Origin: Eledone cirrhosa
Lineage: Eukaryota
Direction of reading: 5' to 3'
Assembly (NCBI GenBank): GCA_964016885.1
Contig: OZ024742.1
Span: 172,484,001 to 172,548,000 of the forward strand
Length of the DNA stretch: 64,000 nucleotides
Shown here: one piece after another, positions 1 through 64,000 of the stretch
How the letters are laid out: each line of letters begins with the position of its first letter
Position numbering within the stretch: position 1 is the stretch's first letter
Made by a program: the position numbers and the translations under genes
Notes under the pieces: generated by a model
What the model was told of the DNA's origin: nothing
The model's database searches: none
What the model saw: the letters and a program-made list of their open reading frames with translations, nothing else

Positions 1-81
1 TGCAGTTTTTCCACGATTTCGTCTATTGGTGACCCCCGTTTCAAAGTAACTTATTCCGTGCAACGCCGGGTACCACTGCTA

Positions 82-82
<1 letters not shown>
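1..82 (+). mobile_element. 3' end of non-autonomous Helitron-like element
   Basis: Ends in an imperfect short hairpin (TCCGTGCAACGCCGGG) then CTAG|T into (TA)n; reverse complement matches the terminus at 54582-54660. Confidence 0.65.
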
Positions 83-180
<98 letters not shown>

Positions 181-184
181 TATA

Positions 185-270
185 TTAAAATAACAGATTA
201 AAGTTTACACAAATAATCGCTGCTTTCACCCTCTTTGGATTTTACTCTTCACGTTTATTATTATTACTAT
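185..270. repeat. Rearranged fragment of the pLTR-like repeat family also at 22330-22560, 24500-24627, 63622-63875
   Basis: ATTAAAATAACAGATTAAAGTTTA...CTTTCACCC joined to the reverse complement of GTAATAATAATAAA..TGAAGA..AAAATCCAAAGAG; flanked by (TA)n. Confidence 0.7.
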
Positions 271-330
271 ATATATATATATATATATATATGAAATTGG
301 AATAAATGCTCTGAAATAGCGATATATATG

Positions 331-591
331 TGAATATAGACATAGAATATTCGAAAATATTCTGTATGTTTATAATAAACATTTTGAAGACCTAATCGCT
401 ATAGAATAGAATACGTCACGTATTACAATTAGATTCTCGATAAAAGCAAGGGAAGTAATCGAATTGATTACTTCCCTTGCTTTTATCGAGAATCTAATTG
501 TAATACGTGACGTATTCTATTCTATAGCGATTAGGTCTTCAAAATGTTTATTATAAACATACAGAATATTTTCGAATATTCTATGTCTATA

Positions 592-595
<4 letters not shown>
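331..595. repeat. Perfect palindrome, 130-bp arms, 5-nt loop GAATT
   Basis: 331-460 is the reverse complement of 466-595, read directly. Confidence 0.95.
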
Positions 596-667
<72 letters not shown>

Positions 668-731
668 TATAGACATAGAATATTCGAAAATATTCTGTAT
701 GTTTATAATAAACATTTTGAAGACCTAATCG

Positions 732-1403
732 CTATAGAATAGAATACGTCACGTATTACAATTAGATTCTCGATAAAAGCAAGGGAAGTAATCAATTCGA
801 TTACTTCCCTTGCTCTCAATGATCATCTCCACACATCTTTTCACAGCAAAATCAATGTTAATGGATGGGTACAGTGACACCACATCCATGCTGCCTATTA
901 TGCAGTTGGATAGGCTCCTGTTTTTGTTGCACTCACTGATTCTGCTGAGGAGGTCCTCTGTACTTTCACATACATCTGGGGACATCTTGATTATGGGGCG
1001 TATAACCATTGAGAGGAAGTAGGAGATCCTGTAGTTGCTAGCTATATTAGCTCCGCATACAGGTCTTCTATAGAATAGAATACGTCACGTATTACAATTA
1101 GATTCTCGATAAAAGCAAGGGAAGTAATCAATTCGATTACTTCCCTTGCTCTCAATGATCATCTCCACACATCTTTTCACAGCAAAATCAATGTTAATGG
1201 ATGGGTACAGTGACACCACATCCATGCTGCCTATTATGCAGTTGGATAGGCTCCTGTTTTTGTTGCACTCACTGATTCTGCTGAGGAGGTCCTCTGTACT
1301 TTCACATACATCTGGGGACATCTTGATTATGGGGCGTATAACCATTGAGAGGAAGTAGGAGATCCTGTAGTTGCTAGCTATATTAGCTCCGCATACAGGT
1401 CTT
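732..1403. repeat. 336-bp tandem duplication (palindrome core + antisense PLE RT fragment)
   Basis: 732-1067 repeated at 1068-1403; 1149-1451 is the reverse complement of RT segment 4267-4569. Confidence 0.9.
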
Positions 1404-2307
1404 GTTGGTGGTCCTATTGTCGGGTCGTCGACTGTCTTGTGGTCTTTGCGGTACCTCATGGTACGACAACCAGAGATATCAGAGTGTCATGTTTGTGGAC
1501 GCCACCCCTGGAGGGAAATTAGCTAACCAGTGTAGAAAGGCCCTGAGAAAGACCCACTTAAAAATAAAGGTGGTAGAAAAGCCAGGAACCACCATAAAAT
1601 CCCTGATCAGCAAAACCTACCCTTTTAAGAAAACCCACTGTACCAATAGGAAATGTATCATATGTAAGGTGAACCCCCGGATAAACTGTAAAACTAGAAA
1701 CGTAGTCTATAGCATAAGATGTACAGAGGGTACTTGCAGAAACACGACAACAACATACATAGGTGAGACAGCTCGTAGCATAGGTGAAAGGATAGACCAA
1801 CACTGGGGGGAACTAAAAGGACGAAAAAACGGGTCAGTACTATACGAACATGCTAGACAACATCATGACGGTAACATAGACAACATAGAAATTAGAATAA
1901 TATCTAAACATAGGAATGACCCAGCAGATAGGCAAATCAGAGAGGCCAGTGAAATAGAAATTAGAAGACCAAAGCTAAACAGAAAGAATGAGTGGAACAA
2001 CAACAACACCCAAACAAACAACACTGACCTAAGAGAAGTATAAATAAATAAGTAAATTAAATTAAATAAAATAAGATAAATAAATACATACACAAGCACA
2101 TAAACACACACTAGTCACCCAGCAGACAACACTATACACACTAGTCACACATCACACATAACACTATACACACACGCAAACGCATGCGCAAAGAAGACAA
2201 AATAAAATAAGATAAACAAACAAGCAAATAAATAAATAAATATATAGACAGACTGAACAAAAAAAATGGCGTAGACATACAACACAACAGGAGGAACAAT
2301 GAATATA

Positions 2308-2350
2308 ACACCACTGACGATGTTGCAGATGTGCAACGAAAGATTTATGT
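2308..2350 (+). ncRNA. Hammerhead-like motif in upstream pLTR (second copy at about 6454-6496)
   Basis: CTGACGA-T-GTTGCA gatg TGCAAC-GAAA-GATT-TA; core and stem II are good, stems I/III weak. PLE pLTRs are known to carry minimal hammerheads. Confidence 0.5.
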
Positions 2351-2536
2351 AAACTATATATATATGTGTTTGTCTATATTGTATCTGTATTATTTTTGAC
2401 CGCCGGTCAGTCAATGGCAACATTGAGGACCGAGTAAGTTAGATCGCAGATATATATATATAAAAGACAGCGAGAAGCGAAAACCAACCAAACAGTGAGT
2501 GTGTTCTGTTATTAATTCTGGCAATATTACGCAAAT

Positions 2537-5500
2537 ATGACCCTCCCCAAATATAACAATATCTGTTTCGACACACGATTTCATATAAAAAACCTCGCAA
2601 AACTAATTCATCGCCGCTATGGCATTAGCTTGTGCCAAGCTGAAAGGTTATTGAAAGACACTGTTTTCTGTTATATAAAAACTACAATAACAACAGAACA
2701 AATCCGCTTCTTAAAACACTGTGTTTCCTCCAAAACATACACAACAAACATATCAAAACAAGTAAATAATTTATTATTGAACAAAACACAAGCTGAACGG
2801 CTAAAACACACAATAACAGTTAATATGAAAAGAACAACATACACAAAAGTCAACGCACTCTACAGACAAAAACGCATCAACGGTAAGGAAATCCGAAATC
2901 TCATCACAGCAAACGAGAGAGATGACTTCATGAGCGTCATCCGACGCGAAACGAAATATGCTCAAAACGAATGCTGTAGGCATTTCAAGAAGAAATTAGA
3001 ATGGATGAATAAGAAAAAACTACAAGAAAGGAAAATCGAATATTCTCAAAAATACCCAGATAACATCGACAACATCCGTATGAGTGATGTAAAACTACCG
3101 GAAGAATTTACCAATGACCACACAGTAAATATCTATGGGAACACTTTAATCAGTGAACAAGAACAACAAATCCTAAAGTTACCACCAAAATTTGCCATCT
3201 ACAAAAAGATTAATCCTATGGAATGCAAAACGGAGCTGGAAAAGTGTTTCACAAAAATACGTTGGAATGCAAAGGTAAACAACAACAACAATAATAACGG
3301 TAGTAGTAATATAAACAATAACTCTGGGTATAGAAATAACAGCCATAACCATAACAATGGCAGGAAAGTGAGAAATAGTGATAATGGTAATAATACTAGC
3401 GATAGACAGAACAACAACAACCACAATAATAATAATAATAGAAACGTTAACCACAGACACAGCAACAGTGACCACAGTAGTAATAACGGTAACAATACGA
3501 ACAACAACAACAACAATAACCACAGTGGTAATAATGGAAATAGTACATGTAGCAACATCAACAAAAACAAGAAACATAATAATAGTAACAACCACAATGG
3601 TAGAAATAGCAGTAACAACAACAATAACGGTGAAGTAAACAACAATACATCTAGCAATCATAACAATAATAATATTAATGCTAAGGATAGAAACAACAAC
3701 AACCACCATGATAACAATAATAGCAACACACACAACTATGACGATAGAAATAACGACAACCCCTTAGAGAAACTATTTTTCAACCCAGCTGACAAAACAT
3801 ATAAGATGGGTAATATCTATCCTACGAGGTTACCCTTTAATAAAAGAGTTTGCATACCACAACAAATAGATGACGAGACGGAGGCACAGTTCACCATAGC
3901 TAGAAATAAGATTAGACAAGTAGTAGACAGGTACACTATGAGACAGAGCAGACCAGAGGCCCAACAACTTGGGATAAAACCTGTAGAAGGCTTGGTTAGC
4001 CTCAAGCAGCGCACAAGGGATGGTGAGGTAGTGTGTCTACCCACAGATAAGTCTGGTAGGATGTCAATAGATAGCATGCCGAACTACATCGAGGCAATGC
4101 AACCCCACATCACCAACACGAGCGAAGTTGCACAACTAACACACGATGGGAGAGAAAAAATCCTCAACGCTCACATGATGATGTGGACTGACATCCTAAA
4201 GCCAAGCAGACGCACTGCCAACAACTTCCAGGCGTCTAACAATGGCATACCACCCTTGTATGGGCTCCGCAAAGACCACAAGACAGTCGACGACCCGACA
4301 ATAGGACCACCAACAAGACCTGTATGCGGAGCTAATATAGCTAGCAACTACAGGATCTCCTACTTCCTCTCAATGGTTATACGCCCCATAATCAAGATGT
4401 CCCCAGATGTATGTGAAAGTACAGAGGACCTCCTCAGCAGAATCAGTGAGTGCAACAAAAACAGGAGCCTATCCAACTGCATAATAGGCAGCATGGATGT
4501 GGTGTCACTGTACCCATCCATTAACATTGATTTTGCTGTGAAAAGATGTGTGGAGATGATCATTGAGAGTGAGGTGGAGTTCTGCGACGTCGACACAGAC
4601 GAACTGGGCCTCCTACTTAGACTTACCTACGACACTGACTACCTAGACAGCCATGACCTTAGATGTTTCTGCCCTAGTAGACCTATAAGAGGTAGACCCC
4701 CCACCATAACCTCAATGGCTAAAAAGACTCCCATAGGAAGGTGGATTGGGTGGACCAAAGCTATACGGACCCCCCAAAACACTGATCAGGTAAGAAAAAT
4801 GGTCGCACATGCAATAGGGGCTAGTATCAAAACTACCCTAAAGGGCCACATATTTAAGTTCAATGAGAAAATCTACACCCAAAATGAGGGAGCAGCCATC
4901 GGCGTCAGCATAGCTGGCGATGTTGCCAACCTTTTCATGGTATGGTGGGAAAGGAGACTTAAAGATCTCCTTAATGAAAGCTCCATAGACCTCATCATGT
5001 ACTCTCGTTATGTAGACGATATCAATATAGTTATAAGAACACCCCCACTAGAGAGCACTAACAAGTTTGATTTAGAACGTAGCACGATGGAAAGCATCCA
5101 GCAGATAGCTAATTCCATACACCAGAGTATAACTGTAACTATAGACTTCCCTTCCAAACACCCTAACAATAGACTACCTGTATTAGACACAGAACTCTGG
5201 ATTAACACTATAGACGAGAGAGCCCAAATTCTCCACTCACACTATGCTAAACCCATGGCCTCCAAATACCTGATACTCAAAAACTCAGCAATGTCCAGTA
5301 GTGCTAAGTTTAATATTCTGATCGCAGATTTGGTACGAGTGATGAAGAATGTGTCCAGCATGTGCGACCCAACAGAAATGGAAGGACACATCCAACACTT
5401 CATCAACCGCATGCAGTTCTCTGGCTACAACCAAAGAGACAGAGTCAGAGTATACGAAGGAGCCATGGAAAAGTATAAGACCCTCATAGAACTGGACATG

Positions 5501-6166
5501 AAAGGAATTTGCCCACTATACAGGAGCAAATCATGGAATAGCTTAGATAGGGCTAGACATAAGATAGGGAAGGCCACATCATGGTACGACAACCAGAGAT
5601 ATCAGAGTGTCATGTTTGTGGACGCCACCCCTGGAGGGAAATTAGCTAACCAGTGTAGAAAGGCCCTGAGAAAGACCCACTTAAAAATAAAGGTGGTAGA
5701 AAAGCCAGGAACCACCATAAAATCCCTGATCAGCAAAACCTACCCTTTTAAGAAAACCCACTGTACCAATAGGAAATGTATCATATGTAAGGTGAACCCC
5801 CGGATAAACTGTAAAACTAGAAACGTAGTCTATAGCATAAGATGTACAGAGGGTACTTGCAGAAACACGACAACAACATACATAGGTGAGACAGCTCGTA
5901 GCATAGGTGAAAGGATAGACCAACACTGGGGGGAACTAAAAGGACGAAAAAACGGGTCAGTACTATACGAACATGCTAGACAACATCATGACGGTAACAT
6001 AGACAACATAGAAATTAGAATAATATCTAAACATAGGAATGACCCAGCAGATAGGCAAATCAGAGAGGCCAGTGAAATAGAAATTAGAAGACCAAAGCTA
6101 AACAGAAAGAATGAGTGGAACAACAACAACACCCAAACAAACAACACTGACCTAAGAGAAGTATAA
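2537..6166 (+). CDS. PLE polyprotein: reverse transcriptase + GIY-YIG endonuclease, 1209 aa, uninterrupted
   Basis: PTDKSG, LYGLRKDHK, GSMDVVSLYPSI, QNEGAAIG, YVDD RT motifs; CxxxxCxxC linker (CTNRKCIIC); NVVYSIRC...YIGETAR...ERIDQH GIY-YIG; long insert between RT motifs A and B' as in Naiad/Chlamys PLEs; Asn-rich tract at about 3277-3760. Confidence 0.93.
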   Translation: MTLPKYNNICFDTRFHIKNLAKLIHRRYGISLCQAERLLKDTVFCYIKTTITTEQIRFLKHCVSSKTYTTNISKQVNNLLLNKTQAERLKHTITVNMKRTTYTKVNALYRQKRINGKEIRNLITANERDDFMSVIRRETKYAQNECCRHFKKKLEWMNKKKLQERKIEYSQKYPDNIDNIRMSDVKLPEEFTNDHTVNIYGNTLISEQEQQILKLPPKFAIYKKINPMECKTELEKCFTKIRWNAKVNNNNNNNGSSNINNNSGYRNNSHNHNNGRKVRNSDNGNNTSDRQNNNNHNNNNNRNVNHRHSNSDHSSNNGNNTNNNNNNNHSGNNGNSTCSNINKNKKHNNSNNHNGRNSSNNNNNGEVNNNTSSNHNNNNINAKDRNNNNHHDNNNSNTHNYDDRNNDNPLEKLFFNPADKTYKMGNIYPTRLPFNKRVCIPQQIDDETEAQFTIARNKIRQVVDRYTMRQSRPEAQQLGIKPVEGLVSLKQRTRDGEVVCLPTDKSGRMSIDSMPNYIEAMQPHITNTSEVAQLTHDGREKILNAHMMMWTDILKPSRRTANNFQASNNGIPPLYGLRKDHKTVDDPTIGPPTRPVCGANIASNYRISYFLSMVIRPIIKMSPDVCESTEDLLSRISECNKNRSLSNCIIGSMDVVSLYPSINIDFAVKRCVEMIIESEVEFCDVDTDELGLLLRLTYDTDYLDSHDLRCFCPSRPIRGRPPTITSMAKKTPIGRWIGWTKAIRTPQNTDQVRKMVAHAIGASIKTTLKGHIFKFNEKIYTQNEGAAIGVSIAGDVANLFMVWWERRLKDLLNESSIDLIMYSRYVDDINIVIRTPPLESTNKFDLERSTMESIQQIANSIHQSITVTIDFPSKHPNNRLPVLDTELWINTIDERAQILHSHYAKPMASKYLILKNSAMSSSAKFNILIADLVRVMKNVSSMCDPTEMEGHIQHFINRMQFSGYNQRDRVRVYEGAMEKYKTLIELDMKGICPLYRSKSWNSLDRARHKIGKATSWYDNQRYQSVMFVDATPGGKLANQCRKALRKTHLKIKVVEKPGTTIKSLISKTYPFKKTHCTNRKCIICKVNPRINCKTRNVVYSIRCTEGTCRNTTTTYIGETARSIGERIDQHWGELKGRKNGSVLYEHARQHHDGNIDNIEIRIISKHRNDPADRQIREASEIEIRRPKLNRKNEWNNNNTQTNNTDLREV

Positions 6167-6746
6167 ATAAATAAGTAAATTAAATTAAATAAAATAAGAT
6201 AAATAAATACATACACAAGCACATAAACACACACTAGTCACCCAGCAGACAACACTATACACACTAGTCACACATCACACATCACACATAACACTATACA
6301 CACACGCAAACGCATGCGCAAAGAAGACAAAATAAAATAAGATAAACAAACAAGCAAATAAATAAATAAATATATAGACAGACTGAACAAAAAAAAAAAA
6401 AAAAAAAAAAAATGGCGTAGACATACAACACAACAGGAGGAACAATGAATATAACACCACTGACGATGTTGCAGATGTGCAACGAAAGATTTATGTAAAC
6501 TATATATATATGTGTTTGTCTATATTGTATCTGTATTATTTTTGACCGCCGGTCAGTCAATGGCAACATTGAGGACCGAGTAAGTTAGATCGCAGATATA
6601 TATATATAAAAGACAGCGAGAAGCGAAAACCAACCAAACAGTGAGTGTGTTCTGTTATTAATTCTGGCAATATTACGCAAATATGACCCTCCCCAAATAT
6701 AACAATATCTGTTTCGACACACGATTTCATATAAAAAACCTCGCAA

Positions 6747-6848
<102 letters not shown>

Positions 6849-7110
6849 CGAGAGGAAGAGTGATATTTATGACATCTCAATACCATGCTGTGTTTCACGT
6901 TTAACTGATACTGCATCATCGAGTCGTATACTGCCCTTCTCAATGCTAACAGAAGTTAAATATTCGTAGAGTACTTTATCTATGGAATCAGCAGCGAATT
7001 AACACAATTCAACAAGCTTCATAGAGTAATCAAGAAAAATATATAATTATCAGCGTCTAACGTTTATTGAATTATTCAATCAAGACATCGAAGTGAATGC
7101 TATATATAAA

Positions 7111-7298
7111 TAATTGTTTCTACTTTAGGCACAAGGCCAACAATTATCCAGTGCATTACTGGTACTTTATTTTATCGACCCCGTAAGGATGAAAGGCGAA
7201 GTCAACCTCGGCGGGATTTGAACTCAGATCGTAAAGGGACGTAACTCTACGCTGCAAAGAATGGCGTCTGACCCTCTACAGATACTGCCAATCCACCA
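7111..7298 (-). mobile_element. tRNA-derived SINE
   Basis: Minus strand has an A-box-like TGGCAGTAT start and B-box GAGTTCAAATCC; multi-copy in window. Confidence 0.8.
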
Positions 7299-7499
7299 TC
7301 ATATATATATATGTTACGTATTTCCGTGGAAAAGGTAAAGGAAAGAAGAGTGTTCTATGTACACTACACAGATATTTAATGTTTAGGTAATATGCAAACA
7401 CAAAACAATGAATAAACTTAAATAACTCTTTAACTAAGATGACGGTAATTGTGAATAAAAGAAAAAGAGAGGTTATATGTCTTAATCCGTATGGTGAGC

Positions 7500-8200
7500 A
7501 AATTGGGTCCCACGTGGGGGCCTCCCCACAGCTCCCGCGGAAAGAATGGAGGAAGCGTTGCCCCGGAGGATTGTCAGGGAGATGCGTTGGAAGAGCCTTT
7601 CCAACTCGCGAAGCTCATAACTGCCGCTGGCCAGCTCAGCCCATATGGTGGCGAATAAGGAGGTAACCCTATGGCCAAGGACACCAGAAGTCTCCACTGC
7701 CAAGGGTACGACCACGAACCTGTTGGAGAGCGACCGGTACTTGGAGAGTTTGGTCTCCTCAGCCCGACATGCAGAAGTACCTGGCTTAGTCGCAGACTGC
7801 ACCAGGTTGCGACTGCAGAATGTGTCGCTGCAAGTGGCATCCCAGACGAGGGGTATGCCACCGCGGAACGGGAAGATGGTCATACCGTCTGGCCTTTTTT
7901 GCCGCCCCTCGGTCCAGCCCCACCGGCTCGAGCTGGGAGACGAAGCCTGCAGCCTCCAAGCCATGCTTTATGACCACGTTCAGGGAAGCATGGCGTGGCA
8001 GGCGGCAGGCACTGTGGCGACAGGAAAGCGGGTGGAGGCCGAAAGAGTCCAAGCTCGAAGGAATTGTCGATGCGCAGGCTATCGTTATCCACCTGCGAGC
8101 AAGTGGAGAAGGAGGGCAAGGCATGTAGCCAGGAAGCACTTTGGGGTTTGGAGGCTGCGCGAAAATAGGCAAGGCGGTGCTGGTCGAGCTGGCACGTGAG
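7500..8200 (-). pseudogene. Frameshifted 3' fragment of an RLE-type non-LTR retrotransposon (CRE-like)
   Basis: WLHALP, RHASLN, LEPVGLDRG, KRPDGMTIFPF..LVWDATC, VPLAVETSG, FQRISLTILRGNA split over several frames; GC-rich island. Confidence 0.75.
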
Positions 8201-8356
8201 CCTGTCTGAAGCCAGGCTGCACTGGGTGGAATCCCAAATATCTATAATATATCCATATTTAAGTTGATGAGCCATATCAATCGTTTCTGTTAGAATCGTC
8301 TAACTTCGCGAAACCTTCGGTAATTGTATAATTATATTGTGTTATGTATTACATAA

Positions 8357-8388
<32 letters not shown>

Positions 8389-8984
8389 AACTCACCACCC
8401 CTACACACATGTATTTATACATTCACATGTATATATATTTATACATTCACATGTGTATATATATATACATGTTAGCGTATATTACTTATATTACATAGCA
8501 ACTAGTCATACGATTTTCTTGGTACTCTTAGTTTCATTATATGCTTTTATTAATCGTAGGAGATTAATGATCTGGGGACCATCAATTTGTAGGTTTTCGT
8601 AGAACACATGCTTCCGACCTCATACTGTCGTAAACGCAATTCACTCGTGTATCTTCAGTGTATATATATAACACACACAAATAACATATATATCAAATAC
8701 ACTCACATATTACCATACACAAATACATGTTTAAATTATATAAATCAGCATGAATATTTATTTCATTTCATAAATGTTCTTTGTTTTTGCATAGTGTTAT
8801 GTATATATGAGTGGGCGGTGGTTTGGTACGTTTCTAATTTCAAATCTGCCCATATTTATTACATGTCAATTATAATGCGTAGTTCCGTGTCGAGTTAGAT
8901 TTTAATCGTTTTCAACATCTGCATCGTTTCTAACAGATCTTTTCACTTTCAGACCGTATGTAAAATTGATGTACTAAGAATCCT

Positions 8985-9170
8985 AATTATTTCTACTTTT
9001 GGCACAAGACCACAATTAACCAGTGCATTACTGGTACTTTATTTTATCGACCCCGTAAGGATGAAAGGCAAAGTTAACCTCGACGGGATTTGAACTCAGA
9101 ATTGCAAGGGCCGTAACTTTATGCGTCAAAGCATGTCGTCTGACCCTCTACCGATACTGCCAATCCACCA
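8985..9170 (-). mobile_element. tRNA-derived SINE
   Basis: Same family as 7111-7298. Confidence 0.8.
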
Positions 9171-9509
9171 TAATGTTACAGGTTCAATTACTGTAGGTAG
9201 ACGACGGCGTTTTGTGTTCTCGAGCACAATATCGTTTTCCACTATGCTAATTCTGCTAGGATTTGCGACCAACAGATATTTAGAATAATGAAGGGACAAA
9301 TGGTAATCACTGAAAGGACGAATGGAAAAGTATCCTTGCTCTGATATGATGATTGATTTCTTTTATTTTACTTTCCTATATACAGAAGGTGGCCAATTGT
9401 TAGTGAAATTAGGGCATCAACTTAAATGGCGTAGCATATATTCTGGCTCTCTGCAACCTGAGTTATTATCCTGCTATAGTTATCTTTGTCTATCATTATT
9501 TGTAAGGGT

Positions 9510-9670
9510 AGGACGCCATGCTTTGAAGCATAGAGTTACCTCCCTTTATGATCTGAGTTCAAATCCCGCCGAGGTTAACTTTGCCTTTCATCCTTACGGG
9601 GTCGATAAAATAAAGTACCAGTAATGCACTGGAATAATTGCTGGCCTTGTGCCAAAAGTAGAAACAATTA
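9510..9670 (+). mobile_element. tRNA-derived SINE (opposite orientation)
   Basis: GAGTTCAAATCCCGCCGAGGTTAACTTTGCCTTTCATCC...GTACCAGT...GGCCTTGTGCC. Confidence 0.8.
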
Positions 9671-12174
9671 TTTGGGGGGTGGTTAAATGAAATATCAGTA
9701 CATGCGCGCCCTGAATTGGACAATTGTTTATGAGACGGACCTGAGCGTTCAGATTTAAAACACCAGGTTCTAATGTCAGAACACGTATACGTTTATGAAG
9801 CTAAACAGTGTGACAAAGATAGTGACAAGCAGAATCCACCACACGAGGTGCTGCTAGTGTCACCACCTCCCTGGTAAAATCAACAACAATATTAATGGAA
9901 AAGCAATTATACATTCCATCTGGTCTAAAAATATTGGTTTCTAATTCAGGTCCAGACACAGCAAATGGGGAGTGGGATGCCGATTATATAGACTTAAGAT
10001 CTTAACTGGTATCTTTTTGTATTGACCCCGAAAGATGAAAAGTGAAGTGAACAAATTTGGATTTGAACTCAGAGTGTAAAGCTAGTCACTAAGGTGAATA
10101 CAATTTATCTACATGACGATGCAAAGATGTCGATGAGGGTGATAAGGTTCAGGTTGTTAATGAGGGTGATGTTAAAGCTGATGATGATAATGATCTTGAT
10201 GATAGTAACGACGTCATTAACTTCAGCCATGATGATGCAGCTTAGGAAAAGAGTAAAGGTAGAAACAGAGCTGGGTGTAGTATGTATAGAAAGGAGAAAC
10301 AAGATCTAATGGTGAAATATCATTGATGCTTGTGATATTTTTTGGACGCGAGGAGGAGACGTAAATAGAGAAATACAAATGGTTATTTCGGTTCATTTTT
10401 ACTGGTGTATACTTACTGTAGGCGTACAAAAAGCGCAGAAGAAAAGGTAGAGATACTATCGTTGAAAGAATCACTTGAAATAGATCAAACGGAGAAGAAG
10501 AGAAATCTGTGGAAAGGAGAATGTAAAGAAGAGAAGAGGAACTCGTTGAAGAACAAGTAGAACAACAACCACAGACAAAAATGGAAGGAGAAAATGTAGA
10601 CTAAGAAAACAGAAACAACAACAACAATAATAATTAGAAGAAGCGGGAGAAGGATTTGAGGGAGCGACGGAATGCACAAGATTAATGAAAGGATGTTAGA
10701 TAAAAAGCGTGTATTTATATTTAATTAGAGAGAAAGGCTTTCGGAAATATATGATTACGTGGTATCGCGAACATCACAAAAGGTCTTCGATGTTAATATA
10801 AATGGTGTGGGGTAGGACGCGAGGTAAATAAATAAAATACACTAAAATGTATAGAACAAAAAACGTTTTCAGTGCAGTTAAGATATATGATGAAGACAAA
10901 CGTTGTTTACATTTCTCTGAGAAAACAGGTTGACGCCATAGTATACAAGTGTTCTCAAGTGAGTCCACAGTTAGTGTGCACAGCGCTCGATTACTCATGT
11001 TCAGACAAACTAGTTAAATATTTAACTACTATAACAACAGCTATCAATAATCATAACGTGGTGGAGTGGTAGAATTATTTGAACGTCTGAGAAAATTTTC
11101 TGTGCGAAATTTCTTTCTGGGATGAATTCCTCTCAACATCAACCCATCATTTTATTCCCCCTTGATCGATAAATCATATCACTTCATCCTAGATATGTTG
11201 TTCTATAGCACGACACCACAAAATTGCGGGCGATGGAGCTAAATTAGGAGTCATTACATAATATCAGATATATATTTTGTAGTTTTACAGTTTTTGGCAT
11301 CATGGTGATGGTATAGTTTCATTTTACACACAAACGCGCTATTGTACATTCAGCAACACTATGTTACCCACGAACCCGCCACTTTACACACAACCACGCC
11401 ACATTACACACACAATGCCATGCTATTCACAACCATGCCATTTTACACACAGCAACGGAAAGCTAATCACAACAAGGCCATGTTACGCAACCCCATACAT
11501 TGTTACTTATTGCACCATTTTGTTCTCTATCACATCGTGTCGTTCCCTATTTGAATGGAATCCAAATTTTTGGCTTAGGTATATCCAACTGCTATTGCAG
11601 TAAGAAATCAATTTATTTAATCTCTTGCGAAGACACCGAAACAGATGTTCATTCACGATCAGCTGAATCGACTATGCGTTTGGAATTTTCGATAAACGGC
11701 ATTTCGCATCATATACAATGCTCTGTCGTGAAAATGGACATATTGGATGTTATAGTCCAATTATCTCCTACCTGAAAAATAGTGATCCATCGTACCATGT
11801 GAAATATGTTTCTGCTCCAGTATAAGTTGTGATATTTTGCACCTAATACCTATATAATTTATTAACGTATCAGTTCCGCTGCTTAATCTACTAAAGCAGA
11901 AAGGGGAGGGAAGCAGGCCTTTTGGTGTTACGTGAGCAGGAATCAAAGTGGCTTTGCTTTATATACAAGATATCCATCATTGTCAGAAGGCACATTTCTT
12001 CTGTTCTCTCACAAATCACTCACGTTTATATATACAATCTATCAATCTTTCAGATATGTATTACATATTATATAATACAGAAACTGCCACACACACCAAC
12101 ACACACACACACACATACGTACACACCAACTCACACACACACACACAATCACAAACACACACACACACACACAT

Positions 12175-12212
<38 letters not shown>

Positions 12213-12400
12213 TGGGGATGTCTTAGCCCTAATACAGATATATGTAGTTCATGATCGGCTCGAATTTTGCGAATGTAATATTTATGAGTTTAGAAATCGG
12301 TGGTCCTGTCCCCTAGACGGTGTGTTTATAGTTGGCTTTCTTTTCCCACTGCAATATTTATGTAGAGGTCATTCGAGGCTATTATTCTATACATGTACAT

Positions 12401-12446
<46 letters not shown>

Positions 12447-13063
12447 GGGGGGGGGGGGGGGGGGGTATGTGTGTGTGCGTGCGTGTGTGTGATGGCTACA
12501 ACTCCATTTTGACTAATGCCATCTCTAGATAGTTAAGCATGAGACGTAGCTTTTTAGGACTGCTGGGGACTTGCCTATGGCCAACAATGCCATGCATCGC
12601 AACAAAAGTCACATATCAAGCGATACCTGTGCTTGAAGCTTTTTTAAGTTAGGAAACGCTTTGCACGGGGCCAATCCCACTCTCTGAACATCGAATGCAT
12701 TTGCCTAAAATGAATAACTGGTCCATATCATCAGATGGAAAAGAAATCACAGGTTTTACATCAGAGTGACCTTCTTCTAGAGAGATGTCTTAATGAAGAT
12801 TAGGGGGGCTCTCTTATTACAAAACAAAAAAAAAATACCTTATTGGATGGCCGCCGACCCTCCAGAGTTCCTCCATTACTTCTGCCCTTTGACATATTTT
12901 GTTTTCCATCCCCCAGGGTATCGAAATTCACCCTCCTCACAAGCCTGTTGGGGTTGGCGCTTCAGTGGCCGACGATCCGAGCATCCATAGGTTTTACTGC
13001 GTTACATGTTACCAGTAGTGTTGAAGAGCGACCAGATCCTCCTCCTCCTCCTCCTCCTCCTCC

Positions 13064-13064
<1 letters not shown>

Positions 13065-13103
<39 letters not shown>

Positions 13104-13575
13104 AAGCATCATCATTTTACGTCCGCTTTTCTCTGCTTGCAAGGGTGGAACGGGTCCTATTCAACACGGCATATTTCCATTCATCACGGTCCTTCGTCAT
13201 CTCCTCCGTGAGATTCAGCGATCTGTGGTCCGCTCTCACCAACTCCGCCCATGTTTTTCGTGGTCTTCTTCTACTGCGTCTCCCTCCTACTGTGATTTCA
13301 TGGCACTTCTTTATCCAGCTGTCATCCTCCATGCGCATCACATGCCTATACCATCGCAGTCTTCCCTCCTGCACACTACAACTTATCCCTCTTATACACA
13401 GTTTCTCCCTCATCTCATCTATTCTTGGTCCTTCACGCACATTGACATTGCACATCCAACGGAGCATGCTTGCTTCATTTCGCTCCAGCCGTCGCATATC
13501 CTCCGCAGTTGCTGCCCATGTCTCACTACCATGCAGCATCATGCATCTCACACAGGCATCATATAACCGGGATTT
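13065..13575 (-). pseudogene. 5'-truncated RTE-clade LINE with (ATG)n tail
   Basis: LYDACVRCMMLHGSETW..LERNEASMLRWMC..RLRWYRHVMRM..GRRSRRRPRKTW, typical RTE C-terminus; trinucleotide tail at 13065-13115. Confidence 0.85.
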
Positions 13576-13604
13576 CGTTACATATAAATATATATGTGTG
13601 AGTG

Positions 13605-13694
<90 letters not shown>

Positions 13695-13696
13695 AC

Positions 13697-14167
13697 ATAT
13701 AAAACAATCGAATCTAAGTTTAATACATTTAATTGCAGACAATTGTTTCTTCCAGACGAATGTCTGGTTTCATCGGAATATAGAGAATGTTTAAACAGGT
13801 AGTTAAAATCCTAGTCTTCAGAACATTGATATAGATCCAAAACTATTGCCAGTGTTATTGACGTCATATAGAAAAGCAGGAGTTACAAAAGGAATATTGA
13901 GCATATTATATATAAAATATTGATTAAGGTAATACATGTGCAAAAGGTACAAGGAAAAAAGACGTCAGATAAGATAGATAAAAAATATTATAGCATTGAA
14001 AAGCTATGACACTGGCAATAGTTTTGTATCTATATAAATGTTCTGAAGACTAGGATTTTAACTACCTGTTTAAACATTCTCTATGCTCCGATGATTCCAG
14101 ACATTCGTTTGTAAGAACCAATTGTCAGCAGTTAAATGTAATAGACTAAGAGTTGATTGCTTTATAT
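13697..14167. repeat. Inverted duplication (about 160-bp arms) carrying a hammerhead motif in each arm
   Basis: 13697-13858 vs 14006-14167; two-arm consensus TGCT-CCGATGA-TTCCAGAC attc GTCTGGAA-GAAAC aatt GTC-AGCA. Confidence 0.8.
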
Positions 14168-14307
14168 TAAAGTAAGATTTGATTGCTAATACGTTTGATA
14201 ATTTACATTGAGCCTTTTCTCTTAGCGGGAATTGGCTAGTGTTTAGTACTCCCCTCCATATTTATAATTGTATATAAGCCATATATAAGTATAAATATTA
14301 TTATTAT

Positions 14308-14366
<59 letters not shown>

Positions 14367-14507
14367 GTATAGGATTATCCTAGAAGCAGTAATGGTTAAC
14401 TACTACACTGGATATGGTTGACGTACGGTGAGAGGTTACTCAACGAGTTATGTAAGAATTGTTGAAGAAACTTAGTTCCTGATCCTACTGTATTCCGGAG
14501 TGTAGAT

Positions 14508-14826
14508 AAAGAATTAATAATAACAGGTAGACATCATAAAAAGGTAATTTATTCCGTGTGCTTACAAATGTTTCCACGGTGGTAATACAGCCTAGTTATG
14601 CTATGTGCAAATTTACAACTATTTGCAGAACTCAAATATCAAAGATTGTACATTTTAACCATTCTGCTCTGATGATACAGTGGTCACAGCATTTGGTATT
14701 TGAGTTCTGCAAGCAGTTGTAAATTTGCACATAGCACAACTAGGCTTTATTACCACCGTTGAATCATTTGTAAGCACACGGAATAAATTACCTTTTTATG
14801 ATGTCTACATGTTATTATTCATTCTT

Positions 14827-14827
<1 letters not shown>
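14508..14827. repeat. Inverted duplication (about 135-bp arms) ending at (TA)n
   Basis: 14508-14643 vs 14692-14827. Confidence 0.85.
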
Positions 14828-14914
<87 letters not shown>

Positions 14915-15452
14915 TATATGTATGTGTGTGTGTGCGCGTTTGTATATATGTATGTGTACGTGTGTGTATATATACGTGTTTGTGTATAACCTATAATTAA
15001 AACATTTTAACGAATTAAAACATTTGTATATTTCATCGTTTCTGAGACGTTAATCTATTGGCTTCCTGTGTACTATTTAATTTAGAAATACATTCAGTTG
15101 AGGTATAACCAACAGCTGCATATTATTTATTACCTACTGAATCATGAGATAATAAGGAAAGAAGCAATAACAACACAATACAGAAAATAAGATAACAACA
15201 AACACAAACTTTCAATAGGAATTGTAACAACGATCCGAATACCACAAAACAGATATTGAGCATTCAATCCAATATTAACTACCTGTATAGATAATGTGTC
15301 TTTGTAGGAAAGTTAATTATTGATTATTGATAATAGTTAACACATTAGCAGACACTGTTTCCCGCAAAAAAATCACAAATAATGACACGCGCGCACAGGG
15401 CCCCACCCCCACCCCCACCCCCACCCCCACACATACATATACACACATACGT

Positions 15453-15544
<92 letters not shown>

Positions 15545-17197
15545 AAACTATTCGTCTGGCGTTAGAATAAGTATATATAAAATTATGGTTTTCAGTGACT
15601 ATTCTATGATGAATAGGTTATTTTAGCAGGCATATATTGTCTCTTCAGAAAATGATATAGCTGATATTAAATGAGATGATTTATATTGGTTTTTACCAAT
15701 ATAATTCATGATTCCATCCAATATTGGATTAAACAAAACGCAAGCATTTTATTTGTTTCATTTCTGATTATAATAAGTAGACTGTTTGACAGATTTCATT
15801 TCCCTTCCTTCTAAGTCGTAGGTTTTCAAGTAGAGCAAAATATATTAAAAACGAATTAAAATTAGCGAGGGTTTATTTTAAGAAAAGTTTTTTTGTTCCT
15901 TTATATCAAGTTATCTTATGTTTGTTTGAACGTGGAACTCCCGGTGAAATCATTCGATTTCCACAGTGACATACGAAGTAAACTGGTGTGGTTTTACGCT
16001 GGTGGAGCCGAGTCTACCCCGGGTTTGAACAAATCCGTTTTCCTCTGCAGAATGCTGGCTTGTTATACAGCGGGGACGGGAAACAGATATCGGGATAAAA
16101 TCCATCTTATTAACGGAAAGGCAAAGGTAATCTCGGTGGTATTTGAACTAAGAGAGTGGGAGAGAGTGCTGGAGAGAATAACGCATGTCATTATAATTAT
16201 GTTTTAACGATTTGGTCAACACGCCGACAGATTTTAATTTGAGTTTTACGCCTGTTTTGAAGGAACAAATTGTTGTGAATTTTGACGTAATTTAATATTT
16301 GTCTGGTGATAGACCTTTAACAAGATCCAGTTGTATTGCATGATCTAAAGAATACTGTATCACAAGAACATGGATATAGAGAATAAGTATAGGGAATAAG
16401 TGTAGAAAAGTTGTACCATTTAAAAGGCATTAGGTCATTTCATTTTATTTCTTATTTATCTGGTCTTTAACAGAGCAGATTTATGGTCAAAACGTGTGGC
16501 ATATGTAACCGCTCCTTGCATTTGAATATCAGTGTCTGTATTATCCAATATACTTACAAATTTAGATGCTAAACAGCGGGGATTTAATAAAAGTTTTGCT
16601 AATAAATCTATCTGGTTGAGTTGCCATATTGCAGTTGTTATTGATAGATTAGTAGTAATAGCTGATGTAGTATCAATATATGTAGTAATTTTAGTGCTGA
16701 TATTGGTCGCGATAAAAAAGGTGGTTATGATGGAGTCAATATTGACGAATCGGGTACTCGATCTTCAATCGAATCTATTGGAAGCACTTGAATGTTCTTT
16801 GAAACACGTTCGACACATTAGAGAGAAATAACGATTATTGGCAAAATAAGCGAATTATAAAATGTATTCTTACATATACATACATGTATAAATATGTGTA
16901 AACACACTGACACAGATATGTACGTATGTGTCTCAGTATATATATACATATATATACATATAATATATATATACATATATATATGGGTGTGTGTGTGTGC
17001 GTGCATATTTATATGTATGTATGTATGTGTTTTTAGTTAGCTAGTTAGTTAGCATCATAACAATTTCGACTCCAGAAACATTTAAAAGGAATAATAATAA
17101 AAACAAAAAGAAATAGGAAATAAAATTAAACGACCAAAAATAGTAACGAAATAAAAGAATATAAATTATCACAATACACAATAATAATGCCAATAAT

Positions 17198-17587
17198 AAT
17201 TGTTTCTACATTTGGCACAAGGCCAGCAATTAACCAGTGTATTACTGGTACTTTATTTTATCTACCCCGTAAGGATGAAAGGCAAAGTCAACCTCGGCGG
17301 GATTTGAACTCAGATCGTAAAGGGATGTAACTATGCTGGAAAGCATGGCGTCCGACCCTCTACCGATACTGCCAATCCAAATAATAATACCAATAATAAT
17401 TGTTTCTACATTTGGCACAAGGTCAGCAATTAACCAGTGTATTACTGGTACTTTATTTTATCGACCCCGTAAGGACGAAAGGCAAAGTTAACCTCGGCGG
17501 AATTTGAACTCAGAATGGAAAGGGCAGTAACTATTTACGTCAAAGCTTAGCGTCCGACCCTCTAGTGATACTGCCAATCCACCGCCT
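17198..17587 (-). mobile_element. Tandem pair of tRNA-derived SINEs
   Basis: Copies at about 17198-17378 and 17397-17587, each preceded by CCAATAATAAT. Confidence 0.8.
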
Positions 17588-17718
17588 TAACAATAATAAT
17601 GATAATAATACTATATATATATAAATACACAAACATACACACACGCCACACATATACACACACGCACACCCACGCACACCCACACCCAAACACCAACACA
17701 CACACATATATATATATG

Positions 17719-17760
<42 letters not shown>

Positions 17761-17763
<3 letters not shown>

Positions 17764-17964
17764 CGGAGGAAATGTGGTAAGGAACCAAGTGGACCATAAC
17801 ACACCAAAGTACTCAATACTTAGGGTAGTAGAGTGGGTAATAGAAACGAGTAGGACCTCGACGGCTGGGCTCAAGCCGTTCCGACGGCTAATTCTGAGTT
17901 CTAGTTCTAGTCTAGAATTACCCTTCGAAACGACTTGAGCTCAGCCGTCGGGGTCCCACTCGTT

Positions 17965-17970
<6 letters not shown>
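17761..17970. repeat. (TA)n-embedded short element with internal inverted repeat; relatives at about 46501-46662 and 52575-52650
   Basis: GGAAATGTGGTAAGGAACC...AGTACTCAATACTTAGGGTAGTAG shared; arms 17840-17895 vs 17914-17970. Confidence 0.75.
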
Positions 17971-18042
<72 letters not shown>

Positions 18043-18046
18043 TGTA

Positions 18047-18166
<120 letters not shown>

Positions 18167-18682
18167 GTAAACAATTTACCACATTCTGAGAAGTGGTATG
18201 AGCATAAGCCAGAGGCGGTGATGGAGAACGATCAGGTGAAGGTGCTGTGGGATTTTAGGATACAGACGGACAAGAAACTGGAGCACAATAGACCTGACCT
18301 GGTGGTTGTGGACAATGAAAAAAGATCGTGCCTGATTGTGGATGTGGCCTGCCCACTCGATACGAGAGGGCAAGAGAAGGTGAGGGAGAAAATTAACCGA
18401 TACCAGGACTTAAAGTGGGAGGTAAAAAGGATTTGGAACTGCCATGAAGTCAAAGTGATCCCGATTGTCATAGGCGGACTAGGGACTATCTCAAAAAGTT
18501 TCCAGGGATGGTTAAAGAAAATGGCCCCTCCACGCTTTTTGGAACGCTTCAAAAGGCATGCTTGCTGGGAACAGCAAGAACCCTCCGATACGTCCTGAAT
18601 ATCTGAGGCTGCAGGTAGTGGCTTGATATTCATTTCAACAAACTTTCCAGTTAACTAACATCAGTGACTGGGACTCAAGGAG
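18167..18682 (+). pseudogene. 5'-truncated R4/Dong-type LINE copy in (TAA)n
   Basis: Homologous to 21786-22301, 1-nt frameshift near 18521, flanked by (TAA)n on both sides. Confidence 0.9.
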
Positions 18683-18689
18683 TAATAAC

Positions 18690-18737
<48 letters not shown>

Positions 18738-18739
<2 letters not shown>

Positions 18740-21700
18740 TGGCGGATCCACAGATGGCTATGTAAACATACATACGCCAATCCTCGATAAGAGTGTTTAA
18801 ATATCGAACATAAACAGTTCGAATAACGGTGAAATGGAGACTAGAACGTCATGTGACAGACTCTCACCCAACAGGTGCCCCCTGGCTCAGCAGCAGGAAC
18901 CTGACTGTCAACCAAATACTGCTGATGTTGGAGGAAGAAGAAGAAGGAAAGGGGCCAGAACCAACTGGATGAAAGAATTGAATAGAACTGTTATGCAATG
19001 CTACCTGAAAAGTAACCCCAAGGAGAGGGGCTACAGGAGACGGATGCATAACATCTGGAACGAGATTGGTTTATTTAAATTAGATGAACAAAAATTGGCC
19101 GGGCAGGCTCGGGTAATAAGAACTAATGGGTGGATAAGCGAGCTGGAACTGGAGGAACTGAGCAGAGAGAATGGCTTGGAGATGGCGGGTGTAGTATGCC
19201 AGACAAGCGAGCCGGCGGGAAATGAAGGTGAGGAGGTCCTGAGAACGGAGGAACCACCCGAAGCAGACAATGATCTGAATACTGAGATAAATAATACCTG
19301 GAACAGAGATACGGCCACTGAGGAGATGAATGCTGACGGGCTAGGACAAGATTCGGTTGACATCCTAAATTTAGTGGTAGATGAGTTGAACAATGATAGT
19401 GGGAGACCTATGAACCTAAGATTTGTAGACAGGAAAAAGTTAAAAGAAACAACAGCTAAGGTAAACAAAGTCATCCCATACCTTGAGGCGAGGAGTCTTC
19501 ACCAGTGCAACAATATCCTCAAAGCAACAGCAAATACGGTGAGGAAACTACTTGGTATAAAAGCGAGAGGAAACAACAGACAAGAAAGAGCAGAGCCGTG
19601 GTGGAAGAAGCGACTGAGTGGGCAAATCGGGGAAATGAGAAATGACATAGGAAAGCTTGAGTCACTACTGAATGGGACACTAAAAAACATAGGCACTAAA
19701 AATAGACTGGAAATAAAATACAAAACTAGGAGTAAAAAGCTAAATATTATCATAGAGAAATTGAAGCAACGCATTGTAGCAAAGAGTGCCAAAATCAGGC
19801 GATACGAGAACAGAGTCAGTCAGTATAAACAGAACCGCATGTTCGACAACAACCAGAAGATGCTGTTTGGACAGCTTGAGGGGAAAGAAAGAGGCAACGA
19901 CTTGATCCCTGGGGCGGAACAAGCTAAAACATTCTGGAGAGGAATATGGGAGCAGGATGTTAGACACAATGCCCAGGCAGGGTGGATTGAGACAGTACAG
20001 AGGGAGATCGGTGAGCAGGCACAGCAACAGACTGATTTGAGTATCACAGTTGAAACTCTTAAGGGGCAAGCCAAAAAACTAACCAACTGGAAATCACCAG
20101 GCCCAGATGGTGTGCAGGGGTATTGGATTAAACATTTAACATCCCTCCACCCGAAGCTGACGGCCATGTTCAATGACTGCTTGGTGTCGGGTGAGGTGCC
20201 AGAGTGGTTGACAAAAGGTACTACAGTTCTGATAATGAAAGACCGAATCAAGGGTAATGATGTTACCAACTATAGACCTATCACATGTCTGCCCGTAATG
20301 TGGAAACTGTTGACGAGCATTGTGTCTGAGGAAATCTACCATCACCTCCACACAAACAACTTGTTGCCGGACGAACAGAAAGGATGCCGAAAGAAGTCAC
20401 GTGGTACAAAGGACCAGTTGCTTATTGATAAGATGGTAATGGGGAATTGCAGGAGGAGACACACTGATCTTGCCATGGGATGGATAGACTACAGAAAGGC
20501 ATTTGACATGGTGCCTCATTCCTGGATCACCAAAAGCCTGGAGATCTTCAGGGTGGCAGATAACATCAGACAGTTGCTGGGCAGGAGTATGGGGTCCTGG
20601 GAGACAGAGTTGACATCAACTGGAGTATCCTTGGGAAGCGTGAAGATCAAGAGAGGTATCTTCCAGGGAGATAGCCTGTCTCCTCTGTTGTTTGTCCTTG
20701 CCCTGATGCCCTTGACCATTATGCTGCGAAAAGTGAGAGCAGGATACAAGTTGGGAAGGGGAGAGCTTACCATCAATCACCTCCTCTTCATGGACGATCT
20801 TAAGCTCTTCGGGAAAAGTGAGAAGGAGTTGGATGTGCTTGTTGACACTGTCCGTATTTTCAGCAGTGATATATGTATGCAGTTTGGTATTGGTAAATGT
20901 GGAGTCATTGTGATGAGGAGGGGTAGGTTGAGCAGAAATAACGGGATCCAGATACCAACAGGTGAGATGATAAAGGAAATTGACTCTGAGGAAGGATACA
21001 AGTATTTGGGCGTTCTGGAGGCTGATGGCATAAAGAACAAAAAAATGAAGGAATTGTTAAGAACTGAATACATTCGGAGAGTAAGGAGCGTATTGAAGTC
21101 ACATCTGAACAGCAGAAATGCCATAAGCGCAGTAAATTCCCGAGCTGTGTCTATTATTAGGTACAGTGCGGGAATTCTGAGATGGAATGTTGCTGAACAA
21201 AAAGAAATGGATAGGAAGACTAGGAAGCTATTGACTATCTACAACATGTTCCACAAGAGGAGTGATGTCGATAGACTCTACCTAAGGAGATCTGAGGGTG
21301 GAAGAGGTCTTATCAGCATAGAGGACTGTGTTCGGATGGAGAAAAACAACCTATACAAATACGTGACCTATAGTAAGGAGCCAATGCTCAGAGCTGTACT
21401 GAAGGAGGGGACAGTAGGCCAGGGGATACCCAAGGAGGAAATAACATCAAGGAGGAAGAGCAGCCTTAAGGGAAAATCCCTTCATAGTACCTTCTTTGAG
21501 AAAACTGAATTTAGAGATCCACAGACATGGAACTGGTTGAGAAGAGGAGACCTCAAAAAGGCTACAGAAGGAATGCTAATGGCTGCGCAGGAGCAGGCCC
21601 TCAAAACGAAGTGGTTGAAGCACCATATCTACAAGGAGGAGGCTAGCCCACTGTGCAGGATCTGTGGAGAGAGAGAGGAGACTGTGGCTCACATTGTGTC

Positions 21701-22301
21701 CGAGTGTAAACACCTAGCCCAGACCCACTATAAGGGCTGGAGACACGATGTGATGGGCAGGGTGATCCACTGGCACCTGTGCAAAGTAAACAATCTACCA
21801 CATTCTGAGAAATGGTATGAGCATAGGCCAGAGGCAGTGATGGAGAACAGTCAGGTGAAGGTGCTGTGGGATTTTAGGATACAGACGGACAAAAAACTGG
21901 AACACAATAGACCTGACCTGGTGGTTGTGGACAAAGAAAAAAGATCGTGCCTGATTGTGGATGTGGCCTGCCCGTTCGACACGAGAGTGCAAGAGAAGGA
22001 GAGGGAGAAAATTAACCGATACCAGGACCTAAAGTGGGAGGTGAAAAGGATTTGGAACTGCCATGAAGTCAAAGTGATCCCGATTGTCATAGGCGCACTG
22101 GGGACTATCTCCAAAGGTTTCCAGGGATGGTTAAAGAAAATCGGCCCCTTCACGCTTTTTGGAACGCTTCAAAAGGCATGCTTGCTTGGAACGGCAAGAA
22201 CCCTCCGATACGTCCTGAATATCTGAGGCTGCAGGTAGTGGCTTGATATTCAATCCAACGGACTTTCCAGTTAACCAAAATCAATGACTGAGATTCAAGG
22301 A
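18738..22301 (+). mobile_element. Apparently full-length R4/Dong-clade non-LTR retrotransposon in (TAA)n
   Basis: Single RT-RLE ORF with short UTRs between (TAA)n tracts; Dong elements are known TAA-repeat targeters. Confidence 0.85.
18834..22226 (+). CDS. RT + CCHC zinc knuckle + restriction-like endonuclease, 1130 aa, uninterrupted
   Basis: KSPGPDG, YRPITCL, WIDYRKAFD, GIFQGDSLSP, LLFMDDLKL, YKYLG; [36 protein letters not shown]. Confidence 0.95.
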   Translation: METRTSCDRLSPNRCPLAQQQEPDCQPNTADVGGRRRRKGARTNWMKELNRTVMQCYLKSNPKERGYRRRMHNIWNEIGLFKLDEQKLAGQARVIRTNGWISELELEELSRENGLEMAGVVCQTSEPAGNEGEEVLRTEEPPEADNDLNTEINNTWNRDTATEEMNADGLGQDSVDILNLVVDELNNDSGRPMNLRFVDRKKLKETTAKVNKVIPYLEARSLHQCNNILKATANTVRKLLGIKARGNNRQERAEPWWKKRLSGQIGEMRNDIGKLESLLNGTLKNIGTKNRLEIKYKTRSKKLNIIIEKLKQRIVAKSAKIRRYENRVSQYKQNRMFDNNQKMLFGQLEGKERGNDLIPGAEQAKTFWRGIWEQDVRHNAQAGWIETVQREIGEQAQQQTDLSITVETLKGQAKKLTNWKSPGPDGVQGYWIKHLTSLHPKLTAMFNDCLVSGEVPEWLTKGTTVLIMKDRIKGNDVTNYRPITCLPVMWKLLTSIVSEEIYHHLHTNNLLPDEQKGCRKKSRGTKDQLLIDKMVMGNCRRRHTDLAMGWIDYRKAFDMVPHSWITKSLEIFRVADNIRQLLGRSMGSWETELTSTGVSLGSVKIKRGIFQGDSLSPLLFVLALMPLTIMLRKVRAGYKLGRGELTINHLLFMDDLKLFGKSEKELDVLVDTVRIFSSDICMQFGIGKCGVIVMRRGRLSRNNGIQIPTGEMIKEIDSEEGYKYLGVLEADGIKNKKMKELLRTEYIRRVRSVLKSHLNSRNAISAVNSRAVSIIRYSAGILRWNVAEQKEMDRKTRKLLTIYNMFHKRSDVDRLYLRRSEGGRGLISIEDCVRMEKNNLYKYVTYSKEPMLRAVLKEGTVGQGIPKEEITSRRKSSLKGKSLHSTFFEKTEFRDPQTWNWLRRGDLKKATEGMLMAAQEQALKTKWLKHHIYKEEASPLCRICGEREETVAHIVSECKHLAQTHYKGWRHDVMGRVIHWHLCKVNNLPHSEKWYEHRPEAVMENSQVKVLWDFRIQTDKKLEHNRPDLVVVDKEKRSCLIVDVACPFDTRVQEKEREKINRYQDLKWEVKRIWNCHEVKVIPIVIGALGTISKGFQGWLKKIGPFTLFGTLQKACLLGTARTLRYVLNI

Positions 22302-22329
22302 ATAACAATAAAAATAATAATAGTAATAA

Positions 22330-24624
22330 TATTAAATTTGAAGACTAAAATCCAAAGAAGGCTCGATAAGGATAAATATATATGAAATATGTAAGAAACT
22401 TAGAGCAAATATTTATTAAAATAACAGATTAAAGTTTACGCAAAGAATCGCTGCTTTCACCCTTAACGGGATCTTTTGAAACTAACAAAGTCGATCAGTA
22501 AACGCAGAAGTGGATATTTCAAAAAACGTTTTAAACGGAGGAAGACAGGAAGACGATACTTTGTTTCGTGCAAACGTTCCATGGCAAAGAAAGGGAAAAA
22601 ACGAATATAATACGTCATATGTGGAGCGTGGAGAATAATTGCACGCAAAGACAAAACCACGTAAATGGTATAGCTGAAGTCGTAGACTAAATTCTAACTA
22701 GGAAACCGAATGAATCTCCGCTTCAGATTTAACAATAAAGTAAATAAATACAATACAGAGGTAATAGAAATTAAATAAATACATACACGCATACAAATAC
22801 GTACATACACAAGCACACTTGAAAACACTTACCATAGGTTTACAAAACCACGCACAAATAAATGTGTGTGTGTGTGCGTGTATACAAATAAATAAATAAT
22901 TAAATAAACGTATATAAATAAATAAATACGTATATAACAAGCGCACACACACATCTGCCTGTAAATACACAAATGTTCGGAGACGTAAGTCAACCAAAAC
23001 ATGCTGTACACATATACACACACCCTACATACGAACGAACCGGCATACTCACACAGATGCAAAACTCCAGTATACACATAACCAAACCATATGTACCAGC
23101 ATATATAAAATTATACGCCATAACATATACAATCAAATATACGTACGAGAAAGTATACGTACCTTCACAAAACATACAGGTAATATATATTTACCTATGC
23201 AAATAAGTAATGGTATAAACAAAACATATACTTAGCTACCATATCAAGACGTAACATATCCACGTATAGATCGTACTATCCGTTAAGATATAACGTGGGG
23301 CTGTAATACAGGAAAGTGTTGTGCAATTTATGTTTACAAGCCGGAATTGCCTCAGATTTTTTTTATTTAATATGTTGTCTGTGGCGTAGAGTATTTCCAG
23401 GGCCTCAGCTTACATGGTCTTTTATTTACGTTATACGATCTCGCCCTAGCTAGGATTTCCCAGTGTAACTTATATTGGGTGTGGTTATCTTTTAGACTCC
23501 AGATATAAGCTGAAAGTGACGTCATATTCCTTCTTAGAGGGTTACGGAAAGAATGGGTATGCATGTAAAGACGCTGCTTGAATCTATTGGCGGTTAACCC
23601 TATGTAGGTCCTACGGGACATGGGTCTTTCAACCTTACATTTGTAGACAATGTTACTAGAGAGGCATTTCCGGGATAGGGGGCAATCAACCCAACTCCTA
23701 CAATTACAGTTAGTAGAAACTACAGGGTTAAACGTGTTCCTACGGCTAGGTAGTTTAGCTAAATTAGAAGCTGTGATGTTATGTGCAAGGTTAGGAGTCG
23801 TAGAGTAAGACATTTTAATAGTAAACCTATTAAAAATGTTACTATGTTTATGTGTAGGGGGAAAATATTTCGTAATAAGGGAAAGAAAGATCTTAGCTAA
23901 TGGTGTGGCCACCTCCATATTATATGGTGGGTTACACCAACAAATGCGACGGGATCTATTTCTTCTAGGTCTATTTTCGTACTCTGTATATGCTACCTTA
24001 TCGACAAATCCACTCCGAGCAAGAGCTTCATTGTAATAAGTGGAATGGTCGTTGAAAATATGCTCGTTAGTAGATAGAAGGGAAAGCCTCAACGAAACGT
24101 TTCTTACCAGGTTCTTGGTTATGCTGGCAGGATGGTTGGAATGCTTACTTATGTAATTAAGCGTATCATTCGGCTTTCTATACGGGTAATACAACCCATT
24201 CGATAAATTGAGGGCAACGTCGAGATAATTAACGACCGAGTGATTGGGCTCAACCTGTATAGAGATGTTGAAGCCTTTAAAGAAGGCTGTGAGTTCTTTT
24301 CTGAACCTGTCGCACGCACAAGGTCCGTCTCTATGAACCACCTAATAGAACATTAGTCTACGACCCCTTTTATACCATAAACGTGGTTCTGTCTTTGCTC
24401 GTAATTGTTATTCACCGCTCCTATGTTTGACGTATTATATTCGTTTTTTCCCGTTCTTTGCCAGGGAACGTTTCCACGAACCAAAGTATCGTATTCTTGT
24501 CTTCCTCCGGTTGCAACGTTTTTTGAAATATCCACTTCTGCGTTTACATATTGACTTTGTTAGTTTCAGAAGAGCCCGTTAAGGGTGAAATCAGCGATTC
24601 TTTGCTTAAACTTTAATCTGTTAT

Positions 24625-24627
<3 letters not shown>
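22330..24627 (-). mobile_element. 5'-truncated Penelope-like element of a different PLE lineage, with inverted pLTR
   Basis: Minus-strand ORF remnant; about 22405-22530 inversely repeated at about 24516-24627; right end abuts (TA)n. Confidence 0.8.
23367..24341 (-). pseudogene. PLE RT-thumb + GIY-YIG fragment
   Basis: NYLDVALNL..YRKPN..SNHP, WCNPPY, CNCR..CPL..CL..IVYKC..YIGLT..FKQR; no catalytic RT core present. Confidence 0.85.
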
Positions 24628-24671
<44 letters not shown>

Positions 24672-24781
24672 TCCAGTTCCTCAGTGAAATAACAACCCAA
24701 CCAGGAACTGGGCATATCAGAGTATTGACAATATTATACACCTCAACAACATATGTACTTGTCTATACCATACTAATTCAA

Positions 24782-24836
24782 ACTGCCTGAAGAGGTCACA
24801 GCCAAAGATGGCTGTCACTGAAATATATATAGCAGT
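24782..24836 (+). ncRNA. Minimal type I hammerhead motif in (TA)n-flanked element 24669-24890
   Basis: ACTGC-CTGAAGA-ggtc ACAGCC aaagat GGCTGT cact-GAAA TATA TA TA-GCAGT; stem I ACTGC/GCAGT; same family forms the palindrome at 45157-45603. Confidence 0.7.
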
Positions 24837-24904
24837 AATAAACGAAGGTAAATTTTAATCATTTGACTTTTTATTTAACTTTATTTTATATATATATATA
24901 TGTA

Positions 24905-24992
<88 letters not shown>

Positions 24993-26012
24993 TATATATG
25001 ATAACTATATCTAATAACTGTATATATGATATAAATATATAAATATTTCAGTAGCCGTTTCAATGACATAGTTGATAGCTCGTGAATATATATCATGTTC
25101 TTTGGTAGAAGAAATCATTAAACATATCCGATTGCTCCAATCGATATTCTATCTAGTCGTTTTATCTAATTTTCTTTCACATTATTATGTCTCTAATTCT
25201 ATAATCCCAGTACGAATCGAAGTGCGAACCTACACATCCGTACAAATATAGAGAATAATTATATACATATATATAATATATATATATATGTATGTATGTA
25301 TTTCGTGTGTGGAGCTCGAAATATGGATCTTAAGACACGTCGAGGGAATAAAGTTAGAAAACTGATATGTTGTATTGAAAGAAGTTTACTCAATATAAAT
25401 CGTGGAGTATGTATATTTTACTCACATATACGAAACTACATTATCTGGAAGTTTATATATGTATATATATATACGTCTCTTCGGGTGACAGCCTCGCGTG
25501 ACAAACACTTGATTAACTGGTGTCATTTATCTGCCCATATTTATATAATGTATGCATGTATGTTTTAATACATAGTAATAAGGTATACACCATCAAAACC
25601 ACGTTTAATGTCTCAGCGAGTGATTTCCACTATTGGACATTTTAACTGATATTAATACATCCTCGGATGTATGGGGTCTTTTTGGTCATATGACCGTTGT
25701 CATCACTGCTTTCAGGTATATGTGAAGCGAAGTATTCTTAGCATACATTCTGACTATGATCGAATGGAGAATAAAAGTGAAAGATCAACCTTTACATCTG
25801 CGGTAATGTTATCGGTTCTGGTATTTAGGCAGGTGTTAGGCTCTAATGAGCACTTCATGATTATTCACCATTCTGAGCTCCAGAAAGACAAACATAAAGA
25901 AAATGACACCCTCTACAAACCAACAGATTCCAAATAACACCTGCTACTGGTGTGACTATAGATCGAGCAAAACAGGTAGAGGGGGGAGGGGGTCACAGCG
26001 GTAAATTCACCA

Positions 26013-26200
26013 TTATAAGAAACGAAAGGAACTCTGTGGTTACTGTGAAATATGTTTAAGATGGTGGTGTGGACCAAACAAGAGAAGAAAAGAAATACTT
26101 TTTACATCTGATGAAGGATTTATTTTATTCTCTGTTTCGTCCACAACACCATCTTTAACTTTGTTTACAGTAACCACACAGCTCCTTTCGTTTTTTATAA
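26013..26200. repeat. Diverged inverted duplication; related sequence at about 52835-52865 and 53165-53195
   Basis: GAAACGAAAGGA.CT.TGTGGTTACTGT vs ACAGTAACCACACAGCTCCTTTCGTTT. Confidence 0.7.
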
Positions 26201-26748
26201 TCTATATATTTAGCTCCATCATGGATACACTTTACTAAGCGCTCTGGCCATAATAACACTTTTTGTACTGCTTATCCTCAAGAACTATGCCTGTAAATAA
26301 TATTATTCTTTCTTTCCCATTACCTTATCATGTTCCACATCACCCCTTTTTTTTTTCTTGTTCTTTTTACTTAAAAAACGATCTTTGTAAATAATATTAT
26401 TCTTTCTTTCCCATTTTTTTAACATGTTCAACATTCACATTATCTTCTCTACTACACTTTATACCAATACAAATTCCCCCCTTTAATAATGCATAACATG
26501 CTGAAACCGGTAATTGACAATTATTAAATAAATAAATAAAGAAATAAATAAATAAAGAACTAAATAAATGAAGAAATGGTACTGTTAATTAATAAATAAA
26601 TTAACTAATACATTAACACTTCACACAAATTAAAATATTTTCTTTTAAACATTTTCTAACCCAGAAAATAGAGAAGGAAATAAAGGAAAAAAAATATTTT
26701 TCCTCCTAATAATCGTCTTTTTCCTCCTATTTACACACACGCACACAC

Positions 26749-26798
<50 letters not shown>

Positions 26799-26836
26799 GC
26801 ATATATATATATGTATATATATATACACATATATAC

Positions 26837-26875
<39 letters not shown>

Positions 26876-28128
26876 AGAAGGTAGTACAGCATAATCGAAG
26901 CTCTGGTTGAAGGCAAGCTACCGAAAGCAGTCAGAAAGTGCAGCTAAAGCACTCAATGAGGGGTTTTACATTAGAGTGTTAACATTACGTTTAGGCAGCC
27001 ATGCAAATTGAAGACAGCGACCGGTAAGCGTGCCGCTAGGACCAGAACAACGAACAGAACCGACTCAGGAATAGTTTTACACACATACACACACACATAC
27101 ATACAAACATATCCGAAAATAAAAAGAGAGCTAAATAAACCGTAACATACGTTAATACTCTAACAACTTAACATGCCAACCATATCCCCCTCTCACCCAC
27201 CGCCACACACACACATAACTCCCTCGCCCATTTCTACTAACGGAATCATTTTCATACACACACACACAGAAATACATATTCTCTCCATCTTATCATGCTA
27301 ACCATACTCCCACACACACATACAAACACACACATATATAACACCCATACAGACACACACACACAGCTCCAGCTCCCATTTCTACTAATAAAATCATCTT
27401 CCTACACACACACACACACCAGCACACAAATAAACATACACATCTCTACTTTCTTTATTTCAATAGAAAGTCTGAATGTTGCCACCCCAGCACACCTCCC
27501 ATACTCACTGAAGCAGAACAATTCCCTCCATCCCCTTTTTCTTGACCATCATCTTTTGTTTGGCACAACATTTTGTAGATGGCTAAAAAAAAATTCCAAA
27601 ATACGGGCGCGAAATTTAATGTACTTTTTCACGTGACAGTCACAATTTCATTTATAACCAATCAATTTACATTTATAAAAAAAGCCTTCCTCAGCCACAT
27701 TTTAAAGTAAAAAAAATTCAAACACAATCTGGCGCGAAGGCTGATGTGCTTATTCACGGGACTGCATCAACCAACCAAATTTTACTCATATATGAAAAAA
27801 CAATCTGAGCCCCCCCCCCCTCTTTTTTTGAAGGCAAATATAACAAGAACTTCGTAACGCGAACTGGCGCGAAATGTTTTATACTTATTCACACGACAGT
27901 CATAAACCATCCAAATTACTTTTTAAAAAAAGCTAGCATTTCGAGCCACTTTTTTTCATATAAAACAGAAGGAACTTTCGAACACCAACCAGATGCGAGA
28001 AAAGCCACACACCCTCCATCTCAATTCTGCTTTTGAAAAGCACAAGAACTGCAAAACCGGTAAAGGAAACGAATAAATATATGTTTATAAAAAAAGACTC
28101 CAGTTGCATTTTCGATTTCATCTTTTTT

Positions 28129-28182
<54 letters not shown>

Positions 28183-28340
28183 AATGAAGAAAGGGAAATA
28201 AAGCGTCGCGTTAATGCCCTGTAATTTATTGAGCGCGAGGAATAAGTACCGGTCTCTTCATAATATAATAGAAGAAAACACAAACAAGTGTATGGTTTCA
28301 ATTACGAGGGGTAGAGAACCACTAGAATGAAGAACGATAA

Positions 28341-28997
<657 letters not shown>

Positions 28998-29051
28998 TTA
29001 TATATATATATATGTATACACGCACACACACACACACACACACGCACACAT

Positions 29052-29099
<48 letters not shown>

Positions 29100-29509
29100 A
29101 ATTTAATTTGGTGTCAAAATCTCTTTAGTATCCAAACGTTATTCAAAGTTATTTCCCAAAAGGCAGAAATATATTAGTCAACTGACACATATCCCCATGA
29201 CTTTTGTCTCAATATTGGCAAGAGATTTTTTTTCTTATCTACAAAATCTTGCGAATATTTCTATTGCAAATAATGATACTTTAGTTTATAGACTATATTT
29301 TCAATATATATTTCATTATATTCCGAACACTTTCAGTTTATTTTATTGTATACTTTTACATATATTTATTTTAAAATATCGCAAATACAGTTAAACTTCT
29401 GTTCCTCACTGCATTTCTTGCCCGTTCCATCTCATTCCATCTCGGTAATATTATTATGATTTAATTAACTCCACAGAAAGTGATCTCCGATTTACACTTG
29501 ATATGGTTC

Positions 29510-29930
29510 ATGCCTAGTGCTGCATGGCTGGAATGAAAATAAGTGCTGTGCAAACTGAGACACTCGTCCTCTCAAGGAGGATTGCGTAGTGCACTGTACA
29601 TGTGAAGGGAGTACACTGAAGCAAATAGAGGAGTTGAAGTATATCGGGGCCATGTCGGCGAATGATTAAATGGAGGAGGCTGAAATGAGTGCAAGTATTG
29701 CAGGAGCTGTAGCAATAATGCACCAGCTCCAGCATTCGGTTATCAGGAGACGGGTAGGCGTAAAAGCAAAACTCGCTATCCTCAAATAGGGATTCGTGCC
29801 AACCCTTACCTGAGGTCATAAATCTTGGGTAATGATCCAAAGAATACGTTCGCGAATTCAAGCGGCCGAAATGGTGTTCTTCAGAAAGGTCTTTGGTATA
29901 AGGTTAATCGATGGAGTGCGTAGCTCGAGG
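29510..29930 (+). pseudogene. Degenerate RTE-like LINE fragment followed by (GAA)n
   Basis: MKISAVQTETLVLSR and RIRSRIQAAEMVFFRKVFGIRLIDGVRSS resemble RTE RT C-terminal segments; multiple stops. Confidence 0.6.
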
Positions 29931-29974
29931 AAGAAGAAGAAGAAGAAGAAGGAGAAGGAGGAGAAGAAGAAGAA

Positions 29975-30021
<47 letters not shown>

Positions 30022-30206
30022 AGAAGAAGATATGCGCTAAATTATCTTTTCTTTCTATTTCAGTATTTCTTAAGCATGCATTTATTTCAACCGCGCAGTT
30101 GTGGTTATAGGGTTAACATTTCCACATCACAGAGTGGTATTTAACAATACCAGTTTACTAATGGCTTGTAAGTGGAACCTGTAGAATATCGTCGTATACA
30201 TAATAA

Positions 30207-30651
30207 TAACTGTTTCTACTTTTGGCACAGGCCCAGCAATTACCCGGTGCATTAGTGGTACTCTATTTTATCGACCCCGTAAGGATTAAAGGCAAAGTTA
30301 ACCTCGACGGGATTTGAACTCAGAATGGCAAAGACTGTAACTCTATGCGTCATAAAGCGTCGTAATTATGCTGAAAAGCATGGTGTACGACTCTCTACCG
30401 ATACTGCCAATACACCGCCCTATACATAACAATAATTGTTTCTACTTTTGGCACAAGGCCAAAATATTGGTTCTACTTTTGGCACAAGACCAGCAATCAT
30501 CCCAGTGTATTACTGGTACTTTATTTTATCGACCCAGTAAGGATGATGGCAAAGTTAACCTCGGTTAGATTTGAACTCAGATCATAAAGGGTCGTAACTC
30601 TTTGCTTTAAATCTTGTTGTCCAACCCTCTACCGATACTGCCAATCCACCC
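30207..30651 (-). mobile_element. Tandem pair of tRNA-derived SINEs
   Basis: Copies at about 30207-30419 and 30432-30651; more diverged plus-strand relatives at about 30710-31245. Confidence 0.75.
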
Positions 30652-31279
30652 CCTATACATAATAATAATAACAAGAACAATGATAATTATAATTCTTAAT
30701 AAGATTAGGCCGAACGATTGGTAGCATCATTTAAGCTTCAGAGAAAATACTTTACATCATTCGATCCAGTACTCTGTGCTTGGGGTTGAAATTTTTCCGG
30801 ACAACACCGTCTGTCACAATTCCAGGTCGATACAATAAGTACTGGGACACTTTTTCTTGATTTCTGTCAATGTTAGAAATAATTATTTGTGTGGTGGTTT
30901 GTCAGAATCGTTAAATTGTATGATAGAAAGATTTACAATATGTTGTCTTGTATTCTTCTCTAATAGTGCTGGGTGATTGCATAAACTAGAAATAATTATG
31001 TAGAACGGTGGAATAGCAATACTGTTAGAGCGTCGAACAAAATGGATTTGCGCGCGCTTTTCAGTGAATATTTATACTTATTCCCATTGTTGATTAGTTT
31101 TATATTCTAACTTTAAATCCAACCGAGAACAACTGTGTTTTCCATTCTTACGGGCTAATATAATATAAACAGCCACTCATGACATCTTAAACAACTTTGC
31201 CCGCCCGAAAATTGTTGGCCTTGTGCCTAAATCCGAAATCATTATTATTATGCGCTGATGCAACGACATCTCCAGCTCT

Positions 31280-31790
31280 TTCTTGAGGGTGAGCAAGTGT
31301 GGGTGCCATTTACTGGACGCGTTTTTCCCCAGCAGTTCTCCTTGACTAAACTGCAATCTTGGGTGAAGTGAAGATCAAGTGGGAGCGTTTAGAGACTGCA
31401 ATGTTCTCAGGCACCCACAACCCTCAGCCGATCGGGCATGATAGGTAAATACTCCACTTTGGCGGTCTATAGAGAGTTAGTTGTGGGAAAGAGCGACAAC
31501 ATGATTGGGGAGACCCTAGACGCCGATGAATATCAACTAGCCAATCTCTTCGAGACAACTTTCGGGACGGGCTTATGCACAATTTCCAGAAATCTCTGGT
31601 CTGGCAGTACTACCGAGGAGCTTTGCCTGTTCGGGATAACCTCTACAGGCGTAAAAGTGCCATTAGCCGGACAGGTCCGAGATGCGTGCAGGGCGAGGAA
31701 ACCGTATTGCATGCATTCTTCGAGTGTCCGAGCATTGCTGAATTGTGGTTTATGTCGAACACTTGTTGTCTTGTGTAGGACGAATCCGGC
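31280..31790 (+). pseudogene. L1/Tx1-like LINE C-terminal (zf-RVT) fragment
   Basis: FQKSLVWQYYRGALPVRDNL..GPRCVQGEETVLHAFFECP..ELW (degenerate CCHC); followed by (AGT)n. Confidence 0.6.
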
Positions 31791-31836
31791 TAGTAGCAGT
31801 AGTAGTAGTAGTAGTAACAGCAGCAGCAGCAGTAAC

Positions 31837-31894
<58 letters not shown>

Positions 31895-32428
31895 AACGAA
31901 GTAGTAGCTGCAGCAGCAGCAAAAGTCAATAGGTCCAACAGTCAAGCTTAAAATATTTCGCAGGCGCAATTAAAATCAAATTGAAGTATAATTCCTGCCA
32001 TGTATTATCTATATATGTTTGTATGAACGTATGTAGGTGTCTGTGTATATGTATATTTAACCAACACTAAAAATATTCTCACGCACATAAAGAATGGAAC
32101 AATTACTACTTCTAATTTCTACTCCCTTTTAAATGACAAAATTATTGTTTTTCTTGTTTGTAATTACTATTTAATTTATGAAAACATCCTTAATCATGGA
32201 GACAATAGTAATTGAATGACATATGTACACTCATATTCATATGTATACACATATATATAAATTTACATACATATGCATACATCTATATATATATATATAC
32301 ATGTATATACATGCATATACATACATATACATACATATACATGTACAAATACATATATAAATACATATATATATATTCACCAACCAATAAATGTAATGAA
32401 GGAGTAACAAATCGTCCTTGTTACCTTT

Positions 32429-32466
<38 letters not shown>

Positions 32467-32477
32467 CATACTATATA

Positions 32478-32549
<72 letters not shown>

Positions 32550-32556
32550 TATACAG

Positions 32557-32669
<113 letters not shown>

Positions 32670-32755
32670 GTATTTGTACATGTATGTATATGTATGTATA
32701 TATATGTATATATATACATACAAACATATATATGTATATATATATATATACATAC

Positions 32756-32797
<42 letters not shown>

Positions 32798-32903
32798 CCA
32801 GGGAGTGTAACTATAGGTTACTATAGGTTCGCCCGGGTGAGCATTCAATGTTTCGGTTCACTTTAGTGTCTAGGTGTAGAGCTAGACAGAGTGTATTACT
32901 AGG

Positions 32904-32988
32904 GGTCCGACGAGCCGTGGGGTACAGAGTCGGGCAAGGTCGATACAGATCGAACCTTGAGCTGATCAGTGGCGAAACGCGCGTCACC
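32904..32988 (+). ncRNA. Hammerhead-like motif, CCGA core variant, extended stem II
   Basis: GGT-CCGACGA-GCC...(CAAGGTCGAT acag ATCGAACCTTG hairpin)...GGC-GAAAC gcgc GTC-ACC within (TA)n-flanked element 32797-33041. Confidence 0.6.
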
Positions 32989-33037
32989 AACCAATAAATG
33001 TAATAAAGGAGTAACATTTCGTTTTTTTATCTTTTCA

Positions 33038-33109
<72 letters not shown>

Positions 33110-33179
33110 GTATACATAGAACACTTAAAGGTACTATCCGTAGTGGTAGAGCACTCAGTCAATGGGGCGAGTTAGGTAG

Positions 33180-34701
33180 AAGTGGTTACGCAACAGTTAG
33201 TTCACCATACCGAGAACAACTGTTTCACCTTAGCGCATCCTCAGCTCGTAATGGACATGGTTATACTGAACAGAAAGGACAACCGTACGAACGCGCATGC
33301 GCAGAAACCGGTTACTTCACACAGGCAATACTAATATGCGTGTGAGAGGTGTAAGGGAGATAACTACGAAATTCCGAAAAGTGTCTAGCTGATAAGAAAA
33401 TGTTGATGTTGTAATTCAATCCGGAGCTTTGTAGTTATGCAAGAGGTGTTTCGAGATATGTGGACAATGCGTGAAGAATTCAATTCTTGTGTTTAGGCAA
33501 TCAGTATTGCATAATCTCTTTAGAATATTTATTCGTTCATCAATACATAGTCCACACGACGGATGTCCCCTTGTGTATGGCTTGGACTTAGTGATGGATT
33601 TGAATGGAGTAGTCTATACTTGAGTCCTTGAGGGACCATACCTGGCTCACGAGTTTCGTGGATGAACGTCTGTCTGGGTATCTAAAGGTCGACTGGTAGT
33701 TCAGGAAACGTTCCTTAAATCGGCCCTCCGCCATACCCACATAGGATTTGTGGTTGATTTGGTCAGCTGGAAGTGACCACAGCTTCATAAATTACAGCGG
33801 GTGTGTTGCATTGCTATTGAAGGGGACAAGCTTCGGGCTTACGGCAAGAGCACCCTGGTGGAGTGTTGCTCCTAGGGCTGCTGGTGAGGTGGGCCTTCAT
33901 GTTCTTAGCACAGCAGTATTATAGTTTTACTTTGTATCTGTTAAATATGGAGCGGTATTTATGACATATGGGAAAGTGTCTATCCAAGAGCGCTAGACAT
34001 TTCTTGCCTACATTGGTTTTAACGTTCTCACTCAACATCAAAACAAATGTAGGCAAAACATTTCTAGCCTTCTTAGATAGAAACTCTCCCATAGGTCATA
34101 CATACCTGAAATTTATGAAGCTCTGGTCACTTCCAACCGACCAAATCAACCATAGGAGGTCAAATCCTATGTCGGTATGACGGTGGGCCGATTTAAGGAA
34201 CGTTTCCTAAACCACCTGTCGACCTTTAGGTACCCGGACAGACGTTCATCCACAAAATTTGCGAGCCACGTATGGTCCCTCAAGGACTCAAGTATAGACT
34301 ACTCCATTCAATGTAAAGCTATCACAGAGTCCAAGCCATACGCAAGGGGAAACTCCGTCGTGTGGACTATGTATTGATAAACGAATAAATATTCTAAAGA
34401 GAGTATGCAATACTGATTGCCTAAACACGAGTAATGAATTCTTTACACGTTGTCCACACGTCTCGAAACACCTCTTGCATAACTACAAAGCTCCGGATTG
34501 AATTACAACAACATCATCATTTTCTTATCAACTAGAAACTTTTCGGACTTTCGCAGTTATCTCCCTCACGCCTCACGCACGCATTTTAGGACGTACGGTT
34601 GTCCTTCCTGTTCAGTATAATCATGTCCATTACGAACTGAGGATCCACTAAGGTGAAACAATTGTTCTCAGCATGGTGAACTAACTGTTGTGTAACCACT
34701 T
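33180..34701. mobile_element. Head-to-head palindromic remnant of a PLE (GIY-YIG end + pLTR with hammerhead)
   Basis: 33180-33793 vs 34109-34701, inversion centre near 34025; NVKTNVGK, CRKPEACPL..VIYEA, YVGM..FKERF..ST..S.VWSLK; CGAG-CTGAGGA..GAAAC agtt GTT-CTCG at 33211-33248 (-) and a copy at 34633-34670 (+). Confidence 0.8.
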
Positions 34702-35524
34702 ATATATATATATATATATATATATATACCCCTCTGCTTACATATGTAAGTATATGTATATATACTTACATATGTAAGCAGAACGGGTAAGTGGCGTAGT
34801 GTTTACAGTATTCGTCTCACAATTATTAGGTTCTGTTTTTAATTCCTGGGATAATGCTGTGTCATTGAACCATGCAATTAAATTCCCGTTGTTCCAGTCT
34901 ATTCCGCTGGTAAAAAAGAAATATACCTCTAACTAATCAAAATGGAAACTCTTCAAAAACCTATATCATGCTGAATCTTACTGAATCTTACCGAGAAATA
35001 CGTTAAGTGTATTCTCGTATTCATGGAATTTTCATCCGGAGAATAATAAAAGAAAAAACTGGTCCCATTTTTCAAATAACTAAAACACTGGTCGTCGAAA
35101 CAGACCGAGTTCAACAGCGTGCATGCACCATTTCTCCATATTGTGCATACATACATGCACACATACCGACACACACATAGCTACCACTCTCTTTAAATTA
35201 GGAAATCCTGCTGATAAGTCATCCCCAGTGATAGATAAGCCACTAGAGGAATATGACATTAGTATTATTATTATTAATATTATTACTATTATCAACAAAC
35301 ATACCAACGGGATGAAGAAGAGTAACGAGTTAATTATATAACTAGTAACGGATGGTAGACTCAGAGGAACACCGGAAGAACGAGTTTTAGTATTTAATTT
35401 AGTATTTAGTATTAAGTAACTATCCTTTGGGCATTGAATCAGCATTCCATATATGTCTGTTCCACCGGATCTCCACATGGGGGAGAAAAACCGAATGAAT
35501 ATATATATGTATATATATATATAC

Positions 35525-35588
<64 letters not shown>

Positions 35589-35589
35589 C

Positions 35590-35763
<174 letters not shown>

Positions 35764-36964
35764 GATAGATTATATATGAAAAGTGACAACGGTTTGAAAA
35801 AGAACTTGTGTGTTTTTATTCTCATTCCAGCTCACTTTATATATATATATATATATTATATATATATATATATATACATAACTGTGTGTGTGTGCGTGTG
35901 TGTGTATGTGAGAGGTATGTGTGTGTGTATGTGTGTGTGAGTGGGCGTGTGAGTTTGTGAGTGTGTGCTTGCGTGTATGTGTGTGTGTGAGTGTGTGTTT
36001 GTGTACGTAAATGTTTGTGTAAAACGGCGTAGTATTTATTTCTGATAGGCTCTCAACGTGACCAAGCCATGCAGCAATAAGCTAACGGCAACAAACCAGC
36101 TCTTAGGTACCGATACCATTTCTTTTGCGAATAGCAAACTGTGCGTCGTCAACTAACCCTTCCATGAACTCTCACAAATCAGAAAAATGAGTTTTCTTTC
36201 TGTACCGTAGAATATATAAGGTTGTCTGTTTGTGGTATCCGCAAAGCAAATCTTTGCATGCGCTACACAGAAAATCTCATTTTGTAGGGACACATCCTTG
36301 TGTGACATAAGTCTAACTCCCAGAGGCTCATTAAGATGATACGTTTCCCCGCTTCTCTTGAGCATTAAACTCTTGAGCATACACTTGTCCATCACAGAGT
36401 TAAATCCCCAGCTACGTCTGGTATTCATTATATACTGAGTATACTAGAAAAACATGAAATGTAGTGTTTTGTTTAAAAACAGAACACACAAACATGGGGA
36501 GGTAAAGGACCTATGAATTATGATCATAGATTCTCCAACAATTCAATTCGATTTACTGATGCGTCAAAAGCTGAAAATTGAAATTAATAATTACGAGAAA
36601 GAACACATAACCAATGGATAAATACGTTGCGAGATTCATCAAACATGAAATCTGTATATTGATATATTTGCTTCGTTTAATGATTAGAAAAGAAGAATAT
36701 ATAATTCCGTATTTTTAAAAATCTATATTTGGAATTTACTCTTTGCTAATATGCATAAATATATTTTTTCGGATTTAGTCACATGTGGCAATACGTTTTA
36801 GCTGCGCTCAGTGGCACCTTGTGTAATTAAGGGTTGGATACGACTGGTTAAAATGATTGAAACCCTAAATCTACCATCAATGAAACAAACCAAAGTAAAG
36901 TCGTAACTCCAATCATCGCAGCTTACATATACGCGTAACCTTCATTCCTGTCAGGGTACTGACA

Positions 36965-36995
<31 letters not shown>

Positions 36996-37062
36996 ATATA
37001 TTTATATATGTATGTATCTCTCTCTCTCTCTTTCTCTATATCTCTATCTCTCCCTCTCTCTC

Positions 37063-37192
<130 letters not shown>

Positions 37193-37710
37193 TACTGTTT
37201 AGCAAAGGAATTGGAGAACGCAACGTATAAATCATCATCATCAGGTTAATTCACGAGGGGCGGGCATAAAAACAGTTAAATAAAATAAAGTAACTAGTTA
37301 TATTATCTAGCATGCAATAATACAAAGTGGGCGTTTGGACTATACATTCCATTAAATAGGTCATAATTATTTTATACTTAGTGATATCAGGATAATTAAT
37401 CTGAACATTAGACAGAATTTGGGTTAAATAAACATGCCAAGAGAAAAGGGGTATGGAAAATATAAAACATAAAGCCAACTATATCAAATAACTTGATGTT
37501 AATCGCATGAAACTTCTCTGTAATACAAAGCATGTCATGGGGGGAATTTTACGAGGGAACCATTTAGAAGTATAAGTAAAAGAAATATAATCAAAGATGA
37601 TGAAGTCAACGAAAACCGTGATACGGCAAATGAATTTAGAACAAAATGAACAGAGTCGGCTTGAGATTACAGATTTATTTAGATTATTTGACCAAGCACT
37701 GTATGTATGG

Positions 37711-37792
<82 letters not shown>

Positions 37793-38230
37793 TCCATACA
37801 TATATATATATATAGTTCCATACATACATATATATATATAGTTCCATACATACAGTAGTTGTTCAGATAATCTAAATAATGTATAAATATATACATAAAT
37901 AATGGTTTCCACCTGTTTATGGTGTGGCAGATGACATTGTTAAAACTCGATGCAGCCTTGAATATATGGTTTGAACGAGATTAGGTGGTGAGAGCTATAA
38001 TATTTGTTGTAAACTCTCATAGCTCATACCATAAGATGCCCTTAAAGATTCGACACGAATTAGATAGTAATTTATATATGTCTGTGTATGTTTGTTCAAT
38101 GAAAATAAAACAAAGTCGAAGATTGGTTCTTAAGTAGTGTTTTTTTTGGGTTTTTTGATCGTTTCAGAGGGATGTTTGATTATAGTAAATTGATATATTG
38201 TTTAACATGTAGTTTGTATGTCACTACCTA

Positions 38231-38973
38231 TTTCTAGTCTCGAAATCAATGATCTGTCATACCGACGTATGTATGAATATAAACACATATATATGCATAC
38301 TCATATATATCCATATCTACACACATACACACATAAATATATATATATACATATATACATGGTGGCTGCCAACTCGTTTTCAAGTACGGCCAATACTTTA
38401 TATCCATGTAGGAGAACCCCTACCGATGCGCTGAACGAGTGTGACTCTTTAGTCCAGCCAGCGACTTGAAAACTCTGGTACAAACACTACACTTGTGACA
38501 ATTATTGACACATAGTGCTTTGCCTTTGGTACCATGTGACGACAAGTGCAGAGAGATCTCCAGATACAAAGCAATGCCCCTGCCGTGAAGCTTTTATAGT
38601 GAGCAAAGGCACTGCACAAAGCCATTCCCACTCTCTTAACCAAGATGATATTTACCAAAAAGAAGAACAAGTCAACATCATTGGATACCATCAGGGTTGC
38701 AGGTGTTATATCAGAGTTTTCCTTCTCCTAGAATTCTGCCTTGACAAAGGCTAAGGGGTCATCTCTCCCAGTGATTTTGGATGGCCATTGACTCTTAAGA
38801 GCTCCTTTGCCCTTTGACAGGTTTTGTTTTTAGTCCTGCAGGATGTGCAAAGTCACCCTCCTCACCAAGAAACCTTGGTTGGGTTGCCAGTTTAGTCGCC
38901 AACGACCCGACCATGAGACATGTTGTACTGGGATACATGTTACCAGTAGCACCAAGTGGTGACCTGACATACA

Positions 38974-39021
<48 letters not shown>

Positions 39022-39035
39022 GACCCACACGCGCG

Positions 39036-39066
<31 letters not shown>

Positions 39067-39073
39067 TTATATA

Positions 39074-39136
<63 letters not shown>

Positions 39137-39933
39137 CTTTATATACATATATATTTATGTGTGTATGTGTGTATATATGGATATATATGAGTATATATGG
39201 ATATATATGAGTATACTTATGTCAGGTCACCAGTTGGTGCTACTGGTAACATGTATCCCAGTACAACCTGTCTCATGGTCGGGTCGTTGGCGACTAAACT
39301 GGCAACCCCACCAAGGTTTCTTGGTGAGGAGGGTGACTTTGGACATCCTGCAGGACTAAAAACAAAACCTGTCAAAGGGCAAAGGAGCTCTTAAGAGTCA
39401 ATGGCCATCCAAAATCACCGGGAGAGATGACCCCTTTAGCCTTAGTCAAGGCAGAATTCTAGGAGAAGGAAAACTCTGATATAACACCTGCAACCCTGAT
39501 GGTATCCAATGATGTTGACTTGTTCTTCTTTTTGGTAAATAGCATCTTGGTTAAGAGAGTGGGACTGGCTTTGTGCAGTGCCTTTGCTCACTATAAAAGC
39601 TTCACGGCACAGGCATTGCTTTATATCTGGAGATCTCTCTGCACTTGTCCTCACATGGGCCCAGCACTATGTGTCAATAGTTGTCCTACCATGGGCCTAG
39701 CACTATGTGTCAATGGTTGTCACAGGTGTAGTGTTTGTACCAGAGGTTTCAAGTCGCTGGCTGGACTAAAAAGTCACACTCGTTCAGCGCTTCGGTAGGG
39801 GTTATCCTACATGGATGTAAGGTAGTGGCCGTACTCGAAAACGAGTTGGCAGCCACCATATGAGTATGCATATATATGTGTTTATATTTATACATACATC
39901 GGTATGACGGATCCTTGGTTTCGTGACTAGAAA
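38231..39933. repeat. Large inverted duplication (about 740-bp arms) of an internally deleted RTE-like element around a (TA/CA)n spacer
   Basis: 38231-38972 vs 39218-39933; CSVCTRGFKSLAGLKSHTRS resembles the C2H2-type end of RTE ORFs (family call is tentative). Confidence 0.75.
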
Positions 39934-39934
39934 C

Positions 39935-40371
39935 TCCACCTTGATATAAGAATAATTTTCCATAAAAGGGGTGGACATTGCGTAAAAGCAATTAAACCCA
40001 CCAATATTTTGGGGCATGGTGGACGAATTGTAGACCTATGGAAACTATCTAAAACATGCATGTTTCTAAAAGACTTCTGCATCGAAATATTTTAGCGCAA
40101 ATGCCTGAAAATTATCAGGAATATTACCAATACCACAAACATGTTATCATAACTATATATGTGTGTGCATGTGTATTGGTAATATTCCTGATAATTTTCA
40201 GGCAATTGCGTTGAAATATTTCGATGTAGAAGTCTTTTAGACACTTGTATGTTTTAGATAGTTTCCATAGGTCTACAATTATCCCACCATGCCTCAAAAT
40301 ATTGCTGGGTTTAATTGCTTTTATGCAATGTCCACGCCTTTTATGGAAAATTATTCTTATATCTAGGTGGA
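39935..40371. repeat. Inverted duplication, about 200-bp arms, 40-bp spacer with short microsatellite
   Basis: 39935-40133 vs 40173-40371. Confidence 0.9.
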
Positions 40372-43289
40372 CTTCAAATGCCTGGTCAAACGCTACATCT
40401 CGCTTAAATGATTGACAGCTGATAGGTGTTTGTGCAAGTTCTCCTTCCATGTCACAACGCGGTCTTCCTCGTGGAATATATCACATTCTCTTCTTACGAG
40501 TTACCAAGCTTCTCCGGTACGTTGTTACTATTCTCAAAATCAACCAGAATGTCGAAAATATAAATTTTGAATTATCTGGATATGCAATACATCTGAAACT
40601 GTAGAATTGAATGGTATCGCTTCTGTCCGTAGCCAGTGTTGTAGTTTCAATTGATACTGTGTTTCGCTAGGGGCGTCTTGGTAGGGTTTCCTTACCATTA
40701 CAGATTGACTCACATAATCTATAATGTTTATCTTCATTTTCCTAGGATTTAAGTTTCTCAGCAATTGAATCTTAAATATTTGTTGCAATGTTAACATCTT
40801 TCCTTAGCGCCTTTCAATAAATATGTTTCTTACTGGATCTCCCGTTAAGTTAAACTTTGGCTGTGATGATGTTGTGATCTCTTTCTGTCGCCGTAGAGGA
40901 AGCATGTGCCTGACAACCTCGAATGGTAATTCTTTGATCTAGTGGTATGAAAAGTTACTCCTAATTGTCTCTTCCAATAATTAGCATGGCATGTGGAAGT
41001 ACCTCAGATGGAGTAACAATGATTTGGTGGTGAATATGTTGCTCCTCTTGGAATAAATTATTGTGTACTTATTTTACACATCTTACAATTATATAGATTA
41101 TTATTTGTCGAACCATTAAGTTACAAAGAACATGAACGCATACACACCTATGCAGACCTGCTTGCGCCTATATACATATGAGTTATGAAGTAAGAGCCAC
41201 AGACTTTATTCAGTAAAGATATTAGCACAAGCAGAAACCGAACCAAGGTATGTCTTTTAACAAACATCTTGTTCCTTGGTTAGCGTCTCCTGCTATTTAG
41301 CTTTTCCTGTAAATATATCCTATTATTTTCTTTGATATTCTAATAACAAGTCCCAAATACTCGGACATGATATATCGATATAATGTAGCTAAAAGTTCCT
41401 TATGTAGAATGCTTTTCTTTATAATGAATACCAGATTTCTGACTTTTGATTATAAGTCCTTCATTGATGAATAACTGTTAAATGTTCTACCGAAAAATAA
41501 TCTGCACATAAAATTCTCTTCAATAATAGTTGGATGCGAAGAAATAAGGTAATTTTAACAGATACTTCTATCTTATTTCGAGAAAATATTAGTGTTTTAT
41601 ATTATATTGTTATGCATTATATTGATAATAAAAAGCATGTAAATCACCTACCTTATAGGATGCTGGTAGAGTAAATAATTCTATTTTGTCACCAACCTGT
41701 CAATAAACTTGTTAATCCAGCATATTTAAAGCACCACACATAATGAAATAAAGGACCAGGAATATTTTAAAATCTTTTTAGAGCTTCATTTTAATTTGCA
41801 CTCTGCTTACTTGTAGCTGTGAAGATAGCATGGAAATTATATTGATATTCTACTGCGCTACTATTTCAGAATTTGTTAAGTAAAATAGAGCACAGTACCT
41901 GACGAGTCTCAGCCAAGTACGTATAACATCGCCATGACCATATAAAAAAGACCTTAACTAATAATAGCTTATGCCTTTTGTAAAACATCGCATGTAGTTT
42001 GTCACATTTTCCCAGACAAAACAACGACGGACATGAGAACTGGCACACTGGACCGAGAATGTTTGTGAATTTTGAAGGGATATATTACCTGAATTAGGAA
42101 AAACAACTAAAATGTCATCAAATATCATTTTAAAAGTAAAATTAAATGAATAGTTCCTTGAAATATAATTTTTGTATTTTTATTAATTTTCTTTACTTCC
42201 ATTTCTATTTCCTTTCGAAGAAAGCTTTATTTTCAGTGATATTTTATTCAGATATTTCTTCTGCTGCGCACCTGAACTCCTTTAGACAGAAGAAGCATTT
42301 CGTTTTAAAATGAACGCAAATTATTCAAGCATGGAGCTAAATGTATTGAGACGTTAAAAGAAAAAAACTGTTAACGTTCTCTACTTCGTAATCAACATCT
42401 GGTTTTAGTAGTAACAAAAATAAACACAAAAAGGACGTTACTGAATAACATCTACGACAATACTAAGAGATATAGCACTTATATGAAGACGAAGATGAGA
42501 AAAGAGACGACTAAAGCACTAACACGAAATCAATACCATTTGTGGTTGCAACAATTCCGAAAATAGAAAGATTCAAAATCGAAGAAAATTCTTTAAAACC
42601 TTCACAAACGATGCGTGTCTCTGTGTGTGGAGAATTACTGTAAATTCGTGAACAATGATCAACAGATAGAAGATATATGGTACTGTATATAGCTAAGAGT
42701 AGTTTCCTTTCAACAGACCCTCGATTTAAATATCTTAATGAAGAAGAGAAATCGAAAAAGAACATAGTGTGATCACGTCACATGGTTGTATGAAATGAGT
42801 GAAAAAAATAATGATTTGTTCACATGCCTAATGCATTTAAATTACACAGTAATTGGGGTACTGAAATTTATATTCAGCCATCGTTTTTATTATTTATGTG
42901 GGAGGAAAGAGTTGAAAGGTTTGCTTCTGTATTTCCAATTTCAAACCAAAACGTAAGTGCAAAAATGGGCTTAAGTTTTATCTGGCCAAACTGGTAAAAG
43001 ATTCTCAGAATTGACATGAAATGTTTACTCATTCACGCAACGTCATGGAAATACTGCTGGATATGCACTGGTACAATCCATGTACATGAACATACACGGG
43101 AAAAGCACTCAAAGGGATATAACGTATAGAATCTTGGTATATCGTGTACTTACTCTGATGATTATGAAAGCAAATGTAGCGACAATTCTTAACAAAAATC
43201 AAGATTGCATCGTATACAATTCAATGAAACTTTTAATATGGTCCTTAAAGCAACAACTGTTATATTTCAGGCATCATGTCACTATAAAC

Positions 43290-44100
43290 TAATATTTGTT
43301 TAATGTTCACTTTTGACCCAGATAACCACTTGGTTACGACGCTTCATGCTGATTAGAAGAGATTGGCATTATGCTTATGAGGGTTCGTTAATCGATACGT
43401 CCATAATGTCCTTTACTAAGGAATTTACACATGATCGATATGTGTCTGGAACCTTGGTGATCTATCTCAAGAATTCCCAAATACGATTGAGATCACCAAT
43501 ATTTCCAATCCACTCTAGCGTTGTGAACATAAACTGTCAAAGGTGTTCTTGCACAATTTTTGTATCGTATATGTTGTACATTAATATACACGAATAAGAT
43601 ATCGATATATGTGCATATGTATCTCCAGGTTATCTAGCATGTACAGGTTATTTTAGCCATAGGATCTGTCTAGTGTCAAAAGAATTATCGCTCTTTATTA
43701 TCTGGTCACCCGGCTAAATAGATGCTTTCTTTTCTCTACAATCGAATTTTCCTCATATCATTTTCCATGCGACCTGCCGATATGTACCTGGCATACAATA
43801 AAATGCGGCAGTGCTGATTCATCTGAAACTACAATTTGACTTCATTGCTCTCCAGTTAAAGCTCATGTTATTTTGTGAAAACCAGGTGCTTGTTTTTTTA
43901 TATCGAATGTCAATCCACTATTGCGGACAACTTTCAAAGTCTTTAGTCTAAATGTATTAACCAGTTGGCATGATACATTCCCATGCATCAGTATTGTACC
44001 TCTTGAAAGCAGTGTCACTCTGGATGTCTTATATCAACTTGTGGGACAAACATAGGCGAGGATTTTGGTGATACAATTATTTGTTCGTGTGTGTTCATTT
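43290..44100 (-). pseudogene. Highly decayed Tc1/mariner transposase
   Basis: Manual minus-strand translation gives IVVSDES, LDNLEIH, TLEWIGNIGDLNRIWEFL, LLISMKRRNQVVIWVKSEH in the Tc1 order (FSDES, QDNAPxH, WPxxSPDLNPIE, SMPRRxxAVIxAKGGxTKY). Confidence 0.55.
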
Positions 44101-44512
44101 TTCTTGTTGTACAATACCAGCTACAAATTAAGTATTCATTAATCGTATTATATTCTGTTGCCTTAGTAACTCCTATTGTGATATAATTATCTCGCCTTGA
44201 GTAATTTGTGTCATATTTAAATAATATCTGGTCAATTCAAACTTCAGATGGCGGGGCTTTTGACACATTTTGAAGTATGCATACGTATGGCCAATGGCGT
44301 AACACAAGCATTCAGCATTTAAGCTAGTAACAAACAGTTCCACGAATATTTACATGATGAAGATGGAAAACATTGAAGCAATTGTGTGTATTGTGCATAA
44401 GCCAAAATGGATGAGGCAATGTATTGAAATGATTGACAAATTAAAACAATTAGCTATCAGGTCCTTTAACCATGAATTTGTATGTATGTATGTATGTATG
44501 TATGTATGTATG

Positions 44513-44636
<124 letters not shown>

Positions 44637-44678
44637 AATATGTATATATTTACATACATGCGTGTGAGTGTGTGTATG

Positions 44679-44722
<44 letters not shown>

Positions 44723-44888
44723 GCGAAAGAGGAAGATTTCACACGATTCACCATAAAGAATCTTGCAATATATATATATATATATATATACATATATAAG
44801 CAGAAAGGATATTCAATTTGTTAGTAATTCAACAAATATAAATGTCTATAACCTATTTAGAGCACTCGACTAGTTTTCTGGAGTATAA

Positions 44889-45144
44889 TATACAATGATA
44901 TTAAATAAATGGAAAGGTATATTCATAAAACCATATTTATTCTATTATATATATTTCAAGGGTACCAAAAATGTTGGCACGCGATCATCAGATAAAATAC
45001 GAAGTGTGTTTTATAAACCTTGACATAACCAAGGAGAATTAACTGATGATAGCGTACCAAAAGTGTTGGTACCCTTGAAATATATATAATAGAATAAATA
45101 TAGTTTTATAAATATAGTTTCCATTTATGTAATATCATTGTATA
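44889..45144. repeat. Hammerhead-bearing inverted duplication (family also at 54525-55635 and 56155-56510)
   Basis: 44889-44993 vs 45041-45144; TTTTAT-CTGATGA..GTACCAA..TTGGTAC..GAAA TATA TATA-ATAGAA. Confidence 0.8.
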
Positions 45145-45156
45145 TATATATATATA

Positions 45157-45603
45157 TATAAAATAAAATAAAATAAATAAGTAAAATGTCTAAAATTTGG
45201 CTTCGTTTACTACTGCTATATATATTTCGGTACAGCCATCTTTGGCTGTGACCTCTTCTTGCACTCCGAATTAGTGTGGTAGAGAGGAGTACACATGTTG
45301 TTGAGGTGTTTAACTTTGTCAATACTCTGATATGCCCAGTTCCTTGTTGGGTTGTTAATTCACTGAGGGACTGGAGTCATATGACTCCAGTTCCTCAGTG
45401 AATTAATAACCCAACAAGGAACTGGGCATATCAGAGTATTGGCAATATTATACACCTAAACAACATATGTACATGTCTATACGATACTAATTCAAACTGC
45501 CGGAAGAGTTCACAGCCAAAGATGGCTGTCACTGAAATATATATAGCAGTAATAAACGAAGCCAAATTTTAATCATTTGACTTTTATTTAACTTTATTTT
45601 ATA
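45157..45603. repeat. Palindromic dimer of the 24669-24890 hammerhead element
   Basis: Centre GGAGTCATATGACTCC at about 45381; arms about 220 bp, diverged. Confidence 0.85.
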
Positions 45604-45719
45604 CTACTCCGGAGTAACCAAACCAACCTGCGCACTTCATCGAGTGCTCCAGCCTGCATACTGAGGTGTTAGTATACAACCAACATAAACTCAAAATCTC
45701 TCTCTATATATATATATTG

Positions 45720-46475
45720 CGAAACAGATTTTGGTTTGTCGGGTTATCAAAGTCTGTTGCCCTATATGGGTTTGTTATTTTTATTGATTTATTACGTTAA
45801 ATCGAGTCAGGCAAACCATAGTTTTAAATTAGGATTTTTTCAACCTAGCTAACTTGGTCATTTGCAATTGGAACACATGTATACTTATATCTGTGTTCAT
45901 CTCTCCCATATATCCAATTATATTTCAGGGCTCGGAAAGATTCCCTTCTTTGAGCTATTTAATTGTAAGAGACTATTTTGAATTTATAACTCAATGTGGA
46001 TATTCTCGGCTCTCTATATAGAGCTAACCTTAGTCTCATAAACCCAGCTGCTATTTTTAGCTGCATGAGTATGTGACGCGCTAGGCGCTGCAACATGTGC
46101 GTTAATATCAGCATATCTTTCAGTCTTCTTAGTTCCTTTGAAGTGAATGGTACGAATTTTCATGGATACCCGCAGATGAGCACAGGAATTCTGGCTTTCC
46201 GTTAATAATTCTTGTGAAACAGATTTTGGTCTGTCCGGGTATCAAAGTTTGTTATTTTTATTGGTTTATTACTTTAAATCGAGTTAGTTAAACCATATTG
46301 TTTTAAATTAGTATTTTGTCAACCCAGCTAACTTGGTCATTTGCAATTGGAACACATGTATACTTGTATCGGTGTTCATCTCTTTTATATATCCAAGTAA
46401 ATTGCACGGCTCGGAAAGATTCCCTTCTTTGAGCTATTTAATTGTAAAAGACTATTTTGAGTGTATAACACAATC
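45720..46475 (+). repeat. Diverged direct repeat of about 260 bp
   Basis: GAAACAGATTTTGG...GAGCTATTTAATTGTAA.AGACTATTTTGA at about 45721-45995 and 46216-46474; second copy ends at (TA)n. Confidence 0.8.
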
Positions 46476-46658
46476 TATGATATATATATATATATATATA
46501 TAATGAAGGAAATGTGGTAAGGAACCAGGTGGACCATAACGCACCAAAGTACTCAATACTTAGGGTAGTAGAGTGGGTAATAGGAACAAGTATGACCCCG
46601 AATGTCCAGAATTAGCCGTCGAAACGGCTTGAGCTCAGCCGTCGGGGTCTTACTTGTT

Positions 46659-46726
<68 letters not shown>

Positions 46727-46873
46727 AGTATGTATGTATACGTACATACATATATGTATACAGACGTACAGTAGCATGTATATATATATATGTTTGTTGA
46801 CAAACTAACAAAGCAGCGCTATAATAAGCGTCTGCTAAACTGATGCGTGCATATATGTATGTGTACCTGCATG

Positions 46874-46938
<65 letters not shown>

Positions 46939-47055
46939 GCTACTGTACGTCTGTATACATATATGTATGTACGTATACATACATACTTACATTTAAGTAA
47001 GTGCCATACTAAGAGTGAGAAATGAAATTTCGTTTTTCGTTTTCATTTTTTTCAA

Positions 47056-47119
<64 letters not shown>

Positions 47120-47601
47120 TACATATATATTCTCATTGACTGATGGTTTTCGGCTCTTGCTGAACCAGACCATGTCTAACATTATACCCCAACTAAACTA
47201 GACACATTCTTTGCAGTCATATTTCCTAATTAAGTAACCATTTAGAGAGTGTTTTCGGCACCAGTACCCAGATTTTGACCGAATCATATCCAGTTGCAGG
47301 TCGTTCATCTGAAATTTGTCAAGAACATTTTAATTCTTATGGGCTCTTTTTCTTCCTTTCCCCGTTTCCATATAATGGTGAGAATCAGAACCACTGAAAA
47401 TAAATTAGTCTTTTCGTAATTTTGAATCTTGATGAAAGGTTACATTTTGTATGGGAGAATAAAACTTAATATTAATTCTCACAGTTTTTGTCAATTTTGA
47501 TGGCTTATTTGTCACATCGTCCACAAGATTATGCACACAAATCGTTGTTGGTGTCATTTGATATGGTCATGTATTAACAAGCTTTGGTAGAGTGACATAT
47601 T

Positions 47602-48280
47602 AATTGTTTCTAGTTTTGGCACAAGGCCAGCAATTACCTAGTACATTATTGGTACTTTATTTTATCGACCCCGTAAGAATGAAAGGCAAAGTTAACCTCG
47701 GCAGGATTTGAACTCAGATCATAAAGTGCCGTAACTCTATTCTGTAAAACATGGTGTCTGACGCTCTACCAATAATTGTTTCTACTTTAGGCACAAGGCC
47801 AGCAATTATCCCAGTGTATTACTGGTACTTTATTTTATCGACCCCGTAAGGATGAAAGGCAAAGTCAACCTCAGATGGTAAAGGGACGTAACCACGCTGG
47901 AAAGCATGGCGTCCGACCCTCTACCAATAATGCCAATCCGCCGCCCGTAGAGTGACATAATAATGCCATTATTGTAGAATTGCATGCCTTTTTGTTGAAT
48001 CTGCAGATGTTTTCAGTGATCATAAGTAAAACCTTAAATACTTTAAATATAACAGCTTCATTAAAAGATAATTATTCATATTACTGATACCGATAATACA
48101 TGTTTCTACTTTTGGCACAAAGCCAGCAAATACCTCCAGTGCATTACTGGTGCTTTATTTTATCGATTCAGTAAGGATGAATGGCAAAGTTAACCTCGGC
48201 GGGATTTGTATTCGGAACATAAAGAGCCATAAGACTATGCCCCAAATTATGGTTCTGACGCTTCCCTATACTACCAACCC
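47602..48280 (-). mobile_element. Cluster of three tRNA-derived SINEs
   Basis: About 47602-47770, 47773-47946, 48100-48280. Confidence 0.75.
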
Positions 48281-49020
48281 ACAGGGAAAGAAGCCACCCT
48301 TTATATGTATTCCCTCAGCCAGAAAACAAAGCATTTGAAACATTGTTATACGACGTCTGAGAATTAGCAAGCATATCATGAAAATCAAACACAAATATCT
48401 TTTAATTTGAGCAGCGTTTATGCTATATTCCTGGGTATACTATGTTGTGATACATGTATTCTGATTTTAAATATTTTTAGTATATAATTTGATGATGGCA
48501 GACATAGAATGTGTGTTTGCATTCTGAATCTGTAGAAGAACATTTAGCAAGGTGCCGGTTAATTTCACGTGCATCATGTTCCCTGTTTACGAATAGAACC
48601 CTCATTATCAGTAGTAATAGTTACCTTTGTTTTACCGTTTTATGATATACTGGGATCAAACAAAGTGCGATATACTCGAATATATAAGCATGTATTTGTA
48701 ATTAAACACACGTCGGTATCTATGATCAATAACACAGTCAAAGGCAAGTTCAAGTACATGATCATGTCAACAACATTTAAATTGTAAAATTATCCATGAA
48801 TATATCCGTTTCAGAATTCTAAATGTCTGTGGCTAGTTGGAATATGACAACATATATTCAAAAGTTTATTTGGAGACCAAAATATTTGCAGGAAGAATTA
48901 AATCTACGCACGAGTTACTGCTTAACCTCTACAGAGAGCGTGACATGATCAGTGATCAGCATAAAGTAAATACGACACCAACCTATATGTAGGTTTAGAG
49001 GTTTGATTTTTTTAGATATG

Positions 49021-49060
<40 letters not shown>

Positions 49061-49069
49061 CATACATAT

Positions 49070-50155
49070 CGATTAAGCATTGTTGCATAATATATGCAGA
49101 CATAAGGTAGAGTGCACCCTAATGCTGCATTAAGTGTGTGTGGCCGAAACTCGAGTCCGGGAACTACTATAGGCACCCGTTTTACGTGACTTGTATTGAA
49201 CTGAATAACTATGTATACTCTGGGAATGTATCCTTCATTACCTATTGAGTACGCTGTGATACAACCGGTCCTGGCATTGATAAATATGCTGGGTCCGTCA
49301 ACTCCTTAGTATTATTATCTCCCAACTAGCAGACTAATGAGAGTAAGTTAAACAATTTTTTACTTTTTTAATTCTGTTTTGTTTTGATATGCGCCCAATT
49401 TCCTGCTATTAATTTTATCTCTCACTCTTTTAAGTTGTGAAATAAAATGGTTTACACACGTGGCTGCCGCAATCTAGCTCGCTACTCTATATCGCTGTAT
49501 AATAGATACTGGCATTTAATGTCTGTTAAAGGTTCTTGGCACTAACATTGTGACTATCGCTTTCCTCTAGCCATGGGACTTGGAGATCTGAGCAGAATGC
49601 TACCATTCTATTATACATGGATGTGACTGCTCTTTCTAATAACCATCTTTTCACTATCTTATTAATTTGTGTTGGAGACACGGTGGTTGAGTTCTTTTGA
49701 CTGGAGCGAAAATATTTGTTTTCTAATCTCCCGTCACCACGTAAAGTTTGTAAATCTGTGGCTGGTCGAGGGACAGGGTTGTATCACATTCCAGTTGCTA
49801 ATCACTTTACTGTGTCGGCCGTCACAAACAGTCATAGCCGGCATGGGCTGGAGTTTGGAATCTGTTGATCGATTGGTTATTGATTAGGCGATACCCGCCG
49901 ATGAAGGCACATGCGCCGATTATGCATTGTTGCATAATATATGCAGACATAGAGTGCAGTGCACCCTACTGCTGCATTAAGTGGGGCCTAAACTCGAGTC
50001 CGGGAACTACTATAGGCACCCGTTTTACGTGTGTTGTATTGAAGCGAATAACTATGTGTATACTCTGGGAATGTATCCTACATTATCTATTGAGTACACT
50101 GAGATACAACCAGTCCTGGCATTGATAAATATGCTGGGTCCATCAACTCCTTATT
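49070..50155 (+). mobile_element. Non-coding pLTR-type element: about 235-bp direct repeats, hammerhead-like motif, (TA)n at both ends
   Basis: 49077-49315 vs 49924-50155; CCCG-CCGATGA-AGGC at 49894-49908 ... GCC-GAAAC tcga GTC-CGGG (GAAAC intact in first repeat at 49146, TAAAC in second). Confidence 0.65.
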
Positions 50156-50350
50156 ATATATATATATAATCAAAGAAGTTGATGAAAGAGAAGCAAGCCG
50201 TTAAAATACATTTATAAAAAGCTCTAAAATTTAACCCTGTTTGCAGAAGCATCGAGCACGAATGCACCTGCTTTTGGCAAATACTTATCTGTATCGTTTA
50301 ATATATACCTCTTCTTTCCATCCTCTCCCACGATACTGTAACATTTTTAT

Positions 50351-50483
<133 letters not shown>

Positions 50484-51249
50484 ACACGCGTACGTTACAT
50501 GCACACACGACATACTTTTGTGGATATATGCAAATAGTTGTGTGTATATATGCAGGTGTGTATGAAATATGAAAAAATATATATCTGAAATTCAGTATTT
50601 CGCCTAGAAGTGGGTGAATAATGATATAAAATAATGCAATAAGAGAAATTGAAATAGCCTTCATGTTTCAAGTGAATATCGAAGTCATGAATATAATATA
50701 TTTAAGTATATATATATTTAACTAAAATAACCCAATATGTATAGAACACTTATCAAATGTTATCATTATTCCACTGCAGACATATTTATATATTTTTTCA
50801 AACTCCATTAACAAATTCGAAAATTGTAAAAGTCTTTAAACTAACTTTAGTATGTTATTATTATATGTATTGTTAGTATTACTATTACTGCAATGATAAG
50901 TGTTATTAATGTCTATGGTGGGTAGATTGGCGGTATTGGTAGAGCGTCGGATAACATCCTTTGTGGCATATAGTTATATGCATTTAACATTCTCATACTA
51001 AATACCACCGTGGTACGATTACCTTTCACTGCCCTGGAGGCGATAAAAAAACACCAGTAATACGCCGGTGAAAATTCAATCGACATTCTCCTCCCCTAAA
51101 TGTCTTAGCCTTGTACCTAACTAAAATCATTGTAATATCTGATTGATTGGAAATATATTTAGGCCTTGAATAAATTGCATTATTTGATTGTGTTCTGATT
51201 TTAAATGCCAATGTTGTCAAATTTAACTGTCGTCTATCATCGATATCGA

Positions 51250-51286
<37 letters not shown>

Positions 51287-51895
51287 GAAAGGTATAGAGA
51301 TTGTTTTAGCGAGAAGCTAATAGTATTCTATAACATATATGAGACTATATCGTCAATATGGGAAAAGTAGTTAACGTAAGATTTAGGAAAAATAATTCAA
51401 ACTCATCTCAAATGAGAATCAGGATACAAATTCATCCACAGAATTTAGTGAAATCCAGGGAAAAATCAATAGACCTTTAACTCATGATAAAATAAAGTTT
51501 AAAACACTTATCCTTCAATTTGGAATAACATCAAATGCTCTGTATAGTCTTAAAAGACTATTTCATGAAAACTTTCAGTGGAGATGGTCACGGTTGGATT
51601 TCAATCGTCAGAAGAGCTCAACAGATAACCAGGGCTACCACAGTATTATAAGGCGAAAGGGGAATTCTAAAACTGTCTAGTTCGCCATCATGCGTGATTA
51701 TGAAAACGCACATGAGGAAAAACGGGGCTAGTGACGTCAGGATGAAAGTGAATGTTTATTTACAAGAAATACAAGTCAAATACATTCTGAAAAAAACTCT
51801 ACAAAAGGAGTTCAGCAAATAGCAATATTATCACAGTTTTTATAAAAAAAAACCGGGATTAGTCACAGATAGTTTAAGCACTCTAGGAATATCTA

Positions 51896-51998
<103 letters not shown>

Positions 51999-53292
51999 AT
52001 ATAGATATATAGATATATAGATATATGTATATAAATATAAATGTGTGTGTGTTCATATGTATATATGTACGTACGTTATATCGTTATTTTACTATAGATG
52101 ACACCAATATGATTATACAATGCAATTACTTGAACAGTGTTCTTGGGGTATCAGTCTGTTGTATCTTCGTATTTATTCCATATAGAACGTTTCGCAGAGG
52201 GTCAGCTAAAGATTAAATAGATATATCTGAATCTTGTACTGATATGCCAATCGGTCCTGTCGTTTTAATGGACCGAGGATCTGCGATATATGTGTAATGT
52301 TACATAAAGAATTAACACAGATCTCATAAAAAATTCGTTAACTCATACAATATGTGTACACATTTATATAAACATTAAACATAAGCCAAAATCTTGATTT
52401 GAGAGGATATTGGGGGGACAAACTAAAATAAATCAGTTTTACTCATACTGAATATAGAACAAGCATGCCATGTCATATTTAGAAAGGGTTACGGCAAAAT
52501 ATTATATAATTTTCAAATTACGCTCGGCCCTTTCGAAGCATATGTTTAATTTGTTATATAGATTATTACTGACCTGAGTACTCGATACTTGGTGTAGTAG
52601 AATGAGTAACATAAACAAATTCATGACACCGACGGCTGAGCTCCGGCCGTTATATATATATATATATATATTGACATTATCTCCAGCGTTACACTTTATT
52701 TCAGGTTGCTCCTTCTACCTGGAGTTGCGACCGATAGATAGTATTAGCAATTAGAAAGACCAACGGAAACATTGTTCCCTCGGTCCGATTTGACGAAAGT
52801 CGATCGTTCCTATATATATATATATAAAAAGTTCTGAAACGAAAGGAGCTGTGTGGTTACTAAAAACAAGGTCCCACTATGGGACCTGTATACTTTTTTC
52901 GCCTATTCCTGTCCTATATTTTCCCTTTCTTCCTCTCTCCTCATTCCCCTCCCCCTGTTCTTCCTCCTTTCCCTCTCTTTCCTTTTCTCTCGCCTTTTTT
53001 CTCCCCCCTTTTTCCTCTCTCCCTCTCTCCTTTTCTACCTGTCCTTTTGATTAATAAAAAGGCCTCGGGCGCACCCGAACTACACCGATGTCCTGTAATT
53101 CAGCGCCGAAACATCGGTCCGGGAAACATTTACAGCTGACGATTGAAACCCCTTTCTTCATTTCTCCTCCTGTTCCGTCCTAACCACCATCCTAAACCCT
53201 AAATAATTAGAGAGAGAGAGAAAGAGAGAGAGAGAGAGCGAGAGAAAAGAGAGAGAGAAAGCGAGAGAAAAGAGAGAGAGAGAGAGAGAGCG

Positions 53293-54287
53293 AGAGAAAA
53301 GGTGAAGTTGTAAATAGCATAGAAAGTATATTTTAGGGTCTGGGGTTTTTTTTTTTGGCGGGGGGTGAAATTAGATTATTGAAAAAATGAGAGGGACAAA
53401 CATTTTGTTAAATGTTTTATAATGTATATAAAATATTACTGGTCACGATGTATTATTAAAATTCATTTTATCAAATTTTGAGTATTAAAATTAAAAAGAA
53501 TTAAAAAATAAAAATTAAAGATTTAAAATCAAGTGGTAAGTTTTATTTCATCATCCTTATATATATATATACTATAAATGATGTTATTAGAATCATTTGA
53601 TAAGATATATGCTCAATTTCCACCCCAATTAGCATAATCAACCACACCAAAACCCAATGAAACCAGGCTATAAGAATAAAGGGCACATATGAAGAAATAA
53701 TAGGTACATAAACGATAGCCATATTTTCGCGATCAACATCCATAGAATATTTAACCATCATTTCAATAGCACGTGGAAATCGATTAAATATATCGTCAAC
53801 CATACACAATTAGGTATACAATTAAAGTTAGAAGAAAAAATACATATAAACATACCAGGAATACGTTTCTAACCTTAGGGTTTAGCTCGCTTTCTGAAAT
53901 ATCCTATCAAGGATAAATTCTCGAGCTTCGAACTCATCAGGAAACAAACTCAAGTGGTAGTTTTATTCATCTTCCTTATATATATATATATAAAGAAGAT
54001 GAAAAAAACTTAACACTTGATTTTAAATATTTAAATTTTATCTTTTAACTATTTTAAATTGTAATACTCAATATTTGATGTAATGAATTTTAATAATACA
54101 CCGAGACCAGTAATACTTTATTTACATTATAAAACCTTTTTTAAAAATTTGTTTTCCTCTAATTTTGTCAATAATCCAATTTCAACAACAACACCCTCAC
54201 ACACCCACCCCAAAAAAAAAGAAAAAAAAAGAAAAAAACAGACCCTAAAATATACTTTCTGTGCTATTTATAACTTCACCTTTTCTA
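53293..54287. repeat. Diverged inverted duplication, about 270-300-bp arms, bounded by (GA)n/(TC)n
   Basis: 53293-53560 vs 53985-54287. Confidence 0.75.
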
Positions 54288-54311
54288 ACTTTCTCTCTCC
54301 CTCTCCCCACC

Positions 54312-54404
<93 letters not shown>

Positions 54405-54581
54405 GAATCAGTTCTATTCCTGGGTATATATATATACGTAGAAGGGGTATTTAATTTGTTGGAAGTCCGAAAATATAAATGTTTATAACTGATTTAAAGC
54501 ACTCAACAAGTTACTGGAGTAAATACTCAATGATATTAAATAAATGGAAACTATATTTCTAAAACCATATTTATGTTATTA

Positions 54582-55430
54582 CTAGCAGTGGTACCCGACG
54601 TTGCACGGGATAATTTATTTTGGAACGCGGGCCGCCAACAGATCTAATCGTGGAAAAACGGCATGCCTTGGCAATATGTAAAGAAAATAAACGGTATACT
54701 CTGATGGCTGTAAAATCTTTAAGATTTTCCTCGATGAAGCAAGAAAAATTCAGGTTTTCACCTAATGCAGGCCCTAGGGGATCAAGAAAATGATTTTTTT
54801 TTATGTGCATAATATGCCTTTATTCGGGAAAATCGGCTAGACGTAACGCTTCCAAAAAGCCATAAAAAGCTGAAAAAATGAAGTTTTTCACCTAATAGGC
54901 CATAAAAAAGTTGGATTTCCTTTGCTCACGGTATGAAGAAGAGACTGACTAATACATAGTTACAATTTCAAGGGAATCGGTCTGGCGTAACGCCTCTAAA
55001 AACACCTAAAAATCTTAAAAAACGCAGTTTTTCACTCAATTCGGGCTCGAGGAGATAAAAAGAAGTTGAATTTTTTATGTGCATAACACTCCCCCTTGAA
55101 ACAAAAGTAATACACATGTAAAGTTTGAAAAATATCGGTTGGGTACTTCTCGAGTTTTAGAGATTCAAACTCACACACACACACAGACACACAGACATCC
55201 TGAGGGAAGTGGTGTAATGCAGACAGAAAGAGAAAGACAAAGAATTATAGAGCGAGATCGCTAATGCGGTCCCTAGGGCATTGAATATTTGATTTTTGTT
55301 TTGCTCTGTACAGTCCCTGAAACATAAGTATTACATGTGTAAAGTTTGAAAACAGTCGGTTGGGTGGGTCTAGAGTTTTCAGGATTCGAACTCACAAACA
55401 CACAAACAGACATCCTCAGTTTTATATATA
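54582..55430 (-). mobile_element. Non-autonomous Helitron-like element with duplicated 5' end
   Basis: Minus-strand 3' end CCCGTGCAACGTCGGG hairpin + CTAG|T; 5' part TATATATAAACTGAGGATGTCTGT..; about 55110-55205 repeats 55325-55420; splits an arm of the hammerhead palindrome family. Confidence 0.7.
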
Positions 55431-55633
55431 TACATATATATTTCAAGGTTACCAAACACATTGGTACGCTTTCATCAGATAAAATACAAAGTTTGTTTGA
55501 TAAATAGAGACAGATCTGATAAGTAGAGACAGATCTGATGAAAGCGTACCAATGTGTCTTTGTACCCTTGACATATATATAATAAAATAAATATGGTTTT
55601 AGAAATATAGTTTCCATTTATTTAATATCATTG

Positions 55634-55825
<192 letters not shown>

Positions 55826-56154
55826 CAGAAGCCATAATTAAACTCATAATAACGTCGGAATTAACAATAAGTCACAAAACAATATAAACAACTCACTAGA
55901 GAAAACTGCAAATCCATCGCTTTCAAAACTATAGAAGTTCTTCTGTTGCACATAATTTCCCAGTGCTTGGAAATATATCAGATTGCACTTCAAATATATG
56001 CATATGATACACGTAGACGAACATAATGTACACGCATGTACATATATATACATATTTGCGATTTGGTGTTGAATATAGCGGTTTTGTTCGAATATAACTT
56101 TCTGTAGGTTTTATAGCAGCTTATATTTTGCTATTTAAGCTACACTAATATAGT

Positions 56155-56510
56155 TATCAAATGGAAACTTTACTTATAAAACCATATTTATTTCATTATA
56201 CATATTTCAAAGACACCAAGTTAAATTATGGTGTGATTTCATCAGATAAAATATAATATAGATCAGTTTTATATATAAATATTGACATGCCCTTAAAGAA
56301 TGCAACCATTGCTGTTGGAAGCTTCCGGATACTATCCGGGAGATTCCAACAGCAATGGTTGCATTCTTTAAGGGCATGTCGATATTTATTTATAAAACTA
56401 ATCTATATTATATTTTATCTGATGAAAGCACACCATAATTTAACTTGGTGTCCTTGAAATATATATAATGAAATAAATATGGTTTTATAAATATAGTTTC
56501 TATTTGTTAA
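56155..56510. repeat. Hammerhead-bearing palindrome
   Basis: Centre near 56330; TTTTAT-CTGATGA-AAGcACACCA..TGGTGTcCTT-GAAA TATA TATA-ATGAAA at 56413-56473. Confidence 0.85.
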
Positions 56511-56737
56511 TATCGTATTTTTACTCCAAATTTTGTTGAGTGCTTTATATCAATTATAAAAATATTTGCTTGTTGTATCCCAACAATTTAAATAGAACTT
56601 ATACATATATATATATATATATATGACTGGTGAACATTTGATTTTCTAGAACGTGCAAAATATTGATCAATAAAGTAGACTGAGTACATTTCATTAGATG
56701 CAGAAGCTTCTTCAAACTTCACAAATGCCCTCTGCCA

Positions 56738-56919
56738 CGGATTGGCAGTATCGGTAGAGGTTCGGACGCCATGCTTTGACGCATAGAGTTACGGCCCTTG
56801 CCATTCTGAGTTCAAATCCCGCCGAGGTTAACTTTGCCTTTCATCCTTACGGGGTCGATAAAATAAAGTACCAGTAATGTACTGGGTAATTTTCTGGCCT
56901 TGTGCCAATAGTAGAAACA

Positions 56920-56922
<3 letters not shown>
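56738..56922 (+). mobile_element. tRNA-derived SINE, complete-looking copy
   Basis: GGATTGGCAGTATCGGTAGAG...GAGTTCAAATCCCG...GTAGAAACAATTA then (TA)n. Confidence 0.85.
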
Positions 56923-56964
<42 letters not shown>

Positions 56965-56972
56965 ATGCGTGT

Positions 56973-57003
<31 letters not shown>

Positions 57004-57349
57004 CGTGCATGTGTGTGTGTGCGTGCGCGCATGTGCGTATGTGTGTGCGCGTATGTGTGTGTTCGTATGTGTGTGCAACGACTCTTATGTATACATTGCG
57101 TCAGCAATTTATTACAAAACGTGGAGAAAATTAGTTTTGCTGTGAGACGGAAAAACTGTCAGTAAACAGCAGAAATGGAATCAGAAACTATATTGCTGAC
57201 TTAACAATGTCAAGACCTGGCGTATATGTAAAGTGAATATGGAAAAAAGGCAAGTTTGAAACCTCTATAGAAGTTAAATAACTGAGAATATGGGAGATTT
57301 CTAAAAGCTATATAATGATATTTTATGATTTAAAATATATATATAAATG

Positions 57350-57877
57350 TAATCTGAGTTTTTCGAATATTGATAATAAAATTCGAATCGTTTGCAATTA
57401 CGCAAACAAGCCTCATTTTTAAAACCATGTCAGTAGAATGAACTCTTCATTCTTGCTGTTATGTTGGCACTTGAACAGAACTGCAGACACTAATGTTTCT
57501 GCGTATCACCCTTCATCAGTACAGCTAACTGTTCACCTGCCTAACTGTCAGATTTAGTGAACATATATGCTATTATCAAAAATACACAGTGACTGATCGG
57601 CTTGATTTGATTATTATCAGACTGGCCGATCAGTCACTGTGTACTTTTGAAAATAGCATATATTTTCACTAACTCTTACAGTTAGGCAGGTGAACAGTGG
57701 AGCGGTACTGATCACGGGTGATACCCAGAAACATTAGTGTCTGAAGTTCTGTACACATGCCAAAATAAGAGCATGCATGAAGGGTTCATTCTACTAACAT
57801 GGGTATAAAATTGAGGCTTGTTTGCGTAATTGCAAACGAATCGAATTTTATTATTAATATTCAAAAAACTCAGATTA
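57350..57877. repeat. Hammerhead-bearing palindrome, about 250-bp arms
   Basis: Centre near 57613; minus 57481-57524 CTGTA-CTGATGA-agggtgatacgca-GAAAC attagt GTC-TGCAG; copy at 57703-57746 (+). Confidence 0.85.
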
Positions 57878-57915
57878 GATTTATTGTATTCAGCCATGTA
57901 GAACGAAGATTTTCT

Positions 57916-57953
<38 letters not shown>

Positions 57954-58508
57954 CGTTTCTGAATTTGTTTAGCAAGATTCTTTATCTGAAATCGTGTGTT
58001 GAAACCGATATTGTTATACTTTGGGAGGGTCATGTTGCCAATAAGAAACACACGCACCAGTTGCTTTCACTTCAATTTAATTTATTAAATATTTATAAAT
58101 TTACAAATTTATAAATTTCTGGTTGGTTGGTTGGTTCCACAACCAGATAGTTGTTTATATATATATAGTCATAGTTCTTTCGTCACACACTCTGTGACCT
58201 CTTGAGTGACTGGGGATTTCTTTCTTCGTTTCTGTGCCTTTCCTTTCTTCTATCCTACGCCATTTTGTTTGTGTGTGGGTTGCGTGCTCAGTTTGCGCAT
58301 GCGCCACATCCGGGTGTCTGTGTGTGTTTGTGTTCATTTTTCTATTTTTCTATTTATATTTTTCTATTTGTTTGTTTATTTATTGTTGGTTGGTTGTTTG
58401 TTCTATGTGTGTGTGTGTTTTCATTTTGTCTTGTGTGTGTTTTCATTTTGTGTGTGTTTTCAATTGTAAGTTGTTTGTTCTATGTGTGTGTGTGTTTTCA
58501 TTTTGTCC

Positions 58509-61417
58509 TTAATTGTAAGTTGTGATGTTGCTGTTCCACTCATATTTTCTATTTAATTTTGGTTTTAATTCTTTTATGCTTACTGCCTCTGTAATTTGCC
58601 TAAACATTTCGTCTTTCTTGTGAGTGGATTCTATTTTTATTTCTATGCTCTCTAATTTACCCCTGTGTTCTATCTTAGCATGTTGGTAGAGCACAGATGA
58701 TTCTTTACTATCTTGGAGGTCTCGCCAGTGTTCATTTATTCGTTCCCCTATACTACGAGCTGTCTCACCTATGTACACTACATTTTTGTTTCTACATTGT
58801 CCTTCAGTACATCTTATGCTATATACTACATTTCTAGTTTTACAGTTAATATGGGGGCTTATTTTACAGGTTATACATTTCTTATCTATACATGAGGGTC
58901 TTTGGAACGGGTATGTCTTGCTAATAAGTGTTTTTACGGAGGTACCAGGTCTTTCTACTATCTTAATATTGAGATTATGTTTCTTTAGGGCCCTTCTAAA
59001 TTTGTAGGCTAGTTCGCCTCTAGGGGTTGTATTGATGAACATTACACTCTGGTATTTATTGCTATCATACCATGAGTTTATTCTATTGGCCTTGTTCTTA
59101 GTTCTTTCTATTCTATTCCAAAATTTGCTCCTATACAAGGGGCAGGTCCCATTTATGTCATTATTTACCATTTTTTCCCATTTGGTTCTGGCTCCTTTAT
59201 ACACTCTGATTCTATCTCTCTGATTGTAGCCAGAGAACTGCATACGGTGGATGAAGTGTTGTATGTGTCTCTCTAGTTCTTCGGGGTTGCACATGCGGGA
59301 CACATTTCTCATCACCCGTACCAAATCCGCAATCAGTATGTTGATTTTGGTATGGTCCGAAATGGCCGAGTTTCGGTGGATCAGATGTTTGGAAGTCATG
59401 GGTTTGGCATAATGGGAATGGAGGATTTGTTTTTGGTTGTTAATAGTATCTAACCAGAGCTCTGTGTCTAGTACAGGTAATCGATGGTTGGGGTGTCTAC
59501 TTGGGTAGTCTATAGTAACTCTAATGCTCTGGTGGATGGAGTCTGCTATTTGCTGGATGCTTTCCATTGTGTTTTTCTCTAGTTCCTGACTGTTCTTTAG
59601 TGGGGGTGTCTTAACTACGATGTTTATATCATCTACGTAGCGGGAGTACATTATCAGGGTTAAGCTGTCTTCTAATTGTTCATTAAGTTTTTGTTTAAGT
59701 CTACTGTCCCACCATACCATGAATAAGTTAGCTATGTCGCCTGCAATGCTAACACCAATGGCTGCTCCTTCCTCTTGGGCATATGTTTTACCATTAAATT
59801 TGAACATATGTTCCTTAAGGGTTAATTTTATGCTGGCCCCTACCGCATGTGCAATCATTTTCTTCAGTTCATCGTGTTTTCGGGTGTCCGTATGGCTCTG
59901 GTCCACCCGTTCCATCTATCTGTGTGGGTTTTCTTGGCCATTGAGGTAATGGTAGGTGGTCGCCTCTTGCTGGTCTTGTAGGGCACAGGTTGCTAGGGTC
60001 ATAAGTGTCTAGGTAACTATTACTATGGGTAAGCTTAAGTAGAAATCCCAGCTCACTGGTATCAATCCCACGGAACTCAACCTTGCTCTCGCTGATCATT
60101 TCGACGCATTTCTCCACAGCAAAATCCACGTCAATAGATGGATACAGGGACACAACATCCATACTGCCTATTATGCAGTTTGTTAGGTCCCCAGATCGGT
60201 TACCCGCGCCGATTCTGCTGAGGAGGTCCTCCGTGCTGTCACACACATCTGGGGACATCTCAATGATGGGGCGTATGATCAGGGAGAGGAAGTAGGACAG
60301 TCTGTAGTTACTAGCAATGTTAGCCCCACAGACTGGCCGTGTTGGTGGTCCCGCGACAGGGTCCCAGCCCGTTTTATGGTCTTTACGAAGCCCATACAAC
60401 GCCGGCACGTCATTGTTCCAGGCCTGGAAGTTGTTGGCAGTCCTTTTGTTGGGCTGCATTATATTTGTCCACATCACCATATGGGCATTGAGGGTTTTTT
60501 CTCTATCCTCATGCTCCTGTGGTGTTACCTCTCTTGTGTTAGTGATGTGGGGTTGCATTGCCTGGATGTAGTTTGGCAGGCTGTCAACCGACATTCTGCC
60601 AGTCTTGTCTGTTGGAAAGCATGCTATCTCTCCATTACGCGAGCGCTGCATGAGCTTACGCAAGCCATTTGCAGATTCTTCTCCCAGTTGCTGGGCCTCT
60701 ATTCTATTATGCTTCTTGCTATACTGTTCTATAATATTTCTAAGTTCGGATTTAGCTATACTAAATTGTGCCTCTGTTTGTTCATCGACCTGCGACGGCA
60801 ACTGCGTGCGTTTGTTAAATGGCAAAGTCGTGGCGTGGACTCGTCGTAGGTCGAATGATTTATCGGAGGGGTTATAAAACGGAGAGTTCCAGGATGCTGC
60901 TTTATGTGTACTAGTGCTATTGTTACTGTTAGTTGTGTTGTTTCTATTTCCACCAACAGCAGCAGCCTCAGCTTCATGGTTGTTTCTATGTCTCTCATAA
61001 TTACTCCTGTCTCTTTCCACTGGCTCAATGTTGTTATCTACCCTATTTTGTGTGTCTGTGTGTTCGTCTCGGTTATTCTCTTTGTCCTTAGTCTCCCATC
61101 TCCTTTTCCTTTTCCTTTTAATCCTATTACTTTCTCTTATTTCTCTGATTTCTGTGCTACTGTCATTACTTGTTTTCTGTGTCTGTGTGTTTGTTAAGAT
61201 TGTGGTGGTGGTGAGAGGCATTGAATGCGTGTGTGTTGTTGTTGTTGATGTGTGTTGTTGTTGATGTGTGTTGTTGTTGTCTCCGTGTGTGTGTGTGTTA
61301 TCGTTGTTGTGTGTGTTGTTATTGTTGTTTGTGTTTGCGTGTCTGTTGTTGTTGTATCTGGGTATGTTGCTATTGTTGTTGTTGTTGATGTGTGTGTTGT
61401 TGTTATTATTGTCTCCG
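58509..61417 (-). pseudogene. 5'-truncated RT + GIY-YIG ORF with frameshifts
   Basis: PTDKTG, GSMDVVSLYPSI, YVDD, NVVYSIRC..YIGETAR; alignment to element 1 implies 1-nt deletions near 59961 and 59874. Confidence 0.85.
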
Positions 61418-61429
61418 TTTCGTAAATGA

Positions 61430-63081
61430 TTTACGAAACTACGCTGGAGCATCAACAACAAAAACAAAAGCAACAATATACGCACACACATATACAACAC
61501 ACATCCCAACAACAACAGACACACAGACACAAACAACAATAACAACAACAATAGCAACATACCCAGATACAACAACAACAATAGCAACATACCCAGATAC
61601 AACAGACACGCAGACACAAACAACAATAACAACACACACGGAGACAATAATAACAACAACACACACATCAACAACAACAACAATAGCAACATACCCAGAT
61701 ACAACAACAACAGACACGCAAACACAAACAACAATAACAACACACACAACAACGATAACACACACACACACGGAGACAACAACAACACAAATTTAATGGT
61801 AAAACATATGCCCAAGAGGAAGGAGCAGCCATTGGTGTTAGCATTGCAGGCGACATAGCTAACTTATTCATGGTATGGTGGGACAGTAGACTTAAACAAA
61901 AACTTAATGAACAATTAGAAGACAGATTAACCCTGATAATGTACTCCCGCTACGTAGATGATATAAACGTCGTAGTTAAGACACCCCCACTAAAGAACAG
62001 TCAGGAACTAGAGAAAAACACAATGGAAAGCATCCAGCAAATAGCAAACTCCATCCACCAGAGCATTAGAGTTACTATAGACTACCCAAGTAGACACCCC
62101 AACCATCAATTACGTGTACTAGACACAGAGCTCTGGTTAGATACTATTAACAACCAAAAACAAATCCTCCATTCCCATTATGCCAAACCCATGACTTCCA
62201 AACATCTGATCCACCGAAACTCGGCCATTTCGGACCATACCAAAATCAACATACTGATTGCGGATTTGGTACGGGTGATGAGAAATGTGTCCCGCATGTG
62301 CAACCCCGAAGAACTAGAGAGACACATACAACACTTCATCCACCGTATGCAGTTCTCTGGCTACAATCAGAGAGATAGAATCAGAGTGTATAAAGGAGCC
62401 AGAACCAAATGGGAAAAAATGGTAAATAATGACATAAATGGGACCTGCCTCTTGTATAGGAGCAAATTTTGGAATAGAATAGAAAGAACTAAGAACAAGG
62501 CCAATAGAATAAACTCATGGTATGATAGCAATAAATACCAGAGTGTAATGTTCATCAATACAACACCTAGAGGCGAACTAGCCTACAAATTTAGAAGGGC
62601 CCTAAAGAAACATAATCTCAATATTAAGATAGTAGAAAGACCTGGTACCTCCGTAAAAACACTTATTAGAAAGACATACCCGTTCCAAAGACCCTCATGT
62701 ATAGATAAGAAATGTATAACCTGTAAAATAAGCCCCCATATTAACTGTAAAACTAGAAATGTAGTATATAGCATAAGATGTACTGAAGGACAATGTAGAA
62801 ACAAAAATGTAGTGTACATAGGTGAGACAGCTCGTAGTATAGGGGAACGAATAAATGAACACTGGCGAGACCTCCAAGATAGTAAAGAATCATCTGTGCT
62901 CTACCAACATGCTAAGATAGAACACAGGGGTAAATTAGAGAGCATAGAAATAAAAATAGAATCCACACACAAGAAAGACGCAATGTTTAGGCTAATTACA
63001 GAGGCAGTAAGCATAAAAGAATTAAAACCAAAATTAAATAGAAAATATGAGTGGAACAGCAACATCACAACTTACAATTAA
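61430..63081 (+). pseudogene. Internally deleted PLE ORF (Asn-rich region joined to RT motif B', then GIY-YIG)
   Basis: Starts FTKLRW (cf. FTKIRW in element 1), Asn-rich repeats to about 61788, then jumps to KFNGKTYAQEEGAAIG. Confidence 0.85.
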
Positions 63082-63384
63082 GGACAAAATGAAAACACAC
63101 ACACACATAGAACAAACAACTTACAATTGAAAACACACACAAAATGAAAACACACACAAGACAAAATGAAAACACACACACATAGAACAAACAACCAACC
63201 AACAATAAATAAATAAATAAACAAACAAATAGAAAAATATAAATAGAAAAATAGAAAAATGAACACAAACACACACAGACACCCGGATGTGGCGCATGCG
63301 CAAACTGAGCACGCAACCCACACACAAACAAAATGGCGTAGGATAGAAGAAAGGAAAGGCACAGAAACGAAGAAAGAAATCCCC

Positions 63385-63429
63385 AGTCACTCAAGAGGTC
63401 ACAGAGTGTGTGACGAAAGAACTATGACT
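63385..63429 (+). ncRNA. Hammerhead-like motif in pLTR with CUCAAGA core (mirror copy at about 58167-58211, minus)
   Basis: AGTCA-CTCAAGA-g GTCACA gagtg TGTGAC-GAAAG aa CTA-TGACT; all stems formed but core G5 replaced by C. Confidence 0.55.
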
Positions 63430-63580
63430 ATATATATATAAACAACTATCTGGTTGTGGAACCAACCAACCAACCAGAAATTTATAAATTTGTAAATTTA
63501 TAAATATTTAATAAATTAAATTGAAGTGAAAGCAACTGGTGCGTGTGTTTCTTATTGGCAACATGACCCTCCCAAAGTAT

Positions 63581-63621
<41 letters not shown>

Positions 63622-63626
<5 letters not shown>

Positions 63627-63875
63627 ATAATAATAAATTTGAAGACTAAAATCCAAAGAGGGTTCGATAAGGATAAATATATATAAAATATATAAGAACC
63701 GTAGGTCAAATATTCATTAAAATAACAGATTAAAGTTTAAGCAAAGAATCGGTGCTTTTACCATTAACGGGATCTTCTGAAACTAACAGATTGACTTTGT
63801 TAATTTCAGAAGATCCCGTTAAGGGTGAAAGAAGCGATTTTTGCTTAAACTTTAATCTGTTATTTTAATAAATAT
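63622..63875. repeat. Solo fold-back pLTR of the 22330-24627 PLE family in (TA)n
   Basis: Matches 22330-22490; 63713-63787 inversely repeated at about 63798-63875. Confidence 0.8.
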
Positions 63876-63881
63876 ATATAT

Positions 63882-63967
<86 letters not shown>

Positions 63968-63969
<2 letters not shown>

Positions 63970-64000
63970 TTCGTTTCTGAATTTGTTTAGCAAGATTCTT
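63968..64000 (-). mobile_element. 3' tail of another copy of the second Naiad-like PLE (runs off window)
   Basis: Identical to 57951-57983. Confidence 0.8.

Follow-up and report, generated by a model that had tools for sequence, protein, structure and literature searches.

Structure of the locus

The window analysed here is a stretch of 64,000 nucleotides from Eledone cirrhosa, and the locus under study lies at its left end. Reading rightwards, stubs of other TA-associated repeat families form the left neighbour (186-267; the segments 84-232 and 228-292 match the window at 63.6-64.0, 22.3-22.5 and 24.6 kb with 84-95% identity) and precede a (TA)12 run (268-292), which we take to be the left target remnant of a retrozyme insertion. 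One arm of this retrozyme, arm a', lies on the minus strand (293-460) and the other, arm b, on the plus strand (466-595), the two being linked by the filler GAATT (461-465, plus strand). There follow a (TA)35 run (595-664), presumably the left half of a PLE target, a minus-strand copy of 445-595 (664-814), and an antisense piece of the RT region of the PLE (813-1067, minus strand; element 4569 to 4315, 100% over 255 nt). An exact tandem second copy of 732-1067 then occupies 1068-1403 (plus strand) and carries 83 nt of the fold-back, the loop, the junction and the RT piece, so that a second antisense piece runs from 1149 to 1451 (minus strand; element 4569 to 4267, 100% over 303 nt). After four filler nucleotides, the element continues on the plus strand with a 5'-truncated partial tandem copy, the pLTR (1456-2605; element 5579-6750, one mismatch and two gaps over 1176 columns), an open frame (2516-6166) and a 'tail' (6709-6750), and it ends against (TA)34 followed by (AG)n (6750-6817), the right half of the target.

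The open frame comprises 1216 codons from stop to stop and, judged by its motifs, encodes an Asn-rich insert, an RT with DKSG at 511 and YVDD at 832, a CX4CxxC linker and, at the C-terminus, a GIY-YIG domain. The core of the latter reads YSIRCTEGTC...YIG at 1106 with two internal Cys, which His 1137 and His 1153 complete to a CCHH arrangement, and CTNRKCIIC at 1083 corresponds to the CX2-5CxxC linker between RT and EN. According to the clade definitions given in PMC8557442, CCHH with two Cys in the GIY-YIG core is absent in Hydra, and the linker is absent in Penelope/Poseidon; the motifs therefore point to an EN+ PLE of the Neptune/Nematis type and not to Hydra, 'Neptune' serving here as a motif-based label. 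A search for similar proteins gave 79 homologues, the best being a hypothetical protein of Octopus vulgaris (69%). Pfam returned no match for the 1216-codon protein and scored RVT_1 and a weak GIY-YIG for the distant homologue P0080 alone; a sequence search of the PDB gave 0 matches, and comparison with the frame at 23367-24341 of the window gave nothing significant. The Asn-rich insert covers about 160 codons ahead of the RT (3270-3760) and resembles the N-rich inserts described for rotifer PLEs (PMC3846280). A candidate minimal type I hammerhead, CTGACGA-stem-GAAA, was read in the pLTR (6460-6502, plus strand, with a second copy at 2314-2356); its stem II folds and the region has a z score of -0.41.

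The PLE family is abundant, young and TA-anchored: 771 exact tail-plus-TA ends occur in the genome, and all 40 RT matches that were scored are 100% identical. At our locus the insertion shows pLTR, inverted 5'-truncated copy, one-sided tail and (TA)n target, and it shares these, together with the Asn-rich insert, the linker and the CCHH EN, with the EN+ PLE insertions described in PMC8557442 and PMC3846280. It differs from them at the outer end of the inverted piece, in whose place stands a mirror copy of adjacent DNA, and in the duplication of the resulting junction. Three further elements were noted in the window: a second, related PLE (58008-63588, about 71% DNA identity) with inverted arms of 1395 nt at 99% and a longer Asn/Thr-rich insert; an intact, LINE-like RT frame of 1141 codons with RVT_1 and a weak zf-RVT (18801-22226); and, after that frame, a TA-flanked element with inverted ends and a 324-codon frame containing a YIG motif (22409-24636).

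The left flank belongs to a dispersed hammerhead repeat

The flanking DNA to the left of the PLE, of which the preliminary description speaks, is not unique. A search of the animal's own genome (3.0 Gb) with 331-470 gave 17 matches, including four other loci at 98-100%, where the sequence belongs to a tandem unit of 310 bp (34.5% GC) in arrays of up to about 20 units, and both 293-460 and 466-595 are pieces of this unit. Each unit contains CTGATGA, a short helix II, GAAAC-GC-GTA and a long helix I, the elements of a type I hammerhead, with a fold z score of -6.52. A low-GC tandem unit of 150-450 bp with one type I hammerhead per unit is among the defining features of non-LTR retrozymes, and by its sequence we assign the 310-bp repeat to this kind; the same combination is described for metazoan non-LTR retrozymes (Cervera and de la Pena, 2020, PMC7229834; Li et al., 2026, 10.64898/2026.07.22.740005). 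Of helix I, the 3' strand alone is present in the window, so that the locus itself lacks a complete ribozyme. Rfam reported no hammerhead family for 1-8000 of the window; its 15 matches all fell below the gathering score and were mostly to hairpin miRNA models. The retrozyme and the pLTR of the studied PLE show no similarity. Genome searches using the end of the pLTR or the remainder of the retrozyme unit, in a search that passes over common words, gave no matches.

Numbering the retrozyme from the base after the predicted hammerhead cleavage site, 293-460 corresponds to nt 168 down to 1 in antisense and 466-595 to nt 1 to about 130 in sense, both arms being 100% identical to copies elsewhere. 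The palindrome at 322-604 thus consists of two retrozyme arms placed head to head and meeting at the predicted 5' end of the RNA. We mapped 12 other retrozyme loci, a non-random set comprising the four from the search above and eight picked through cleavage-base variants, and 11 of them have the same head-to-head layout. Where both outer ends were visible, nine of ten arrays ended at nt 139 on one side and nt 164-170 on the other, nearly all against TA, and the tenth ended at 165 twice. This pairing of a tail-less with a longer end parallels the one-sided tail described for PLEs (PMC8557442; PMC11167929). As the pair in the window, 168 and about 130-139, obeys the same two-end rule, we read 293-595 as a complete earlier insertion, its tail-type end against the (TA)12 run and its tail-less end running into (TA)35.

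Other explanations of the segment were set aside. A palindromic MITE at 322-604 is ruled out, the loop junction occurring at this locus only and the arm continuing elsewhere into the 310-bp unit; carriage of the retrozyme segment as cargo by the source PLE is ruled out by the private loop and by its absence from all 31 PLE loci mapped against the retrozyme. The arrays at L081 and L082 carry array-specific variants common to all units of both arms, a pattern that fits copying from one small monomer template, as far as the sequence goes. In five retrozyme arrays (among L079-L082 and L202-L209), almost every unit carries T or G at the cleavage base. An A-to-C change at this base, considered as a copying error at the ligation site, was found once in each of three arrays that the search itself had selected, exactly the three C variants among 65 non-A matches genome-wide, and the idea was dropped. 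To the left of the retrozyme array at L079, an older TA-centred palindrome of a SINE-like repeat (3735-4824, 88%) was observed, with a third inverted copy on the right.

A perfect fold-back copy of the flank across the TA run

The segment 664-814 is the exact reverse complement of 445-595 (151/151, 0 mismatches), giving a perfect palindrome at 445-814 whose centre is the middle of the 70-nt TA run. The loop between the retrozyme arms reads GAATT at 461-465 and AATTC at 793-797, and a direct-copy alignment at offset 333 mismatches at 461, 463 and 465 and at 330. A 25-mer spanning the loop has three matches in the 3.0-Gb genome, all at this locus (451-475 plus, 784-808 minus, 1120-1144 minus). 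Because the loop is confined to one locus, the copy at 664-814 must be both local and inverted; and since fresh retrozyme cDNA would lack the loop and a direct copy would give GAATT, the template was the plus strand of 445-595. The copy then passes into the antisense RT piece at element position 4569 with a two-nucleotide CT overlap at 813-814, five of seven nucleotides matching over 808-814. The inverted repeat around the TA run, its flipped loop and the CT switch, all described from the letters alone in the preliminary description, are thereby borne out. Element-adjacent sequence taken from the opposite strand of nearby target DNA, one of the marks of R2-type snap-back, is present here. A missing C at the edge of the TA run (596/663) had been considered as a second private mark and was rejected, because the retrozyme array at L205 has an identical end.

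The fold-back is a real feature at the level of the assembly. A chimeric read folding at the TA run, or a mis-collapsed 336-bp repeat, might in principle produce it, and the perfect palindrome at a long TA run is a point in favour of this. Contigs and one RAD-seq run, which are short and probably derive from other individuals, were compared with 1-2700, and none bridged the loop copy, 814/815 or 1067/1068; four contig sets from two samples, likewise short and probably from other individuals, were compared with 770-1112, where again none bridged and 794-805 stayed uncovered. No empty allele was seen. Against an artefact speaks the return to forward sequence, which takes place through three distinct junctions with microhomology or filler, and similar private fold-backs of differing lengths at four loci on another chromosome (see below) would all have to be artefacts as well. 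We therefore regard an assembly or sequencing error as highly unlikely.

We lean, without strong conviction, towards the reading that 664-814 arose while the PLE was being inserted: the left (TA)n end would have folded back on itself and, before switching to PLE sequence, have copied 150 nt of the strand to which it belonged.

The flank/PLE junction is duplicated

The exact repetition of 732-1067 at 1068-1403 (336 bp), which the preliminary description did not mention, means that both the loop and the flank/PLE junction occur twice. At 1067/1068 there is no overlap that could count as microhomology. The inversion junction contains the filler TACC (1452-1455), read from the junction and complementary to GGTA 4 nt downstream; it is possibly a mini snap-back templated by GGTA, or may be due to chance. 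With the flank/PLE junction present twice, one strand must have been copied from the other, and the 336-bp duplication suggests that both ends were extended before they were joined. The fold-back as first inferred thus stands in one part, the private loop supporting a local inverted copy, and is to be corrected in another, as the duplication needs more than a single simple switch. The sequence is compatible both with snap-back of the top strand and with invasion by the bottom strand; the duplicated junction would favour extension of both strands.

The duplication also bears on a different order of events, in which the end of the PLE cDNA did the copying: after the pLTR this end would have reversed onto the cDNA itself (4267 to 4569), entered the left flank at 445 through 2 nt of microhomology and copied toward the TA run. 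This yields the same sequence from a single pass, the TACC filler fits a self-priming cDNA end, and the process matches the R2 class, where the 3' end of the cDNA is described as priming on cDNA or nearby rDNA (PMC11371274). It requires, however, that the identical 4569/445 junction arose twice and that a jump took place at 1067/1068 with no homology, and we consider it improbable.

Ends of other insertions of the same PLE

To place the locus among its relatives, we collected 111 stretches around copies of the PLE. Of these, 31 cover the 40 RT matches, and the other 80 come from among the first 100 tail-plus-TA ends in the list of 771, all 80 lying on the two largest contigs. Among 84 other young insertions with both ends resolved, 63 pair one outward end at about 6708 with one at 6750-6765. 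In one of the others both ends are of tail type, 13 show a plain 5'-truncated end, and in seven an outward end lies at an internal position. In the window, the inverted arm does not begin at the tail-less terminus but at the internal position 4569, behind the flank copy; given the 63 paired insertions, the fold-back stands where the 6708 end would be expected. The longer arm may lie on either side, and at L051, L055, L073 and L076 neither arm contains the other. Such variable arm lengths and non-nested arms fit priming from both target ends.

The seven insertions with an internal outer end, several of which abut unrelated repeats, lend some support to a later switch: the PLE would have arrived with the usual arm (6708 to 4267), and a fork or break at the TA run or palindrome would subsequently have copied 150 nt backwards and re-entered the element at 4569, with about 2.1 kb lost and 336 bp duplicated. 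The inner inversion junction (4267/5579) indeed looks like the family norm, AT/TA repeats are described as fragile sites, and template switching at forks is described as giving inverted copies (PMC12972899, PMC10766183). All pieces are 100% identical, though, which leaves little time between two events, and this reading too receives little credence from us.

The end survey likewise speaks to the idea of one composite insertion spanning 293-6750, in which the left end would have begun by priming on retrozyme RNA, have turned back two times on its own new strand and then have jumped to PLE RNA. The retrozyme arms are as young as the PLE, being 100% identical to other copies, and at L082 a piece of the pLTR of the studied PLE, 100% identical, is found close to a retrozyme array. 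A composite would, on the other hand, have tail-type ends on both sides (168 and 6750), an arrangement seen in one of the 84 PLE insertions and one of the ten retrozyme arrays; the central (TA)35 would have to be synthesised; and none of the other fetched arrays is joined directly to the studied PLE. We judge a composite origin very unlikely.

Several unusual junctions were noted on the way. At L065:4257-4355, a 66-nt hairpin of the pLTR start of another PLE family, followed by AATT, is joined directly to the 5' end of the studied PLE, possibly a cross-family template switch. A SINE-like repeat, also present at 7100-7290 of the window, is joined directly to truncated PLE ends at L122, L144, L151 and L162, in three of the four within a few bases of one repeat position. 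At L125 (G000:C1:42149461-42150348), four tail-plus-TA ends follow each other at intervals of about 270-300 bp. This short series of pLTR ends in tandem may be a nascent retrozyme-like array or the result of repeated insertion at a single site.

Other TA-centred fold-backs

We then surveyed 963 kb, the 111 stretches plus 1-9000 of the window, for further palindromes centred on TA; this sample is biased toward PLE neighbourhoods, so that a genome-wide rate cannot be derived from it. Perfect palindromes with arms of at least 10 nt were centred on 12 of 2305 TA runs. Six of the 12 (the window, L070, L154, L179, L137 and L162) have complex arms of at least 25 nt that are not two copies of the end of the studied PLE, and the other six have microsatellite arms, short arms or tail-to-tail PLE ends. 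By a looser rule, mirrored arms occurred at 10 of 1330 TA tracts, whereas 20 random left/right pairings gave 0-6 (mean 2.4). In raw numbers this is a modest excess, and it is the privacy tests that carry the case.

The clearest parallel is L154, where a perfect 109-nt arm ends no more than 3 nt from the 5' junction of a copy of the studied PLE and a 26-mer from the arm has two matches in the genome, both at the locus. The survey of 5' junctions that had been proposed thus yielded a private, TA-centred fold-back at a PLE junction, and the statement that no other insertion shows flank inversion, which would have told against the original idea, does not hold. A flank fold-back is present in one of the 84 other young insertions (L154), or one of 20 among those without two outward element ends, and a rough hand estimate puts the chance coincidence at L154 at about 2% (714 of 2305 TA runs lie within 600 nt of a block end). 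Copying by the cDNA end would explain L154 directly, its arm being joined to a plain 5'-truncated end.

At L070, about 80 nt of flank is mirrored across TA22 and followed by another TA-anchored family entered about 25 nt inside its usual end; the private half matches this locus only among the 40 scored of 3080 candidates. At L137:7746-7900, beyond TA42, the last 23-25 nt are mirrored three times with the copies separated by TA, and the mirrored sequence is the end of a related PLE (about 57% protein identity) just after its hammerhead; this looks like repeated snap-back. Both the iterated, TA-separated copies at L137 and the near-3'-end entry at L070 fit a self-priming TA end better than a cDNA end that invades the flank. 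L162 (an arm of 25 nt) and L179 (an arm of about 70 nt by visual reading) have private arm patterns, with two and three matches, all local. L070, L137, L162 and L179 do not abut the studied PLE family, and four fold-backs away from its ends are a point for a later switch at the TA run; the fold-backs at L154 and L070 end at or near an element end, which would be unexpected for a later independent event.

Side observations from the survey concern mirrored sequence of other kinds. L070:6252-6634 contains a perfect TA-centred palindrome of 358 bp in which a piece of the flank/element junction is also present in the left arm, which parallels the window's 336-bp duplication. At L178 (about 6420-6440 and about 7055-7075), about 20 nt of the flank on the left is inverted beyond a normal two-ended PLE insertion, and at L145, similarly, 20 nt of a repeat tail are mirrored between TA runs. 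Tail-to-tail PLE ends flank a single TA run at L197:1331-1476, L201:4950-4990 and L173:2522-2601; these are a second route to TA-centred palindromes, without flank copying. Mirror compound microsatellites of the forms (TC)n(TA)n(GA)n and (CA)n(TA)n(TG)n were seen at L178:6133-6252, L173:187-298 and L169 and could derive from TA snap-back onto an adjacent microsatellite.

Older palindromes in the window

It had also been suggested that the same process might have given rise to the older, microsatellite-centred palindromes. Only three of the 17 listed local inverted-repeat rows in the window are centred on a TA run, namely the fold-back locus, 37.7-37.9 kb and 38.3-39.9 kb. The largest, at 38.3-39.9 kb, has arms belonging to a dispersed family with 1570 candidates. 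Compared with the majority of 19 dispersed copies, its arms have no shared differences, nine restricted to the left arm and three restricted to the right, and they are 97.3% identical to each other compared with 97.5-99.3% to the 19 copies. Lacking shared private variants and being no closer to each other than to other copies, the arms fit two independent insertions, and the extension to older palindromes is unsupported in this case. An outer flank of 74 nt is mirrored too, with six mismatches, so that an old fold-back is possible. Among the other inverted-repeat rows, many are short TA-flanked hairpins that look like element stubs placed head to head.

Proposed mechanism

The preferred reading, a left target end that folded back during PLE insertion, can be laid out in four steps. 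In the first, whose product is visible although its order is proposed, PLE machinery would have placed the 310-nt retrozyme into (TA)n as two head-to-head arms, both stopping at the predicted 5' end of the self-cleaved RNA and linked by GAATT. In the second, a Neptune-type PLE would have cut both strands of the TA run on the right, and the right end would have primed normally at the tail site (6750) and have copied one full unit plus the pLTR. In the third, the left 3' end would not have primed at the tail-less 6708 but have annealed to itself via (TA)n, copied arm b followed by the loop and 17 nt of arm a', jumped through two nucleotides of microhomology to element position 4569 and run on to 4315. 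In the fourth step, the weakest, the right-hand strand may have turned back at 4267 and copied the left-hand strand through the new junction for 336 nt, and blunt joining at 1067/1068 would have left the tandem duplication. The DNA-templated steps could be due to the PLE RT or to a host repair polymerase. In snap-back SD-MMEJ and pol theta templated insertion, a break end forms a hairpin on an inverted repeat, copies its flank and rejoins by microhomology, so that an inverted repeat is left behind, with templating described within about 50 bp (PMC9303309); the 150 nt copied here exceed that distance, which weakens the host-repair version and leaves the RT version untouched.

It is tempting to generalise further. 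In this broader proposition, which we put forward tentatively and hold to be doubtful, the cut (TA)n of Neptune-type PLEs would self-prime, so that their own RT regularly copies 20-150 nt of flank, sometimes repeatedly, before moving on to element RNA; perfect TA-centred palindromes would be supplied continually by PLE activity, and our locus would record both target ends extended and copying each other.

Relation to known systems

Much of what is seen here has precedents. Inverted PLE copies, tails and TA targeting are already known (PMC8557442, PMC3846280), as is snap-back onto nearby target DNA for R2, for end-joining and in effect for L1. The palindromes described in PMC8557442 and PMC3846280 lie at the inner inversion junction and are not fold-backs of flank across the target. 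In vitro, the PAc Poseidon protein cuts and extends both target strands, and the tail is delimited by two start sites (Frangieh et al., 2024, PMC11167929); these sites resemble the 6708 and 6750-6765 ends of our PLE and the ends at about 139 and 164-170 of the retrozyme, albeit in a different clade, and that work, as described in PMC11167929, does not report DNA-templated fold-back of a target end. For R2 (PRINT), snap-back 5' junctions carry an inverted copy of the cDNA or of nearby target, and flank can be joined to antisense element (Zhang et al., 2024, PMC11371274); in that system, priming is attributed to the 3' end of the cDNA and the target is rDNA without repeats, whereas the fold-back in the window has the self-complementary (TA)n target as its axis. 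Among the foldbacks and templated insertions linked to L1 (PMC11702581), the foldbacks described are of chromosome scale, unlike the fold-back in the window. Our search of the open-access literature brought up no description of a PLE whose target end folds back across (TA)n; the figures or supplements of PMC8557442, PMC3846280 and PMC11371274 may show such cases.

For the retrozyme, mobility dependent on PLEs has been proposed (PMC7229834; 10.64898/2026.07.22.740005). The head-to-head arrays and the PLE-type tail found here are, as far as we could find, reported in neither of these sources, and the words 'octopus' and 'inverted' have 0 occurrences in the main text of PMC7229834. Recently active PLEs are listed for Octopus vulgaris in PMC13282606, in the text of which 'ribozyme' and 'retrozyme' do not occur. 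A retrozyme bearing the tail signature of PLEs is sequence evidence for PLE-driven retrozyme mobility.

How PLEs acquire their tandem and inverted structures and complete the second strand is an acknowledged open question (PMC8557442; PMC11167929). The locus contributes a private loop whose strand can be read, which shows that one end copied neighbouring DNA and not element RNA. Only repeat DNA is involved, and as there is no host gene, a phenotypic effect is unlikely. Together with L154, L070, L137, L162 and L179, the locus predicts that (TA)n targets give DNA-templated hairpin products in vitro, so that one step of PLE integration becomes testable. If the proposed mechanism is true, TA-targeting PLEs would seed perfect palindromes at sites that are already prone to breakage.
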